A stretch of 64,000 bases of DNA from Betaproteobacteria bacterium (GTDB lineage: Bacteria > Pseudomonadota > Gammaproteobacteria > Burkholderiales > Rhodocyclaceae), in NCBI GenBank assembly GCA_016208415.1, contig JACQYB010000038.1, positions 22,730 to 86,729 on the forward strand. Direction: 5' to 3'. The position numbers were made by a program, and so were the translations under genes. This document shows positions 1 through 64,000 of this stretch, piece by piece. The notes beneath the pieces are model-generated. The model did not search any database and was not told the origin of the DNA. It was given only the letters and a program-made list of their open reading frames with translations. Within the stretch, counting starts at the first letter, position 1; every line of letters starts with the position of its first letter.

Positions 1-690
1 CGCGGACTGGGGGGCGAAGGTCCAGAAGCTGCGCGAGCGCAGCACATCGGCCAGGCCCCGCAACTGGGCGCGCAGGCCGGCGGTGTGGAGGGCGGCGGGC
101 CGCTCCGGCACGGCGGCGAAGATCCACAGCGCCACGGCGGCGCAGGCTGCCGCGGCGGCGAGGAAGATGCCGCGCCAGCCCATGCGTTCGAGCGCCCATT
201 CCACCGGCACGCTGGCGGTCACCGCGCCGATGGCGCCGGCGGCCATGATCAGGCCGGTGAGCGCCGCCTGCCGTTCCTGCGCGTACCACTGGGCAAAGGC
301 CTTGAGCCCCGCCATGAGGCAGGCCGCCACGCCCAGGCCAATGAGGGCGCGGGCCAGGGCAAGCTGCACCAGGGTGTGGCCAAGCGCGAACAGAGCCGCG
401 CCCACGGCGGCCAGCGCCAGCAGGATCACCTCCACCCGCCGCGGCCCGTAGCGGTCCAGGGCGATGCCCATGGGCAGTTGCGCCATGGCGAAGGCGAAGA
501 AGTAGGTGCTGGTGAGCAGGCCCAGGTCGGCGGCGTCGAGGCCCAGTTCCTGCGTCAGGGTGGGCGAGATGACGGCGTTGACGGTGCGCAGCAGGTAGGA
601 GAGGTAGTAGCCGGCGCAGAAGGGGACCAGCACGCGCAGCCACCGGCGCCCGGGTGGCGCCGCGGGCTCATCTCCCGGCGGGGTGCTCAC
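1..690 (-). CDS. MFS transporter, N-terminal part only (gene runs off the left edge)
   Basis: Absent from the ORF track because there is no stop in the window. My minus-strand translation from GTG at 690 reads VSTPPGDEPAAPPGRRWLRVLVPFCAGYYLSYLLRTVNAVISPTLTQELGLDAADLGLLTSTYFFAFAMAQLPMGIALDRYGPRR... This is a typical MFS TM1-TM3 with the DRxGPRR loop. The GTG overlaps the stop of the MOSC gene (GTGA). Confidence 0.7.
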   Translation of the reverse strand, partial: MSTPPGDEPAAPPGRRWLRVLVPFCAGYYLSYLLRTVNAVISPTLTQELGLDAADLGLLTSTYFFAFAMAQLPMGIALDRYGPRRVEVILLALAAVGAALFALGHTLVQLALARALIGLGVAACLMAGLKAFAQWYAQERQAALTGLIMAAGAIGAVTASVPVEWALERMGWRGIFLAAAAACAAVALWIFAAVPERPAALHTAGLRAQLRGLADVLRSRSFWTFAPQSA

Positions 691-1415
691 CGCGGCGGAC
701 TTGCCGGGGTAGGCGGGGCGGGCTGGGCGCAACGAGTCGCGTTGCGCCGCAGCCACTCCATGCGCTCGGTCAGGCTGCGCACCCAGCCGGGCGCCAGTCC
801 CGGCGTGCGGCAAAGGAAGTCCAGTTCGTCGAGCGCGGGCCGGGCCGCCATGTAGGCGGCCCACAGCCGCGCCAGCGTCACCGGTTGGGCGTTGCGCTCC
901 AGTTGTTCAATGGTGTCGCTGGCGCCCAGGGTGCCGGGCGCCAGCACCCGGTAGTACCAGCCGGTGAGGCCGTGCTGCCCGACATGCTGTGCCACCCCGG
1001 GGGCGTCCAGGCGATGGTCGATCTTCCAGCACGGCCGGCGCGGCTGGCTCACCTGCAGCACGCAACGGCCGATGCGCAGGACGTCGCCGATGCACACCCT
1101 GTCTTCCGTCAGGCCATGGGAGGAGAGGTTCTCCCCCAGCACGCCGGGCGCCAGGATCTCCGCCCGGTGCGGAAAGGCCGCGGCGAGCCGGCGATAGTTT
1201 TCCGCCGGGTAGTGGTGCACCGCCTTTTCCGGGCCGCCATGGACGCGACGGTCGGCCTGGGCGTCGCCCGCCAGACCTTCGACGCCCACCTCCAGCGCCC
1301 GCACCACCGGCGCCTTGAACATGCCGGTGGGGCGGCCCTCGGGGGGCAGCGGGCGGATGCCGCCGACGAATACCGCCGCCAGCCTTACCGCGGACTTGCC
1401 GCGGGCGGGCTTCAT
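687..1415 (-). CDS. MOSC domain-containing protein (YiiM-like)
   Basis: Inner part of ORF 687..1871, starting at MKPARGKSAVRLAAVFVGG. MOSC-like stretches are present: DAQADRRVHGGPEKAVHHY, GENLS, GDVLRIG, LQVSQPRRPCWKI. The ATG at 1415 overlaps the stop of the upstream kinase (ATGA). Confidence 0.8.
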   Translation of the reverse strand: MKPARGKSAVRLAAVFVGGIRPLPPEGRPTGMFKAPVVRALEVGVEGLAGDAQADRRVHGGPEKAVHHYPAENYRRLAAAFPHRAEILAPGVLGENLSSHGLTEDRVCIGDVLRIGRCVLQVSQPRRPCWKIDHRLDAPGVAQHVGQHGLTGWYYRVLAPGTLGASDTIEQLERNAQPVTLARLWAAYMAARPALDELDFLCRTPGLAPGWVRSLTERMEWLRRNATRCAQPAPPTPASPPR

Positions 1416-2335
1416 CGCGCGCCTCCCGGCACCTCGTCCGGCGACCACAGCCAGGCGGCACCGCGCACGCCGCTGGAGTCGCCGTGGAGGTTGCGCACCA
1501 GGCGCGTGGCCACGTGGTCGGAAAACACGTAGGGCCGCCACAGCCGCGGCACCGCCTCGTAGAGCGAACCGATGTTGGACAGGCCGCCTCCCAGCACGAT
1601 CACCTGCGGATCGATGACGTTGATGACCTGGGCCAGGGCGCGCGCCAGCCGCTCCTGGTAGCGCTCCACGGTGGCCACGCAGGCCGGTTCGCCTGCTTCG
1701 GCGCCGGCGACGACCTGTTCCGGCATGCGCGACTCGCCGCTGGTGCGCAGGTGGTCCGCCGCCATGCCCGGGCCGGAGAGATAGGTCTCGATGCAGCCGT
1801 GCCGCCCGCAATAGCAGGCGGGCGGCGGCTCGTCGGAGCGGTGGCAGAAGGGCAGGGGGTTGTGGCCCCACTCGCCGGCGATGGCGTTGGCGCCGTCCAG
1901 CACCCGCCCGCGCACCACGATGCCCCCGCCCACGCCGGTGCCGAGGATCACGCCGAAGACGATGTCTGCGCCCGAGCCCGCGCCGTCCACGGCCTCCGAC
2001 AGGGCAAAGCAGTTGGCGTCGTTGGCGATGCGGATCTCCCTGCCCAGCCGCCGTTCGAGATCGGCCTTGATCGGCCGGCCATTGAGGCAGGTGGAGTTGG
2101 AGTTGCGCAGCAGCCCCGTGACTGGCGACAGCGCGCCCGGGGTGCAGATGCCCACCGCCCCCCGCTGGCCGGTGGCGGCGTCGGTCTCGCGCACCAGGCT
2201 CGCCACCGTCGCCAGCGTGGCGTCGTAGTCACCCTGCGGGGTGGCCGCGCGCCGGCGCAGCAACTGCCGGCCGTCGGCCGACAGGGCGATGATTTCGATC
2301 TTGGTGCCACCCAGGTCGATGCCGAATCTCAACAT
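1412..2335 (-). CDS. ROK family sugar kinase (glucokinase/fructokinase Mak/NagK-like)
   Basis: ORF 1412..2422; likely start is MLRFGIDLGGTKIE (ATG at 2335). It has the ROK N-terminal ATP motif DLGGTK and the zinc motif CYCGRHGCIETYLSG. Confidence 0.85.
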   Translation of the reverse strand: MLRFGIDLGGTKIEIIALSADGRQLLRRRAATPQGDYDATLATVASLVRETDAATGQRGAVGICTPGALSPVTGLLRNSNSTCLNGRPIKADLERRLGREIRIANDANCFALSEAVDGAGSGADIVFGVILGTGVGGGIVVRGRVLDGANAIAGEWGHNPLPFCHRSDEPPPACYCGRHGCIETYLSGPGMAADHLRTSGESRMPEQVVAGAEAGEPACVATVERYQERLARALAQVINVIDPQVIVLGGGLSNIGSLYEAVPRLWRPYVFSDHVATRLVRNLHGDSSGVRGAAWLWSPDEVPGGAR

Positions 2336-2509
2336 GCTCCTCATCCCCTCGCGCGACGGATGCGTGGACAAACCCCCGCGAACGCCTGCCACGCATTCAT
2401 GGTAACGCGCTTTGCGCCGCATCGTGACGCCCGCCGCCGCTTGCCCGGGGCGCGGTCGGGGGGATTAGAATGGCCGCCGCCGGCAGCTTCGCCGGCGCAG
2501 GAGAACGAC

Positions 2510-2845
2510 ATGCTGATTACCTTCCGCTCCCGGGCCGCCGGCGACGTGATCATGTTCGGTGACGTCGGGCGCCGCATGCTGGAGATCATGGGCAAGGACC
2601 CGGCCGACCGACAGGGCATCGTGACCGTCGAGCAGCTCCCCGCGGCCATCGCGCGGCTGCGCGCGGCGATGGAGGAGGACCGGGCCGCCCACACGGCGCT
2701 GGTTCAGGCCGAAGACGACGAGGAGGGGGGGCGGAGCATGATGGCGCCGGTGTCGCTGATCCAGCGCGCCGTGCCGCTGGTGGAACTGCTGGAGTATGCC
2801 CGCCGCGACGGCGAGCCGATGATCTGGGAAGCCACCGGCAGGTAG
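2510..2845 (+). CDS. DUF1840 domain-containing protein
   Basis: C-terminal part of ORF 1484..2845, starting MLITFRSRAAGDVIMFGDVGRRMLEIMGKD. This is the characteristic DUF1840 N-terminus. The rest of the long ORF is antisense to the kinase gene. Confidence 0.7.
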   Translation: MLITFRSRAAGDVIMFGDVGRRMLEIMGKDPADRQGIVTVEQLPAAIARLRAAMEEDRAAHTALVQAEDDEEGGRSMMAPVSLIQRAVPLVELLEYARRDGEPMIWEATGR

Positions 2846-2916
2846 CCGCTGGCGCCGGCCGGCGGGCCCGGCTTTTTCCCCATGGATGGAAGCGCCCCCC
2901 CGCGGAAGGCCATTCC

Positions 2917-2966
2917 GTGGGAGCGGGCTTGCCCGCGATCGCGTCGGCTGCAATCGCGGGCAAGCC
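2917..2966. repeat. REP-like GC-rich palindromic element
   Basis: The core is GTGGGAGCGGGCTTGCCCGCGAT. GGCTTGCCCGCGAT (2926..2939) and ATCGCGGGCAAGCC (2953..2966) form a perfect 14-bp inverted repeat with a 13-nt loop. The element lies between the convergent DUF1840 and ccmI genes. A related half-copy is at 44645..44668. Confidence 0.55.
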
Positions 2967-2996
2967 TGCTTGCGCGCGCCACGCGCGGCCTCCCAA

Positions 2997-4259
2997 TCAG
3001 CGCGCCGGTGCCTGCGCCACGGTGTCGATGACGATGCGTACACCCTTGGCCTGGCGGGCCACGGGCGCGCTGAAGCCCTGCAGGTCGCCGGCACGCGCCG
3101 TAGCGTCGCCGCTGCGCGAGATGCGCGCGCCGATCACCAGCGACCCGTCGCCGGCGGCGGTGCCACCCCCCATGGCGGACGATGGGTCGAGGGTGAATTC
3201 CAGCGGCAGGTCACCGGCCTTGTGCCGCTGCGCCGCCACCGGCCCCCCCTGCGGTCCGCCGCTGCGGGCGAAGATGAACAGCGTATCGTCGGGGCGCAGG
3301 CGGGCGCGCAAAGCCTCGGCCACCTCCACTCGTCCCTTCACGGAAAGCGGCGCCGCGGCGGCGCTGGCCGCTGCGCCCTGCCCCGCGGCGGCAGCGGCTG
3401 TGCCGGTGGGCGGCGCAAAGCCGCCCTGGCGCGCGGCGTCGGCGATGAGGCTGCGGATGCGCCCGGCCGCCTCGTCGTCCTCCTCCGCCTGCGGCAGCAG
3501 CTTCTGCCACATCGTCGCCGCGGCGCGGAAGTCGCGTCGGGTGTAGGCCGAACTAGCCGCCAGCGAGAGCGCCTTGGGGTGCTCCGGATCGAGGGCCAGC
3601 GCGCGGTCGACGAGCTGCTGTGGCTCGCCGGAGAAATCTCCCTCGCGCATTGCCGCGAGCACATCGGCCAGGTCCGCCATGATCTCGGGTTCGTCGGGCA
3701 GCAGCTTGAGGAGCTGGCGGTAGGCCTCCGCGGCCTGTGGGAGGCGGTCCAGGGCGATGTAGGAACGCGCCAGCATGTACCAGGCCTGCGGGTCTGCGGG
3801 CCGCTCCTTCAGCCGTGCCGCCAGGCGCTCCACCGACTGCTCCATGGAATGGGCCTGGTCCCCGGGCGCGCCGGCGACCTCGATGCCCTGGGGAGTGCCC
3901 AGCCAGAGGTACAGTCCCGCGGCCAGGGCCGGCAGGAGCAGACCCACCGCCAGGGCGGCGCGGCGCGGCGGTGTGGCGGTGGCTGCCGTGGGCGGGGCGA
4001 CGGCGGGGGACGCCCCGGTCTCGGCCAGGGCGCGGCGTTCCAGTTCGAGGCGTGCCTCGGCGGCGCGGTCTGCGTCCAGTGCCCCATCGGCCACCTCCTG
4101 GTCCAGGTCCGCCAGTTGGCCGCGCAGCACGGCGAGGTTGGAGTCGGGCGCGGTGTCGGGCGCCGGCGTGCCGGCCGGGCGGGAGAGCAGGGGCGGCAGG
4201 ACGAAGCCGAGGGCCACGGCCAGCAGGAGCAGCGCGCCGGCGACGAAGATCAGGGTCAC
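2997..4259 (-). CDS. ccmI: cytochrome c-type biogenesis protein CcmI (TPR protein)
   Basis: ORF 2997..4613. The likely start is a GTG at 4259 (VTLIFVAGALLLLAVALGF), overlapping the ccmH stop (GTGA). It has an N-terminal TM segment and TPR-like repeats (AWYMLARSYIALDRLPQAAEAYRQLLKLLPD). It is the last gene of the ccm operon. Confidence 0.85.
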   Translation of the reverse strand: MTLIFVAGALLLLAVALGFVLPPLLSRPAGTPAPDTAPDSNLAVLRGQLADLDQEVADGALDADRAAEARLELERRALAETGASPAVAPPTAATATPPRRAALAVGLLLPALAAGLYLWLGTPQGIEVAGAPGDQAHSMEQSVERLAARLKERPADPQAWYMLARSYIALDRLPQAAEAYRQLLKLLPDEPEIMADLADVLAAMREGDFSGEPQQLVDRALALDPEHPKALSLAASSAYTRRDFRAAATMWQKLLPQAEEDDEAAGRIRSLIADAARQGGFAPPTGTAAAAAGQGAAASAAAAPLSVKGRVEVAEALRARLRPDDTLFIFARSGGPQGGPVAAQRHKAGDLPLEFTLDPSSAMGGGTAAGDGSLVIGARISRSGDATARAGDLQGFSAPVARQAKGVRIVIDTVAQAPAR

Positions 4260-4771
4260 TTGCCGCCCTCCCGCGTTTCGCCCGCCGCCTTGTCGGCGGG
4301 TCCGGCCGCCAGGAGCTGCTGCGCCAGCGCATGCTCCTCCGCACTCAGGGCGGCTTCGGGCTGTTGCGCGCGACGACGCAGTCGCACCAGCAGCACCGCC
4401 GCGCCCAGCACCAGCAACAGGAAGGGGCCGCCCCAGAGCGCCGCGGTGAGGGGGTTCAGGGCGGGGCGGTAGCGCACGAACTCGCCGTAGCGCGCCACGA
4501 GGTATTCCACCACCTGCTTGTCGTCGAGGCCCCTGTTCATCTGCTCGCGCACTTCGCGCCGCAGGTCGGAGGCCAGGGGGGCGTTGGAATCGGCCAGGGA
4601 CTGGTTCTGGCACACCACGCAGCGCAATTCCTCGGTCAGTTCGCGAAAGCGCTGCTCGAAGCGCGGGTCGTCGCCGGGCAGTTCGGTCGGCGTGGCGGGC
4701 TGGGCGTGGGCGTAGGGTCCGGCGGCGAGGAGGGCGAAACAGAATGCCAGGGTGGCGGCGCGCAGCTTCAT
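4256..4771 (-). CDS. ccmH: cytochrome c-type biogenesis protein CcmH
   Basis: ORF 4256..5125, starting MKLRAATLAFCFALLAAGPYAHA (signal peptide). It carries the conserved LRCVVCQNQSLADSNAPLASDLRREV motif. Confidence 0.9.
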   Translation of the reverse strand: MKLRAATLAFCFALLAAGPYAHAQPATPTELPGDDPRFEQRFRELTEELRCVVCQNQSLADSNAPLASDLRREVREQMNRGLDDKQVVEYLVARYGEFVRYRPALNPLTAALWGGPFLLLVLGAAVLLVRLRRRAQQPEAALSAEEHALAQQLLAAGPADKAAGETREGGK

Positions 4772-4791
4772 GGGGTCACTCTCACAGGCTC

Positions 4792-5322
4792 TCAAAGGGC
4801 ACGCACGGCGGGCAGCAGGCGCTCGCGCACGATTTCCGGCGTCAGCGGCCCGACGTGCTTGTAGCGGATGCGGCCCTGGCGGTCGATGACGAAGGTCTCG
4901 GGCACGCCGTAGACGCCCAGGTCGATCCCCAGCCGGCCGTCGCCGTCGAACAGCGAGGCGCGGTAGGGGTTGCCGTGGCGTTCCAGCCAGCCCTGGGCGG
5001 TGGGGCGCTCGTCCTTGTAGTTCAGGCCGTAGAGGTTCACCTCGCCGCTCCTGGCCAGGTCCAGCAACACCGGATGTTCCTGGCGGCAGGCCACGCACCA
5101 CGAGGCCCAGACGTTGAGCACCCACACCTGGCCGGCCATGTCGTCGCGGGACATGGCGCGATCGGGGGCGTCCAGCAGGGTGAGGCGGAAGTCCGGCGCC
5201 GGCTTGTCGATGAGGGCCGAGGGCAGCTCGCGGGGATTGAGGCGCAGCCCCGCGGCCAGCATGAGCAGCAGGACGATGAAGGCGGCCAGCGGCCAGTAGC
5301 GGCGTAGCATGCTGTGCTCCAT
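4792..5322 (-). CDS. ccmG: thiol:disulfide interchange protein DsbE/CcmG
   Basis: 176-aa ORF with a TM anchor, a thioredoxin WASWCVACRQEHP motif and GVYGVPETFVID. Confidence 0.9.
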   Translation of the reverse strand: MEHSMLRRYWPLAAFIVLLLMLAAGLRLNPRELPSALIDKPAPDFRLTLLDAPDRAMSRDDMAGQVWVLNVWASWCVACRQEHPVLLDLARSGEVNLYGLNYKDERPTAQGWLERHGNPYRASLFDGDGRLGIDLGVYGVPETFVIDRQGRIRYKHVGPLTPEIVRERLLPAVRAL

Positions 5323-5356
5323 TACGGATGACGGCGCATGAGGCAGGCGCGCGCCG

Positions 5357-7369
5357 CTAGACCCGCGCCGCCGCGCCGGCGGGGGACGCGGGGGGTGCTG
5401 CGCTGCCGGTCGACGCGGCCCGTGGCGCCGCTGCGGGACGCAGGCGATAGCGGCGATCGGCGGCGCCGGCCAGCCCGCCCAGGGCCATCAGCAGGCATCC
5501 GCCCCAGATCCAGCCCACCAGCGGCTTGACGTAGAGCCGCAGGATCCATGATCGGTCATCCACCGGTTCGCCCAGGGCAACGTAGACATGGCGCATGAAG
5601 CCGTAATCGATGTCGGCCTCGGTCATGGGCATGCGCTGCACGTGGTACATGCGCTTCTCGGGCTCCAGCACCGCCACCGGCTTGCCTTCGCGGCTGACTT
5701 CGACGCGGGCGCGGGTGGCGCTGTAGTTGGGTCCCTGGACCTGGCGCAGTTCGGCCAGGCGGAAGGCGTGCTCGCCCAGGGTGGCCGTCTCGCCGGGCGC
5801 GAGGCGCACGTCCGACTGGGATTCGAGGCTGCGGGTGCCGGTGACGCCGATGATGAACACCGCCACGCCCAGGTGGGCCAGCCACATCCCCCAGTAGGCC
5901 AGGGGAAGCCGGCGCAGGCGCGTGGCCAGGCCGGCGCCGGGAGCGCCGGCGCGCACGCGCTGGGCCAGGTGCCGGATGGCGGCGGCCACGATCCACACGG
6001 CGAGGAAAGCGCCCAGGGCGCTGCGCCAGCCGGCATTGGCCACCAAGGCGAGAATTGCCGCCGCCGCCACGGCTCCGAGGATCGCCGCCCACACCAGTTG
6101 CCGCGCCACCCGTCCCGCGCCGTCGCCCTTCCAGCGCACGAAGGGCGCCACGGCCATGAGGAACACGACCGGCGCCATGAGCGGCAGGAAGACGGTGTCG
6201 AAGTAGGGGGCGCCGACCGAGAGCTTGCCCAGGCCGAGGACGTCCATGGCCAGCGGGTAGAGGGTGCCCAGCAGCACGGAGCCCGCCACCACCGCCAGCG
6301 CCACATTGTTGGCGAGCAGCATCGACTCCCGCGACAGCAGGCCGAAGCGCCCGCCGGCTTCCATGCGCGGGGCGCGCACCGAATACACCAGCAGCGAGCC
6401 CCCCACCACCAGCGCCAGCAGCACCAGGATGAACAGGCCGCGGCGCGGATCGGTGGCGAAGGCGTGCACCGAGGTGAGCACGCCGGAGCGCACCAGGAAG
6501 GTGCCCAGCAGCGACAGGGAGAAGGTGGTGATGGCCAGCAGCAGCGTCCAGTTCTTGAAGCCGCCACGCTTTTCCGTCACCGCCAGGGAGTGCACCAGCG
6601 CCGTGCCGGTGAGCCAGGGCATGAAGGAGGCGTTCTCCACCGGGTCCCAGAACCACCAGCCGCCCCAGCCCAGTTCGTAGTAGGCCCAGAAGCTGCCCAG
6701 GGCGATGCCCAGGGTGAGGAACACCCACGCCGCCAGGGTCCACGGGCGCGACCAGCGCGCCCAGGCGGCGTCGAGCCGCCCGCCCAGCAGGGCGGCAAGG
6801 GCGAAGGCGAATGCCACCGAGAAGCCGACGTAGCCCATGTAGAGCAGCGGCGGGTGGAAGATCATGCCCGGGTCCTGGAGCAGGGGGTTCAGGTCGCGCC
6901 CGTCGGGGGCCGGCGGCAGCAGCCGCAGGAAGGGGTTGGAAGTGAACAGCAGGAAGCTGAGGAAGCCCGCCGAAACCAGGCCCAGCACCCCCAGGGCGCG
7001 GGACAGGAGCAGTTGCGGCAGGGAGCGGCTGAACACCGTCACCGCCACCGTCCACAGCGACAGCAGGAAGGCCCACAGCAGCAGCGAGCCCTCGTGGCTG
7101 CCCCACACCGCCGACATGCGGTACTCCCAGGGCAGTGCGGAGTTGGAATTGGAGGCGACGTAGATCACCGAGAAGTCGTGGGCGAGGAAGGCGTAGCCCA
7201 GGCAGCCGATCGCAAGCGCGGTGAAGACGAACTGCCCATGGGCCGCCGGGCGCGCCACGGCCATGAGCCGCGCATCGCCCCGGGCCGCGCCCCACAGCGG
7301 CAGAACCCCCTGCAGCAGCGCCAGGCAGAAGGCGACGATGAGGGCGAGTTGACCGAATTCTGGAATCAT
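5357..7369 (-). CDS. ccmF: heme lyase CcmF/NrfE family subunit
   Basis: ORF 5357..7411 with likely start MIPEFGQLALIVAFCLALLQG (ATG 7369). It is a polytopic membrane protein with the WGGWWFWDPVENASFMPW tryptophan-rich motif. Confidence 0.95.
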   Translation of the reverse strand: MIPEFGQLALIVAFCLALLQGVLPLWGAARGDARLMAVARPAAHGQFVFTALAIGCLGYAFLAHDFSVIYVASNSNSALPWEYRMSAVWGSHEGSLLLWAFLLSLWTVAVTVFSRSLPQLLLSRALGVLGLVSAGFLSFLLFTSNPFLRLLPPAPDGRDLNPLLQDPGMIFHPPLLYMGYVGFSVAFAFALAALLGGRLDAAWARWSRPWTLAAWVFLTLGIALGSFWAYYELGWGGWWFWDPVENASFMPWLTGTALVHSLAVTEKRGGFKNWTLLLAITTFSLSLLGTFLVRSGVLTSVHAFATDPRRGLFILVLLALVVGGSLLVYSVRAPRMEAGGRFGLLSRESMLLANNVALAVVAGSVLLGTLYPLAMDVLGLGKLSVGAPYFDTVFLPLMAPVVFLMAVAPFVRWKGDGAGRVARQLVWAAILGAVAAAAILALVANAGWRSALGAFLAVWIVAAAIRHLAQRVRAGAPGAGLATRLRRLPLAYWGMWLAHLGVAVFIIGVTGTRSLESQSDVRLAPGETATLGEHAFRLAELRQVQGPNYSATRARVEVSREGKPVAVLEPEKRMYHVQRMPMTEADIDYGFMRHVYVALGEPVDDRSWILRLYVKPLVGWIWGGCLLMALGGLAGAADRRYRLRPAAAPRAASTGSAAPPASPAGAAARV

Positions 7370-7535
7370 CCTGGAAACCTCATTTGACGCAGAGCACGCG
7401 GAGAAGAGCACCGAGAACGCAGAGCGTTACAAAGCCGCGCGCATTCACCCGGTCGGTGAATGCCGATGATTGCTCCGCGGTCTCTGCCACTGTGCGATCT
7501 GTGCGTTGAAAGCGGTTCAACTGCGGTTTCAAGGA
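7370..7535. repeat. structured intergenic element inside the ccm operon (nested inverted repeats)
   Basis: 166-nt gap between ccmE and ccmF. GCATTCACC (7441..7449) and GGTGAATGC (7455..7463) form a perfect 9-bp stem. It is flanked by the imperfect inverted pair GCAGAGCACGCGGAG (7389..7403) and CTCCGCGGTCTCTGC (7473..7487). There is also a GCAGAG direct repeat and a GTTGAA/TTCAAC hairpin (7505..7521). Confidence 0.5.
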
Positions 7536-7982
7536 TCATGGCTTCACCGTTTGCGCGGCCTTTTGGGCCTGATCCACCGCGTGCTGGGCCTCGGGGGGCA
7601 TGTAGTTCTCGTCATGCTTCGCCAGCACCTGGCTGGCGCGGAACACGCCTTCGGTGTCCAGCTTGCCATCGGCAACGACGCCCTTGCCTTCGCGGAACAG
7701 GTCGGGCAGCGGGCCGGAAAACACCACGGGGATTTCGTGGGCGGTGTCGGTGACGACGAAGCGCACCGTCACGCCGCCGGCGTCGCGCTGCACGCTGCCG
7801 GTCTCCACCAGGCCGCCGATGCGGAAGCTGCGCCCGGTGGGCGCCTCCTTCGCGACCACCTGGGTGGGCGTGAAGAAAAACACCAGGTTCTGGCGAAAGG
7901 CCGACAGCACCAGGGCCACCGCCGCGATGACGGCCACGAGACCGCCGCCCACCAGCACCAGGCGCTTATGCCTGCTCTTCAT
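7536..7982 (-). CDS. ccmE: cytochrome c maturation heme chaperone CcmE
   Basis: 148 aa, [21 protein letters not shown]...[11 protein letters not shown]...[13 protein letters not shown]. This includes the heme-binding His context typical of CcmE. Confidence 0.95.
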
Positions 7983-8157
7983 GTTCCGTCTCCGTGAGGC
8001 TCGCCCGCAGGTCGATCAGTCTCCGAATGGCATGGTGGCGCCGCGCCAGGGTGACGACCTCCGCCGCCATCACCAGCAGCGTGACGCCGTAGCTGCCCCA
8101 CACGTAGGGGCCGTAGCCGCCCATGGCGACAAAGGCTTCGAGGCTGGACCACTGCAT
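7966..8157 (-). CDS. ccmD: heme exporter protein CcmD
   Basis: 63-aa single-TM protein ([23 protein letters not shown]) located between ccmC and ccmE. It overlaps the ccmE start. Confidence 0.85.
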
Positions 8158-8184
8158 GGAGGGGGCTCGCTTTCAATAGGCCGC

Positions 8185-8928
8185 TCATGCGGCGCGCAGG
8201 CGCGCCACCCACTCGGAGTGGCGCTCGCGTTCGAGGATGATGGAGCGCACCCGCACCAGGGTCGCCGCGATGGCGTAGCCCCAGAAGGACAGCGCCATGA
8301 CCAGCATGCCCCACAACATGATGCGGGCCATCTTGGGCGCCGCGGTCATGCTCACCGAGGCGCCCTGGTGCAGGGTGTTCCACCACTGCACCGAAAAATA
8401 GATGATGGGGACGTTCACCACCCCCACCAGGGCGATGACCGCCGCCGCCTTGTCGGCGCGGCGCGGGTCGTCGATGGCGCCATGCAGGGCCATGAAACCC
8501 AGGTAGAGGAAGAGCAGCAGGAGTTCGGAGGTGAGCCGCGCATCCCACACCCACCAGGCGCCCCAGGTGGGCTTGCCCCACAGCGCGCCGGTCCACAGGG
8601 CGACGAAGGTGAACATCGCCCCCGTGGGTGCCAGGGCGCTGGCCATCATGGACGACAGCCGGGTGTTGAGCACCAGTCCCAGCCCGGCCCAGGCGGCCAT
8701 GATGATGTAGATGAACATCGACATCCACGCCGCCGGCACGTGGATGAAGATGATGCGGTAGGCATCGCCCTGCTGGGCGTCGGTGGGGGCGACGAGGAAG
8801 CCGATGTAGAGCCCCGCCATGCCCAGCACCATTGCCGCCGCGGCGAACCACGGCCATAGCGCCCCCGCCAGCGGGTAGAACGCCTGGGGGGAGGCGAAAC
8901 GGTAAAGCAGCTTTCCCTGACCGCTCAT
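8185..8928 (-). CDS. ccmC: heme ABC exporter permease CcmC
   Basis: ORF 8185..9141 with likely start MSGQGKLLYRFASPQAFY (ATG 8928). It has the WGKPTWGAWWVWDARLTSELLL tryptophan-rich motif and IIFIHVPAAW. Confidence 0.95.
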   Translation of the reverse strand: MSGQGKLLYRFASPQAFYPLAGALWPWFAAAAMVLGMAGLYIGFLVAPTDAQQGDAYRIIFIHVPAAWMSMFIYIIMAAWAGLGLVLNTRLSSMMASALAPTGAMFTFVALWTGALWGKPTWGAWWVWDARLTSELLLLFLYLGFMALHGAIDDPRRADKAAAVIALVGVVNVPIIYFSVQWWNTLHQGASVSMTAAPKMARIMLWGMLVMALSFWGYAIAATLVRVRSIILERERHSEWVARLRAA

Positions 8929-8984
8929 CGATAATCCGTCATTGTTGTGGTCCGCCAGCGCGCTTCGCCCGCCTGCGGCGCCAT

Positions 8985-9650
8985 TCATTCCACGGCAATG
9001 CGTAGCCCCGTTGCCGCGGCCCAGGGGCAGAAGGCTGCCGCCGCAAGCAGGTACGCGCCCATCAGCAACAGATTGGCTTCGGCACCGGGGTTGCCCCACC
9101 CGCTCACCGCTCCGGCGCCAAAAATCAGCACCGGCGCACATAGCGGGAGCACCAGCAGGCCCAGCAGCAGGCCGCCGCCACGGGTGCCCAGGGTCAGCGC
9201 CGCGCCCACCGCACCCAGCAGGCTGAGGCTCGGCGTGCCGAGGGCCAAGGATAGGCAGAGCACCCCCAGGGCACTTTGTTCAAGATCAAACTGCAGGCCG
9301 AGAACCGCGGCCACGGGAAGCAGCGGCGCCCCGGTGGTCAGCCAGTGGGCCGCCACCTTGCCCAGCACCAGCAACGTCGGCGGTTGGGGAGACAGCAGCA
9401 ACTGCTCCAGGGTTCCGTCGGCGTGGTCCGCGGCAAACATGCGGTGCAGCGAGAGCAGGCTGGCGAGCAGGGCACACACCCACAACACGCCCGCGGCCAC
9501 GGCGTGCAGCAGTTGCGGTTCGGCACCGATGCCCAGGGGAAATAGTGTGACGACCACCACGTAGAAGGCCAGCGTCGTGAGCACGTCGGCGCGCCGCCGC
9601 CAGGCGAGCAGCAGGTCTCGGCGTACCAGGCGAACGAAAAAGTCTAGCAC
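8985..9650 (-). CDS. ccmB: heme exporter protein CcmB
   Basis: C-terminal 221 aa of ORF 8985..10379. The GTG at 9650 (VLDFFVRLVRRDLLLAWRRRADVLTTLAFYVVVVTLFPLG) overlaps the ccmA stop. Contains DGTLEQLLLSP. Confidence 0.9.
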   Translation of the reverse strand: MLDFFVRLVRRDLLLAWRRRADVLTTLAFYVVVVTLFPLGIGAEPQLLHAVAAGVLWVCALLASLLSLHRMFAADHADGTLEQLLLSPQPPTLLVLGKVAAHWLTTGAPLLPVAAVLGLQFDLEQSALGVLCLSLALGTPSLSLLGAVGAALTLGTRGGGLLLGLLVLPLCAPVLIFGAGAVSGWGNPGAEANLLLMGAYLLAAAAFCPWAAATGLRIAVE

Positions 9651-10270
9651 GGGGTGGGCCCCAGGTTCAGGGCGTGCAGGCGTGGCGGCGTGAAGGGCAG
9701 CGGCAGGTGGGTGGTCATCATCAGCATGCCGCCGCGGTGCAGGTGTTCCTGGAAGAGGCCCGCCAGTGCCGCCGAGGCGGTGGTATCCAGGGCGTTGAAG
9801 GGCTCGTCGAGAACCCATAGCGGCCGGGTGCTGAACCACAGCCGCGCCAGCACCGCGCGCCGGCGCTGTCCCTGGGAGAGGGAGCGGGCGGGCAGGTGCG
9901 CCGCGCGGCCGAGTCCGACCCGCGCCAGGGCGGCCAGGGCGCCCGCCTCGTCCACCGCTTCGCCGGCCAGGCCGCAGCTCACCTGCAGGTTCTCCAGTGC
10001 CGTGAGTTCCTCCTTGAGCGCCATGGCATGGCCGAAGTAGAACAGGGCCGAGTGGAACTCGTCGCGGCGGCTGCGGGCGGCCCCGCCCTGCCAGCGGATC
10101 TCGCCGGCCTCGGGCGCCAGCAGGCCGCAGACGATGCGCAGCAGCGAGGTCTTGCCGCAGCCGTTGGGTCCGCGCACCTCCAGCAGTTCGCCCGGGGCGA
10201 GGGCGAAGTCCAGCCCGGCGAACAGTTGCCGGTCGCCGCGGACGCAGGTGATGCGGGACGCTTCGAGCAT
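9644..10270 (-). CDS. ccmA: cytochrome c biogenesis heme-transporting ATPase CcmA
   Basis: 208 aa with Walker A GPNGCGKTSLLR, signature LSQGQRRR and Walker B LWVLDEP. Confidence 0.95.
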   Translation of the reverse strand: MLEASRITCVRGDRQLFAGLDFALAPGELLEVRGPNGCGKTSLLRIVCGLLAPEAGEIRWQGGAARSRRDEFHSALFYFGHAMALKEELTALENLQVSCGLAGEAVDEAGALAALARVGLGRAAHLPARSLSQGQRRRAVLARLWFSTRPLWVLDEPFNALDTTASAALAGLFQEHLHRGGMLMMTTHLPLPFTPPRLHALNLGPTPC

Positions 10271-10308
10271 GGGGGTCGGGGAGAAAAATTCGCGCGATTG
10301 TAAACTGC

Positions 10309-10371
10309 CCGGCGCGGGAGGGAAGCGATATTCGCGCCCACTTGGCGGATATCGCTTCCCTCCCGCGCCGG
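10309..10371. repeat. perfect 23-bp inverted repeat (stable hairpin) between napB and ccmA
   Basis: CCGGCGCGGGAGGGAAGCGATAT (10309..10331) and ATATCGCTTCCCTCCCGCGCCGG (10349..10371), separated by a 17-nt loop. No adjacent U-tract on the transcribed (minus) strand. Confidence 0.85.
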
Positions 10372-10491
10372 AACCGCACCCCGGGAAGGGGCGGTCTGCC
10401 CGCGACGGGGCGGGAAGGGCCGACGCGCCGGACCGGCGCGATCAGCCGTGAAGCGCCATGCGGGCTTCAGGCTGTCGCCGGCCGGGGCGCG

Positions 10492-10956
10492 TCATTTCTT
10501 GACCGGCAGTTCCACCGACTTGAAGGTGTTCTCGACCAGCGGCGGTGCATCCACCTGCGGCGCGTGGCACATCACGCAGGCGTGACGGCTGGCCGAGGAC
10601 GCTGCCTGTTGCTTGCCTTCGCGGTCCTTGAAGTGGCTGTCGCCAAGCTTGGGCGCGTTCTTTTCCTTGTACTTGTCCGGCCCGTGGCAGGACAGGCACT
10701 GGTTTTCCTGCAGGCTGATCTCGTCGAAGTTCGCCACGGCGTGCGGGATGAGGGGCGGCTGCGTCGGGAAGGTGCGGGCGATGTTCTTCTGCAGCCCCGG
10801 CTTTTTGCCCACGTAGTCCGGCATCGCTTGCGGAGCCTTGTCGCTGGCGGCCACATCCGCGCCGCGCATGGACGATACGCCTCCGAGCTGCGAGGCACAG
10901 GAAACCGACAAGGCTGCAAACAGCGCCGCGGCAACTAACGTCATCGATGTTTTCAT
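10492..10956 (-). CDS. napB: periplasmic nitrate reductase diheme cytochrome c subunit NapB
   Basis: 154 aa with a signal peptide and two CxxCH motifs (CLSCH, CVMCH). Contains PPLIPH. Lies in a nap context. Confidence 0.9.
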   Translation of the reverse strand: MKTSMTLVAAALFAALSVSCASQLGGVSSMRGADVAASDKAPQAMPDYVGKKPGLQKNIARTFPTQPPLIPHAVANFDEISLQENQCLSCHGPDKYKEKNAPKLGDSHFKDREGKQQAASSASRHACVMCHAPQVDAPPLVENTFKSVELPVKK

Positions 10957-10978
10957 GGCGATCCCTCTCCTCTCAAAA

Positions 10979-11878
10979 TTACAGTCCTTTGGCCACAGCA
11001 GCGCTCAGGGCGAGCGGCTCGGTCCGGTTGGCAAAGCGCGTGCCAAAGACGAAGACGTCCTTGGAGCACACGTCGATACAGCGTCCACAGTTGGTGCAAT
11101 TTGCGGCAAGAATGACCGGTCCCGCGCCGCCCACTGCCTTGAGCGCCGGGCGGATCACCTGCGGCTCGGGGCAGACGGCGAAGCAGTCCATGCAGTCGTT
11201 GCAGGCTTCGCGCTTCGGTGCGGCCACCCGCGTCAGGCCGAAGCGGCCGATGAGGCTGTAGAAGGCGCCCGTCGGGCACAGGTGGCCGCACCAGCCGTCG
11301 TTCACCACCAGCAGGTCAAGCAGAAAGATCAGGGCGATCACCAGCGACCCCGCCCCAATGCCGAAGATCAGGCCGCGGTGCAACATGGACACGGGATTGG
11401 CCATCTCCCACGCGATGGTGCCGGTGACCAGGGCCAGCACCAGCGTCATGCCCAGGATCCAGTAGCGCGCGCTGCGGGAGACGTGCATCCCGCCTTTGAT
11501 CCCTAGTCGCGTCCGCAGCCAGGCGGCGGCATCCGTCACCATGTTGAGCGGGCACACCCAGGAGCAGTACGTGCGCCCGCCTACCAAAAGGTAGAACACC
11601 ACCACGATGGCCATCCCGATGATGGCCAGCTTTTCGGGCAGGTGGCGTGCCAGCAGCGTCTGCAGCAGCACGTAGGGATCGGCCAGGGGCAGCACATTCA
11701 GCGTGTAGCTATAGTTGAGGTTGCCCTTGACGATCCACACGCCGAACCACGGCCCGATCAGAAACAGTGTCAGGATCGTGATCTGGGAGATGCGGCGCAG
11801 GATCAGCCACTTGTGGGCGCCCCTCCAACCCTTGGCGGCAACGGCGTCGGCGCCAATCTTCTTCGGGGCGGCGTTCAT
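10979..11878 (-). CDS. napH: quinol dehydrogenase ferredoxin subunit NapH
   Basis: C-terminal 299 aa of ORF 10979..13249, starting [20 protein letters not shown]. The ATG overlaps the napG stop (ATGA). It has 4 TM helices plus the Cys clusters [23 protein letters not shown] and [11 protein letters not shown]. Confidence 0.9.
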
Positions 11879-12777
11879 AGCTTGCCTCCCTGAAGGGCAC
11901 GCGGCACGGCCGGCGGCGCCTGTGGAACGGATGGCACCGGCGCACCGCCGGGCGCGGGCGGGACGCCATTGCCCTCGGGTACCAAGCCCCGGCCGCCATA
12001 CTCGTAACGGTAGCCCTCCGGCAGGTTGTACTGATGCTCGACATCCGGCGCCACCAGGCTGCCGCCTGCCTTTTCCTTCTCCACCCAGCCGATCTGGTAG
12101 TGCTCGTTTGCCTCGCCCTTGGCCAGGGCCGCGGGAAACACCTTGATGGCAGCCACCTTGAGCGGGCAGGCCTTCTCGCACTTGCCGCAGCCGGTGCACG
12201 CATCCGAGTGCACCACCGGAATGAACCGGGTGTGCTTGCCGGTGCGCTCGTTGTGCTGCGGGTCCAGGGTGATGGCCTTGTCGATGACCGGGCAGACCCG
12301 GTAGCAGATGTCGCAGCGCAGGCCGAGGAAATTGAGACAGGTTTCCTGGTCCACCAGCACCGCCAGCCCCATTCTGGACTTGCCGATGTCGGTGAGGCTG
12401 TGGTCCAGCGCCCCCGTGGGGCAGGCCTTGACGCAGGGAATGTCGTCGCACATCTCGCACGGAAGCTGGCGCGCCACGAAATAGGGCGTGCCGGTGGTGA
12501 TGGGCTCCTCCGGCTTGGCGAGATTCAGGATGTCGTAGGGGCAGTCGCGCACGCACATGCCGCAGCGGATGCATGCGCCCTGGAAGTCCTTTTCCGCCAG
12601 TGCGCCGGGGGGACGGATGGCCACCGGCGGCAGGGCGGAGGCATGACGCGCGTAAAGGCCGACGCCCAGGCCCAGCAGCCCCACGCCGCAGGCCATGCGG
12701 GCCGCGTCGTGGAGAAACTGTCGCCTTGCCGTCGGCGAGGCACGCCCCGCCTTCGAAGTGGAACTCATGATGATCAC
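11875..12777 (-). CDS. napG: ferredoxin-type protein NapG
   Basis: 300 aa with a Tat signal ([12 protein letters not shown]) and four 4Fe-4S motifs: [47 protein letters not shown]. Confidence 0.9.
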
Positions 12778-12909
12778 TCACTGGCAGGCGTTCCGTCCCC
12801 GAATGACGCCCACCACAACTCCCCGAGTCTGGCAATGCACTCTTGTGAGGGTGCTCGGTCCCGAAGCCCGGCGGACGGGCGCGCCTTTCCGCGCACCCGT
12901 CGCGCAGGC

Positions 12910-15393
12910 TCAGACCTTCACCACCTTTGCGGCGCACTTCTTGTAGTCCGTCTCTTTCGAGAGCGGGCAGGTGGCGTCCAGCGTGAGCTTGTTCACCAGC
13001 CGGTGCTCGTCGAAGAACGGAATGAAGATCAGGCCCTCGGGCGGCTTGTTGCGGCCCTTGGTATCGACCCGCAACTGGATGTCGCCGCGCCGCGTGGCCA
13101 CCTTCACCACGTCTCCGCGTTTCAGACCGCGCTTCTCGGCGTCCTTCGGATGCATCCACACCACCGCATCCGGGAAGGCCTTGTAAAGCTCGGGCGCCCG
13201 CCGCGTCATCGAGCCGGTGTGCCAGTGTTCCAGCACGCGGCCGGTGCACAGCCAGAGGTCGTATTCCTTGTCCGGCTGCTCGGCGGCCGGCTGGTAGGGC
13301 AGCGCGAAGATCTTCGCCTTGCCGTCCGGATGGCCGTAGAAGCGCATACCCTCGCCCGCCTTCACATAGGGGTCATAACCCTCGCGGAAGCGCCACAGCG
13401 TCTCCTTGCCGCCCACCACCGGCCAGCGGAAACCGCGAGCCTTGTGATACGCGTCGAAGTCGGCCAGATCGTGCGCATGGCCGCGGCCGAAGGCTGCGTA
13501 TTCCTCGAACAGGCCCTTCTGCACGTAGTAGCCGAAATGCTCGGACTCGTCGTTGGTGTAGCCGGCCCAGGCGTGGGCGTTGACCGTGGCCGTATCCGCC
13601 TTCGGGAACTTGTTGACCACGCCGTTGGCGTAGAGCACGTCGTAGAGCGTCTTGCCCTTGTACTCGGGCATCTTCGCGAGCAAGTCGGCGGGCCAGACAT
13701 CCTCCATCTTGAAGCGCTTGGAGAACTCCATGTACTGCCACAGGTCGGACTTGCTGTCGCCCGGCGCCTTGACTTGCTGGCGCCACATCTGGCCGCGCCG
13801 CTCGGCGTTGCCGTACATGCCCTCCTTCTCCATCCACATCGCGGCGGGCAGGATCAGGTCGGCGGACATGGCCGAAACCGTCGGATAGACGTCGGAAACG
13901 ACGGTGAAGCACTTCGGATTGCGCCAGCCGGGAAGGATCTCGCCGTTGATGTTCGGGCCGGCCTGCATGTTGTTGGTGGTCGAGGTCCAGAGGAAGCCGA
14001 TCTTGCCGTCCTTGGCCATGCGGCTCTGCAGCACGGCGTGGTAGCCGATCCTCGGATCAATCGTGCCGGCCGGCAGCTTCCACATCTTTTCCGACATCTC
14101 GCGGTGCTTGGGATTCATCACCACCATGTCGGCAGGCAGGCGGTGGGCGAAGGTGCCGACCTCGCGCGCCGTGCCGCAAGCCGAGGGTTGGCCGGTCAGC
14201 GAGAACGGGCCGTTGCCCGGCTCGGAGATCTTGCCGACCAGCAGGTGCACGTTGTAGATCATGTTGTTGACCCAGCTGCCGCGCGTATGCTGGTTGAAGC
14301 CCATGGTCCAGTAGGAGGTGACCTTGGTCTTCGGATCTGCGTAGGTCTTGGCCAGCGCCTCCAGCTTGTCCTTCGGTACCCTGGAGATCTCGTGCGCCTT
14401 GTCCAGCGTGCCCTTGGGCTTGCCGTCCGGGCCGGGGTAGCCGTTGTTGCCGGCCGCCTGTTCGAGCGGATGGTTGGGCCGCAGGCCGTAGCCGATGTCG
14501 GTGACGCCCTTCAGGAAGCCGACGTGCTTGGCGACGAAGTCCTTGTTGACCGCGTTGTTCTGGATGATGTAGTTGCAGATGTAGTTGAGGATCGCCAGGT
14601 CGGACTGCGGCGTGAAGACCATCTCGTTGTCCGCCAGTTCGCTGGAACGGTGCGAGAAGGTGGTGAGCACGCTGATCTTGCAGGGCTTGTGGGTGAGGCG
14701 CCGGTCGGTGATGCGCGACCACAGGATCGGGTGCATCTCCGCCATGTTGGAACCCCACAGCACGAAGGCGTCTGCGTGCTCCGCATCGTCGTAACAGCCC
14801 ATGGGCTCGTCGATGCCGAAGGTGCGCATGAAGCCGACCACGGCGCTGGCCATGCAGTGGCGCGCGTTGGGGTCGAGGCTGTTGCTGCGGAAGCCGGCCT
14901 TCATCAGCTTGACGGCGGCATAGCCTTCCCACACCGTCCATTGGCCGGAGCCGAACATCGCCACGCCGAACGGGCCCTGGGCGGGGTTCTTGAGGGTTTC
15001 CTTGACCTTCTCCGCCATGATGTCGAAGGCCTTGTCCCAGGAGATCGGCGCGAACTCGCCGTTCTTGTCGAACTTGCCGTCCTTCATGCGCAGCAGCGGC
15101 GTGGTCAGGCGGTCCTTGCCGTACTGGATCTTGGCCAGGAAGTAGCCCTTGATGCAGTTGAGGCCGCGGTTGACCGGCGCGTCCGGGTCGCCCTGGGTGG
15201 CGACGATGCGCCCGTCCTTGGTGCCCACCAGAACGCCGCAGCCGGTTCCGCAATAGCGGCACACACCCTTGTCCCAGCGGATGCCGTCGTCCTGGGCCGC
15301 CAGCGCCTGCGCGCCGGGCAGCGTTACGCCCGCTGCCGCGGCGGCGGCCGCGGCCGCATTGGCCTTCATGAAGTCGCGCCGTGTCATGTCCAT
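12910..15393 (-). CDS. napA: periplasmic nitrate reductase catalytic subunit NapA
   Basis: 827 aa with Tat signal [20 protein letters not shown] and N-terminal 4Fe-4S motif CRYCGTGCG. The full-length molybdopterin oxidoreductase architecture is present. Confidence 0.97.
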
Positions 15394-15411
15394 CTCTTCT
15401 CTCCTCTCAAG

Positions 15412-15654
15412 TCAAGCGTCCTGCTCCGCGTCCGAATACTGGTAGGCCAACAGCACCGACATCACGCCGTCGACCGCTTGCAGCCGGTCTATGGCCTGGG
15501 GAACCGTCTGCCCTGCCACGTCTTCCACCGTCACCACCAGCCGGCCGTCCGGGGTAGCCGCATTCAGGCTTACCCCCGGGATGCCGGCAAACCCTGCGCG
15601 TACCGCGTCCAGCCGCTCCGGAAGTGCGTGGATCACCAGACTCGCGATTTCCAT
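15412..15654 (-). CDS. napD: NapA chaperone NapD
   Basis: 80 aa (MEIASLVIHALPERLDAVRAGFAGIPGVSLNAATPDGRLVVTVE...) immediately upstream of napA. Confidence 0.85.
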   Translation of the reverse strand: MEIASLVIHALPERLDAVRAGFAGIPGVSLNAATPDGRLVVTVEDVAGQTVPQAIDRLQAVDGVMSVLLAYQYSDAEQDA

Positions 15655-15658
15655 GGAT

Positions 15659-16165
15659 TCAGCCTCTCCCCGCCGCTGCGGCCAGCATGGGCTCCCCCGG
15701 AGCCACCGCCATCGCCTGCACCGGGCATATGCCCACGCAGGCGCCGCAACCGTTGCATTCGTCCGCGCTGACCATTGGCAGCGCCACACCCCCCGGGGCC
15801 AGCCTGAAACGGATCGCCCCGGGGCCGCAGGCTTCGCCGCAACTGCGGCACACCACCCGCCGCATCGCCAGACACCCCTCACCGATCTGCGCCTTGAGGT
15901 TCCACGCCGGCAAGCCGGCCTCGCGCACCAGCGCCCCGTCCCCGCACGCTTCCACGCAACGACCGCAGAAGCTGCACTCGCCGTGCCGGAAATCCACCTT
16001 CGGGAAGCCGCCGGCGCCACGCACGAGGATGTGCTGCGGGCAGGCCGCCACACAGCGATCACAGCGGCTGCACGTCTCCTCAAATCGAACCACCGCCCAC
16101 GGAGGGCGGGGCGATGCGCTGAGGCCACCGAAGTCGCCGCGCAGCCACTGCCGGCGCGATACCAC
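15659..16165 (-). CDS. napF: ferredoxin-type protein NapF
   Basis: Part of ORF 15659..16300. A probable GTG/TTG start at 16165/16168 gives VVSRRQWLRG, a typical NapF N-terminus. It has three to four Cys clusters: CSRCDRCVAACP, CSFCGRCVEAC, CRSCGEAC, CNGCGACVGICP. The start codon is uncertain. Confidence 0.8.
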   Translation of the reverse strand: MVSRRQWLRGDFGGLSASPRPPWAVVRFEETCSRCDRCVAACPQHILVRGAGGFPKVDFRHGECSFCGRCVEACGDGALVREAGLPAWNLKAQIGEGCLAMRRVVCRSCGEACGPGAIRFRLAPGGVALPMVSADECNGCGACVGICPVQAMAVAPGEPMLAAAAGRG

Positions 16166-16228
16166 CAAGAAACCCCTATAACCCCTGTCGAATTGCGGAA
16201 ATACTCCGCTGATCGGTCTGTGGCCTCC

Positions 16229-16242
16229 TTGACCATCGTCAA
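16229..16242. promoter_or_regulatory. candidate FNR/Dnr-family (CRP/FNR) binding site upstream of napF
   Basis: TTGACcatcGTCAA, a perfect TTGAC-N4-GTCAA palindrome. Its centre lies about 70 nt upstream of the proposed napF start, in the napF/ypfJ divergent intergenic region. Confidence 0.5.
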
Positions 16243-16415
16243 GAAAGGTTTTCCGCCCGCGGTGCGAGCCGCGCTGTCCCTGGTGGCCGCCGTTTTGCAC
16301 TCCGTAACCCGGGTGGGCTCCGCACCGGGGCGATCAGGATTAACATTGCGGAAGCGAACCAACAGGGCTCTTCACGCGCGTGCGTGCCGGAGCCTGCCAA
16401 CGGCGGGGGCGACAC

Positions 16416-17288
16416 ATGAGACTGGGCGGAAATCGCGAGAGCGACAACGTGGAAGACCGGCGCGGTGCCGGTTCCGGGGGCGGCATGCCCATCGGCGGCA
16501 AGTCCATCGGCATCGGCACCATCATTCTTGCCCTGGTGGCGATGTACTTCGGCGTCGATCCGTCGCTGGTGCTCAACATGGCCGGCGGGCCGGAACAGGC
16601 CAGCGTGGCCGAGCCGGCCGGCCCGGCGCAGCGCCCGCCGGCCGACGACACCGCGGCGCAGTTCGTCTCCCGGGTGCTGGCGGACACCGAGGACACCTGG
16701 AAGGCGCTGTTCGCCCAGGGCGGCCAGCGCTACCAGGAGCCGAAGCTGGTGCTGTATTCGGGCATGACCTCCACCGCCTGCGGCATGGGCCAGGCGGCCA
16801 TGGGACCGTTCTACTGCCCGCCGGACAAGAAGGTCTACATCGACCTGGAGTTCTACCGTGATCTGCAGAGCCGCTTTCGCGCGCCCGGCGATTTCGCCCA
16901 GGCCTACGTGATCGCCCACGAGGTGGGGCACCACGTGCAGCACCTGCTGGGGATTTCCGACGACGTGGACCGGCGCCGTTCGCGCGTCTCCCGCGCCGAG
17001 GGCAACCAGCTATCCGTGCGCCTGGAACTGCAGGCCGACTGCCTGGCCGGGGTGTGGGCGCACCACGCCCAGCGCAGCCGCAACATCCTGGAATCCGGCG
17101 ACATCGAGGAAGGCCTGAACGCCGCCTCCGCCATCGGCGACGACCGCCTGCAGCGCCAGACCCAGGGCCAGGTGGTACCGGAGAGCTTCACCCACGGTTC
17201 GTCGGCGCAGCGCGTGCGCTGGTTCCGCCAGGGCATGGAGAGCGGCGACCTGCGCCAGTGCGACACCTTCAAGGCGCGGCAGTTGTAG
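16416..17288 (+). CDS. YpfJ-like neutral zinc metallopeptidase
   Basis: ORF 16380..17288 with likely start MRLGGNRESDNVEDRRG (characteristic of the family). It has one TM segment and a HEVGHH zinc motif (YVIAHEVGHHVQHLLG). Confidence 0.85.
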   Translation: MRLGGNRESDNVEDRRGAGSGGGMPIGGKSIGIGTIILALVAMYFGVDPSLVLNMAGGPEQASVAEPAGPAQRPPADDTAAQFVSRVLADTEDTWKALFAQGGQRYQEPKLVLYSGMTSTACGMGQAAMGPFYCPPDKKVYIDLEFYRDLQSRFRAPGDFAQAYVIAHEVGHHVQHLLGISDDVDRRRSRVSRAEGNQLSVRLELQADCLAGVWAHHAQRSRNILESGDIEEGLNAASAIGDDRLQRQTQGQVVPESFTHGSSAQRVRWFRQGMESGDLRQCDTFKARQL

Positions 17289-18531
17289 CGCCGGTCGGGC
17301 GCTCGAGCCAGGCCCGGGCGCCCAGCCCCGCGGCGTGGCCGCTGGCGAAGCAGGCGGTGAGCAGGTAGCCGCCGGTGGGTGCTTCCCAGTCCAGCATCTC
17401 GCCGGCGCAGAACACGCCGGGGAGGTGGCGGATCATCAGGCCCTCGTCCAGCGCCTCGAAGGCCACGCCGCCGGCGCTGCTGATGGCTTCTTCCAGGGGC
17501 CGCGGTGCGGCCAGCCGCAACGGCAGGGCCTTGATGGCGGCGGCCAGCCGGGCCGGATCGACAACATCCTCCGCCGCCAGGCATTCGCGCAGCAGGGCCG
17601 TCTTCACGCCCCTCAGTCCCAGCCGGCTCTGCAGGTGGCTGGACAGGGAACGCGAGCCCCGCGGATGCGCCACCTCCGCCTGCACCCGGGTGGCCGCCAT
17701 GTCCGGCAGCAGGTCCAGCCACAGGACCGCCTCGCCGCCGGCTTGCAGGGTGTCGCGCAGGGGCGCGGACAGGGCGTAGATCAGGCCGCCCTCCACGCCC
17801 CCGGCGGTGATGACGAATTCGCCGCGTCGGCGATGGATCTCGGCCCCGCCGTCGGTGAGTGCTGCCGCCACGTTCTTCACCGGCGCACCCGCGAAGCGTT
17901 CGCGGAAATGCCCGCTCCAGCCGCCGCCGTCACGACCCGCCACGTCGAAGCCGCAGTTGGCGGGCCGCAGCGGCGCCACCGCCACGCCCCGCGCGGCCAG
18001 CCACGGCACCCAGGCGCCGTCGGAACCCAGGCGCGGCCAACTCCCCCCGCCCAGTGCCAGCACCACGGCGTCGGCCCGCAGCGCGGTGTGCGCGCCGGGT
18101 GTGGCGAAGCGCAGGGCACCGTCCTCGCACCACCCCAGCCAGCGGTGGCGCATGTGGAAGCGCACCCCGGCGGCGCGCAGTCGGCGCAGCCAGGCGCGCA
18201 GCAGCGGGGCAGCCTTCATTTCCTTCGGAAACACCCGTCCCGAGGTCCCCACGAAGGTCTCGATCCCCAGGCCGTGGACCCACTGGCGCAGCGCCGGCGC
18301 GCCGAAGGCCTCCAGCGCCGGCTCCATCCTGGCCCGGCGCGCGCCGTAGCGCGCCAGGAAAGGCTCCCGCGACTCCGAGTGGGTGATGTTCAGCCCGCCC
18401 TTCCCGGCCATGAGGAACTTGCGCCCCGCCGAGGGCATGGCGTCGAACACCTCCACCGCGAATCCGCCCTGCGCCAGCACCTCCGCGGCCATGAGCCCGG
18501 CCGGCCCGGCGCCGATGACGGCGACGCTCAC
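17269..18531 (-). CDS. NAD(P)/FAD-dependent oxidoreductase (HI0933/BaiN-like flavoprotein)
   Basis: ORF 17269..18750. The GTG at 18531 overlaps the radical-SAM stop (GTGA). It has an N-terminal dinucleotide fold VAVIGAGPAGLMAAEVLAQGG, followed by KFLMAGKGGLNITH and GEMLDWEAPTGGYLL. Confidence 0.8.
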   Translation of the reverse strand: MSVAVIGAGPAGLMAAEVLAQGGFAVEVFDAMPSAGRKFLMAGKGGLNITHSESREPFLARYGARRARMEPALEAFGAPALRQWVHGLGIETFVGTSGRVFPKEMKAAPLLRAWLRRLRAAGVRFHMRHRWLGWCEDGALRFATPGAHTALRADAVVLALGGGSWPRLGSDGAWVPWLAARGVAVAPLRPANCGFDVAGRDGGGWSGHFRERFAGAPVKNVAAALTDGGAEIHRRRGEFVITAGGVEGGLIYALSAPLRDTLQAGGEAVLWLDLLPDMAATRVQAEVAHPRGSRSLSSHLQSRLGLRGVKTALLRECLAAEDVVDPARLAAAIKALPLRLAAPRPLEEAISSAGGVAFEALDEGLMIRHLPGVFCAGEMLDWEAPTGGYLLTACFASGHAAGLGARAWLERPTGATTAAP

Positions 18532-19427
18532 AAGCCCCGCGTCCACGCCGGGCGCAGCCGCACGTTCTGCGGATGCTCGATGGCGGCGCGCACCTGGGCC
18601 AGCAGCCGCTCCTTCTCCGCGCCCAGCGTGCCCTTGAGCACCAGCCAGTTGGAGGCGTGGTCGGAGCGGAAAATGGTGCGGCGCAGCTCCAGCGCCGCCA
18701 GAAAGCGTTCCATCTCCGCGAACAGGCCGTGCTGCGACAACGGCGTCCAATCCGGAAAGCCGGCCCGCAGCCGCGCCTCGCCCATGGGGAAGCTCACCAC
18801 CAGGGTCGCCAGGTATTCCGGCTGGGTGAGGTTGGCCAGCCGTGCCGAGGCCTCGGCGTGCGCGTCGGAGAACGCTGCGCCGCCCAGCCCGTTGAGGATC
18901 ATCACCGAGCGGCCGATGCCGGCTTCGCCCAGCCTGTCGAGGGCGTCGCGGGTGGTGTCGAAGGTCTCGCCCTTGTTGACCCGCGCCAGCACCGTGTCGT
19001 CGCCGGATTCGGCGCCGACGTAGGCCAGCTTGAGGCCGGCGTCGTGGAGCTGGCGCAGTTCGGCCACGGACTTCTTGCGCAGGTTGCGCGGCAGGCAGTA
19101 GCTGGAGATGCGCCGCACCGCCGGCAGGTGGGTGCGGATGGCGTCCAGCGCCGCCATCAGGCGGCGGGTGGGCAGCATGAGGGCGTCTCCGTCAGCCAGG
19201 AACACCCGCCGTATGTCCGAGCCGTACTGGCCGCCCACGCGGCGGATGCTCTCCAGCACCTCGACTTCGGAGCGGGCGCGGAAGTGCTTCTGCGGTGCCG
19301 TGTACATCTCGCAGAAGGTGCATTGGTTCCACGAGCAGCCGTCGGTGAGCGGCAGGATCAGCGACTCCGCTTCGCTGGGGGGGCGGAAGACGGGATCGAC
19401 GTAGCGGATGGGAACGCTCGATGGCAT
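18528..19427 (-). CDS. radical SAM protein (unassigned subfamily)
   Basis: 299 aa with Cys cluster GCSWNQCTFCEMY, followed by typical radical-SAM barrel motifs (VFLADGDAL, AYVGAESGDD). Confidence 0.8.
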   Translation of the reverse strand: MPSSVPIRYVDPVFRPPSEAESLILPLTDGCSWNQCTFCEMYTAPQKHFRARSEVEVLESIRRVGGQYGSDIRRVFLADGDALMLPTRRLMAALDAIRTHLPAVRRISSYCLPRNLRKKSVAELRQLHDAGLKLAYVGAESGDDTVLARVNKGETFDTTRDALDRLGEAGIGRSVMILNGLGGAAFSDAHAEASARLANLTQPEYLATLVVSFPMGEARLRAGFPDWTPLSQHGLFAEMERFLAALELRRTIFRSDHASNWLVLKGTLGAEKERLLAQVRAAIEHPQNVRLRPAWTRGL

Positions 19428-19585
19428 GGCGGATTTCTGACGGCGGGCCGGTCGGGGCGATTGTACGTTCTGCGGCCGTGGCGCGGAGTGTCCCCGGTCG
19501 GGCAGCAGGCCGGCCGCCAGGTGCGCGCCGGGGGAGTGCGCGGCTCAAACCGCAACGCGCCGGGCCGCCGCCGGCCGGCGCGGGC

Positions 19586-20200
19586 TCAGGGGGTGATCGC
19601 CATATAGTCGCTCACCACGCTGCCGACATCATGCGGCGGCGAAAATACTGCCTTGAGCCGCCCCTCCGGATCAATCAGGAACAGCGCCGCCGTGTGGTCT
19701 ACCGTGTAGTTGTGCTTGTCTTTCTCGTCGTTGCGCCTGAAGAACACGCCCAGGTGCTTCAGCAGTGGCGCCAGTTGCGCATCCGCAGCGGTTGCGCCGA
19801 GCAGTTCGAGCGTATCGCGCTGCGGATCCACCGACACGAACAGCACCCCGGGCCGCGCCTGTGGGCCCGTGCGCCGGGCGACCTCGGTCATCAGGGAGAG
19901 CGCGCCTGGACAGACGTCCGGGCACTGGGTGTAGCCGAAGAACATGAAGGTCCAGCGGCCCTTGAGGCTCTGCTCCGTCAGCTCGCCGCGGGGCGAGTTC
20001 AGGCGAAACGGCGGCAGCGGTTCCTTGTCGTTGATCAGCGTCGCCGCGGCCGTCTGGCGCTGTGCGGCCGGCGCCTCGGCCGGCGCCTCGGCCGGCGCCG
20101 GTCCCCTGGGTGCGCGCCAGACCAGATAAGCGCCCGCCACGGCGAAGGACAGTCCAGCCAGCAGCAGAGATTGCACCAGACGCGATTTCATGAGCGGCAT
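19586..20200 (-). CDS. SCO1/SenC family copper chaperone
   Basis: ORF 19586..20317 with likely start MPLMKSRLVQSLLLAGLSFAVAG (TM anchor). It has a thioredoxin fold with the CPDVCP motif and a conserved downstream His (VDHTAALFLIDPEG). Confidence 0.85.
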   Translation of the reverse strand: MPLMKSRLVQSLLLAGLSFAVAGAYLVWRAPRGPAPAEAPAEAPAAQRQTAAATLINDKEPLPPFRLNSPRGELTEQSLKGRWTFMFFGYTQCPDVCPGALSLMTEVARRTGPQARPGVLFVSVDPQRDTLELLGATAADAQLAPLLKHLGVFFRRNDEKDKHNYTVDHTAALFLIDPEGRLKAVFSPPHDVGSVVSDYMAITP

Positions 20201-20404
20201 CTCCAATAAAGACGAAGCGCCCGCGGGCAGCAGGGTCCAGTTGCCGTGCGGGGCGGCGAAACCGTGGCGCATGTGAGCGACTTCGCTCTCTGCAGGTTGT
20301 CGCCTGTCTTCGATCACATAAAAAGAGTGCTCCCTCGACGCCGATGAGCATCAGGCTGAGCGGGTCGGAACGCATTCGCATCGTCACCGCCTGTCCGACG
20401 TGGA

Positions 20405-21028
20405 TCAGGGTTTTCCCGGCGACGTCTGTTCGGCCGGCACCCTCAACCCCATCAATGCCGCCCACTCGCGCGGATGCGAGACGCCCGCCGGTGGAGGTAT
20501 TTGGGCGAAGCGCTTGCCGGGACCGACCCTGCGTGGCTCCGGGGAGGGCGGCGGCTTCCGGAGGTCCTCCGCCGAGCGTTTGCCGAGGTAGGGCGCGTAA
20601 CAGCCTTCGGCGCGTCCGTTCGCGTCCCGTATGACGTTGGGCCAGACCGCTCCGGCGCAAAAGGAGTGTATGGCCATGCAGCGCTGGCCCTCCGTGGCGC
20701 ACAAGTAGAGTTCCCAATGATCGTTGGCTTCGACGACCACTGACGTTCCGGCGGCCGGCACATGCCTGGTGCCGCTAAGAAAGTAGAGTCCAATTTCGGT
20801 TTGCACGACCGTCAGCGCATTGCGCCATTGGTCCCGGACTTCGACGGGCTTGGCGGTCTGCGGCTCGGACCTGAGCATGATCGGCCGCCAGGATTGCCAC
20901 GCAGCGGTGTTGTAGTAGCGCTGCTCGCCGATGAAGTGGAAGGCGAGCCATAGGGCGAGCAAAACGCCGATTGCGGTGAGCGCCCAACGGAGGGGGCGCT
21001 GGTCGATATTTGATGCTGAATCGTTCAT
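20405..21028 (-). CDS. hypothetical membrane-anchored protein (last gene of the oxidase cluster)
   Basis: ORF 20405..21070 with likely start MNDSASNIDQRPLRWALTAIGVLLALWLAFHF (one TM). It has a Cys-containing periplasmic part and a Pro-rich low-complexity tail that coincides with the return to high G+C. I recognised no family. Confidence 0.5.
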   Translation of the reverse strand: MNDSASNIDQRPLRWALTAIGVLLALWLAFHFIGEQRYYNTAAWQSWRPIMLRSEPQTAKPVEVRDQWRNALTVVQTEIGLYFLSGTRHVPAAGTSVVVEANDHWELYLCATEGQRCMAIHSFCAGAVWPNVIRDANGRAEGCYAPYLGKRSAEDLRKPPPSPEPRRVGPGKRFAQIPPPAGVSHPREWAALMGLRVPAEQTSPGKP

Positions 21029-21099
21029 GGTCACACCATCAATGTGAATTGGGCGCCTGCAGGCGCCCAATTCGATTCAAGCCGATTTCGGTTTCGCGG

Positions 21100-22338
<1,239 letters not shown>

Positions 22339-22350
22339 GTTTCCTCCTCC

Positions 22351-23145
22351 TTACACCGACTTATCGTTTTGTGTGGCGGGATCTGTTTTCGCTGCCGAGG
22401 CGGGCGCCGGACTGGCAGGAACGGCCGCCTGTTTCACCTTGCCGCCCTCCTGCGCGTACCACGCGTTGTATTCCTCCGGTGGTAGCACCACGACCTGGCC
22501 AGACATGTAGGAGTGGCTGACCCCGCAATATTCGTTGCATGTGACCAGGTGTTTGCCCGGTTTCTGCGGATAGAACCAGATATAGGTGATCCGACCCGGC
22601 ATCGAGTCTTCCTTGATCTTGAAGTCCGGGATGTAGTGGTTATGTATCGTGTCGCGGCTGGTCATGCGCAACAGCACCGGTTTTCCGGCTGGAACCTTCA
22701 ATTCGTTCTGGGTGTGTACGCCATTCGGGTAGGTGTAGTCCCAACTGTACATGCCGGATTCGAGACTGATCTCGAGCCGGTCGGCAGGAACCTGTCGCTG
22801 AACGTTCCACAACTGCCAGCCATGGGCCGCGAGAAACATGTCATCAGCCAGGAAGATGAAGGCGGGAATGACCGACCAGGCGATGGCGGCACCGGTGGTC
22901 AGATGCGGCGCTCCTCCTCCCTCGACCCCCGCACGGCGGCGATACTTCAGGATCAGGTATGCAAGAACCACGGCAAAAAGAACGCCCAGCACCGTGATGT
23001 CGATGAGTACCTCCGACCAAAGGCGCTCCCAGCCTGCAGCGGGGTCGACAATACGATCCGTCGACGGAATGTACTTCTCGGCCAGGGCCGGCCCGGTCGC
23101 GGCGAAGGCGGCTAGACCCGCCCAGAGTCTTCGATGTTCAGACAT
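22351..23145 (-). CDS. heme-copper oxidase subunit II (CuA cupredoxin, no fused cytochrome c)
   Basis: ORF 22351..23187 with likely start MSEHRRLWAGLAAF (ATG 23145, SD GGAGGA). It has two TM helices and the CuA motif H...CNEYCGVSHSYM. Confidence 0.85.
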   Translation of the reverse strand: MSEHRRLWAGLAAFAATGPALAEKYIPSTDRIVDPAAGWERLWSEVLIDITVLGVLFAVVLAYLILKYRRRAGVEGGGAPHLTTGAAIAWSVIPAFIFLADDMFLAAHGWQLWNVQRQVPADRLEISLESGMYSWDYTYPNGVHTQNELKVPAGKPVLLRMTSRDTIHNHYIPDFKIKEDSMPGRITYIWFYPQKPGKHLVTCNEYCGVSHSYMSGQVVVLPPEEYNAWYAQEGGKVKQAAVPASPAPASAAKTDPATQNDKSV

Positions 23146-23965
23146 TGATCCTCCCCTTTTTTCCTCTGCGATAAGCCCATGCTCCATAACCCATCAGGGT
23201 CAAACCCAGCAGGAACGACCCGATCCCGATCAATTGCGCGTAGTTTGGCTGATACCTGCCTTCGGCGTAGTTGTAGCTGAAGCAGGCACCCACCAATATG
23301 TCGAACACCGCCACCGAGTCCGCGATGCGATCCCAGTCGGCGTCCGTCAAGGCCAATTCCACCGTTCGTGCGTCCATTCGGGTGCCGTAGATGTAGCGCG
23401 CGACTCGTCCCTGAGGTGTCAGAAAGACAAGCACGTTTGGATGCAGAAACGTTTTCGCTGCGTCCGACCAGAAAAACCTGAAGCCCATGTCGCCGGCAAA
23501 CCCGGCGACATCCCTGTTCTTGACGACGGCGTGACGCCAGCCGCCGCGCATCGACTCGGGCACCGCGCCGGTCTTGGCCAGAAAACCTGCGGCTGTCTGT
23601 TCGGAATCGCGGGCATCGAAGGACACTGTCAGGACCCGGTAGTCTTCGCCGAGCCGAAAGCGTTCCACCTTGGCAAGCACCTTGGCCAGTTCCATGTTCA
23701 TGGTCGGACAAGTCCCGTCGCAGCCGTAATACGACAAGAGCAGGATCAGCGGTTTGCCCAGCAGGTCGCCAAGCGCGAAATCCCTTCCTTCGCTATCGGT
23801 GAGCACCGTCTCGGCGCGTAGCCGGGTGCCGAGATAGCGAGGCTCGTCGATCTGGATAACGGATGCGTCCACCGTGACGGAACGCGGTGGTTCGGACACC
23901 GCGTAAGCCGCCCCGGACATGGCCGCCGTTACCAGAAGTAGACTTGCGAAACGACGAAGAACCAA
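23138..23965 (-). CDS. senC: SCO1/SenC-like protein with extra C-terminal TM segment
   Basis: ORF 23138..24169. Thioredoxin-like with the CDGTCP motif. The proposed TTG start at 23965 gives a signal/anchor LVLRRFASLLLVTAAMSGAAYA; the alternative ATG at 23920 would lack it. C-terminal TM LIGIGSFLLGLTLMGYGAWAY. It overlaps the ends of the flanking genes. Confidence 0.7.
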   Translation of the reverse strand: MVLRRFASLLLVTAAMSGAAYAVSEPPRSVTVDASVIQIDEPRYLGTRLRAETVLTDSEGRDFALGDLLGKPLILLLSYYGCDGTCPTMNMELAKVLAKVERFRLGEDYRVLTVSFDARDSEQTAAGFLAKTGAVPESMRGGWRHAVVKNRDVAGFAGDMGFRFFWSDAAKTFLHPNVLVFLTPQGRVARYIYGTRMDARTVELALTDADWDRIADSVAVFDILVGACFSYNYAEGRYQPNYAQLIGIGSFLLGLTLMGYGAWAYRRGKKGRINV

Positions 23966-24687
23966 ATGATGTCCACGAAGTGCCAGTAAAGGCTGGCAGT
24001 GCGCCAGAAGCCTGGCGACAGGTTGCCCTTCATGGCCGGAAAGAGGCCAGCGATAAAGATTCCCAGACCGACGAGCACGTGGGAACCGTGCAGACCGGTG
24101 ATGGAGTAGAAGACCGTGCCGAACAGGTTGGTCTTGATCGTGAAATCCTGGTGAATCAGGTGGTTCCATTCATAGCCCGACATGCCGAGGAAGGCGAGGC
24201 CCAAGACGATGGTGATCACCAGCCACTTGATGAAACCGGCGCGGTTCGAGGCGTGGAGGAAATGCTCGGCACGATGAATGGTCACCGAAGAGCTGACCAG
24301 CGCCGCCGTCATGATCAGCGGAATCAGCGTCGGCAGTTCGACGCTCCCCGGCAGCGGCCAGACGGGCGCCTCGAGACGGCCGAACCAGTAAGCGGCAAAA
24401 CAGGAAAGAAAGATCATCGCCTCGGCGAGGATGAACCAGCCCATGGAAGCAAACGAGAAGCCTTCGCCGGTTCCCATGGCTTCGCTGGTCCAGCCGGCGA
24501 TACCGCCGAGGATCAGCGGCACGGCCAACCCAAGGGCAATAATGGACAGGAAGGACAGGTGATAGACGAACTGGAGCGTAAACGACAGCGTCAGCGCGAG
24601 AACGCCGAAGCTGAGAACAACAGGGTAAATGCTGGTATCCCAGTGCGCGTGCGAAGCCTCGCCATGGGCGATCTCATGACTACTCAT
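23929..24687 (-). CDS. heme-copper oxidase subunit III-like membrane protein
   Basis: 252 aa with an SD upstream and multiple TM helices. The subunit III C-terminal signature is present: FYSITGLHGSHVLVGL...SLYWHFVDIIWFFVVSQVYFW. Confidence 0.85.
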   Translation of the reverse strand: MSSHEIAHGEASHAHWDTSIYPVVLSFGVLALTLSFTLQFVYHLSFLSIIALGLAVPLILGGIAGWTSEAMGTGEGFSFASMGWFILAEAMIFLSCFAAYWFGRLEAPVWPLPGSVELPTLIPLIMTAALVSSSVTIHRAEHFLHASNRAGFIKWLVITIVLGLAFLGMSGYEWNHLIHQDFTIKTNLFGTVFYSITGLHGSHVLVGLGIFIAGLFPAMKGNLSPGFWRTASLYWHFVDIIWFFVVSQVYFW

Positions 24688-24905
24688 CGTGTTCCTCCTC
24701 TAGGTGTCGATGCTCTTCTTATGCAAGTGGCCGCAGGCGCCGCGTTCTTTCCTTGGGGCGTAAAATAATTTGTGTTTATGCGTCCATTTGTCGCATACTG
24801 CCGCTCGGCTGCGCCGATGTCAACCAGAAGAAAAAGGTGTTGTCAATGCGCGGGGTCAAGGGGTCAAGGGCGGATGGTGACTTGTTGGTCAGGAGGAGGG
24901 ACATC

Positions 24906-25568
24906 ATGAAGGGGATCTTTGCGTCTGTGGTTTTGCTCGCGTCGTCAAGCATGTCGTCGTTCGTGTCCGCGGCGGGCAATGCGGAGTTGGGGCAACAGAA
25001 GGCGGCAGCCTGTATTGCCTGCCACGGCCCCGACGGGAACAGCGTCGCGCTGCCACCGGGGACCGACCCGTGGCCCAAGCTGGCCGGCCAAATGCCGGAG
25101 TACATCACGAAGCAGTTGCACGACTTCAAGGCGGGCAAGCGCAAGAACGAGCAGATGTCGCCCCAGGCGCAGAACGTCGTTGATGCGGACATCGCGGATA
25201 TTGCCGCCTTTTTTGCAAAGCAGCAGGTAAGTGCGAGCGCCGCGGCCGACAAGAGCCTGCTCGCCCAGGGCGAGAAACTGTTCCTCAAGGGCAAGGGTCG
25301 CCCAGCCGTGGTGGCTGCCTGTGTCGGATGTCACGGCATCAACGGCGTTGGGCAGCGCGCCTGGGCGGATAGCTACAAGGTCGCACCGCCGGTGCTCGCA
25401 CCGGCGATCGGTGGTCAGCATTCCAGCTACGTTGCCAAGCAACTCAAGGCGTTCCGGGATGGCAGTCGGGCAAACGATGTCGGATTGATCATGCATAACA
25501 TCGCTGCGCGCCTTGACGACAAGGACATTGCGGCGGTCGCGGAGTACGTGGCTGCCCTGGGGCGCTGA
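24906..25568 (+). CDS. diheme cytochrome c4
   Basis: ORF 24753..25568 with likely start [22 protein letters not shown] (signal). It has two CxxCH motifs (CIACHG, CVGCHG), each followed by a Met-containing segment. Confidence 0.85.
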
Positions 25569-25569
25569 C

Positions 25570-26463
25570 GTGCAGACCTACGCCGCGGGGTCGCGTCCGG
25601 TGGCGCGGCTGGCGGCCTTCTTCGAGCTATGCAAGCCACGGGTGAACAGCCTGATCGTGTTCACCGCGATGATCGGCATGTGGCTGGCAGCGCCCGACAT
25701 GGCGCAGCCGGGGCGTTTCTTGTTTGCCTCGATCGGCATTGCTCTGGTTGCGGGGGCCGCCGCGGCCATCAACTGCCTGGTCGAGCGTACCAGCGATGCC
25801 CTGATGGCGCGGACACGAGCGCGAGGCACGGCAAGCGGCTCCATCTCCGCCATCGAAACGCTGACGCTGGCGACGCTGATCGGCGGCGTCGGCCTCTGGC
25901 TGCTGCACGCCTGGGTCAACGATCTCACCATGTGGCTGACGTTGGCGACCTTCTTCGGCTACGCCGTCATCTACACGGTGGTGCTGAAACCGATGACGCC
26001 GATGAACATCGTCATCGGTGGCGCGGCCGGTGCCATGCCGCCCGTGCTCGGCTGGGCGGCGATGACGGATGCGGTCGGTGTCGAGGCATTTTCGTTGTTC
26101 CTGATTGTCTTCCTCTGGACGCCGCCGCACTTCTGGTCGCTTGCCTGCTACCGGCGCGAGGAATTCGCCCGGGCTTCTCTGCCGATGTTGCCCGTCACTC
26201 ATGGGCTGGAGTTCACCTGCCGTCACATACTCCTTTATACGGCGCTGTTGACGGTGGCTACCCTGTTGCCGTTGTGGATCGGCCTGAGCGCCTGGTGGTA
26301 TCTGGCGGTGGCAGCCGTCTTGAATGCCGGCTTCCTGGCCTGCGCGATCCGGCTCTGTCGCAGTTATAGCGATGACCTGGCGCGAAAGACCTTCAGGTAT
26401 TCCATCATGTATCTGACGGTGCTGTTTGCCGCGCTGATCGTCGATCGCCTGCTACGTTTCTGA
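25570..26463 (+). CDS. ctaB: protoheme IX farnesyltransferase (heme O synthase)
   Basis: ORF 25513..26463 with a GTG at 25570, directly after the c4 stop. UbiA-family polytopic protein with [29 protein letters not shown] and [12 protein letters not shown]. Confidence 0.9.
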
Positions 26464-26512
26464 TCGGGCCGCGAAGCCGGAGGTCGAACTCGAACTTGCG
26501 GGCGATCTGCAT

Positions 26513-26917
26513 TTAAGCCCGGGCGAATTGCGGATGCAGCGGGTTGATCACCCTGTTGCGGGCTTCGGGCACGATGGCCGAGGCGACGATCAGGCCCAGC
26601 GCGCGCCCCTCGCGCAGAAAGGCGCCACCGAACTGCGCCGACGCCTCGCCGGGCGGAATGGCGTTCCAGCCGGGAGGCAGCGCCGCCGGCCGTTCGTAGA
26701 GCGCAGGCGTGTCGGGCAGCGAAAGCCGCACCAGCATCAGGTCGGCGGGACGATGCTCACCGGTGTGGGCGAGCTTTTCCAGGGCGGCGATCTCCTGCGT
26801 CAGCCCGGCATGGATGACCGGCAGTCCCGCGTGGTGCCAGCGGCCCCCTTCCGGCAGGCCGCCGCTGCCACCGCGGTCGAGGGTGTAGCGCTCCCTGGCG
26901 ATACGCCAGACGAGCAT
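26513..26917 (-). CDS. RES domain toxin (RES-Xre type II TA family)
   Basis: Part of ORF 26513..27007, starting MLVWRIARERY (ATG 26917, ATGA overlap with the upstream ORF). The R/E/S positions are visible in GGRWHHAG, AALEKLAH and LIVASAIVPEARNRVINP. Confidence 0.8.
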   Translation of the reverse strand: MLVWRIARERYTLDRGGSGGLPEGGRWHHAGLPVIHAGLTQEIAALEKLAHTGEHRPADLMLVRLSLPDTPALYERPAALPPGWNAIPPGEASAQFGGAFLREGRALGLIVASAIVPEARNRVINPLHPQFARA

Positions 26918-27132
26918 CAGGCCACGCCGCCGTGGGCGATGGCCGCCAGCACCCTGGCCACCGCCCGCGTGCCGATGTCGGTGTCGAGCAGCGACAGCGG
27001 TGTGCAACCGCCCAGCCCCATGTTGGCGGCCTGCAGCCAGCGCCGTGGGAAGCCAGCCCGTTGCAGGGGCGGATACGATCCGCGGGAGGCTGCACGAATG
27101 GGTTCAGGAAAAGAAGCGGTCGCTATCGGCAA
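26917..27132 (-). CDS. Xre/MbcA/ParS-like antitoxin, apparently N-terminally truncated (DUF2384 C-terminal domain only)
   Basis: 71-aa ORF. Only the last ~45 aa (WLQAANMGLGGCTPLSLLDTDIGTRAVARVLAAIAHGGVA) match the toxin-binding domain. The usual N-terminal region is missing. Confidence 0.55.
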   Translation of the reverse strand: MPIATASFPEPIRAASRGSYPPLQRAGFPRRWLQAANMGLGGCTPLSLLDTDIGTRAVARVLAAIAHGGVA

Positions 27133-27283
27133 AGTCAGCCATGGCGGTACGCCGAGTCGGGACAGCCGCTACAATCCCGCCATCATGCCCGCCGCCACCA
27201 TCGAAGCAATCGTTTTCTCGTCGGGGGCGGCAAGGTGATCCTGGCCGAGTTCAAGCCCGACTGGCGGAATGGGTCTGATTGAT

Positions 27284-28348
27284 TCAGTGCTTGTGGCGGT
27301 GGTGCATATCGGGAAAGTGGGGATGGGTGTGGCGAGTCGGCGCATGCGTATGCGGATGGCTATGCGGTTCCTTGCCGTCCCAGTCAAAATCGTGCCCATG
27401 CCGGTGATGCTCATCATGTGTATGGCGGTGGGTATGCTCCAGTGGCTCATGCGTGTGCCCATGCGCGTGGTGTTCGGTCAGGTGCAGCCAGACGCCCAGG
27501 CCCATGAGTGAGGCTGCCAGCCAAAAGGTTGCTGACGTCGACTCGCCCAATAGGGGAATGGCGATGGCCGCGCCGATGAATGGCGCGGTGGAGAAATAGG
27601 CGCCGGTACGGGCGGTGCCCAAATGGCGCAGGGCAACCACGAACAAGGTGAGACTGATGCCATAGGCGAGCAGGCCCACGACCATGGCGCCGGCGATCTG
27701 TCCGGGCGCGGGCCAAGCGGCGCCCAACACCAGGGCCAGGGCCAGATTGACAGAACCGGCCGCCAGCCCCTTGAGCGAGGCGATCCAGCTTGCGTCGGCC
27801 AGCGACACATGGCGCGTCAGATTGCTGTCGATGGCCCAGGCGAGACAGGCGCCCAGCACGGCAAGCGGCGGCCAGAGGTTTTCGAAGCCGACGCCTTCAC
27901 CGCCGCCGGAAGGCCAGCTCAACACCACGGCCCCGGCGACGATAGCCAGCATGCCAAACGCGATGCGACGGTCGAAGTTTTCCCGGAACACGAACCAGGC
28001 CAGCAGCGCGGTGAAGACAGACTCGGCATTCAGGAGCAGCGACGCGCCCGATGCCGGCATGCGGGAAAGGCCGAACATCAGGAGAACCGGCCCGAGCACG
28101 CCGCCGGCGAGGATGGCGCCGGCCAGCCAGGGGCGTTCCGCCGCCGGCAGGGACACGGCCGGCGCCCGGCGCAAGAGCCGGTACAACCACAAACCCAGAC
28201 CGGAACCGAGATAGAGCAGTCCCGCCAGCAACCACGGGTCCATGATTGACAGCAGCCCTTTCGTCAGGGGGGTGCCGGCGCCAAACAGCACGGCGGCGCC
28301 GATCGCGGCGGCGATGCCCGGCTGACGCAGTGCGTGTGGCCCGTTCAT
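27284..28348 (-). CDS. DMT/EamA family transporter with C-terminal His-rich tail
   Basis: 354 aa with about 10 TM helices in two EamA-like halves. The last ~70 aa are HxH-rich: HHAHGHTHEPLEHTHRHTHDEHHRHGHDFDWDGKEPHSHPHTHAPTRHTHPHFPDMHHRHKH. The start overlaps the stop of the upstream gene (ATGA). Confidence 0.8.
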   Translation of the reverse strand: MNGPHALRQPGIAAAIGAAVLFGAGTPLTKGLLSIMDPWLLAGLLYLGSGLGLWLYRLLRRAPAVSLPAAERPWLAGAILAGGVLGPVLLMFGLSRMPASGASLLLNAESVFTALLAWFVFRENFDRRIAFGMLAIVAGAVVLSWPSGGGEGVGFENLWPPLAVLGACLAWAIDSNLTRHVSLADASWIASLKGLAAGSVNLALALVLGAAWPAPGQIAGAMVVGLLAYGISLTLFVVALRHLGTARTGAYFSTAPFIGAAIAIPLLGESTSATFWLAASLMGLGVWLHLTEHHAHGHTHEPLEHTHRHTHDEHHRHGHDFDWDGKEPHSHPHTHAPTRHTHPHFPDMHHRHKH

Positions 28349-28737
28349 TTCAGTTTGAAGGTCGCCTTGGCCGCCGGCATGCCGGCCAATGTCGTGGTGA
28401 CCATGACGCGCACACCGACCCCGACCTTGAACTGACCCTTGGCGAGCATTCGGTTGTCGCCGGCGGGTTCGAGCAAGACGCTGGTCTTGTCATTGCCGGC
28501 ATGGATCACCGCCTCGGCGGTGGCGCCCTGGGTAGCGACAGGCTTGCCGTGATTGCTGACGTAGAGCGTCAGCGAGTCAGGTTTGGCGACCAGTTCGTAG
28601 GCCACGTTGTGGAGTTCGCGCACCACGCCGCCGTATTTCGGCCCGTGGTCGTGGCCGGCGCCAGCGATGGCGGGCGAAATATTGAGCGTGGCTGCCATGC
28701 TGGTGGCGGTGACCAAAGACAGGAAGAATTTCTTCAT
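28345..28737 (-). CDS. small secreted protein downstream of czcA (paralog of 44105..44593)
   Basis: 130 aa with a signal peptide ending AIAGA, followed by GHDHGPKYGG. The pattern ELV-K...L-YV--H-GK-V...GDN-L-G is shared with the 44105 ORF. Confidence 0.6.
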   Translation of the reverse strand: MKKFFLSLVTATSMAATLNISPAIAGAGHDHGPKYGGVVRELHNVAYELVAKPDSLTLYVSNHGKPVATQGATAEAVIHAGNDKTSVLLEPAGDNRMLAKGQFKVGVGVRVMVTTTLAGMPAAKATFKLK

Positions 28738-28763
28738 GGTGGATTCCTTTGCGGTGGAGTGGT

Positions 28764-31700
28764 TCAGGCGGGGTTGATGCTTTCAAGCGCGCGCCGATGG
28801 GGGGTGTCGCCCCTTTCCAGGGTTGTGCGGATGGCGCCGAAGCGCAGGTACAGGGCCGGCACGACGATCATGTTGAGCAGGGTGGAGCTGAGCAGGCCGC
28901 ACAGGATGACCACCGCCATGGGCGCCTGAATCTCGCTGCCGGGCTCGCCGGCGGCCAGCGCCAGCGGCACCAGGGCGAGGCCGGCGGCCAGGGCGGTCAT
29001 GAGGATGGGCACCAGGCGTTCCTCGGCGCCGCGTTTCACCGCTTCAGCCGCGTCGCGTACCCCCTCGTGCTCCACCAGGTGGTGGATGTGGGAGATCAGC
29101 ATGACGCCGTTGCGGGTGGCGATGCCGAACAGGGTGATGAAGCCGATGATGGACGCCACCGACAGCACGCCACCGGCGGCGAACACGCCGATCACCCCGC
29201 CGATCATGGCCAGCGGCAGGTTGAGCATGACCAGGAAGGCGTCGCGCGCGGTGCGGAAGGCGATGAACAACAGCAGGAAGATGCCCACGGTGACCGCGAT
29301 ACCCAGCAGCAGCAGGGTGCGCGAAGCCGCTTCCGCGCTCTCGAACTGGCCGCCGTATTCGATGTGATAGCCGGCGGGCAACTTCACCCCCGCCGCCACC
29401 TGCGTGCGGATGTCGGCGACCACGCTGGCCAGGTCGCGTCCGGCCACGTTGGCCATCACCACCATCTTGCGCTGCACGTTTTCGCGGCTGATGGAATATG
29501 GCGCCCGGTCGTTGCGGATGTCGGCCAGCGCCGACAGAGGCAGACGCGCGCCGTCGGCGGTGGTGATGAGCGTGGTGCGCACCGCATCCAGGTTCGCCCG
29601 GGTCGACGGATCGAAGCGCAGCACCAGGTCGAAGCTCGCCTGGCCCTGCTGCACACGGTTCACCGGCAGGCCGGTGAAGGCCGCCTCGATCGCTTCCGAC
29701 ACCTCGCGCATGCCAAGGCCATGCCGCGCCAGGGCTTCGCGGCGGAATTTGATGGTGAGAAAGGGGATGTCGGTCTGCTGTTCGTCGGTGACATCCACCG
29801 CGCCCGGCACGGCCTGGGCGATGCCCTTGACCTGCTGGGTCAGCCGGCGCAGTTCGTTCAGATCCGGGCCGAAGATTTTCACCGCGATGTTCGAACGACT
29901 GCCCGACAGCATGTGGTCGATGCGGTGGGAGATGGGCTGGCCGACGACGATCTGGGTGCCGGGCACGCCGGCGAAATCCTCGCGCAGCGCGGCGAGGAAT
30001 GCTTCCTTGCCGCGCGCTTTGTCACCCTCTCCCATTTTCAGCGTCACCTCCATTTCCGAGGCCGACACGTCCATGGCGTGGGGATCGCCCTCGGCGCGGC
30101 CGGTGCGGCGCGCCGTGGCCACCACCTCGGGATGCGACAGCAGGATGTTTTCCACCATCCGCCCCAGGCGGTCGGACTCCTCCAGCGACGTCCCCGGCAG
30201 CGTGGCCATGCCCACGGTGAGCGTGCCCTCGTTGAAATCCGGCAGAAAAGCCCGGCCGGCGAAGGACAGGGCGATCAGCGCGGCGGCCAGCGTGGCCACG
30301 CTGAGCCCGGCCACGGTCTTCCAGCGCGCCAGCGTCGCATCCAGCACGCGACGATAGCCCGCCTTGAGGGCGTGAATGAAGCGCGGCTCGACGCTCTCGC
30401 GCACCGTCTTCGAGTTCGGCAGCCACAGCGCCGCCAGCACCGGCGTCACCGTGATCGCCACCACCAGCGAGGCGGCCAGCGATACCACATAGGCCAGCCC
30501 CAGCGGCGCCATCAGCCGGCCCTCGACGCCGGAGAGGAAGAACAGCGGCAGGAACACCAGCATGATGATCAGGGTGGCGAAGACGATGGAGCCCTGAATC
30601 TCGCGCGTCGCCTCGTAGACCAGGTGCTGCATGTTGACCTGCTGTTCGGCCGGCTTGGCGCGGTTCTGGCTTCGGCCGCCCGCTTCCGCGGGCTTAACGT
30701 TCGCTTCACTCACGTTAGCCTGCGCCGAAGCTCTGCTTTCGCGCAGGCGGCGCACGATGTTTTCCACCACGATGATGGCGTCGTCCACCAGCGCGCCCAG
30801 GGCGATGGCCATGCCGCCCAGGGTCATGGTGTTGATGGTGGCGCCCAGCGCCTTCATCGACAGGACCGTCGCCACCAGCGAGAGCGGGATCGCCACCAGA
30901 CTGATCGCCGTTGCCCTCCCCGAAAGCAGGAAGGCGAAGACGATGGCCACCACCAGGATCGCGCCTTCGAGCAAGGCCTTGTTCAGGTTGTCGATGGAAA
31001 CGCGGATGAAGTCGGCCTGGCGGAAGATGTGGCGCTCGATCTTCATGCCTTGCGGGAGGCCGGACTGGATTTCCTCCAGCGTGGCGTCGAGCCGGTCGGT
31101 CAGGTCCAGGGTGTTGGCCCCCGGCTGCTTCTGGATGCCCAGCACCACCGCCGCCTCGCCGTTATGCGAACCGACACCGCGCTTGGGCGCGGCGCCGATG
31201 TTCACTTCCGCCACGTGGCGCACCAGCACCGCGACTTGGCCAGCCTCGCCGCCGCGTCTGGCCACCACGGTGTCGGCGATGTCCGCCAGCGCCTCGATGC
31301 GCCCCAGTCCCTGGATCAGATATTCCTGGCCACCTTCCACCAGGAAGCCGGCCGAGGTGTTTTCGTTGGCCTCCCTCAAGGCCCGCGCCACTTCGTCCAC
31401 GGTCAGTCCATAGGCAGCCAAACGCTCCGGCGCCAAAGTCACCTGGAACTGCTGGGTGTCGCCACCGATGGGCAGCACCTCGGCCACGCCGGGCACTGCC
31501 AGCACCCGGCGCTTGATGACCTGTTCGGCGGTGTTCTTGAGTTCCATGCCACTGTGCCGGTCCGACGCCAGCGCGATGAACAGGATCTCGCCCATGATGG
31601 AAGCCGCCGGGGTCATGGCCGGGGCCGGAATATCCGGCGGCAGGCTCTCGCGGGCAAGTTGCAGGCGCTCGGCCACCACTTGGCGCGCCCGATAGAGATC

Positions 31701-32003
31701 CGTGCCCCATTCGAACTCCACCGTGACCACGGACAGCCCGATCTTGGTGGAGGAGCGCACCCGTCGCACGTCCGGGGCGCCGTTCAGCGCGGTTTCGATG
31801 GGGAAGGTGACGAGGTTCTCCACGTCGGTCGGCGCCATGCCGCGCGCCTCGGTGACCACGGTCACGCTAGGCGCGGTCAGATCGGGGAAAACATCCACGG
31901 GTGTCTTGGCGGCCTGCCAGCCACCCCAGGCGAGGAGCAGGACGCCGGCGAGGACGACAAAGAGCTTGTTGCGCAGCGACCACGCGATGATGTGACCGAT
32001 CAT
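28764..32003 (-). CDS. CusA/CzcA family heavy-metal efflux RND transporter
   Basis: 1079 aa with a typical HME-RND N-terminus (MIGHIIAWSLRNKLFVVLAGVLLLAWG), 12 TM helices and two large periplasmic loops. Confidence 0.95.
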   Translation of the reverse strand: MIGHIIAWSLRNKLFVVLAGVLLLAWGGWQAAKTPVDVFPDLTAPSVTVVTEARGMAPTDVENLVTFPIETALNGAPDVRRVRSSTKIGLSVVTVEFEWGTDLYRARQVVAERLQLARESLPPDIPAPAMTPAASIMGEILFIALASDRHSGMELKNTAEQVIKRRVLAVPGVAEVLPIGGDTQQFQVTLAPERLAAYGLTVDEVARALREANENTSAGFLVEGGQEYLIQGLGRIEALADIADTVVARRGGEAGQVAVLVRHVAEVNIGAAPKRGVGSHNGEAAVVLGIQKQPGANTLDLTDRLDATLEEIQSGLPQGMKIERHIFRQADFIRVSIDNLNKALLEGAILVVAIVFAFLLSGRATAISLVAIPLSLVATVLSMKALGATINTMTLGGMAIALGALVDDAIIVVENIVRRLRESRASAQANVSEANVKPAEAGGRSQNRAKPAEQQVNMQHLVYEATREIQGSIVFATLIIMLVFLPLFFLSGVEGRLMAPLGLAYVVSLAASLVVAITVTPVLAALWLPNSKTVRESVEPRFIHALKAGYRRVLDATLARWKTVAGLSVATLAAALIALSFAGRAFLPDFNEGTLTVGMATLPGTSLEESDRLGRMVENILLSHPEVVATARRTGRAEGDPHAMDVSASEMEVTLKMGEGDKARGKEAFLAALREDFAGVPGTQIVVGQPISHRIDHMLSGSRSNIAVKIFGPDLNELRRLTQQVKGIAQAVPGAVDVTDEQQTDIPFLTIKFRREALARHGLGMREVSEAIEAAFTGLPVNRVQQGQASFDLVLRFDPSTRANLDAVRTTLITTADGARLPLSALADIRNDRAPYSISRENVQRKMVVMANVAGRDLASVVADIRTQVAAGVKLPAGYHIEYGGQFESAEAASRTLLLLGIAVTVGIFLLLFIAFRTARDAFLVMLNLPLAMIGGVIGVFAAGGVLSVASIIGFITLFGIATRNGVMLISHIHHLVEHEGVRDAAEAVKRGAEERLVPILMTALAAGLALVPLALAAGEPGSEIQAPMAVVILCGLLSSTLLNMIVVPALYLRFGAIRTTLERGDTPHRRALESINPA

Positions 32004-32078
32004 GTTGTTGCCTCCTGCGGGGCCGTCCCAAAGGGGGCCGCGAACGAAGTGAGCGTGGGGGTCATTGCATTCTCCCGA

Positions 32079-33647
32079 TCAGTGCGCATGGCCGTGGCCG
32101 ATCTGCGCGGTGCCGGTCGAAGCGAGCTTGACCAGATACGCGCCGCGCGAGACCACGCGGCTCCCTGGCGTCAGGCCGTCCAGCACTTCCACCCAGTCGC
32201 CTTCGCGCGCGCCCAGGCGAACCGTGCGCCGCTCGAAGGATTCACCGCCCGCCTGCACGAACACCACGGCCATGCCGCCTTCGTCGAGGACGCTGGAGGC
32301 GGGAATGGCCACGGCTTCGCGCGCGCCGCCCGCGAACACCTGGGCCTGCACCGCCATGCCGATGGGCAGTTGTTGCCCTGTCGGTGGCGTGAATTCGAAT
32401 ATCACCGGCAGGGTGCGCGTGGCGGCGTCCACCACGCCGCCGACGGCGATGAGCCGTCCATTCCTGCCGGGGATGATTTCAATGCCGCGTTCGTCACCCG
32501 CCACGCGGAAAGATGCGCCGCCCGGTGTTGAAAGCCGCGCCGCCTCCGACTCGGGGACGCGCAGTTCCAGCCACAGGCCGCGGCGGTCGGCAATGTGGAA
32601 CAGCAGCGCACCTTCCTGGGCAAATGTCCCGGGGGAGACGCGCACATCGGCGATCGTCCCCGCCACCGGAGCCCGAATGGGCACGCCGCCACCGGCGCCA
32701 CCGCTGTTGCCACCATACTGGCCCAGGCGCTGCCGCGCGGCATCGTGTTCGGCGCGGGCCGAGGCCTCGGCGGCGCGGGCAGCCTGCACCCGTTTCTCCG
32801 GCACCACTTCGTCGCGATACAGGCCTTCCAGACGGGCCAGTTCACGCCCGGCCAGGTCCAGTTCCACCTTGGCCTTGCGCGCGGCGGCCTCCAGGCTGGC
32901 GAGATCGGTGTCCCCGCCCAGACGGGGAACCAGGTATGCCAGCACCTGGCCTTTGCTTACCGCCTGCCCCAGACGCGGGAACGCTCCCGCCGGTTTGATC
33001 TGTCCCGCCGTCTGCGCGGTGAGCAGCGCCTCGCCGTCCGGGCGGGCGCGCAGGGTGCCGGTCGCATCGACCACGCTGCGGATCGGTCGTGTCACGACTT
33101 CCGCAGTGGCGAAGTCCACCTTCCACTGCTGTTCCTTGGTGAAGCCGATGCCCTCATCGTCGTGGGCACCAGGCGCGGACTCGGCGGCCTTGCGGTCGGG
33201 GAACACGGTGATCGGGCCAAGCGCGTGCGTCACGCTGAATTCCGGCGTGCTGACCTCGATGCTCAGTTCCCGTTCGCCGGCGTGCTTCGGGGTCGCCTCG
33301 GGGCGGAAGATGCCGGGCTGGCTGGGGCCATCGATACCGAAAACCTCGTCCGGCTGGCCGTCGCCGCCAAGGCGCACGGTAACTTTGCCGGCGGTGACCG
33401 CCTTGAAGTCCGAGAGACGGCTCAGGTGAGCGGCAAAGGCGGATTTTTCGCCGACGACCAGCCGGGGAAACTCGACGAACAACTCGGTGCGGTCGCTGAA
33501 GTGGGTGAGTTTTTCACCGCCACTGCCATGGTCGGCGTGAGCGGCCTCGGCGGCGGTTTTGGTTTTCCCGGTTTCAGCGGCCTGGTCGCCACAGGCGGCC
33601 AGCGTCAGCAGGCCGGCGAGCAGCAGGGCAATGGATAGGGGGTTCAT
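32079..33647 (-). CDS. efflux RND periplasmic adaptor (CzcB/CusB family) with extra N-terminal domain
   Basis: 522 aa with a lipoprotein-like signal (LTLAAC). An N-terminal domain of about 130 aa follows a His-rich stretch (AHADHGSGGEK). After that come the biotinyl-lipoyl, coiled-coil and beta-barrel adaptor regions. Confidence 0.9.
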   Translation of the reverse strand: MNPLSIALLLAGLLTLAACGDQAAETGKTKTAAEAAHADHGSGGEKLTHFSDRTELFVEFPRLVVGEKSAFAAHLSRLSDFKAVTAGKVTVRLGGDGQPDEVFGIDGPSQPGIFRPEATPKHAGERELSIEVSTPEFSVTHALGPITVFPDRKAAESAPGAHDDEGIGFTKEQQWKVDFATAEVVTRPIRSVVDATGTLRARPDGEALLTAQTAGQIKPAGAFPRLGQAVSKGQVLAYLVPRLGGDTDLASLEAAARKAKVELDLAGRELARLEGLYRDEVVPEKRVQAARAAEASARAEHDAARQRLGQYGGNSGGAGGGVPIRAPVAGTIADVRVSPGTFAQEGALLFHIADRRGLWLELRVPESEAARLSTPGGASFRVAGDERGIEIIPGRNGRLIAVGGVVDAATRTLPVIFEFTPPTGQQLPIGMAVQAQVFAGGAREAVAIPASSVLDEGGMAVVFVQAGGESFERRTVRLGAREGDWVEVLDGLTPGSRVVSRGAYLVKLASTGTAQIGHGHAH

Positions 33648-34873
33648 TCGGTGCTCCCGGTCAATAGGTCATATTCGATGCGGGCATCGCGTGCGCGCTT
33701 CTCCAATTCAAGGGCGGTGGCCTCCACCTCCAGAGCGCCCCGGTAGGCGTCCAGCAATTCCAGCAAGCTGGATTCCCCGCCCCGATAGGCGGCTTCGGCG
33801 ATGCGCAGCAGGTCGGGGGAGGCCGCCACGGCGCGCGCGCGGTAGTCGGCCGCCGTCGCCCGCAGGATCTCGGCTTGGCGCCCCAGGCCGCGCAGTTCGC
33901 CCTCGGCGCGTGCGTGCGCCAGACGGTATTCGGCCCGTGCCTGCATGGCCTCGGCCGCCGCGCGCTGCCGGCCGGCCTGCTGGCGGTCGAATACCGGCAG
34001 GGGGATGGAGAGGGAGAGCGCCACGCCATTGTCGCGGCTGAAGCCGTTATCCACCCATTTGGGGCCGATACCCACCGTCAGGTCCGGCATCACCCCCTGT
34101 TTCGCGGCGCGGCCTTCCAGCTCGGCGGCCTCGGCGCGGCGAGACAACGCCTGCAGGTCCGGGCGTTGCTCCAGCCGGGAAAGGGTGGTTTCGATGGCGG
34201 GTAGAGGCGGTGGCAACAGTTCTCCGACCACAACAGGCCCTGTCGGCGTGCCGTTGGTTGCCCCTGTAGCGGTCGACAGGCGCGCCAGGGCACGCGCCAG
34301 GTCGGCGCGTTCTCCGGCCAGGCGAGCCTCCGATGCCTTGCGTTCCCGGGCCAGCCGCCGCTGGTCATAGCCGGTGGCCTCTCCGGCGCGGGCGAGCTTA
34401 CCCACCATGCCTTCCACCTGAATGAAACGCCGCGCCCACGTTTCGGTGATTCGGACGCTCTCCTGCCGGAAAAGGATTTCATGGAAGTGGCGCCGGATCT
34501 CGGCGGCGAGTTCGGCCCGGCGCTGGCTGTTTGCGGCTGAGGCAACCTCGACGCGGCGCTCGGCGGACTCCCGGCGCAGCTTCCGCTTGCCGGACAGATC
34601 AAAGGTCTGGCTGAGCATCCAGCTCTGCTCCAGCGTGCCCGGCGAGCCGCCGAGACGCTCCCGGTTGTAGCTCAGAACGGGATTGGGTGTCTGGCCGGCG
34701 TCCAGCACATCGGCCTCGGCCGCCCGCACCACGCCCAGTTCAAGGTCGGCGAGGTCGGTGCGCGCGAGACCCAGGCGGACAGCCGCGGCCTCGGTGAGGG
34801 GGAAGTGGGGCGTGGTTTGCGCCCACGCCGCCAGGGGCAGCGCAAGCAGTAACAGAGATAGCGTGAATCGCAT
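33644..34873 (-). CDS. TolC/CzcC family outer membrane efflux protein
   Basis: 409 aa with a signal peptide and two OEP repeats. The stop overlaps the adaptor start. Confidence 0.9.
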   Translation of the reverse strand: MRFTLSLLLLALPLAAWAQTTPHFPLTEAAAVRLGLARTDLADLELGVVRAAEADVLDAGQTPNPVLSYNRERLGGSPGTLEQSWMLSQTFDLSGKRKLRRESAERRVEVASAANSQRRAELAAEIRRHFHEILFRQESVRITETWARRFIQVEGMVGKLARAGEATGYDQRRLARERKASEARLAGERADLARALARLSTATGATNGTPTGPVVVGELLPPPLPAIETTLSRLEQRPDLQALSRRAEAAELEGRAAKQGVMPDLTVGIGPKWVDNGFSRDNGVALSLSIPLPVFDRQQAGRQRAAAEAMQARAEYRLAHARAEGELRGLGRQAEILRATAADYRARAVAASPDLLRIAEAAYRGGESSLLELLDAYRGALEVEATALELEKRARDARIEYDLLTGSTE

Positions 34874-34966
34874 GGTTTTCCTCGTGGCAAAGAAACGGAA
34901 CGAAGATTACCGGCGTGCGATGTTGGATCGCAGCGTGGTGCCGCGACGGAGCAAGCGCTCGCCGGT

Positions 34967-35332
34967 TCAGGCGAGCGCGAGAGGGGGACGGTCGAGCGGG
35001 GGGGGAGTGCGGGAGAAGAAAACCACGAGTTGATGCGGAGGTGGCCCATCGGGCAGAGGTAGATTCAAACCCAGGCCAGACTCCATGAGCATGGAGGAGA
35101 AGACGGGGTGGTAGTGGCTGCCGTGATGTCCGTCTTCGTTGTGGCCCTTATCCATGTCGCCAGTGGCGTCATGGTCGGGATGTTCGCCGTCGTGGTTGTC
35201 GTGGGCATGAAAACCCAGGGCCGAGACGTTATCGCCCAGGTGCCCATGCACGCCCGCTGCCGCCGACCAGGCGAACTGGAGCGGAATAATGAGCATGAGG
35301 ATCAGGGCAATGAAGCGACGCATGGCGGGCAT
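34967..35332 (-). CDS. small His-rich secreted/membrane protein (CzcI-like) upstream of czcCBA
   Basis: 121 aa: MRRFIALILMLIIPLQFAWS leader, His/Asp-rich middle (HGHLGD...HAHDNHDGEHPDHD...GHNEDGHHGSHYH) and a Pro-rich C-terminus (PPPLDRPP). Paralog of 37386..37814. Confidence 0.65.
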   Translation of the reverse strand: MPAMRRFIALILMLIIPLQFAWSAAAGVHGHLGDNVSALGFHAHDNHDGEHPDHDATGDMDKGHNEDGHHGSHYHPVFSSMLMESGLGLNLPLPDGPPPHQLVVFFSRTPPPLDRPPLALA

Positions 35333-35346
35333 TCTACGTTGATGGC

Positions 35347-35913
35347 TTGTTGGCGCAACGCTGCTTTCGTACCAGTGGATACCATTTTCCTGTGGAGATG
35401 AGTGCCCAACCGGCGGCCATGGCCTACTGCCGCTGGCTGAGCGCCCGGCTCGCGGGCTCGCTCGGGCCCGGACAGGTGGTGCGCCTGCCCCTGGAGTGGG
35501 AATGGCAGCTCGCCGCCACGGCGGGCGACCCGTCCCGCGACTACCCCTGGGGGGCGTGGGACGCCCGCATGGCCAACACGGTCGAGAACCGGCTCGGCCG
35601 GACCGTGACGGTGGGGCTGTATCCGTCGGCGACCTGGGGCGACGGAGCCGGGCCGCTGGACATGGCGGGCAACGTCTGGGAGTGGTGCTGCAACCTGTAT
35701 CACGAGCCGCGGAAGCGGGTCACGGCCGGCGACAAGGACGCTCCCCGGGTGCTGCGCGGCGGGTCGTGGGGCTACGACCGCCACGGCTGTCGCGGCGCGT
35801 CCCGGTTCGGGAACGGGCCCGGCCCCCGCGACTACGGTGCCGGCTTTCGCCTCCTGCTTGCGTCCCCCATCTCTGAATCACTGCTCACTGAAACTCTGGT
35901 CTCTGGAGAATGA
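35347..35913 (+). pseudogene. formylglycine-generating enzyme (SUMF1/EgtB/PvdO) domain fragment, N-terminally truncated
   Basis: Only the C-terminal two-thirds of an FGE domain is present: AMAYCRWLS..., VRLPLEWEWQLAA, GNVWEWC, RVLRGGSW..., GFRLL. The N-terminal part of the domain is missing and there is no convincing start context. Confidence 0.6.
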
Positions 35914-36016
35914 CGGCGCCGGGCATGGGGCGGGTTTTCATCGCGCCGCAGCAGGCGGCGCGCGATGCCCGCGCTGTGCCGCGCCTCGCACGCCCCTGCA
36001 AGCTGATGTTGCAATA

Positions 36017-36042
36017 TGCACACAGAGCGGCTATTGTGTGCA
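36017..36042. promoter_or_regulatory. candidate operator upstream of the Xre/RES module
   Basis: Perfect 8-bp inverted repeat TGCACACA-N10-TGTGTGCA, ending 25 nt upstream of the antitoxin ATG (36067). Confidence 0.4.
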
Positions 36043-36066
36043 AGTAGCACAAACAGCCCCATCCCC

Positions 36067-36426
36067 ATGACCGCCCTCGTCGCCCCCAGACCCGACCCCG
36101 CCCACGTCCTCACCCGCGCCTTGGTCAGCGCCGGAAAGGATCTCGGGCTGACCCAGGCCGCGCTGGGCGAGGTCGTGGGCAAGGACCGCACGGCGCTCAG
36201 CCGCGGCGGCATCGACCCCGCCAGCAAGGCCGGCGAACTGGCGCTGCTGCTGATCCGCGCCTACCGCGCCCTGTTCGTGCTGGTGGGCGGCGAGCCGGCG
36301 CAGATGAAACACTGGATGCACAGCGCCAACCGCCACACCGGCGGCATCCCCGCCGAGCAGATCCGCAGCGTGCAGGGCCTGCTGCAGGTAGTCGAATACC
36401 TGGACGCCCTGCGCGGCAAGACGTGA
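36067..36426 (+). CDS. Xre/MbcA/ParS-like antitoxin (DUF2384)
   Basis: ORF 36016..36426 with likely start MTALVAPRPDP. It has an HTH-like region (GLTQAALGEVVGKDRTALSR) and a C-terminal toxin-binding motif (WMHSANRHTGGIPAEQIRSVQGLLQVVEYLDALRG). Confidence 0.8.
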   Translation: MTALVAPRPDPAHVLTRALVSAGKDLGLTQAALGEVVGKDRTALSRGGIDPASKAGELALLLIRAYRALFVLVGGEPAQMKHWMHSANRHTGGIPAEQIRSVQGLLQVVEYLDALRGKT

Positions 36427-37265
36427 CCGGGGTGTCCGACATCTGGGCCGCCTGCGGCGCGCAGGCGCCACGGGTCACCCTCCAATGCACGGTGCTGCGG
36501 CTGGTGGAAAGCCAGGAGCAGATCGCCACCCGGCGCCTGGTGCGCCACCTGGACGAACAGGCACTGCTGGAAGAGTTGCTGGAAACCGTAAAGCCGCCCC
36601 TCCCGGCGCCGGGCCGCCCCAAGCCGGGAGGCGCCCCCTCGGGGGGCAGCGCAGCGTGGGGGCCCACCCCTGCGGCGCCGGCCGCCGCTGCGGCGGCCGG
36701 GCTGCACTACCTGCTCTACACGCCGTTCCGCTACCCGCCGCTGCGCCACGGCTCGCGCTTCGGACGCCGCTTCGAACCCAGCCTGTTCTATGGCGCCCTG
36801 GAGCCGGACACGGTGCTGGCGGAATCCGCCTACTACCGCTTCGTCTTCTGGGAAGGCATGGAAACGCCCCCGGCGACGACCCTGCGCACCGAGCACACGC
36901 TGTTCGGCGCCGCCTGCCGCAGCCGTCACGCCCTGCGCCTGCACGAGCCGCCCTTCGACGCCTGGCGGGAGGCCCTGGTCAGCCGCACCGACTACCGCGC
37001 CACCCAGCAACTCGGCAGCGCTCTGCGCGAAGCCGGCATCGAGGCCATTGAGTACGTCTCCGCCCGCGATCCGGCGGGTGGCATCGCCGTGGCCCTGTTC
37101 ACCCCCGGCGCCTTGGCGGCGAAGCGCCCCGTTTTCAGCCAGCAATGGCTGGGCGAGACCGACGGCGCGCAGGTGCGCTTCTTCTGCCCGGAGGAGCGCA
37201 CCGTGGTGCGCTTCGGGCGCGGGGATTTCGAGGTGGCGGGGGCGCTGCCGCTGCCGGCGGGGTAG
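36423..37265 (+). CDS. RES family toxin (NAD+-targeting RES domain) with Pro/Ala-rich insertion
   Basis: 280 aa. The GTG start overlaps the antitoxin stop (GTGA). RES-type motifs are present (GSRFGRRFEPSLFYGALEPDTVLAESAYY; IEYVSARDPAGGIAVALFTP). Confidence 0.8.
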   Translation: MTGVSDIWAACGAQAPRVTLQCTVLRLVESQEQIATRRLVRHLDEQALLEELLETVKPPLPAPGRPKPGGAPSGGSAAWGPTPAAPAAAAAAGLHYLLYTPFRYPPLRHGSRFGRRFEPSLFYGALEPDTVLAESAYYRFVFWEGMETPPATTLRTEHTLFGAACRSRHALRLHEPPFDAWREALVSRTDYRATQQLGSALREAGIEAIEYVSARDPAGGIAVALFTPGALAAKRPVFSQQWLGETDGAQVRFFCPEERTVVRFGRGDFEVAGALPLPAG

Positions 37266-37385
37266 GAAAGCCCGAAGGGTGACCGTGAAAGCGTGGCGCG
37301 GCACTGCGACGCCACATCTCGGCCGTCCTTGCCAAACCGCCGGCCGTCCCCTAGCATTCAAACGTTTGCACCATCCCGCCTGACC

Positions 37386-37814
37386 ATGCTTCGTCGCCTG
37401 ATCGTGTTCATCGCCGTGCTGTGGCTGCCCCTCCAGTCGTGGGCGGTGGTGGCCATGCCGTTCTGCGCCCATGGCGCGCACGGCGCGGCGGCGGCCAATG
37501 CGGCCGCGGCGCAGCACCCGGACCATCACGGCGCCGCGGCCCATGACGCCCACGCCGGCCACGCCGCCCACGCCGGCCACGCCGATCAAGGCCACCACGC
37601 CCCCGCGCCGGACGAGCCGCCCGCGCCCCAGGCCGGCGCCGGCTGCGACGACTGCGGCCTGTGCCACCTGGCCTGCGCCGGCATCATTCCGGCCGCCGAT
37701 GTGGGCCACGCCATCACCGATTTCTCCTCCGTCCGCAACGCCGCACCGGCGCAGACCGCGCCCACGGTGCATCTGGAACACCCCCAGCGCCCACCCCTAC
37801 CCGTCGCGCTCTAG
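37386..37814 (+). CDS. small His-rich secreted/membrane protein (CzcI-like), second copy
   Basis: Part of ORF 37293..37814, starting MLRRLIVFIAVLWLPLQSWAVVA. It has His/Ala-rich repeats (HPDHHGAAAHDAHAGHAAHAGHADQGHH), a CDDCGLCHLAC cluster and a C-terminal QRPPLP. Confidence 0.65.
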   Translation: MLRRLIVFIAVLWLPLQSWAVVAMPFCAHGAHGAAAANAAAAQHPDHHGAAAHDAHAGHAAHAGHADQGHHAPAPDEPPAPQAGAGCDDCGLCHLACAGIIPAADVGHAITDFSSVRNAAPAQTAPTVHLEHPQRPPLPVAL

Positions 37815-37906
37815 GCGGCGGGTGAGCCCCATATGACAATGGCAATCACGGCGCCAGCGCGCCGGGCACCCGCCGCTTCCTCGTGTGTTCAACCGAAGAG
37901 GAAGCG

Positions 37907-39151
37907 ATGCGAAGACTCCTTTATCTGCTGACCGGGCTCCTGGCCCTCCCGGCCCCCGCCGTGAGCGCGGGAGCCGACCCCGCGGCCGGGCCCGCCCCGG
38001 CCCGTCTGGCCGACCATCTGGAAGCGGCCTGGCAGCGCCACCCCCAGGCGCGGGCCAGCGCCGCCCGCCTTGACGCGGCGGCCGCCAGCGAGGACCTGTC
38101 CGGGCGCATCACCCCCGGCCCCGGCGCCGTCTCCCTGGGCGGGCGCACCGACCGCCCCTGGGACAACGCCGGCAAGCGCGAGGTGGAAGTGGAATACAGC
38201 GTGCCGCTGTGGCTGCCCGGCCAGTGGGACGCGGCGCGCGACGCGGCGCGGCGCGGGCGCGTGCGCGTGCAAGCCGACACCGCCGCCCTGCGCCTGGAGC
38301 TGGCCGGCGAACTGCGCCAGGCCTGGGGCGCGGTGGTGACGTCCCGGGACGCCCTGGGCCTGGCGCGCCGCCGTCTGGACACCGCCGGCCAGCTCGACGC
38401 GGACGTGGCGCGCCGACTGCGCGCCGGCGAGGTGTCGCGGCTGGATGCCAACCTGGCCGCCCACGAAACGGTCGCCGCCCGCGCCGCGGTGCTGGACGCC
38501 GAGTCCGCCCTGGCCGAGGCGCAACAGGCGTGGCAGGCGCTCACCGGCGGCCCGCCGCCGCTGCGGCTGGAAGACGAGACGGTGGCCGAAATGCCGGGCC
38601 ACGAGCCCGTGCCGCCGCGCCGCGAAGACGAAGTGGCGCCCGCAGGCCGCCCGGGCGGCGATGCAGCGCCGCCCCCGGGCAGCCCCGGCGAGGATGTCGC
38701 TGCGGCCGCGCCCGACGTCCACCACCGCCTGCGCGCCCTGCGCGGCACTTTCGAGGAGCGCTACGGCCGCACGCTGGGCGTGAGCCTGCGCATCCCCCTG
38801 TCCAGCGAGCCGCGCCAGCGTGAGGCGACGGCGGCGGCCACGGCGGATCTGCTGCAGGCCGAAGCCGAACTGGCCCGGGCACGCGCCCGCCTCGACCTGG
38901 ACCTGGGCCGGGCGCGGCGCGAACTGGCCGCCGCCGAGAGCCAGCTCGCCCTGGCGGGCAGCCGCCAGGGCCTCGCCGCCGACAACCTCCAACTCGCCGA
39001 CAAGGCCTACCGCCTCGGCGAACTGGACCTGCCCGCCCTGCTGCGCGCCCGCGCCCTGGCCTTCGAGGCCGACGCCGACGCCGCCCGGAGCCGCAACGCC
39101 ATGCGCCAGGCGCGGGCGCGGCTCAACCAGACCCTGGGAGTCCTGCCATGA
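37907..39151 (+). CDS. TolC/CzcC-like outer membrane efflux protein (divergent)
   Basis: ORF 37883..39151, start MRRLLYLLTGLLALPAPAVSA with an SD upstream. It is coiled-coil/OEP-like with an Ala/Arg-rich composition, and has a Pro-rich insertion in the middle. Confidence 0.75.
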   Translation: MRRLLYLLTGLLALPAPAVSAGADPAAGPAPARLADHLEAAWQRHPQARASAARLDAAAASEDLSGRITPGPGAVSLGGRTDRPWDNAGKREVEVEYSVPLWLPGQWDAARDAARRGRVRVQADTAALRLELAGELRQAWGAVVTSRDALGLARRRLDTAGQLDADVARRLRAGEVSRLDANLAAHETVAARAAVLDAESALAEAQQAWQALTGGPPPLRLEDETVAEMPGHEPVPPRREDEVAPAGRPGGDAAPPPGSPGEDVAAAAPDVHHRLRALRGTFEERYGRTLGVSLRIPLSSEPRQREATAAATADLLQAEAELARARARLDLDLGRARRELAAAESQLALAGSRQGLAADNLQLADKAYRLGELDLPALLRARALAFEADADAARSRNAMRQARARLNQTLGVLP

Positions 39152-39675
39152 TCCGAACCCTCATCCCCCTCATACTCGCCCTGGCGCTGGCCGGCACCGC
39201 CCGCGCCCACGGCGGCGAAGACCACGGCGACGCCGGCCCCGCGCCCACCGTGGCCGTGGCGCCGCGGGCCGAAGCCCACTCCGAAGCCCTCGAACTGGTG
39301 GCCGTGCTCGGCGGCGCGCAGCTCACGGCCTGGCTGGACCACTACGCCACCAACGACCCGGTGCAGGGGGCCGAAGTGGAACTGGAGAGCGGCAACTACA
39401 AGACCGCCGGCAAGCCCGTGGGCGAGGGCGTCTTCACCTTCGATGCCGGCCCGCTGGCCCAGCCCGGCGAACACGCGTTGGTCTTCACCGTGCAGACGGC
39501 CGACAGCGCCGACCTGCTGCAGGGCGTGCTGCGCATCGGTCCCGCGCAGGCGGCGCAGGAAACTCCTCGTCCGGCCATGACGCCCTGGCTGGGCGGTGCC
39601 GCCGGGGTGCTGGTGGCGGGTGCGGGGTTGTGGTGGTGGCATCGGCGCCGCCACGGACAGGGAGCGAGAGCATGA
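39148..39675 (+). CDS. secreted protein with N-terminal HGGEDHGD motif and C-terminal TM anchor
   Basis: 175 aa. The signal peptide ends ARA, followed by HGGEDHGD. A ~110-aa domain resembles the N-terminal extra domain of the 32079..33647 adaptor. C-terminal TM WLGGAAGVLVAGAGLWWW. ATGA overlaps on both sides. Confidence 0.6.
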   Translation: MIRTLIPLILALALAGTARAHGGEDHGDAGPAPTVAVAPRAEAHSEALELVAVLGGAQLTAWLDHYATNDPVQGAEVELESGNYKTAGKPVGEGVFTFDAGPLAQPGEHALVFTVQTADSADLLQGVLRIGPAQAAQETPRPAMTPWLGGAAGVLVAGAGLWWWHRRRHGQGARA

Positions 39676-40895
39676 ACAAGGCACGTCTTTGCATGGCCAC
39701 GGCCCTGTGGCTGGCCGCCTCGGTGGCCTTCGCCCATGGCGGCGAGGACCACGGCGATACCGGCAAGCCTGCCGCCGCGGCACCCGCTCCGGCGGCCGCC
39801 ATTGCCGGCGCCTCGGGCACGCCCGACGCCGGCCCGCAGCGCCTGGCCGACGGCAGCGTCTTCGTGCCCAAGGCGTCCCAGCGCCAGATGGGCGTGCGCA
39901 CCGAGCGGGCGGCGCAGGTGGAGCACGGCGCGGCGCTGGAACTGCCGGGCCGCGTGGTGCCGGACCCCAATTTTGGCGGCAAGGTGCAGGCCTCCCAGGC
40001 CGGGCGGGTGGAGCCCGGTCCTGGCGGCTTTCCGGCCCTGGGCAAGCGCGTGAAGAAAGGCGAGGTGCTGGCCTGGCTGCGGCCGGTGGCCGGGGCCATC
40101 GAGCGCGGCAACCAGCAGGCGCAACTGGCGGAGATCGAGGCCCAGTTCGCCCTGGCCGGCAGGCGGGTGCGGCGGCTGGAGGCGCTGGAGGGCAGCGTGC
40201 CGCAGAAGGAGATCGAGGCGGCGCGGGAGGAACTGAAGAGCCTCACCGCCCGCCGCGCCGCGGTGGGCGCCAGCCTCGCCGGGCGCGAGGCGTTGGTGGC
40301 GCCGGTGAGCGGCGTGGTCAGCGCCGCCTCCGCGGTGGCCGGCCAGGTGGTGGAGGCCCGGGAGACGCTGTTCGAGGTGGTGGACCCGCAGCGGCTGATG
40401 GTGGAGGCGGTGCTGTTCGACGCCGCCGTGGCGCAGAAGATCACCGGCGCCGGCGCGGCGCTGCCCGGCGGCGGCAACATCACCCTGAAGTTCGCCGGTG
40501 CCGGACTGGCGCTCAAGGAACAGGCCATCCCGGTGCTGTTCCGCGTTATGCCGGACGCGCCGCGGCCGCCCGCCGCAAGCACCGCACGGCCCCCCGCGCA
40601 AGCGTCGAACCAGCCGTCTGCCCCCGCCGCTGGCTTCCTCGCCGTGGGCCAGCCCCTGACGGTGATCGCCATCACCCGCGAGACCACCGCGGGCATCGCC
40701 CTGCCCCAGTCGGCGGTGGTGAAGAACGCCTCCAACCTGCCGCTGGTGTGGGTGCATGTGTCGCCGGAGCGCTTCGTGCCGCGCACCATCAACGCCCCGG
40801 CCATGTACCCCGACCACGTCATGGTGCAGTCCGGGGTGAAACCAGGCGAGCGCGTGGTGGTGGAAGGTGCCGCGCTTCTGAACCAGATCAGATAG
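39672..40895 (+). CDS. efflux RND periplasmic adaptor subunit (CzcB/CusB family)
   Basis: C-terminal 407 aa of ORF 38820..40895, starting [21 protein letters not shown] followed by HGGEDHGD. The lipoyl, coiled-coil and beta-barrel regions are present. Confidence 0.85.
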
Positions 40896-40905
40896 GGGGC
40901 GCGCG

Positions 40906-43900
40906 GTGTTCGACAAACTCATACGCCTGTCCCTGCAGCAGCGCCTGCTGGTGTTGGCGGTGGCCATGCTGCTGATGATCTACGGCGGGCTCACCCTCTC
41001 GCGCATGCCGGTGGACGTGTTCCCGGACCTCAACAAGCCCACCGTCACCCTCATGACCGAGGCCGGCGGCATGGCCCCGGAGGAGGTGGAGCAACTCGTC
41101 ACCTTCCCGGTGGAAACCGGCATGAACGGCATGCCCGGCGTCACCCGGGTGCGCTCGGTGTCCGGCGTGGGCCTGTCCATCGTCTTCGTGGAGTTCGACT
41201 GGGGCACGGACATCTGGCGCAACCGCCAGCAGGTGGCAGAGCGCCTGGCGCTGGTGAAGGAGCAGTTGCCCTCCGGCATCGGCCCGACGCTGGGGCCGGT
41301 CACGTCCATCATGGGCGAGATCATGCTCATCGCCGTGCCCGTCGACTCCGCCCGGGGCACGCCCATGCAGGCGCGGGAATACGCCGACTGGGTGCTGCGC
41401 CCGCGCCTGCTCACCCTGCCCGGCGTGGCGCAGGTGATCCCCATCGGCGGCGAGGTGCGCGAATACCGCGTCGAGCCCGACTCCACCCGCATGTTCGCCG
41501 CGCGGGTGACGCTGGAACACCTGGAGCGCGCGCTCAAGGACTTCTCCGCCAACACCAGCGGCGGCTTCCTGGAGACGCGCTCGCGGGAATTCCTCATCCG
41601 CCACATCGGCCGCACCACGCGCCTGGCGGACCTGGAGAACCTGCCGGTGGCGGCCACCAACGGCCGGCCGCTGCTGCTCAAGCAGGTGGCCGATGTCAAG
41701 TTCGGGGCCAAGGTCAAGCGCGGCGACGCTGGCTACAACGGCGTCCCGGCGGTGGTGCTGTCGGTGCAGAAGCAGCCCGATGCCGACACCGTGAAGCTCA
41801 GCGGCGAGATCGACGCCGCCCTGGCGGAGCTGGCGAAGAGCCTGCCGGCGGGGGTGGGCGCGCCCCAGGTCGTGTTCCGCCAGGCCAGCTTCATCCAGGC
41901 GTCCATTTCCAACGTGGCCGAGGCGCTGCGCGACGGGGCGGTGATGGTGGCGGTGGTGCTGTTCCTGTTCCTGCTCAACTTCCGCACCACCTTCATTTCG
42001 CTCACTGCCATCCCGCTGTCCATCCTGGTGACGGCGCTGGTGTTCCGTGCGCTGGGGCTCTCCATCAACACCATGACCCTGGGCGGGCTGGCCATTGCCA
42101 TCGGCGCGCTCGTGGATGACGCGGTGGTGGATGTGGAGAACGTGCTGCGCCGCCTGCGCCAGAACCGCCAGCGGCCCGACGCGCGCCCGGTACTGGCGGT
42201 GATCGCCGGCGCCTCCTCCGAGGTGCGCAGCGGCATCGTCTATGCCACGGTGATCATCGCCCTGGTGTTCGCGCCGCTGTTCCTGCTGCCGGGCATCGAG
42301 GGGCGGCTGTTCGTGCCGCTGGGGGTGGCCTACATCGTCTCCATCCTGGCCAGCATGTTCGTGGCGGTGACGGTGACCCCGGTGCTGTGCTACTACCTGC
42401 TGCCGGGCATGAAGCGTATCACCCACGGCGACAGCCCGCTGGTGGCCTGGCTCAAGCGCACGGATGAGCGCCTGCTGCACTGGTCCTTCGGCCGCGCGCG
42501 GGGGCTGCTGGCCGGGGGTGCGGTGGCGGTGCTGGCGGCCGCGGCGGCGGTGCCTTTCTTCGCCACATCCTTCCTGCCGCCGTTCAACGAGGGCACGCTG
42601 ACCATCAATGTGCTGCTCAATCCAGGCACCTCGCTGGCCCAGTCCAACGCCGTCGGCGCCCAGGCGGAGCGGCTGCTGCTCACCGTGCCCGAAGTGGCCA
42701 TGGTGAGCCGGCGCACCGGCCGCGCCGAGCTCGACGAGCATGCCGAGGGGGTGCACTACACCGAGATCGACGCCGACCTGAAGCCCGGCGGGCGCCCGCG
42801 CGAGGAGGTGATCGGCGACATCCGCGCCCGCCTGGCCACCCTGCCCGTGGCCGCCAGCGTCGGCCAGCCCATTTCCCACCGGCTGGACCACCTGCTCTCC
42901 GGCGTGCGCGCCCAGATGGCGGTGAAGATTTTCGGCGACGACCTGGACACCCTGCGCGGCCAGGCGGCGGACCTGGCCGCGCGGCTGGCGAAGATCCCCG
43001 GCGTGGCCGACCTGCAGGTGGAAAAGGCGGTGCTCATTCCCCAGGTGAAGGTGCATTTCGACTACCAGCGCGCCGCCCAGTTGGGTCTGGCGCCGGGGGC
43101 GGTGCTCAAGGCCCTGGAGACGCTGGTGGAGGGCGACCGCATCACCCAGGTGATCGAAGGCAGCCGCCGCTTCGACCTCACGCTGCGCCTGCCCGAGTCG
43201 CTGCGGGAGAAGGAGAAGCTGGAGAACCTGCTGGTGGAGACGCCCTCGGGCTATGTGGCGCTGTCACGCTTCGCCACCATCGAGGAGGGCGACGGCCCCA
43301 ACCAGGTGAGCCGCGACAATGCGCGCCGTCGCATCGTCATTGCCGCCAATGCCGGCGGCCGGGCGCTGTCCGGGGTGGTGGAGGACGTGCGCCGGGAGAT
43401 CGCCGCCCTGCACCTGCCCGAGGGCTACTTCGTCACCCTTGAAGGCCAGTTCCAGGCCCAGGAGCAGGCCACGCGGCTGATCGGCGTGCTGGCCCTGGTG
43501 TCCCTGGCGATGATCTTCCTGGTGCTCTACAGCCGCTACCGCTCCACCACGCTGGCGCTGATGATCATGGGCAACATCCCCCTGGCGCTGGTGGGGGCGG
43601 TGTTCGCGCTGTGGCTGTCGGGGCAGCCGCTGTCGGTGGCTTCCCTCATCGGCTTCATCACCCTGGCGGGCATCGCCACGCGCAACGGCATCCTCAAGGT
43701 GAGCCACTACATCAACCTGTGCGCCTTCGAGGGCGAGCGCTTCGGGCGCGACATGATCGTGCGCGGCTCCCTGGAGCGGCTCACCCCGGTGCTGATGACG
43801 GCGCTGGTGGCGGCCATCGCCCTGGTGCCGCTGCTGGTGGCCGCCGACGCCCCGGGCAAGGAGATCCTGCACCCGGTGGCGGTGGTGATCTTCGGCGGGC

Positions 43901-44010
43901 TGGTGAGTTCGACGGTGCTGGACACGGTGCTGACTCCCGTCATGTTCTGGCTGTGGGGCGAGGCGCCGCTCAAGCGGCTGCTGGCCAGCCATGAGAAACA
44001 TGCCTTCTGA
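40906..44010 (+). CDS. CusA/CzcA family heavy-metal efflux RND transporter (second copy)
   Basis: 1034 aa, [27 protein letters not shown]. Collinear with the 28764..32003 protein. Confidence 0.95.
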
Positions 44011-44104
44011 GTGTGGGAGCGGCCTGGCCGCGAAGGATGGCGCGCAGGCTGGCGCACACATTGCATTCTTGGACCGTTTCGATAGACCAACCGAAGGAGA
44101 ATCC

Positions 44105-44593
44105 ATGCACGTGCTCAAACCCGTAATCTTCGCCGCCGCCGCCCTGCTGGCCGGCGCCGCCCTGGCCCACGACGATGCCTATCTCGACACGCAGAAGTCC
44201 CCCAACGGCGGCCAGCAGCGCATGGCCGGCATCTACCACTTCGAACTGGTGGTGGCGAAGGACAGCAAGGAGGCGAAGGACAACCCGGTGGTCGTGTATG
44301 TCACCGACCATGCCGGCACCAAGGTGCCCACCGCCGGCGCCAGCGGCAATGTCACCCTGCTCGGCGGCAAGGCCAAGGCCGCCACCGCGCTGGCGCCCGA
44401 CGGCGACAACCGTCTCAAGGGCACGGCGAAGTACGCCTCCACGCCGGACATGAAGGCCGTGGTGTCCATCACCTTCCCCGGCAAGTCGCCGGAGCAGGCG
44501 CGCTTCGATCCGCTGAAGGGCGCCGCGATGAGCGGCGGCGGCATGGCGTCGGGCGGCATGTCCCACGACGCGCATGCCGAGCACAAGCACTGA
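44105..44593 (+). CDS. small secreted protein downstream of czcA with His/Met/Gly-rich tail (paralog of 28345..28737)
   Basis: Part of ORF 43991..44593, starting [21 protein letters not shown]. The mature N-terminus is HDDAYLD and the tail is [21 protein letters not shown]. Confidence 0.65.
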
Positions 44594-44644
44594 CGGCGAG
44601 ACGGCGAGACGGCGCGACGGCAGGATGATGAGCGCGTCACGACA

Positions 44645-44668
44645 GTGGGAGAGGGCTTGCCCGCGAAT
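44645..44668. repeat. REP-like element half-copy
   Basis: GTGGGAGAGGGCTTGCCCGCGAAT, nearly identical to the core at 2917..2939. It translates as WERACPR inside the spurious N-terminal extension of the next ORF. Confidence 0.45.
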
Positions 44669-44702
44669 CCGCTCGCATCGCCGCCCGCGCGGCGGCCTGG
44701 TC

Positions 44703-45134
44703 ATGGTCGCGCTTGCGCTCGCCGTAACGATCGCCGCCTGCGGCCGCAGTTCCGGCATCGACCGCCGCGACGCCGCCCGGGTGGCTCGGGGCGGACAGCT
44801 CTACGCCGCCCACTGTGCCGCCTGCCACGGCGCCAATCTCGAAGGCCAGCCGGACTGGCGCCGCCGACTGCCCAGCGGGCGCATGCCGGCGCCGCCCCAC
44901 GACGACTCCGGGCACACCTGGCACCACCCGGACGAAGTGCTGTTCGGCATCACCCGGGAAGGACTGGTGCCGGGCCGCTACGCCCCTCCCGGCTACCAGA
45001 GCGACATGCCCGCCTTCGGCGCCGTGCTCTCCGACGACGACATCCGCGCCGTGCTGTCCTTCATCCAGAGCCGCTGGTCACAGGAGGCGTGGCGGGCGCG
45101 GGAGGAGATGTTGGGCAACCGCCGCGGGGGCTGA
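44703..45134 (+). CDS. class I c-type cytochrome (probable lipoprotein)
   Basis: ORF 44574..45134. Start moved to [14 protein letters not shown] (lipobox-like IAAC) because the upstream part is a REP-like repeat. It has a CAACHG heme motif, and DMPAFG supplies a likely Met ligand. Confidence 0.8.
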
Positions 45135-45207
45135 GCCGCGGAATCGGCGTTTCGACCGAGCCGCGGAATCGGCGTCGCGACCAAGCCGCGCAGTCGGCCG
45201 TGTGGAC
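45133..45207. repeat. 25-nt tandem direct repeat (2 good copies plus 1 degenerate)
   Basis: GAGCCGCGGAATCGGCGTTTCGACC (45133..45157), GAGCCGCGGAATCGGCGTCGCGACC (45158..45182), then aAGCCGCGcAgTCGGCcGTgtgGAC. It begins at the cytochrome c stop codon and lies upstream of the DUF411 gene. Confidence 0.75.
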
Positions 45208-45262
45208 GAGCGCCGAAGTCTCCGGGCAAGCGCCCGGAGCGATCCTGAAAGAGGAGAACGTG

Positions 45263-45757
45263 ATGACTGTTGCCACAACGAAGCGCCCGACCAGGCGCCA
45301 ATTTCTGGGCGCCACCGCCGCTGCCAGCGCCTGGCTCGTCGCTGGCGCCCTGGCCGGCCTCACCGCCACGGCCCACGCCGCCGGCCCCGAGGTGGTGATG
45401 CACAAGGACCCCAACTGCGGCTGCTGCGGCCAGTGGGCCGAACACCTGCGCGCCGCCGGCTTCCGGGTGCGCGAGCAGGCCGAACGCGACATGGGCGCCA
45501 TCAAGCGCCGCCTCGGCGTGCCGCCGGCCCTGGGCTCCTGCCACACCGCCACCGTGGGCGGCTACGTCATCGAAGGCCACGTGCCCGCCTCGGCCATCAC
45601 CCGCCTGCTGCGCGAGAAGCCAGCGGTGGCGGGGCTGTCCGTGCCGGGCATGCCGCCCGGGTCGCCGGGGATGGAATCGCCCACGCCCGTGGCCTACGAT
45701 GTCGTGGCGTTCGATCGGGCGGGGGCGGCGCGGGTGTTCGAGCGGCGCAAGCCTTGA
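45263..45757 (+). CDS. DUF411 (CopG-like) periplasmic metal-binding protein
   Basis: End of ORF 44645..45757, starting MTVATTKRPTRRQFLGATAAA (Tat signal). It has the CGCCGQW motif, a conserved CH (SCHTATVGGYVIEGHVP) and GMPPGSPGME. Confidence 0.85.
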   Translation: MTVATTKRPTRRQFLGATAAASAWLVAGALAGLTATAHAAGPEVVMHKDPNCGCCGQWAEHLRAAGFRVREQAERDMGAIKRRLGVPPALGSCHTATVGGYVIEGHVPASAITRLLREKPAVAGLSVPGMPPGSPGMESPTPVAYDVVAFDRAGAARVFERRKP

Positions 45758-46043
45758 GGAGGGCGCGAGAGGCCGCGGACGCCAGGCCGTGCGGCCGGTG
45801 GCGGCGGCCAGGGCGGTGCGGCTGGAGGTGGATATTGCTGGCGGAAGTGCTCCGAGATCCCGGACGGACCGGGATCGCGCACAGCTTGAGGCAGCGTAGA
45901 GGCGGTCTCAGGTACCACGCCGGAATTCAGCCGAGCCGGCAATCCGATACCGCGGGCGCCGTCTCATGGAACGGGTGAAGCCGGGAAAGAAGGGGCAGGT
46001 GACGCTTCCAGAGGCCGTCCAGCGCGCACCGCCCGTCGCGATC

Positions 46044-49000
46044 TCAAGCCGCCGCCCATTCGGCGGAAAGCAGCGCGGCCTGCTCCAGCACCGTCTGCGT
46101 CGCCTTCTCCTGCTTGTCCGGCGGATAGCCGTACTTGCGCAGAATGCGCTTCACCAGCACGCGCAGTTGCGCGCGCACGTTCTCGCGCAGCGTCCAGTCG
46201 ATCGTGACGTTGGCGCGCACGGTCCGCACCAGTTCCTGCGCAATGGTGCGCAGGGTCTCGTCGCCGAGCACCTTCACCGCGCTGTCGTTCGTCTCCAAGG
46301 CGTCGTAGAAGGCCAGCTCGTCCTCGGAGAGGCGCAGCGCTTCACCGCGCGCGTGGGCCTCGCGCATCTCCTTCGCGAGCGCGATCAGCTCCTCGATCAC
46401 CTGCGCCGCTTCGATGGCGCGGTTCTGATACCGGCGGATCGTCTGCTCGAGCATCTCGGCGAACGAGCGCGCCTGCACGACGTTCTTGCGCCGCCGCGTG
46501 GCCAATTCGCCCTTCAGCAGCTTCTGCAGTAGCTCGACCGCGAGGTTGCGCTGGGGCATCCCCCGCACCTCGGCCAGGAACTCCTCCGAGAGAATCGAGA
46601 TGTCGGGCTTGGCGAGGCCCGCCGCCGAAAAAATGTCGATCACGCCCTCGGGCGCCACCGCGCGCGAGATGATCTGCCGCACCGCGTGCTCGATGTCCTC
46701 CTCGGGCCGCGCGTCGCCGGGGGCACGCTTGGCAAGCACGGCCTGCACCGCCTGGAAGAACGCCATGTCGTCGCGGATACGCAGCGCCTCGGCGTGCGGC
46801 ACCGCCAGCGCGAAAGCCTGCGATAGCTCGCGCACCGCTCCCACGCACCGCTCCTTGCCGCTCTCCTGCGCCAGGATGTGCTCCTGCGCGGCCGGCAGCA
46901 GGCCGAGGCGCTCCTGCGGCGTGCCGGTCGTCCACCTCGACCGGTCGAAGCCGTGGAAGAGGCTGGCGCACACCTCGTACTTCTCCAGCATCAGGGCGAC
47001 CGCCTCCTCCTGATCCAGCGCCGTGCGCCCGGTGCCGCCGCTCTCCGTGTACGTGGCCAGCGCCTGTTTCAACTCCTGGGCGAGACCCAGGTAGTCCACC
47101 ACCAGCCCGCCGGGCTTGTCCCCGAACACACGATTGACGCGGGCGATGGCCTGCATCAGGCCATGCCCGCGCATGGGCTTGTCGATGTACATCGTGGAAA
47201 GGCTCGGCGCGTCGAAGCCGGTGAGCCACATGTCGCGCACGAGCACGATCCGCAGCGCATCGGAGGGCTTCCGGAAGCGGTTGGCCAGCGCCTCGCGCCG
47301 CGGCTTGTTGCGGATGTGCGCCTGCCAGTCGGCCGGATCGGACGCCGAGCCGGTCATCACCGCCTTGATGGCGCCCTGGTTGTCGTCCTCGCTCGCCCAA
47401 TCCGGCCGCAGCCGGACGATCTCGTGGTACAGCTCCACGCAGATGCGACGGCTCATGCAGACGATCATCGCCTTGCCATCCATGGCCTCACGGCGCTGCT
47501 CGAAGTGCTCGACGATGTCGCGGGCGACGAGTTCCAGGCGCATCGAAGCGCCCACCACGGCTTCGAGCTGCGCCCACTTGGTCTTCAGCTTCTCCTTGCG
47601 CTCGACCTCCTCGCCCTCGGTGGCCTCCTCGAACCCGGGGTCGATCTTCGGCCGCTCGGCCTCGTCGAGCGCCAGCTTGGCCAGCCGGCTCTCGAAGTAG
47701 ATCGGCACCGTGGCGCCGTCCTGCACCGCGCGCTGGATGTCGTAGACGCTGATGTAGTCGCCGAACACCGCGCGCGTGTTGGCGTCGGCGAGCTCGATCG
47801 GCGTGCCGGTGAAGCCGATGAACGAGGCGTGCGGCAGCGCGTCGCGCATGTGGCGCGCGTAGCCGTCGATGAAGTCGTACTGGCTGCGGTGCGCCTCGTC
47901 GGTGATCACCACGATGTTGCGGCGCCCCGAGAGCGACGGGAGCCGGTCGCCCTTTTCCTCCGGGAAGAACTTGTGAATGGTGGTGAACACCACGCCGCCC
48001 GCCGCCACGCCGAGCAGTTCGCGCAGGTGCGCGCGCGATTCGGCCTGCACCGGCGGCTGGCGCAGCAGGTCCCGGCAGCGCGAGAAGGTGCCGAAGAGCT
48101 GGTCGTCGAGGTCGTTGCGGTCGGTGAGGACGACGATGGTCGGGTTCGCCATCGCCGGCTCGCGGATGATGCGGCCGGCGTAGAAGGCCATGGTCAGGCT
48201 CTTGCCCGAGCCCTGGGTGTGCCAGACCACGCCCACGCGCCGGTCACCGGGAGCGCCCCCGGGCTTGCCGCCGGCCTCGTAGCGACCTTGCTTGCCATGG
48301 GTGCCCAGCGGACCGTACTGAAGCCGCGCGGCCCGCAGCGTCTCGCCCACCGCCACCTGCACGGCGTGGAACTGGTGATAGCCGGCCATCTTCTTGACGA
48401 TGCGGCCGCCGTCGTCCTCGAACACGATGAAATCGCGCACCAGATCAAGGAAGCGCTGCCGTGCCAAGAGGCCTTTGATCACCACCTGTAGCTCAGGCAT
48501 GTGGGCGTCGGCCAGGGTGTCGCCCGCGATGGTGCGCCAAGGCTTGAACCACTCCCGCCCGGCGGTGAGCGTGCCGACGCGCCCCTCCACCCCGTCGGAG
48601 ATGGCGAGCAGGGCGTTGGTGGCGAACAGCGACGCGATCTCCGCCTTGTAGGTCTGCAACTGCTGCCAGGCGCTCCAGATGGTCGCGCTCTCGTCCGCCG
48701 CGTTCTTGAGCTCGACGACCGCCAGCGGCAGGCCGTTTACGAAGAGCACCACGTCCGGACGGCGCGCGTGCTTGTTCTCCGTGACGCTGAACTGGTTCAC
48801 CGCCAGCCAGTCGTTGCCCGCCGGGTCGTCGAAGTCGATCACCCGCGCCTGCGCGCCGCGGATCGTGCCGTCGGCGGTGCGGTACTCCACCGTCACCCCG
48901 TCGACCAGCAGCCGATGAAGCGCCCGGTTGCGCGCAACCGACTCGGCGCCTTCGGGCCGTGTGAGCTTGCGGAAGGCCTCCTCCAGCGCGTCGGCGGGCA

Positions 49001-49184
49001 GTACCGGATTGAGCTGCGCCAGTGCATCGCGCAGCCGCCGCGCCAGGACGACCTGGCCGTAGTCGTCACGCTCCGCGGCAGACTCACCAGGGGCGATCTC
49101 GGTGCCGTTCCTCACCAACCAGCCGGCGCTTTCGAGCCAGGCCAGCGCAGCCTGCTCGACGACGGATTCGTCGAACGCGGCCAT
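46044..49184 (-). CDS. hsdR: Type I restriction endonuclease subunit R
   Basis: 1046 aa with an N-terminal nuclease region (VELKNAADE), SF2 motor motifs ([40 protein letters not shown]) and a C-terminal helical domain. Confidence 0.95.
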
Positions 49185-49188
49185 ACGG

Positions 49189-50307
49189 CTAGGCGGCTTC
49201 GATCAGTTGATCGCTGATATGCACCCGCATCCAGCCGAGCAGCACGAGATTACGGATTGCACTTGCCACCGCGTGCCGCTTCTCCTCGGTCTGCCAGGCC
49301 TTCTTCCATCCCAGGATGTAGTCGTAGATGTCCTTCTCGGCCACCGTGTCGGCGCCCCTCGCCTGCTTGAGCTGACGACTCGCGTACAGCACGGTCAGGA
49401 CCTCTTCCGCCTGCTCGGTCGACTTGATGCGGCTGAACAGATCGACGGCCTTGGCGATCTTCTTCTGGTGGGCCTCGATCCGCGCTGCGAACTTGCCGCG
49501 GTCCTGTTCGTACTGGGGGCCGACCCTCAGCGCGACCATGCGCCCGAGGGATTTCTCCTGCAGCCAGTTCCGGTTCGCCAGTTCGTGCAGGGCCGCCTTC
49601 ACATCGGGAGAGAACGGCCCATAACTGCCCTTGCCGAACGAGAATCCAGTCGGCACGCCCATTTCCGTAACGACATAGCAGAGCTTCTGGAAAATCGTGC
49701 GGCCCACCGGATTCGCATATGGCTGCGCTTGCAGTTCGCGCAGCACTTCCAGCAGCGCGACCCAGTCCGGATTCAGCTTGTCGGTTGGGCGACCACGCCC
49801 AGACAGCGAGAGTTGCGCGGGCGCGGCCAGAAACGCCTCCGTGAGTTGCTGACCCGGTGTGCCGTAGGGCGCGAAAACCTCCACGTCCACCGGCAAGCGG
49901 TGCAGCTTGCGATAGACCAGGGGGCCGACCTCTGACCACTCCAGCCCACCGTTGCCGCAGCCCAAAGGCGGCAGGACCAGGCTCCTGATGCCCCATTCCC
50001 CGATGTGCGCCGCCAGGTAATCCAGCCCACGCTCGACATCCACGATCCGGGATGGCGAACGCCAGTGGTCCTTCGTCGGGAAGTTGACGATCGAAACGCC
50101 CGACGTGTCGCGGTACAGGTACGGCTCGCCCAGGCGCACTTGCCTGCACTCGCACCGCCGCTGGTAGTCCTCGAACATCGCCGGCCAGCGCTTCTTGAAC
50201 TCCAGCGCGACGCCCTTGCCCATCACCCCGACGCAATTGACGGTGTTGACGAGCGTTTGCGCCCGGGTCGCGAAGAGATCGCCAATCAGTGCCTTGAACA
50301 TGGTCAT
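49189..50307 (-). CDS. darG: DarG-like antitoxin (N-terminal macrodomain plus C-terminal DarT-associated domain)
   Basis: 372 aa with macrodomain motifs [25 protein letters not shown] and [12 protein letters not shown]. It lies 12 nt downstream of the DarT-like gene. Confidence 0.85.
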
Positions 50308-50319
50308 AGTTTGAACCTG

Positions 50320-50907
50320 TCAGCGAAAGAACAAAACGGGATCGACAGCGACCGGCAACGTGCAGCCGAGGTCCCCGAGGCGCGCCGCAGCCCCCGCATC
50401 GACGACAAATGCGCCCACGATGAAACCGGGTGCCACTTGGTGCGGAATCAAGACTTCCGCGCACTTGCGCGACTTGTGACGCCAGTAGGCGATCGGGTCA
50501 CCGGGGTGGCGCCAGTCCATGGCGAAGATGTCGTCCCAGTCGAGCAGCCGCCACTGCGCGGGCGCCAGGAAGCGCACGTAGTCGCTGGCCGCGTTCTGGT
50601 CGGTGATCACAGCCCCGGGCAGTGCCAGCACCTGGGTCGAAACCCGCAGCACGCACAGGCCATCCGCTTCGGATAGCCGCCTGTGCAGCATCGGGTTGCG
50701 CGCATGGAAGTAGAGGTTCGCGTACTGGTGCAGCTTCAAACCGCCGGGAACGTGCTTGTGATCGCGCCGGTCCTGCACGGGCTGCATCGCGACGGAATGG
50801 TGCGACAACTTGGCCGCGCGCTCGTAAGAAAGAATCCCGTGCGCAATCACCGATGCAATGTTGGCCATCGGCATGATGCAGTGGAGTTCGATGACGCGAG
50901 GGTCCAT
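50320..50907 (-). CDS. darT: DarT-like ssDNA ADP-ribosyltransferase toxin (DUF4433)
   Basis: ORF 50320..50988 with likely start MDPRVIELHCIMPMANIASVIAHGILS. The family-typical N-terminus and the AEVLIPHQV catalytic Glu context are present. Confidence 0.85.
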   Translation of the reverse strand: MDPRVIELHCIMPMANIASVIAHGILSYERAAKLSHHSVAMQPVQDRRDHKHVPGGLKLHQYANLYFHARNPMLHRRLSEADGLCVLRVSTQVLALPGAVITDQNAASDYVRFLAPAQWRLLDWDDIFAMDWRHPGDPIAYWRHKSRKCAEVLIPHQVAPGFIVGAFVVDAGAAARLGDLGCTLPVAVDPVLFFR

Positions 50908-50962
50908 TGCTAGACGGCCTCCGCAATCACTCTCTCGGCGCCCTTCACCCGCAAGTGGCCGG

Positions 50963-51158
50963 AGATCGTGCGCCAGGCCCTGAACCACTCGCGCCCGGCG
51001 GTGAGCGCGCCGACGCGCACCTCCACGCCGTCGGAGACGGCGAGTAGCGCGTTCGGCGCGAACAGCGTCGGCACCTTCGCCTTGTAGGTCTGGAACTGCT
51101 GGAAGGCGCTCCAGATCGTGGCGTTCTCGTCGGCGGCGTTCTTCAACTCCTCCGGCAG
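50963..51158 (-). pseudogene. internal fragment of a second hsdR allele (relic)
   Basis: ORF 50910..51374 contains [62 protein letters not shown]. This aligns with residues ~158-219 of the intact HsdR (48525..48713; roughly 70% of aligned residues identical on my hand count). No other HsdR segments are present. Confidence 0.75.
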
Positions 51159-51208
51159 ATTGAATCGATCACGCAGGCTCTGATTCCACATTTGCGCGAG
51201 ACCCCGAA

Positions 51209-51844
51209 TCATGCCCTCACCATTTCCAGCAGAACCTCTCGCAACGCGCAGAAGCTCGGCGAGGTGTTTCGCGACGGCGCCATGTGCGCTGCAACGGTGC
51301 GTGCGGCTTCTACCTTGCGCAGTCCGCCGCTGTAGTAGCCCGCCCTCTGAAGCACGCGCTCGAACGCCTCCCACGTGCCCCCCGCGATTTCATCCGGGGC
51401 GCGGTACTTCGCCTGCGAAGGAATGGTCGCGGACACTCCCGGATAAGCTGCCTGCACGGCCTCCCAGTCGCCGAAATAGCACGCCTCCAGTTCTTCGATC
51501 GCGAGACGATTCACCACCATGTAGGTACTACCCTTTGCGCTGGCACGTGTTGCCAAGCCGGCTTCACTGGCCATCTTCTCCAGGCGCCGTTTGAGTCCCG
51601 CGCAATCGTCGTCGTCCCGATCGATCACGACGACGATACGGCAATGGTCGCGAAACCATGCATCGCTCTTGCGCCGCTGGCCGTAGCCACGCAGTCGATG
51701 TGGAAGGCGGAGCAGCAGTTCGTCCTTGCACTGGTGCGGGTATATCTCGAAGGACAGATCGCCGAGTACCTTGGGCAGGAGGAGACGAAGCGCGGCCTCC
51801 ATTGAGGGCTCTTCAACGAGCAACTCGACATGTTCCACCGTCAC
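51209..51844 (-). CDS. DUF4276 family protein (TOPRIM-like E...DxD arrangement)
   Basis: Part of ORF 51209..52108. The GTG at 51844 overlaps the ATPase stop (GTGA). Sequence: [28 protein letters not shown] ... [21 protein letters not shown] ... The family assignment is from memory of DUF4276 sequence features, not a search. Confidence 0.7.
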
Positions 51845-53066
51845 TTCGGCTTCCCCTGTTTCGCCGGGGCTCCCGAGCGCACCAGGGGATCTCCCACGCC
51901 GAACCGTCCTTCCATCCACAGGTGACCAAGGGATGCGCCCGCTTCCATGAACTCGGGAACGCCCGGAATGTCGGCGGCGCGAATGGCTTGGGTGTAGCCC
52001 TGTTCGTCCCGATAGAGCACACGCACCTCTTCCGCAGGCAACGCATTTACGAAAAAGGGTGAGTGGGTCGTGACCAGTAATTGCGAGCGTTCCGACGCGG
52101 CGCGGCACTCTTCCGCCAGTTCGGGCAGAAGGCGCGGATGCAGAAAGTTTTCGGGCTCCTCGATGCCGACAAACGGCGGCGGGGCGGGGTCGTGCAACAG
52201 CACAAGATAGGCCAGCATCTTGAGTGTGCCGTCCGAGGCAAACCTCGCCAGCACGGGGTTATCGAAAGGCGCGTCCTTGATCTGCAACAGCAGGCGTCCA
52301 TCCGGCATGGCTTCGGCCAGCACGCGCTCGACCCTGGGAACCCGTGCGCGCAGCACATTGAAAATGCGTTCCAGCCGGTCGGGATGCTGTTCAGCCAAAT
52401 ACTGGATGACGTTCGCCACGTTGTTCCCGGTACGGGACAGTCGCTCCTGCGGCCCGGTTTCCGGCTGGCCTCGCGTTTCATCGACGGAAAAATAGGAAAC
52501 GTACCAGCCGGTGATGAAGTCGCGCAGCGCGGCCACGCGGGGATGGTCGGCAAACTGGCCCAAGGCATTGACGGCGATGAGGTCCGGCGCTTTCAGCGGA
52601 ATCTCAATCCGTTTGTCCTGCTCGTCCGGCAGTTCCCCGCTGGCGGCTTTTCCTTGACCCTCGTGATAATCCAGAAAACGAAAAGGCTGCCCGTGACTAC
52701 CCCGCTTCCAGCGCAACCATTCTTCGACCACAACCGGCGAACCTTTACGCTCATCAACCGCCAGGTGATAGGTAATGAGCGGATAGCCCGGCTCGCGATA
52801 CTTGATTTCAATGACTAGTGGACCATCGCCTCCCCGGGTCTTCAATTCCTTCCCTCGTCCGCGGCGATCCCAGGCGCGGCGCAGCCCCGATTCGAAGCAC
52901 TCCGAGAGGAAAGCGAAGACGTCGAAGACCGTGGATTTGCCGCTGCCGTTGGCGCCCAACAGGGCCGTCATCGGCGTGAGATTCTTGAACTCCACGTGTT
53001 TGAGCGCGCGGTAATTCTCGACCCGCAGATACTCTATCCGAGCCTTGTGCCCCTGGTTATCCTTGG

Positions 53067-53070
<4 letters not shown>
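51841..53070 (-). CDS. ABC/SMC-like AAA family ATPase (AAA_21/AAA_15 type)
   Basis: 409 aa with Walker [10 protein letters not shown], signature-like [11 protein letters not shown], Walker [15 protein letters not shown] and H-loop TTHSP. The ATG overlaps the hsdS stop (ATGA). Confidence 0.85.
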
Positions 53071-54408
<1,338 letters not shown>

Positions 54409-54419
<11 letters not shown>

Positions 54420-54480
54420 ACCCAAGCTCCTTGAGGTTCGCGGCAATTGCGGCATCCAGCTTCGCAGCCTCCACTTGACT
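54409..54480 (-). pseudogene. relic of an hsdM 3' end fused to the hsdS start region
   Basis: The out-of-frame reading [23 protein letters not shown] matches the C-terminus of the intact HsdM ([19 protein letters not shown]). It ends in the classic ATGGCGGGTGA hsdM/hsdS overlap. Confidence 0.65.
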
Positions 54481-55625
54481 CACGATTTCCTCCTGCGAGC
54501 CGCCGGCGTCGGCCTCAAATCACCCGACAGCTCCGCCTCGATCTCTTCCACCGTCGGCAGACTCCCCTTGAGCGCCTTCGGGAGCTTCTCGACGAGCTTC
54601 GTCTCCCAGCCGGCGACGCCGATCGGGCGCTTCAGGTGGCGCAGCGCGTATTCGACGACGACCTTGTTCTTCGCGCGGCACAAGAGCAGCCCGATGGTGG
54701 GCTGGTCATCGGGGTGTCGCAGCAGGTCGTCGGCGGCGGAGAGGTAGAGGTTCAACTGACCGACGAAGGCCGGGTCGAAGGGCACGGCCTTGAGCTCGAC
54801 GACGACGTAGCAGCGCAGCTTCAGGTGGTAGAAGAGGAGGTCGATCTGGAAGTCCTGGTCGCCGACTTCAAGCGGCACCTGCCGGCCGACGAAGGCGAAG
54901 CCGCTGCCCAGCTCCAACAGGAAGCGCTGGATGTGATCGACGAGGGCTTGCTCGACTTCGCGCTCGCGGCGCGGGTCGGCGGTGCCGAGGAAGTCGAAGA
55001 GGTACGGATCCTTGAAGACTTGGGCGGTCAGGTCCGACTCGGCGTGCGGCAGGGTGTCACAAAAGTTGGTGATCGCCTTGCCCTGGCGCTCGTGGGCGCG
55101 ACCCTGGATCTGGAGCACCAGGATGTTGTGCGACCAGCCGTGCTCCATCGCCTGCCGGGCGTACCAGAGCCGTTCGGTGGGGTCGTCGAGCTTCTCCAGG
55201 AGGGCGATGTGGTGGTACCAGGGAATTCGTGCAAGCGCCTCTTGCACGATTGCCCGCTCCGGCCACGCTGCGGCAAGCGCACGCATGTACTTGAGATTGC
55301 GCGGCGAGAAGCCCTTCATGTCGGGGAACGCCGCGCGCAGGTCCGCGGCCAGCCGGTCGATCACCTTCGCGCCCCAGCCCGCGCGTTCCTGCCGGTCGAG
55401 GATCATCCGGCCGATGTCCCAGTAGAGCAGGACCATCGCCGCGTTGGCGGTGAGGACGACCCGCAAGCGTTCTTCGTGGATGCGCTGCTTGATGGCGCCG
55501 AGGGTATCCGCGTAGTCCTGCGGCAGACCACCCTTCGCTGGCGCGGCCGGAAACCGGGCCTCCTCCCGCTGTCGGCCCAAGGCAAGCCGGTTCTCCGCTT
55601 CGGCACGCTGGCGCTTACGAGCCAT
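54480..55625 (-). CDS. DUF1016/YhcG-like PD-(D/E)XK nuclease family protein
   Basis: ORF 54480..55631; ATG at 55625 (MARKRQ) preceded by AAGGAG. It has the family N-terminal helical domain (LLYWDIGRMI, FSPRNLKYMRAL) and a nuclease core (IDLLFYHLKLRCYVVVELK). Confidence 0.85.
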   Translation of the reverse strand: MARKRQRAEAENRLALGRQREEARFPAAPAKGGLPQDYADTLGAIKQRIHEERLRVVLTANAAMVLLYWDIGRMILDRQERAGWGAKVIDRLAADLRAAFPDMKGFSPRNLKYMRALAAAWPERAIVQEALARIPWYHHIALLEKLDDPTERLWYARQAMEHGWSHNILVLQIQGRAHERQGKAITNFCDTLPHAESDLTAQVFKDPYLFDFLGTADPRREREVEQALVDHIQRFLLELGSGFAFVGRQVPLEVGDQDFQIDLLFYHLKLRCYVVVELKAVPFDPAFVGQLNLYLSAADDLLRHPDDQPTIGLLLCRAKNKVVVEYALRHLKRPIGVAGWETKLVEKLPKALKGSLPTVEEIEAELSGDLRPTPAARRRKS

Positions 55626-55690
55626 ACCCAAGCTCCTTCAGTCTGGCGGCGATGGCGGAATTCAGCTTCGACGCCTCGGCCTCCAAATGC
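55615..55690 (-). pseudogene. second relic of an hsdM 3' end
   Basis: The end of ORF 55615..55869 reads LEAEASKLNSAIAARLKELGYGS*. It shares the nucleotide string AAGGAGCTTGGGTATGGC with the hsdS start region and overlaps the DUF1016 start in the same way. Confidence 0.65.
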
Positions 55691-55751
55691 ACGCGCGGCG
55701 CAAATGAATGCACGCGTGCAATTGCCGTGCATTTCCGTGCATTGCTGGCGC

Positions 55752-57408
55752 TCACCGGGGCGTCCTCCGGTAGCTGACGCTCCGTCCTCGCTCGCCCTCG
55801 CGCTCGACAAGCCCTTGTTGCGCCAGGCGATCGAGCAGCCGGTAGGCCTGTGGGCCAGTGATCCGGCACAGCTCCGCCACCTCGCGCCTGGTGATCCGCC
55901 CGTGCTTTTCCACGTATTGCAGCACCATCTGCTCCTGCTGCAGCGGCTCGAAGCCGCGGCTCCGCACGTAGCCGGCCTTGTCCCCGAGCAGCCGGTAGGT
56001 CGCGGCGGAGAGGTGCCAGGTGCGGCCCTTCTTCTGGCCGCGCTCTTCGACGAGCCCGGCTTCGACGAGGCGGTGCAGCGCGGCGCGCGTTTGGCTTTCA
56101 GGCTTCTGCACGAGGCGGGCGGCATCGTCGGTGGTGAGACTGCGCGCCTGCCACAGCGTGTTGAGGATGAGAAGTTCATTGAGCGCGAGATCACGCCCGT
56201 GCTGGGCTTCGGTCACCAGCAGGCGCACGAAGTCGAGGTTGGCCGCGCCGCCGGGGATGACGACGCTGACCGTGGCTTCGTTGCTGCGCGCATAGGAGGG
56301 TGCGGGGCGGCCGTTGCGCAGTTGATCGTAGAAGATGGTGTCGATGCCGCGCGCGGTGCGCTCGACGATGCCGGCACGCTTGAAGGCGTCGGCCAGCAAG
56401 GGGTTCCTCGGGCGCGGCGCGGTGATGAGCAGGTTGTCGAGCCGCACGCCTTCGGGAAAGCCGCCGGGGCTGGTGATCTCGATATGGTCGATCTGCCACT
56501 GGAAGTGCACGGCGCCCAGACGCTGGTAGTCGCGGTGGATCAGGGCATTGGCCACGGCTTCGCGCAGCGCCCGTTCCGGGTAGTCGGGTACGCCGACGCG
56601 CAGGAGGCCCACCATGAGTTCCTGCTCGCGGTTGCGGGCACGGATGCGGGCCTCGATTTCCTCCATGACACGCAGCAGGGGCCAGCGGAAGAAGTCGTTG
56701 ACCTCCACGTCGAGTCCGCGCAGGGCCTGGAAGGCGGTTTCGTGGCCTGGCAGGAAGCGGCGCAGGGCACGCCGCGCACGATGCCGTTGGCTTCCACCAC
56801 GCCCAGCGCCTTGGCCAGTTCCAGATCGGGCAGGTCGAGCAGGGATTCGTCGCTGCGGCCCCGGCGCTCGCGGATGCTGCGGCGGAAGCGCTCGAATTCC
56901 AGGGGGTCCAGGTCTTCCCAGCGAACGGCGGCGACGATCTGGGCCGAGGGGTCAAGCTGCCCCCGATCCGCTTGCAGCGACTGCATCGCGTAACTATCCA
57001 TGGGCAGGCATGCCGGCCGGCCGTCGCCGCCCAGCGCCCGGCGCAGGAAGACGCCATCGCTGGTACCCATCGGATGCTGCTGAGGCGGTGCTTCGATAAC
57101 CAGCACGGCCTTGCCGTCGAGCGGGACTTCCTCGACCTGCACTGCCAAGGCCGGGCGGGTGCGCGCCGCGATCAGCGCGGCCAGCTTGTGGATGTCGGTG
57201 GTTTCTCCGTGGCGGGGGCGGGCACCGGTGACGCGGCCATTGTCCTCGACGCCGATCAGCAGCCAAGCCGGTTCGCCGCCGATGCGGTTGGTCAGGCAAA
57301 CCACGGCTTCGACCAGATCGCGGTCATTGAGAGGCGAGCGTTCCTCGCCCTTGAATTCGACGTTCAAGGTTTCGCCAGCAGCGATCAGATTGCGCAGGGT
57401 TTCGCGGG

Positions 57409-57412
<4 letters not shown>
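55752..57412 (-). pseudogene. COG2865-type putative DNA-binding ATPase/transcriptional regulator (AlbA_2 + HATPase-like + wHTH), frameshifted
   Basis: The N-terminal part is in the frame of ORF 56540..58411: a GTG at 57412 overlaps the hsdM stop, then [23 protein letters not shown]...[10 protein letters not shown]. The continuation is in the frame of ORF 55752..56708: [27 protein letters not shown]...[15 protein letters not shown]...wHTH. A single 1-nt frame change near 56770 joins them. Confidence 0.75.
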
Positions 57413-59043
<1,631 letters not shown>

Positions 59044-59208
59044 TGTCAACCTCACGAGATGATGGCGCACCGGAGTGTCACTGGATCGTCTCACGAAATT
59101 GGCATTGCGGCATGGCCGCGCACCACGGGCGCGCGAGAGAGTGAGCGCGTGCGTTGTGTCGTCAGGAACAGCCGCCGGACTGCGCGTTTACGTAGCCTCC
59201 CGGGCCCC

Positions 59209-60423
59209 CTACCGCCCCTTCATCCCCTCCAGCCTCCCCAGATCCACCCTCTCCAGCGCCTGCTTCACCACCGCCATATCCACCCCGCGCCCCTCCGCCT
59301 CCACCACGAAGCGCTCGGCCACGATGGTGGCGTAGCTCGCCTCCCGCGCCGACTTGCGGTACGACTCGCGGAAGAAGCGGCCGCCGGCCTTGCCGGTCTT
59401 CTCGTAGCCGTCGGCGCTTTCCTTGTCGGACTCGATCATGCCGAAGCCCGCCACGGCCAGCAGCGCCTGGGCGCCGCCCGAATCGGTGATGGAGATCTGC
59501 ACGCCGCGGCCCTGGTCGTCGGCGTAGTGCGCCTCGGCGCGGGCGATGTGGGCGCCGCCCATGCCCACCTTCTGGCTTTCGATCTCGGTGCGCGCCAGGC
59601 CGTCCAGGGCCTCGGGCAGCACGGCCCGCAGTTGCTGGTGATCCACCGGCTCGCGGCCGCCGCTGGCGCCGGCCAGCGCGCCCATGGCTTCGGTGGCCGC
59701 CTTCATCTGCGCCTGGGGATCGCCGCTCTTCTGCGCTTCTTCCATCTTGCGGCCGGCGGCTTCCATCTTCTCGCCGAATTCCTTCATCTTCGCGAGCTGG
59801 TCGTCGCCGCCGCCGGAGGACACGGCGGGCGCCGTCGCCGCCACGCCGCCCGCCATGCCGCCGATGCCCGAGGCCACCATGCCGAGGACCAGCGACACCA
59901 CGAAGGCGCACACCACCACCACCGCCGTGTAGGGCAGCGCCTTCTCCTTGGGCCCCTGCATCAGCGCCTGCAGGCCGAGATGCAGCAGGTACAGCCCGTA
60001 GAGGCTGGCCAGCAGGATCAGCGGCGAAAGCATGGGCAGGATCTGCAGCGCACCGGCCAGCCAGCCCGGGGTGTAGGAATAGGCGGCCACCTTGAGCGCC
60101 TGGGCCATGTCCTGCCGGGCGCCGAAGCGCGGCGCCAGGGCGTTGATGATGAAGGCCACGGCATAAACTGCCACCAGCCCCATGGCGAAGGTGGCGAGCG
60201 CCATCGCCAGCCCCCCGGGGATGGGCATGCGCTGCGTGCCCAGCATGGGCACCGAAATGCCCACCAGGCTGAAGCCGATGAAGCCCGCCACGGCGCCGAT
60301 GGCCGCCAGCGGAATGATGTAGCCGCGGTACAGCTCCGCGGCGGGGGTCTGCTCCCCGCGGATCACTTCCCACTCGGATCTGGGTTGCAGCAGGATCTTC
60401 TTGACGCGTTCGACGAGGTTCAT
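59209..60423 (-). CDS. Yip1 domain membrane protein with C-terminal soluble domain
   Basis: Part of ORF 59209..60726, starting MNLVERVKKILLQPRSEWEVI (typical Yip1/DUF1282 N-terminus). It has 5 TM helices, then a ~190-aa soluble domain of unknown function. Confidence 0.7.
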   Translation of the reverse strand: MNLVERVKKILLQPRSEWEVIRGEQTPAAELYRGYIIPLAAIGAVAGFIGFSLVGISVPMLGTQRMPIPGGLAMALATFAMGLVAVYAVAFIINALAPRFGARQDMAQALKVAAYSYTPGWLAGALQILPMLSPLILLASLYGLYLLHLGLQALMQGPKEKALPYTAVVVVCAFVVSLVLGMVASGIGGMAGGVAATAPAVSSGGGDDQLAKMKEFGEKMEAAGRKMEEAQKSGDPQAQMKAATEAMGALAGASGGREPVDHQQLRAVLPEALDGLARTEIESQKVGMGGAHIARAEAHYADDQGRGVQISITDSGGAQALLAVAGFGMIESDKESADGYEKTGKAGGRFFRESYRKSAREASYATIVAERFVVEAEGRGVDMAVVKQALERVDLGRLEGMKGR

Positions 60424-60578
60424 TGCCCATCCTCCCGGTGACGTTGGTATTGGATCGCACGGTTCCCGACGCGCGGCCAGGCGATCCGCCGAATCACGGC
60501 CAGGTCGCCGCCCTGCCTTGCAGTCGATGGGTGCCAGTGTGCCACCAACGGGGGCGGCTCGGCATCCCCGGGTGGATG

Positions 60579-60770
60579 CTATGGTGCCGCCGCGGCGACG
60601 TCGATGGCGGCACGGCGCTCGTCCGCGTTCTTCGGAGTGGGCGCTGCGCCGCTCACGCCCTCCAGCAGGCTGATCACCTCCTTGTTCACCGAGCGGTGAT
60701 GGGCGTCGGCCTGCTGCTTCAGCCATCGGTGCAGGGATTCCGGGACGTCGCGCAGGGTAAGGGAAGGCAT
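60579..60770 (-). CDS. ribbon-helix-helix antitoxin (FitA/VapB/Arc-like), no cognate toxin adjacent
   Basis: 63 aa, MPSLTLRDVPESLHRWLKQQADAHHRSVNKEVISLLE. This is the typical RHH antitoxin N-terminus. Confidence 0.65.
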   Translation of the reverse strand: MPSLTLRDVPESLHRWLKQQADAHHRSVNKEVISLLEGVSGAAPTPKNADERRAAIDVAAAAP

Positions 60771-60865
60771 CGGGCTTGATTTCAGAGTGACATCACGATG
60801 CCATCAAGAGGCGCTCGCCTGCGGCAATCGGAGCGTCGTCGGGGCGCCGGGGCCAACCACCTGGC

Positions 60866-63800
60866 CTACGACTGCGGCGCCAACACCAGTTCCGGCACCA
60901 CCACCTCCCAGCGCTCGCAGCGCAGGCGGTCGCGGTATTCGGGCTCGGAATCCTCGCGGAGGCGCACGACGATGGCCACGACCCGGGCGGCGATGCAGGC
61001 CATGCCCGGCGGCAGCGTGCAAGCCCGGGCGAGGCGGCCGACGACGCGCCCTTGCTCGTCCACCAGTTCGCGCTGCTCCCCGTCCAGGCGCAGCCGCAGC
61101 GGGGAGCCAGGCACAAGCGCGGCGATGGCGCGATGCACCGGGTGCGCGGCCGCGCGGCGGCCGGCGTAGCCGAGATCCACTTCGGCCAGGGTCAGCCGGC
61201 GGTACTGCCGCGCCAGTTCCGGCGCCGGCGGCGCAAGCTGCACGGGCGCGCGCCGCAGCAGGCCGGCGGCCTCGGGCAGGGCGTCCAGCAGCGCGTGGCG
61301 CCCGTCCAGGCGCGCCAGGGCGAGGGTGGCGCGGGCGCGGGTCATGGCCACGTAGTAGAGGCGGCGCGGGGCGTCGGGGTCTTCGGCGCGGTCGACGCGA
61401 TCCCAGCCGCCGTCCAGCACCGCCACGTGGTCGAACTCCAGCCCCTTGGCGCGGTGGGCGGTGAGCAGCAGCAGGCCGCCCTGGCGGCGGCGCACCTCCC
61501 GGCCCCATTCCGCCAGCCATTCCGTGAAATGGTCGATGGGCAGTTCGGCGCCGCCGGTCTCCAGGGTGTATTCCTGCACCGCCTCGCGCAGCAGTTCGAA
61601 CCAGGGGCCGCCGGCTGGCGCGGCGCCCGGCGCCGGACCCGTCGCCCGGCCTGCATCGTGCGCGCCGTCCGTCGCATGCGCCCCTTCCGCCCCTTCGGCC
61701 AGGTGCGCGCCGCAAGCGCCCGCCGCCCCGTCCAGCCAGCGCTCCAGGGCGGCGGCGTCGATCAGGCGGGGCTCCCGCGCGAGCAGCCAGTCGAGCAGCG
61801 CCCGGGTTTCCCGCAGGCGCCAGAAGTTCGGTGCCTCCTCGTCGGCCATCTGCACCGCGATCCCGAGCAGTTCGCAATGGCTGCGCACGGGCTCCAGGTA
61901 CTTCCATTCGCGGGCGATCACGGCGGTTCGCGCCCAGTCCCAGGCGGGAGCGAGGGCGGCGAGGCGCTGCAGCTCGGCCATCACCGCCACGGCCTGGGTC
62001 AGGGCGTCGGCGCCGGCCGACAGGACCTGGACGCGGCCCTGGCTCACCGCGTCCAGGCCGCTCCATTCGCCGCCGGCGGGCGTGGCGGCCCGCGCCCGGT
62101 CGATGGTGATGGGCTGCCCGGCCTTCATGCGCGCACGGGCCGGTGCGATGACCGCGTTGGCGGCGGCGATGATGTGGGCGCTGCTGCGGTAGTTCTCGGT
62201 GAGCCAGGCCGGTTTCGCCCCGTAGTCGGCCTCGAAGCGGCGGATGAACTCCACCGACGCGCCCTGGAAGGCGTAGATGTTCTGGTCGTCGTCGCCCACG
62301 GCGAACAGGCTCAGGCGCCGCTCCTCGTCGGCCAGCGTGCGACCCGCCAGCGCGGAGATCAGCTCGTACTGCTCCGGGCCGATGTCCTGGTATTCATCGA
62401 CCAGGATCCAGCGGAAGCCGGCCATCAGCCGCTCGCGCTGGGCGCCGCCGTCCGGTTCCCGCTCCTCCGGCGGCAGGTCGTCGCCCTTGAGCCGCGCCAC
62501 CGCTTGTAGCAGCACCGAGCGGAACGCCGCCTCGTCCAGCCTTTCCGCGCGACCGGCAAAGCTCACCCCCGCCAGGCGCATGGCCAGGGCGTGGCAGGTG
62601 AGCACGCTGACGCCGCGCGCATCGTCGCCGATCAGCTCCGCCAGGCGGCGCCGGATCTGCACCGCGGCGTGGCGGTTGTAGGCCAGCGCCAGGATGCCGT
62701 GGGGGTTGTCGCGGCGCACCCGCACCAGGTACGCGATGCGATGCACCAGCACCCGCGTCTTGCCCGAGCCCGGCCCGGCCAGCACCAGGACGTTGGTCTG
62801 CTCGCGCTCGTCGGCGACGATGCGCGCCTGCGCCGGATTGCGCAGCGACTCCACGATCTCCCGCCACGACTGCGGCGTGGTCTGGCGCGCCAGTTCCTTA
62901 TCCCGCCCCGGCAGCCAGCGGCGCAGGAACTCCTCCTGTGCCAGGCAGAAATAGTCCATGGCCAGGCGCAGCGCCTCGGCCATGGCCTGCAGCCCGCGCC
63001 GGGCGTATTCCGCCATGACGTGGATGTGCACCACCTGCTCGTCGTAGTGGAGCTTGAGCGGGGCGAAATCGGCGCGGCCGAAACCGCGCCGCTCCTGGCC
63101 GAGGCGCAGCGTCATGGCGGGGCGGAACACCGCCAGCCCCTTGTTGAGGCGGATCACCTCCTGCTCGTGCAGCCACATCAGGGCGCGGTCCAGCAGGCGC
63201 GGCAGGTCCCGGGCCTCGGCCTTCAGCACCAGGTCGCCCTCCAGCGCCGCCAGCAGCCTGCCCAGGGTGGTCTCGGCGAGCAGGTCGACGCCCCGGGCGC
63301 CGGGCGGCAGACAGGAAAGCCAGTGCTCCAGCAGGCGTGCCGCGGCGGCACGGCGGCGCCGGGCGGTCTCGGCCAGCGCCGACCACTCGCGGCGCAGGCT
63401 CACCTGCACGGTTTCCGCGTCCAGGCGGCGCAGGCCCAGGCTGCCCGCGCCTCCGTCCTCGCTGCGGCCGTCGGCGGCGAGGCTGCGCAGGATGCGCCAC
63501 AGCGTTTCCGGCAGGATGGGGTTGATGCACCCGGCGCCGTCCGACGACGCCCCGAGCGGGTTCGCCGCGGTCTCGGCGCGGTCCTCCGCGGTCTCGGCGC
63601 GGCCCGCCACCACGGGCCGGGCATGGCCCGCGTCCTTCAGCCGCTGGGCGGCGTGGCGCAGGTGCAGCACGCTTGCCTCGCCCCTGGCCAAATCGGGCGC
63701 CGCTTCGCGCAGGTCGTCGATCAGCGCTGCCTCCAGCGCCGCGGCCGCCTCCAGCCGCCTCGCCGACGAGCGTTCCACCCCGGCGTGGACGAAGGCGGTC

Positions 63801-63979
63801 AGCGCCGTGTCGTTGCTGGCGATGCCCAGCCGCTCCAGGTCGTAGAGGGCGGCGCGCACCTTCTCCGCGCTCAGGCCAGCCATGCCCATCAGCTCGTCGG
63901 TGGAAATGCCCTCGTCGGCGTCCGCGCCGATCAGCGCCTCCACCAGCGCCAGCAGGCGGCGGCGGTAGTCCTCGGCCAT
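60866..63979 (-). CDS. UvrD/Rep-family (SF1) helicase with long N-terminal and extra C-terminal regions; may be 5'-incomplete
   Basis: 1037-aa ORF with Walker A LAGPGSGKTRVLVHRIAYL, DEYQDIGPEQ, ENYRSSAHII and YYVAMTRARATL. About 390 aa precede the helicase core. The reading frame stays open upstream of ATG 63979 to the window edge. Confidence 0.85.
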   Translation of the reverse strand: MAEDYRRRLLALVEALIGADADEGISTDELMGMAGLSAEKVRAALYDLERLGIASNDTALTAFVHAGVERSSARRLEAAAALEAALIDDLREAAPDLARGEASVLHLRHAAQRLKDAGHARPVVAGRAETAEDRAETAANPLGASSDGAGCINPILPETLWRILRSLAADGRSEDGGAGSLGLRRLDAETVQVSLRREWSALAETARRRRAAAARLLEHWLSCLPPGARGVDLLAETTLGRLLAALEGDLVLKAEARDLPRLLDRALMWLHEQEVIRLNKGLAVFRPAMTLRLGQERRGFGRADFAPLKLHYDEQVVHIHVMAEYARRGLQAMAEALRLAMDYFCLAQEEFLRRWLPGRDKELARQTTPQSWREIVESLRNPAQARIVADEREQTNVLVLAGPGSGKTRVLVHRIAYLVRVRRDNPHGILALAYNRHAAVQIRRRLAELIGDDARGVSVLTCHALAMRLAGVSFAGRAERLDEAAFRSVLLQAVARLKGDDLPPEEREPDGGAQRERLMAGFRWILVDEYQDIGPEQYELISALAGRTLADEERRLSLFAVGDDDQNIYAFQGASVEFIRRFEADYGAKPAWLTENYRSSAHIIAAANAVIAPARARMKAGQPITIDRARAATPAGGEWSGLDAVSQGRVQVLSAGADALTQAVAVMAELQRLAALAPAWDWARTAVIAREWKYLEPVRSHCELLGIAVQMADEEAPNFWRLRETRALLDWLLAREPRLIDAAALERWLDGAAGACGAHLAEGAEGAHATDGAHDAGRATGPAPGAAPAGGPWFELLREAVQEYTLETGGAELPIDHFTEWLAEWGREVRRRQGGLLLLTAHRAKGLEFDHVAVLDGGWDRVDRAEDPDAPRRLYYVAMTRARATLALARLDGRHALLDALPEAAGLLRRAPVQLAPPAPELARQYRRLTLAEVDLGYAGRRAAAHPVHRAIAALVPGSPLRLRLDGEQRELVDEQGRVVGRLARACTLPPGMACIAARVVAIVVRLREDSEPEYRDRLRCERWEVVVPELVLAPQS

Positions 63980-64000
63980 GGGGGCGCGCGCGAGCCTGGC

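Follow-up and report, generated by a model that had tools for sequence, protein, structure and literature searches.

A gene pair inside a Type I restriction-modification operon

The window, that is the whole stretch of 64,000 nucleotides that was analysed, carries two adjacent genes on its minus strand, directly downstream of hsdS. The product of the first (HEC-01A, 51841..53070) is an ABC-type ATPase of 409 aa, assigned by Pfam and PADLOC to the AAA_15/AAA_21 family. The second (HEC-01B, 51209..51844) encodes a DUF4276 protein of 211 aa, which is a putative nuclease of the TOPRIM-like type according to Pfam (PF14103), PADLOC and a fold model. The order is hsdS, ATPase, DUF4276, all on the minus strand. 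The ATG of the ATPase gene (53070-53068) shares an ATGA overlap with the TGA of hsdS (53069-53067), and the DUF4276 gene, running from a GTG at 51844 to a stop at 51209, overlaps the ATPase TGA (51843-51841) by four nucleotides (GTGA). The coupling of the pair to hsdS and of the two genes to each other, as claimed in the sequence-only reading, is thus directly visible, and all motifs quoted there were found again in the two translations. Both genes are intact, and they form a real pair of ABC-ATPase and TOPRIM-like genes within a Type I restriction-modification (R-M) operon. At the borders of this cassette no tRNA gene, promoter consensus or terminator consensus was found.

The operon begins with the methyltransferase gene hsdM (57409..59094; Pfam N6_Mtase 9e-105 and HsdM_N, PADLOC MTase_I 4e-220), continues with the specificity gene hsdS (53067..54455; Pfam Methylase_S, PADLOC Specificity_I 5e-104) and ends with an intact restriction/translocase gene, hsdR (46044..49184; Pfam HSDR_N, SWI2_SNF2 and T1RH-like_C, PADLOC REase_I E=0). 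By Pfam and PADLOC, all three Type I R-M genes are intact and lie on one strand, the minus strand, as do the genes inserted among them, and no terminator consensus was found between hsdM, hsdS and hsdR. There is also no helicase within the operon; a UvrD-like gene (60869-63979) lies outside, with a Yip1 gene in between.

Two further genes are embedded between hsdM and hsdS. One (55752..57403), which begins with a GTG that shares a GTGA overlap with the stop of hsdM, combines Schlafen AlbA_2, HATPase_c_4 and winged-helix domains in two different frames (SLFN_AlbA_2 4e-14 on 56543-57403; HATPase_c_4 7e-16 and wHTH on 55755-56708), with an apparent frameshift near 56540-56710. The other (54480..55631) encodes a DUF1016/YhcG nuclease of the PD-(D/E)xK type, which corresponds to the PADLOC candidate PDC-S02 (YhcG_C 7e-64, DUF1016_N 8.5e-43, PDC-S02 3e-149). 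On the far side of the pair lies a remnant of another hsdR (50958..51149; BLASTP 4e-32, Pfam HSDR_N 2.4e-8). Its 64 residues correspond to HsdR 158-221 and share 78% identity with the intact HsdR. The remnant, a scar left by recombination, separates HEC-01B from the gene for DarT, an ssDNA ADP-ribosyltransferase toxin (50320..50988; Pfam DarT 2.4e-29, PADLOC DarT 1.2e-35). Judged by the gene call in one surveyed locus (L001), the true start of DarT is likely a Met at about 50907. The macrodomain antitoxin DarG follows (49189..50307; Pfam Macro 1.4e-13, PADLOC DarG 1.7e-91). The pair had been placed between hsdS and the hsdR side of the operon. This is right, with the qualification that the pair adjoins hsdS but is separated from the intact hsdR by the hsdR remnant, DarT and DarG.

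The best explanation of this arrangement is that the pair is co-transcribed inside the Type I R-M operon. One transcription unit carries four inserted modules, namely the AlbA_2 gene, PDC-S02, HEC-01 and DarTG, which makes the locus a clean example of defence genes nested in a defence operon.

The ATPase, its TOPRIM-like partner and their identity as HEC-01

The ATPase contains GANGSGKST at residue 39, SDGTLKML at 279, FVGIEEPE at 300 and TTHSP at 334. These were assigned to the Walker A (G39-T47, with K45), a signature-like S279-D-G-T282, the Walker B (I303-E304-E305) and the H-loop (H336), and all ABC motifs were invariant among 31 homologues. Pfam returned AAA_21 (2.3e-31) and AAA_15 (1e-15). 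The match to the PADLOC model HEC-01A, PDLC04182, aligned residues 10-394 with positions 2-404 of the 406-position profile (E=2.4e-161, 535 bits), and weaker matches to the AriA, AbiLi and mad3 models were also recorded. The nearest solved relatives are the defence ATPases PtuA and OLD (OLD structure 6p74). Because the AlphaFold model (pLDDT 61) is of low confidence outside the ABC core, these fold matches confirm the family only and indicate no specific relationship of the insert domains.

The DUF4276 protein matched PF14103 over its full length (6.4e-27) and the PADLOC model HEC-01B, PDLC04202, with residues 5-209 aligned to positions 2-201 of the 204-position profile (E=3.2e-80); the NCBIfam and PHROG libraries held no family for it. 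It carries LLVEEPS at residue 8 and a ten-residue motif at residue 71. Its acidic sites are E11/E12, which follow strand 1, D75-R-D77, which follow strand 3, and IEELEA at 116-121. E11, E12 and D75-R-D77 were invariant in 27 homologues, and E11/E12 are 63-66 residues from D75/D77, in agreement with the Glu and DxD spacing of a TOPRIM fold that had been proposed from the letters. The AF2 model (pLDDT 87.3) has the layout beta1-[E]-alpha-beta2-alpha-beta3-[DxD]-alpha, and the order of its secondary-structure elements fits the Toprim superfamily, which is marked by a conserved Glu after strand 1, a DxD after strand 3 and a three-layer fold with the strand order beta2-beta1-beta3-beta4. The copy studied here has a Cys where its homologues have a near-invariant Trp122.

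In the PDB, the only significant fold match of this model was the C-terminal TOPRIM region of OLD from Burkholderia pseudomallei (6nk8_A; Foldseek, E=9e-4, probability 1.0, TM about 0.5), and among viral proteins an RloB-like phage protein ranked second (probability 0.96). The outcome anticipated for the profile searches, AAA_21/AAA_15 together with DUF4276 and a remote OLD TOPRIM hit, was obtained. When PDB chains were searched by sequence with the DUF4276 profile, nothing meaningful emerged, so the link between DUF4276 and TOPRIM is drawn from the fold comparison only. Since 2025 DUF4276 has counted as a member of the Toprim superfamily, with a link to Mad4 of MADS, and the metal site of OLD is conserved in the TOPRIM protein of HEC-01 (Payne et al., bioRxiv 10.1101/2024.01.29.577857). 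Together, this supports the DUF4276 protein as a TOPRIM-like putative nuclease.

The upstream GTG start of the DUF4276 gene is backed by homologues, most of which are 211 aa long and share the conserved N-terminal 14 residues, with E7, V10, E11, E12 and S14 invariant in this stretch. The public record of the exact protein begins at Met15 (197 aa) and therefore omits strand 1 and the catalytic Glu. For annotation purposes, this public gene call is 14 codons too late, at the cost of the strand bearing the catalytic Glu.

With a HEC-01A profile match and an adjoining HEC-01B profile match, the pair belongs to HEC-01, a candidate anti-phage module that has already been catalogued. This is the Hma-embedded candidate 1 of PADLOC-DB v2, an ABC ATPase with a TOPRIM protein, first found embedded in Hma loci (Payne et al.). 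The suggestion in the sequence-only reading that the module may be undescribed does not hold, since the system already has a name, the outcome set beforehand as fatal to novelty; both proteins gave full-length matches to the PADLOC models, and HEC-01 has been published and tested. The finding thus adds no new kind of system. "Uncharacterised" is still a fair description, as the mechanism of HEC-01 is uncharacterised.

Two experimental reports concern HEC-01. In an R-M-free E. coli strain in which the genes of the host system were absent, a representative failed to protect against any of the BASEL or classic coliphages (Payne et al.). In a separate study, a cold-seep homologue on its own plasmid was reported to protect E. 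coli B from one or more of the phages T4, T5 and T7, under IPTG overexpression and with no magnitude of protection given. The pair described here resembles the reference HEC-01 in its two protein families, in their order and in being embedded in a methylation-based defence operon. It differs in its host, as HEC-01 was defined from Hma loci and the present copy sits in a Type I R-M operon with PDC-S02, the AlbA_2 gene and DarTG. The reference representative showed no activity in E. coli, and any function of the clade found here is putative.

Comparison with related defence systems

The architecture named in advance for the pair, an ATPase with a separate TOPRIM-like partner as in PARIS, AbiL and, in fused form, OLD, proved apt by the Pfam, PADLOC and fold matches. 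PARIS likewise splits its ATPase and TOPRIM proteins, its ATPase belongs to the AAA_15/21 family as well, and the PADLOC model of AriA was matched at 2.2e-30. However, AriB is a DUF4435 protein, whereas the partner here is DUF4276. Neither Pfam nor PADLOC gave a DUF4435 or AriB match for the pair, and in the fold search of the DUF4276 model the AriB structure (8v46_D) came only at rank 50 (E=0.72). The ATPase reached 535 bits with the HEC-01A model and 105 bits with that of AriA, a fivefold difference.

AbiL and RloA-RloB (restriction-linked ORFs) also combine an AAA_21-type ATPase with a small partner of the Toprim superfamily (AbiLi model matched at 2e-24), and Rlo genes, too, occur inside Type I R-M loci. 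HEC-01B had no sequence match to RloB (PF13707) or to the AbiLii models in Pfam and PADLOC, its similarity to an RloB-like protein being at the fold level only; DUF4276 and RloB are sister families, distinct from each other. In MADS, Mad3 is an AAA_15/21 ATPase and Mad4 a reported DUF4276 homologue, and the system is based on methylation as well, with M- and S-like subunits; MADS3-4 and AbiL have been grouped among the ABC ATPase and TOPRIM systems. The NCBIfam MADS3 model (NF047739) was the best named match of the ATPase, but at 111 bits against a cutoff of 420 the ATPase is not a Mad3 equivalog. In PADLOC the mad3 match reached only 83 bits and no mad4 match was found for the pair. The neighbours here are canonical hsdM, hsdS and hsdR, with Type I scores much stronger than those for mad2/mad5, and not mad1-8.

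[quoted passage not shown] Gabija adds a GajB helicase, in contrast to the present helicase-free operon. An assignment of the pair to PARIS, AbiL, MADS or Gabija was rejected because the defining partner protein or architecture of each was tested and not found. A preprint on MANTIS, retrieved in the literature search, is unrelated to the pair.

PARIS is the likely mechanistic template, with a sensor scaffold that would release a TOPRIM nuclease. The reading that we favour, with a confidence only slightly above even, is that the pair is a HEC-01 mobile cassette in which a sensor ATPase of the PARIS/AbiL kind controls a latent TOPRIM nuclease. By analogy with AriA/AriB, AbiL and OLD/Gabija, the ATPase would bind its TOPRIM partner and hold the nuclease latent. 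A phage-derived cue would shift the ATP-dependent state of the ATPase, and the nuclease, released or activated, could cut nucleic acid, either tRNA or DNA, through its Glu/DxD metal site. Phage replication would be halted, with host growth as the cost. The analyses themselves show the domain identities, the invariant catalytic residues, the obligate pairing, the recurrent embedding in Type I R-M operons and the signature of horizontal transfer; a complex of the two proteins, a trigger, a substrate and an abortive outcome are inferred from such analogies. Against this reading count the negative assay of Payne et al., the housekeeping neighbours of most loci, the unusual conservation of the ATPase, the lack of homologues in phages and their rarity on plasmids, the low confidence of the ATPase model and the Cys in place of Trp122.

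Genomic distribution and competing explanations

In the survey of 80 genome loci, the ATPase gene was directly upstream of the DUF4276 gene and on the same strand in 78, and the other two loci were cut by contig ends. The co-occurrence, for which a survey had been proposed, was thus seen wherever that flank was present, and the pairing is obligate. HEC-01 is widespread: it was found in at least 569 species genomes, and at 50% identity it falls into about 1,000 to 1,700 clusters, the number varying with the E-value cut-off chosen. The ATPase is conserved to a degree that is unusual for a defence sensor, with a mean identity of 74% across phyla and with at least 80% identity in each of the best 120 database matches.

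Such very high conservation of both proteins across phyla could suggest a housekeeping role in DNA repair, in which the ABC ATPase and the Toprim protein would process DNA ends or gaps, similar to RecF with RecR or to complexes of the SbcC/Rad50 type, and would lie next to R-M genes by chance. The weak N-terminal matches of the ATPase to RecF, Rad50, SMC and SbcC-like families, and the mostly housekeeping neighbours, point in the same direction. However, a patchy distribution and a non-native GC content, including that of a Methanosarcina copy, are unlike the behaviour of core repair genes. The best matches of the ATPase are all defence ATPases, and hsdS or hsdR is the nearest gene in 12-15% of loci, far above the expectation for a family present once or twice per genome. 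We therefore regard a repair function as very improbable.

The cassette is horizontally mobile. Its GC content is 0.615, compared with 0.668 in the rest of the operon and 0.692 in the rest of the window, and across 60 loci it is pulled toward about 0.58 whatever the host; an ATPase that is 83% identical occurs in a Methanosarcina genome of 41% GC. Searches of phage genomes and plasmids gave no sign of mobile-element carriage: none of 50,697 phage genomes contained a homologue, and only 4 of 72,556 plasmids did. The strong signature of horizontal transfer, together with the patchy distribution and the housekeeping neighbours, would also fit a selfish addiction cassette of the toxin-antitoxin kind. 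Here a TOPRIM toxin, restrained by the ATPase, would persist by post-segregational killing and by riding along in R-M operons that are often transferred, and would have hardly any direct anti-phage role, or none. Pfam annotates AAA_21 as "putative AbiEii toxin, Type IV TA system", a bona fide toxin-antitoxin module, DarTG, is inserted beside the cassette, and one HEC-01 defence assay was negative. Against this speak the phage protection seen in one study, the defence role of the related ATPase and TOPRIM pairs PARIS, AbiL and MADS3-4, and the rarity of the pair on plasmids, the usual home of addiction modules. On balance, an addiction cassette appears decidedly unlikely, and a sensor ATPase controlling a latent nuclease is the reading that we retain.

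The embedding in Type I R-M operons is recurrent. In about 16-17 of the 80 loci (~20%), from many phyla, the pair has Type I R-M genes beside it and mostly lies between hsdS and hsdR, often with a DUF1016 gene (for example in survey loci L011, L017, L028 and L062). The nearest upstream ORF was hsdS in 9 of 60 loci and the nearest downstream ORF hsdR in 9 of 72. As the simple ORF caller is unreliable in high-GC sequence, these neighbour statistics are based on Pfam and PADLOC matches and not on ORF calls alone. In about 80% of the surveyed loci, the pair stands alone among ordinary housekeeping genes and not among defence genes. Proximity to defence genes, which had been proposed as a test of the module, therefore applies to about one fifth of the loci and not to the remainder; most of the candidates of Payne et al. 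were likewise not enriched near defence systems.

Type I operons that carry an ABC-type ATPase have a precedent. In EcoprrI, prrC lies between hsdS and hsdR, as a defence gene with such an ATPase and as the precedent for a restriction-guard role. PrrC differs from the pair in that one polypeptide includes both the ATPase and an anticodon-nuclease domain fused to it, with no TOPRIM partner, and its sequence relationship is limited to the ABC core. According to the corresponding explanation, which we consider unlikely, the cassette would stay silent while HsdMSR is active and would fire when a phage anti-restriction protein, either a DNA mimic of the Ocr or ArdA type or a Stp-like peptide, disables the R-M complex or mimics its target. 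HEC-01 between hsdS and hsdR would then act as a tripwire in the style of PrrC and PARIS, doubtful as this is, with the ATPase monitoring the Type I complex or a bound DNA mimic and unleashing the DUF4276 nuclease upon sabotage of restriction. The start/stop overlaps, which couple the pair translationally to hsdS in one terminator-free operon, and the recurrence of the hsdS-pair-hsdR arrangement across phyla, often with the DUF1016 gene, are consistent with this explanation. Payne et al. name EcoprrI with prrC, discuss such logic for embedded ABC-ATPase systems, and report that AriA of PARIS is triggered by Ocr. Their negative assay, moreover, used a strain devoid of R-M and of the host system genes.

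On the other side, HEC-01 was first found in Hma, which is not Type I R-M, and activity was reported for the cold-seep homologue when it was carried by its own plasmid. Within 10 kb of the pair, Type I R-M genes are missing in about 80% of close homologues, and thus the pair cannot generally depend on the Hsd complex. If a tripwire were nevertheless at work, it would explain the silence of the reference HEC-01 alone in R-M-free E. coli, and hsdM-DUF1016-hsdS-HEC-01-hsdR would be a layered unit of restriction plus backup, moving between phyla as a block. For the design of experiments on the pair, which we continue to read as a sensor ATPase with a putative latent nuclease, the obligate pairing, the unusual conservation of the ATPase and the prrC-like position in about one fifth of the loci are useful.

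Assignment to HEC-01

The ATPase and DUF4276 genes next to hsdS are a further instance of the already catalogued candidate system HEC-01 (Hma-embedded candidate 1). In PADLOC-DB, the ATPase (51841-53070, minus strand, 409 aa) matched HEC-01A (PDLC04182, E=2.4e-161) and the DUF4276 protein (51209-51844, minus strand, 211 aa) matched HEC-01B (PDLC04202, E=3.2e-80), each over its full length, and the two genes are adjacent, as in HEC-01. Payne et al. (bioRxiv 10.1101/2024.01.29.577857) introduced the system as an ABC ATPase with an associated TOPRIM protein, embedded in Hma systems; they note that HEC-01B structurally resembles the TOPRIM domain of OLD from B. pseudomallei and conserves the metal site, and their representative, assayed in E. 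coli MG1655 delta-RM, protected against none of the phages used. In a cold-seep metagenome study (10.1101/2024.09.26.614923), one HEC-01 representative made E. coli B resistant to one or more of the phages T4, T5 and T7, reported without magnitude. Furthermore, 'MADS3-4' (DUF4276) and AbiL have been classed with the ABC ATPase plus TOPRIM systems in a PARIS structure paper (PMC11464382), and the Menshen domain survey explicitly places DUF4276, the family of Mad4, and RloB in the Toprim superfamily (PMC12065111). Because of the PADLOC-DB matches and these four papers, the sequence-only reading was right in its structural inference, an ABC ATPase with a separate TOPRIM-like partner, but wrong in suggesting an undescribed module.

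Weaker PADLOC-DB matches of the ATPase were to AriA (2e-30), AbiLi (2e-24), mad3 (6e-24) and PtuA. PARIS and AbiL are out, since the partner has no DUF4435/AriB or RloB/AbiLii match, respectively. MADS is out at 111 bits against the NCBIfam Mad3 cutoff of 420 bits, the neighbours being canonical hsd genes, and OLD/Gabija is out because ATPase and TOPRIM are unfused and the operon has no helicase.

The pair is real, and its anatomy had been correctly described. Every gene of the region lies on the minus strand, and both proposed overlaps can be read in the sequence: the ATPase ATG with the hsdS stop as ATGA (53067-53070), and the DUF4276 GTG with the ATPase stop as GTGA (51841-51844). All quoted motifs were located, in the ATPase GANGSGKST at residue 39, SDGTLKML at 279, FVGIEEPE at 300 and TTHSP at 334, in its partner LLVEEPS at residue 8 and the acidic-cluster motif at residue 71. 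The expected Pfam families were likewise obtained, AAA_21/AAA_15 for the ATPase and DUF4276 (PF14103, 6.4e-27, full length) for the partner.

Fold and conserved residues

The DUF4276 protein was modelled confidently by AlphaFold2 from 27 homologues (pLDDT 87.3, pTM 0.84). The elements run strand 5-10, helix, strand 31-36, long helix, strand 68-75 and helix, with E11/E12 following the first strand and D75-R-D77 the third. Among 350,542 PDB chains, the sole significant Foldseek match was 6nk8_A (E=9e-4, probability 1.0, TM 0.49/0.51), the TOPRIM-containing C-terminal region of Burkholderia pseudomallei OLD; AriB of PARIS ranked only 50th. Among viral predicted structures, an RloB-like phage protein was the second match (probability 0.96, TM 0.45). 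The alignment shows no variation at E11, E12, D75, R76 and D77 or along the acidic stretch I116-E-E-L-E-A121. Together, these fold matches and invariant acidic residues support the claim that the predicted structure is TOPRIM-like. At residue 122 (51479-51481, minus strand) the protein has a Cys, versus a near-invariant Trp (IEELEAWYFGDW) in aligned homologues.

The upstream GTG is the correct DUF4276 start, a reading supported by homologues that are mostly 211 aa long and share the first 14 residues, with E7, V10, E11, E12 and S14 invariant. In its public entry (P0001; MAG labelled Betaproteobacteria bacterium), this exact protein starts at Met15 and has 197 aa (difference at 51802-51844, minus strand), and therefore loses the first strand and the invariant E11/E12, the putative catalytic Glu. 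The 197-aa call also occurs in about a quarter of the DUF4276 homologues among the database matches listed.

Invariant in 31 ATPase homologues are Walker A (G39..K45-S-T47), the signature-like motif S279-D-G-T, Walker B (I303-E-E305) and H336. By sequence, the nearest solved relatives are Septu PtuA (4e-9), Thermus OLD (4.5e-7), retron PtuA, Rad50 and SMC. A fold search ranked the PtuA proteins of Septu and retrons highest, followed by OLD, with a model that is poor outside the ABC core (pLDDT 61). The ATPase (51844-53070, minus strand) also matched phrog_4747, a 610-position phage family of unannotated function (E=1e-66); these phage homologues may be paired or fused with something other than DUF4276.

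Pairing, neighbourhood and transfer

A pattern scan with one genome per species found relatives in at least 569 genomes, the best 80 loci of which were surveyed in detail. These come from Proteobacteria, Myxococcota, Planctomycetota, Acidobacteriota, Chloroflexota, Verrucomicrobiota, Fibrobacterota, Gemmatimonadota and one Methanosarcina. In tblastn searches with the window's proteins, the ATPase lay directly upstream of DUF4276 on the same strand in 78 of the 80, the other two being cut by contig ends; the co-occurrence that the sequence-only reading proposed to survey is effectively obligate. At 50% identity, DUF4276 forms 1,665 clusters (969 at E<=1e-10), all of stand-alone proteins some 200 aa long, and the top 150 clusters contain no fusion to an ATPase. 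A search of 50,697 phage genomes gave no DUF4276 relative, and only 4 of 72,556 plasmids carry one.

Type I R-M genes flank the pair in about 16-17 of the 80 loci, usually in the order hsdM ... hsdS - pair - hsdR, with hsdS as nearest upstream ORF in 9/60 and hsdR as nearest downstream ORF in 9/72; the remaining neighbours are assorted housekeeping genes, apart from two RhuM/PDC-S05 and two PDC-S23. A restriction guard tied to the Hsd complex, as PrrC is to EcoprrI, would fit the prrC-like position, and the negative phage test had used an R-M-free host. However, about 80% of the pair copies stand alone, and we consider such a guard unlikely. The best-supported model, which we favour by a modest degree, is a PARIS/AbiL-like two-component system, in which the ABC ATPase would sense infection in an ATP-dependent manner and control a metal-dependent TOPRIM nuclease, the putative substrate being either tRNA, by analogy with AriB, or DNA, by analogy with OLD. 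Our observations comprise only the parts list, catalytic residues, pairing and genomic behaviour; complex formation, trigger, substrate and abortive infection are inferred. A selfish addiction cassette seems slightly less probable than the guard, and a repair function quite improbable.

The ATPase is more conserved than DUF4276 in 69 of 70 loci (mean identity 74% vs 61%), and its best 120 matches in a large protein database, spanning phyla, are all at least 80% identical. Cassette GC is 0.615, versus 0.668 in the rest of the operon and 0.692 in the rest of the window. Over 60 loci it is drawn toward about 0.58 irrespective of host GC (for example, cassette minus host, +0.13 in Methanosarcina and -0.16 in locus L027), which is a signature of horizontal transfer. 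In the archaeon Methanosarcina sp. DH2 (locus L056, 8775-10609), the pair has 54% GC between flanks of 41%; its ATPase is 83% identical to that of the window and its DUF4276 protein only 55%. These values point to a recent inter-domain transfer and to an ATPase that is far more tightly constrained than the nuclease.

The composite operon

The minus-strand operon starts with hsdM (57409-59094), whose stop is overlapped as GTGA by the GTG of an AlbA_2 (Schlafen), HATPase_c_4 and winged-helix gene (55752-57403). The latter is split over two frames, overlapping around 56540-56710, and is therefore a frameshifted pseudogene or an assembly error. Third, between hsdM and hsdS, is a DUF1016/YhcG PD-(D/E)xK nuclease gene (54480-55631), the PADLOC candidate PDC-S02, followed by hsdS, HEC-01A and HEC-01B as genes four to six. 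Between the DUF4276 stop and DarT lies a second-hsdR remnant (about 50958-51149), whose 64 residues correspond to HsdR 158-221 and share 78% identity with the intact copy. DarT and DarG (49189-50988; PADLOC 1e-35 and 2e-91), a complete toxin-antitoxin defence pair immediately upstream of hsdR, occupy positions eight and nine, and the intact hsdR (46044-49184) is tenth and last. From hsdM to hsdR, the operon runs without an intervening terminator or sigma-70 consensus.

The hsdR scar suggests a recombination event that linked DarTG and today's hsdR to an older hsdS-HEC-01-hsdR arrangement, such as that found in loci L036, L043, L011, L017 and L028. Among the 80 loci, DarTG occurs only in a near-identical contig (L001). 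Four loci (L011, L017, L028 and L062) likewise carry a DUF1016 gene between hsdM and hsdS, and the composite hsdM-DUF1016-hsdS-...-HEC-01-hsdR is met again in Deltaproteobacteria, Planctomycetota, Fibrobacterota and Burkholderiales, which suggests that the whole operon was transferred as a unit.

Just upstream of the R-M operon, past a Yip1-domain membrane protein gene (59209-60726), a gene at 60869-63979 (minus strand), for which no GajA-like partner was seen up to the window end, encodes a 1037-aa protein. Its N-terminal 380 or so residues carry no domain assignment, and its C-terminal two thirds are a UvrD-like helicase that matches PADLOC GajB at up to 1.5e-49.

Follow-up and report, generated by a model that had tools for sequence, protein, structure and literature searches.

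How do accessory defence genes come to lie inside the operons of Type I restriction-modification (R-M) systems, and how are they expressed there? Under the term 'guilt by embedding', Payne et al. (bioRxiv 10.1101/2024.01.29.577857) described such genes within operons of Type I R-M, Hma, BREX and DISARM systems; classical cases are PrrC in EcoprrI, DarTG2 in a Type I system of EPEC (PMC12255303) and TgvAB in VPI-2 of Vibrio cholerae (PMC11411939). Embedding within defence operons now serves the discovery of new immune systems; the route of embedding and the mode of expression have been left unexplained, and Payne et al. invoked a 'genomic sink' hypothesis and left the significance of embedding for exploration. 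For the gap between hsdM and hsdS, a testable answer is offered by the repeated copies of the hsdM 3' end (hereafter, tails) analysed in the present study. Embedding itself and hsdM-hsdS coupling were already known; the repeated hsdM tails with their bridge ORFs are the new part, and a literature search found no published account of duplicated hsdM ends.

Gene content of the operon

The DNA analysed (hereafter, the window; 64,000 nucleotides, positions 22,730 to 86,729 of contig JACQYB010000038.1, assembly GCA_016208415.1) contained one Type I R-M operon, in which hsdM, hsdS and hsdR were co-directional as determined with Pfam and PADLOC; all genes, tails, repeat elements and bridge ORFs given below are on the minus strand. 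The Type I methyltransferase gene hsdM (57409-59094; Pfam N6_Mtase and HsdM_N; PADLOC MTase_I, 4e-220) was followed by cassette 1, a COG2865-type gene (55752-57412) with HATPase_c_4 and two wHTH domains, the GTG of which overlapped the hsdM TGA (GTGA). The Pfam domains of the COG2865-type gene were matched on its 3' part, and three-frame translation placed a frameshift that disrupts the gene near 56770. Cassette 2 was a DUF1016/YhcG PD-(D/E)XK nuclease gene (54480-55625; Pfam DUF1016_N and YhcG_C) corresponding to the PADLOC candidate PDC-S02 (3e-149). Then followed hsdS (53067-54422; Pfam Methylase_S), HEC-01A (ABC-type ATPase) and HEC-01B (DUF4276) (51209-53070), the darT-darG toxin-antitoxin cassette (49189-50907; Pfam DarT and Macro; PADLOC DarG, 2e-91) and an intact hsdR (46044-49184; Pfam HSDR_N, SWI2_SNF2 and T1RH-like_C). 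Thus, PDC-S02, HEC-01A/B (embedded between hsdS and hsdR) and DarT/DarG lie on the same strand between the hsd core genes and overlap tightly, with ATGA and GTGA stop/start overlaps at the HEC-01A and HEC-01B genes. Neither a sigma-70 promoter nor an intrinsic terminator was found between hsdM and hsdS by a simple scan, and a Pfam scan of ORFs at ~40.9-64.0 kb gave no integrase, recombinase or transposase domain.

Three hsdM tails in the window

The last ~20 codons of hsdM were present three times. The true C-terminal tail of hsdM is at 57409-57480. Copy 1 (55615-55690; peptide ending in LEAEASKLNSAIAARLKELGYGS at the stop codon, position 55615) precedes the DUF1016 gene, overlaps its ATG (55625-55623) and carries the Shine-Dalgarno (SD) sequence AAGGAG, and copy 2 (54409-54480) precedes hsdS and overlaps its ATG (54422-54420); the positions and peptides of all three tails in the initial annotation proved correct. 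A repeat search placed the three tails in one 64-nt family, with 80% identity between copies 1 and 2, and in the codon-aligned 57-nt core, 45/57 positions were identical between the two copies, 39/57 between the HsdM end and copy 1, and 40/57 between the HsdM end and copy 2. Both copies were said to share an identical SD-plus-ATG string, and this was borne out: the 18-mer AAGGAGCTTGGGTATGGC occurred at exactly two sites in the window (55621-55638 in copy 1 and 54415-54432 in copy 2; expected number in 100 shuffles, 0) and at the same two sites only in the whole 3.85-Mb genome, with a third site, on another contig, having 2 mismatches. It is thus not a genome-wide motif. When the last 60 residues of HsdM were used as the query for tblastn against the whole genome, the tail copies ranked first and second among the non-self matches (E = 5e-5 and 1e-3), and the next match had an E-value of 0.69. 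Blastn-short did not connect the copies with the end of the resident hsdM, as the DNA is too diverged; the link rests on the protein-level and codon-aligned comparisons.

The three tails in the window differ mainly at third codon positions and hence stem each from a different hsdM lineage, which is what import of junction copies would predict. The identity of 68-70% and the bias to third codon positions ruled out that the tails of the window arose by recent duplication of the resident hsdM end in situ.

Bridge ORFs at the cassette boundaries

The tails, first described as relics of hsdM, are more than scars: they are open mini-ORFs with start and stop overlaps, here termed bridge ORFs. Bridge ORF 1 (55615-55755; 46 codons) starts with a GTG (55755-55753) overlapping the TGA of the COG2865-type gene, with GGAGGA 7 nt upstream (sequence inspection), spans a TGCACG-repeat element and tail copy 1, and ends with a TAA (55617-55615) that overlaps the DUF1016 start region. 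The TGCACG-repeat element (55685-55751) consists of three direct and two inverted copies of ATGCACG, includes the palindrome AATGCACGCGTGCATT and, as judged by eye, was highly conserved at the nucleotide level in three other genomes with differing neighbours (somewhat less in L005). In L005, L122 and L123, the counterpart of bridge ORF 1 was likewise open; its indels measured 21 and 54 nt, and the L005 tail was 33 nt shorter than that of the window. Bridge ORF 2 (54409-54483; 24 codons) corresponds to tail copy 2. It is preceded by AGGAGG and begins with a GTG (54483-54481) that overlaps the TGA of the DUF1016 gene, whereas the TGA at its other end (54411-54409) overlaps the start region of hsdS; a 24-codon counterpart was also found in L006, L007, L009 and L084. 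Bridge ORF 3 (50910-51212; 100 codons) starts with an ATG overlapping the HEC-01B TGA and ends with a TAG 2 nt before the darT ATG (50907). It contains a relic of hsdR (50955-51149, corresponding to HsdR residues 158-221; 84% nucleotide identity to hsdR over 195 nt; 78% amino acid identity, E = 4e-32), so that all three relic ORFs of the window, the hsdR relic included, have the bridge architecture.

The geometry of termination-reinitiation, with GTGA or ATGA overlaps, was present at the hsdM/COG2865, COG2865/bridge ORF 1 and DUF1016/bridge ORF 2 junctions, and also at hsdS/HEC-01A and HEC-01B/bridge ORF 3. Since the COG2865-type gene is frameshifted in the window, bridge ORF 1 would currently be unreachable by coupling from it. 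Among 20 independent junctions (our own count, which involves judgement), the ATG or GTG of the tail frame overlapped the upstream TGA by 4 nt (NTGA) in 13 and did not in the other seven, and the overlap expected by chance per junction was ~0.12-0.18 (the frequency of RTGA at long-ORF stops, 0.36, times the frame requirement). Most of the overlapping junctions had GGAGG 5-9 nt upstream of the start, and all finished on the ATG of the next gene. In six loci compared, the bridge ORFs had 24 codons (25 in L014, with one extra codon) and no frame-breaking indel, and their nucleotide identity (0.65-0.85) was close to that of third codon positions in the neighbouring DUF1016 genes; the absence of stop codons by itself is weak evidence in such short, GC-rich ORFs. 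Peptide-level selection on the tail was therefore unsupported, and, as the divergence is near neutral, any selection would act only on the frame and the ends. The bridge peptide is not conserved; what is conserved is confined to the reading frame, the start and stop overlaps, and the SD/ATG.

The open tails also affected gene prediction. The true hsdS start is the ATG at 54422-54420 (MAGEW...), and the PADLOC Specificity_I profile begins at residue 13 of the longer ORF; the start at 54455, which makes the ORF over-long, and the TTG start of the DUF1016 gene were rejected as artefacts of the open tails.

Tails in other genomes

The initial annotation had suggested a search of other genomes for DUF1016 or COG2865 genes preceded by hsdM tails, and extra tails were found flanking genes of both kinds. 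Among 28 hsdM-DUF1016 loci, which came from very diverse phyla, there were 12 in which the last 63 nt of hsdM found their best non-self match over the whole locus immediately after the DUF1016 stop codon. Extra tails flanked DUF1016 genes in three different hsdM tail families, the third of which (L071) was missed by two tail HMMs and revealed by self-alignment alone; they were also found beside a DUF1016 gene of 39% identity and flanking Fic, MNT/HepT, DUF6883/DUF4926, DUF4258/MqsA-like and COG2865 genes, and dozens of genomes had tail copies in the equivalent position. As a control, no extra tail was found in ~18 relatives in which hsdM is directly joined to hsdS, as against 4/9 cassette-bearing loci in the same comparison. 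In many genomes, the DUF1016 gene lies directly on the end of a full-length hsdM with an identical junction, which agrees with the earlier reading that the DUF1016 gene of the window uses an hsdS-type SD/ATG context.

That each cassette brings its own junction copy, as had been proposed, held in part. One extra copy per cassette was found in the window, in L084 (DUF1016 and MNT/HepT; three tails) and in L018 (two DUF1016 genes; three tails), whereas in the one-cassette loci (L073, L046, L066, L124 and L071) the downstream tail was closest to the tail of the resident hsdM, rare variants included. For these one-cassette loci, the resemblance favours duplication in situ or gene conversion over the import of a copy. 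In L032, L037 and L055, the DUF1016 gene was coupled directly to hsdS without a tail, indicating that the bridge is not required.

A module consisting of the COG2865 3' end, the TGCACG-repeat element and the tail preceded the DUF1016 gene (window and L005), a Fic gene (L122) or hsdS (L123). Since the same module is joined to different genes, the exchange points would be at or within the tails. Depending on the genome, the DUF1016 gene is preceded by a full hsdM or by a tail, and DUF1016 and Fic genes located outside R-M loci still have the upstream tail. The mosaic comparisons support a putative cassette exchange by recombination within tails, the tails being too short and too conserved for mapping of the crossover points. 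The joints of the module lie at the tails, and the homologous recombination in the hsdM 3' end that was originally put forward is what we infer from them.

Discussion

Directly established are the tail copies and their wide occurrence, the architecture of overlaps and the joints of the mosaics, and the mechanism that we propose on them is as follows. In a native operon, the SD sequence and start codon of hsdS lie inside the last hsdM codons, and hsdM and hsdS are translationally coupled. When a cassette is joined between hsdM and hsdS at this point, the next gene keeps a copy of the 3' end of hsdM in front of it, retained as a short ORF, the start of which overlaps the cassette stop (NTGA) and the stop of which overlaps the next ATG. 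Ribosomes would then be relayed from the cassette through the bridge ORF to the next gene via the original hsdM/hsdS initiation region; the tail mini-ORF thus probably hands ribosomes to the next gene, with translation of the bridge ORFs being suggested by their layout. As every cassette boundary carries the same conserved sequence of 40-110 nt, the tails would also offer homology for gain, loss and swap of cassettes between Type I loci. We give this explanation as a whole, in which the tails are coupling bridge ORFs at cassette boundaries and also exchange homology, a probability of about 0.6.

Several rival explanations were weighed. The tails may be neutral scars: the cassettes would have entered through homology to the hsdM 3' end, each with a junction copy that merely supplies SD and ATG, and the mini-ORF features would be incidental. 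One tail per cassette, the different hsdM lineages of the window tails, their drift at a nearly synonymous rate and the loci without any tail all agree with this explanation, which we nevertheless regard as unlikely: the NTGA overlap at 13/20 independent junctions far exceeds the chance figure, the indels of the bridge ORFs are in frame, and in one-cassette loci the match of the downstream tail is with the resident hsdM instead of an imported copy. Somewhat less probable still is that the relics are remnants of whole extra hsdM genes, left when Type I operons or operon pieces fused in tandem and the redundant hsdM and hsdR copies were reduced by deletions; only deletions that left the initiation region of the downstream gene intact would have survived, and the tails would move no cassettes. 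Such fusion may be the origin of individual tails; it would account for the wide range of tail lengths (bridge mini-ORFs of 16-82 aa, and open frames of >100 aa ending in a tail), for the large internal hsdM deletions with both ends kept (L018, L034, L040 and L083), for the internal hsdR relic upstream of darT in the window and for the visibly decayed locus L089. It fits poorly with a short tail module having the same left boundary on three different downstream genes in four genomes and with the tails that accompany cassettes outside R-M loci, and the intermediate, hsdM-DUF1016-full hsdM-hsdS, was not found among ~120 loci.

A function of the tail as a protein, either as a free mimic of the HsdM C-terminal helix on the HsdS coiled coil or as an HsdS dock fused to the cassette, appears very improbable. 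The conserved C-terminal region of HsdM is the HsdS interface (PMC2647291), and the final 7-8 residues of the tail are in frame with the end of the DUF1016 ORF in L069 and L063; however, the tail peptides gather replacements and evolve at a nearly synonymous rate, the L018 tail is broken by a hairpin insertion, and other tails are cut to 7-16 residues. Fusion of DUF1016 with the tail through a programmed -1 frameshift was also rejected, since inspection of the sequence found no slippery heptamer at the junction in the window. As for a chance likeness of Ala/Leu-rich helices at high G+C, which the shortness of the segments and the blastn result might have suggested, the confinement of the 18-mer to two sites, the tblastn ranking of the copies and their recurrence in dozens of genomes, always in the equivalent position, refute it, and its probability is negligible.

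Comparison with known systems clarifies what is specific to these boundaries. The accessory defence genes of the window, same-strand between hsd core genes, resemble those of 'guilt by embedding', and HEC-01, PDC-S02 (DUF1016) and DarTG are catalogued as embedded modules; the papers cited above give no insertion mechanism and mention neither duplicated hsdM ends nor bridge ORFs. In EcoKI, hsdM and hsdS overlap and are translationally coupled, as modelled on the stop/start overlap of trpB-trpA (PMC3510504). The likeness lies in the stop/start overlap of a few bases, the SD within the upstream coding sequence and the service of the downstream gene by upstream ribosomes, whereas here the unit is detached from hsdM and reiterated as a mini-ORF of 16-100 codons behind each cassette, and its coupling is predicted from the sequence. 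Integron cassettes (intI, attI and attC) likewise form a promoterless array at one expressed point with one boundary copy per cassette. However, the boundaries here are fragments of the hsdM coding sequence, 65-95% identical, instead of attC hairpins, the sole palindrome (in the TGCACG-repeat element) is at one boundary only, and any exchange at the tails would be by general recombination. The tail repeats (20-110 nt, 65-95% identical, no transposase) also differ from the target-site duplications of transposons (identical repeats of 2-14 bp), and an integron or transposon origin was rejected, as the ORFs scanned had no integrase or transposase and the boundaries no attC. Recombination at conserved hsdS regions was already seen in early EcoK-family hybrids. 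It yields new specificities and phase-variable hsdS shufflons (PMC7394358, PMC4948785). There, too, short conserved segments of Type I genes serve as recombination joints that reshuffle variable modules, but the shuffled units are target-recognition domains within hsdS, whereas here they would be whole accessory genes between hsdM and hsdS, with the hsdM 3' end serving as the repeat. Homology-facilitated illegitimate recombination, reportedly described by de Vries and Wackernagel in 2002 in naturally transformable bacteria, is a candidate route for the birth of tails: a one-sided hsdM anchor with an illegitimate join could give target duplications of variable length, and the diverse left boundaries fit with this.

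In practice, embedded cassettes can be delimited by tail copies, an upstream tail can flag orphan DUF1016 or Fic genes that were once in R-M operons, and start-codon calls can be corrected as for the hsdS ORF from 54455 and the TTG of DUF1016. The tails mark cassette boundaries, would keep hsdS and each cassette translated, and could supply homology for cassette gain, loss and swap; the recurrence of their layout in many unrelated microbes hints at a route by which defence genes become embedded. More tentatively, the hsdM 3' end might be a universal plug-in adaptor of Type I R-M operons, 40-110 nt long and at once a recombination joint and a self-contained, translationally coupled expression linker. 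If so, Type I loci would be integrase-free cassette arrays, which would explain the embedding and the promoterless expression of diverse defence genes.

Operon structure and hsdM tails

On the minus strand of the window, Type I restriction-modification genes and accessory genes form a single tightly packed operon in the order hsdM (57409-59094), a COG2865-type gene (55752-57412) split by a frameshift near 56770, a DUF1016/YhcG nuclease gene (54480-55625; PADLOC candidate PDC-S02), hsdS (53067-54422), HEC-01A/B (51209-53070), an hsdR fragment, darT-darG (49189-50907), and hsdR (46044-49184). The genes immediately upstream of hsdM (59209-63979, minus strand) encode a membrane protein with a Yip1 domain and a UvrD/GajB-like helicase of 1037 aa that has a long N-terminal extension. 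Defence genes are known to be embedded in operons of Type I and related systems (PrrC, DarTG2, TgvAB, and HEC/PDC candidates); the main study of such embedding offers only the idea of a 'genomic sink' and does not settle what embedding signifies.

Besides the true hsdM end (57409-57480), the initial annotation had placed two copies of this 3' end (tails) at 55615-55690 (copy 1) and 54409-54480 (copy 2); when the sequence was re-read, placement and translation of the three segments were exactly as it gave. The tails form one 64-nt repeat family by repeat search (copy 1 versus copy 2, 80% identity), and in the codon-aligned 57-nt core the copies were identical to each other at 45/57 sites and to the true end at 39-40/57. 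In a tblastn search of the genome with the last 60 HsdM residues, the copies ranked first and second among the non-self matches (E = 5e-5 and 1e-3; next match, 0.69), a similarity beyond that expected from Ala/Leu-rich sequence at this G+C. The 18-mer AAGGAGCTTGGGTATGGC occurred twice in the window (versus none in 100 shuffles) and only twice in the entire 3.85-Mb genome, and is thus not a common motif. Third codon positions accounted for 13 of 17 and 11 of 18 of the sites at which the copies differ from the true end; the tails therefore diverged while coding, and they stem from three different hsdM lineages. Recent local duplication as their source is ruled out by the same bias. Homologues and profile alignments assigned the hsdS start to ATG 54422 (not ATG 54455) and the DUF1016 start to ATG 55625 (not TTG 55631); longest-ORF calling over-extends both genes into the open tails (54420-54455 and 55623-55631).

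Bridge ORFs

In EcoKI, hsdM and hsdS overlap and are translationally coupled (PMC3510504). In the window, both tail copies lie in mini-ORFs whose start overlaps the stop of the upstream gene and whose end overlaps or adjoins the next gene's start (bridge ORFs). Bridge ORF 2 (54409-54483, 24 codons) begins with a GTG overlapping the DUF1016 TGA (GTGA) and preceded by AGGAGG, and ends with a TGA inside the hsdS start region. Bridge ORF 1 (55615-55755, 46 codons) includes tail copy 1; its GTG overlaps the COG2865 TGA, with GGAGGA 7 nt upstream (read by eye from the sequence), and because COG2865 is frameshifted this ORF is currently out of reach for coupling. The principle also holds on the hsdS-hsdR side, since the hsdR relic (HsdR residues 158-221; 84% nucleotide identity to intact hsdR) is arranged in the same way within bridge ORF 3 (50910-51212, 100 codons), of which the ATG overlaps the HEC-01B TGA and the stop lies 2 nt before the darT ATG.

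Across loci, 4-nt start/stop overlaps were found at 13 of 20 independent junctions, a tally that involves judgement. As RTGA ends only 36% of long ORFs in the compared loci and one frame of three fits, the chance of overlap is about 0.12-0.18 per junction (binomial P well below 1e-4; a rough calculation, sensitive to which events are taken as independent). The bridge ORF that follows DUF1016 is 24 codons long in five loci that have diverged and 25 codons long in locus L014; its nucleotide identity, only 0.65-0.85, is close to that of third positions in the adjacent DUF1016. Bridge ORF 1 shows indels of 21 and 54 nt among four genomes, and the L005 tail lacks 33 nt relative to the window. The bridge ORFs thus keep frame, length, overlaps, and SD/ATG while the peptide drifts, which argues for a ribosome relay and against a functional tail peptide.

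Some related arrangements were also observed. In L069 (~8115-8140) and L063 (~2112-2139), the final 7-8 residues of the local HsdM tail (ENFEELGV* and ENFKRLKI*) form the in-frame end of the DUF1016 ORF, whose stop overlaps the hsdS ATG. In L018 (~8150-8190), a tail copy has an insertion of a GC-rich palindrome, CCTGCCTGCCGAAGCTTCGGCGCAGGCAGG, and the ORF is still open.

TGCACG module

A TGCACG-repeat element (55685-55751, minus strand) contains the palindrome AATGCACGCGTGCATT and five copies of ATGCACG, three direct and two inverted; the element recurs in L005 (3300-3370), L122 (~3015-3085), and L123 (~3025-3095), downstream of COG2865 or Fic, with high nucleotide-level conservation in the four genomes (by eye). 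It may be bound by the wHTH protein as an operator, fold as an RNA hairpin, or be an internal promoter region; a simple sigma-70 scan found no promoter there. Together with the COG2865 3' end and the tail it forms a module of highly conserved nucleotides in four genomes (by eye from the alignment), preceded in L005 by Fic, not COG2865, and followed by DUF1016 (window and L005), Fic (L122), or hsdS (L123). Since the same module stands before different genes, the switch points sit at the tails, as expected for recombination joints. The COG2865 homologue of L122 (1828-3168; same family) has lost its C-terminal wHTH part by a deletion between the similar short sequences ACGGTCAGCG and CCGGTGAGCG, and continues in frame into the tail.

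Occurrence in other genomes

We compared 80 loci with close DUF1016 relatives (65-90% identity to that of the window) from very diverse bacterial phyla and archaea. In many, the stop of a full-length hsdM overlaps the DUF1016 start, as it normally does that of hsdS, and a second hsdM-end copy separates the DUF1016 stop from the hsdS start. In an unbiased self-alignment of 28 hsdM-DUF1016 loci, the last 63 nt of hsdM had their best non-self match directly behind DUF1016 in 12. The tails found there were of three unrelated types (...LKELGYGG, ...NFEELGI, and ...ELLALRRMIG), and the upstream tail was present even at DUF1016 genes without nearby hsdM; some cassette loci have no tail between DUF1016 and hsdS. 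Tails also surround a DUF1016 of only 39% identity to that of the window and other cassettes (accessory defence genes joined into the operon), namely MNT/HepT, DUF6883/DUF4926, DUF4258/MqsA-like, and Fic. Three tails and two cassettes, as in the window, occur in L084 (hsdM-DUF1016-tail-MNT/HepT-tail-hsdS-HEC-01) and L018 (two DUF1016 genes). In a control comparison, no extra tail was present in about 18 relatives with hsdM directly next to hsdS; 4 of 9 cassette-bearing loci of the same sample had one. The tail type of the window was found in 25 of 401 sampled genomes of the same class, several with short-ORF copies.

The 65-90% identical DUF1016 proteins (L004-L083) are spread over Proteobacteria, Acidobacteriota, Planctomycetota, Chloroflexota, Spirochaetota, Elusimicrobiota, and methanogenic archaea, which implies very wide horizontal transfer, mostly along with Type I loci.

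Origin of the tails

The initial annotation had attributed the tails to cassette gain by homologous recombination within the hsdM 3' end. Its observation was confirmed and its interpretation partly supported. The evidence from one-cassette and multi-cassette loci points in different directions. The switch points at the tails, and the different lineages of the tails where several cassettes are present, as in the window, favour such recombination; in one-cassette loci, on the other hand, the downstream tail is closest to the resident hsdM end and has rare variants in common with it (L073, L046, L066, L124, and L071; 51/54 nt in L073, own count), and left boundaries vary between loci. These one-cassette tails fit repeated local births, either by target duplication or by homologous anchoring on one side and an illegitimate join on the other; later gene conversion would also fit. 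Because crossovers cannot be mapped inside short conserved tails, gain by homologous recombination is plausible but unproven. Whole duplicated hsd genes also decay (internally deleted hsdM genes, the hsdR fragment), which may be one way in which tails arise. In L018, L034, L040, and L083, the hsdM upstream of DUF1016 has a large internal deletion with both the 5' and 3' ends kept (for example, HsdM residues 2-72 joined to 329-552); these genes are possible intermediates toward a tail.

The arrangement resembles an integron array in general outline, but it fails the definition because no integrase was found in the ORFs scanned (about 40.9-64.0 kb) and attC is absent. In our literature search, duplicated hsdM ends or bridge ORFs were not found described. 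We consider it fairly probable (about 0.6), judging from sequence comparison, that the retained hsdM tails serve as translational bridge ORFs and are probable recombination joints.
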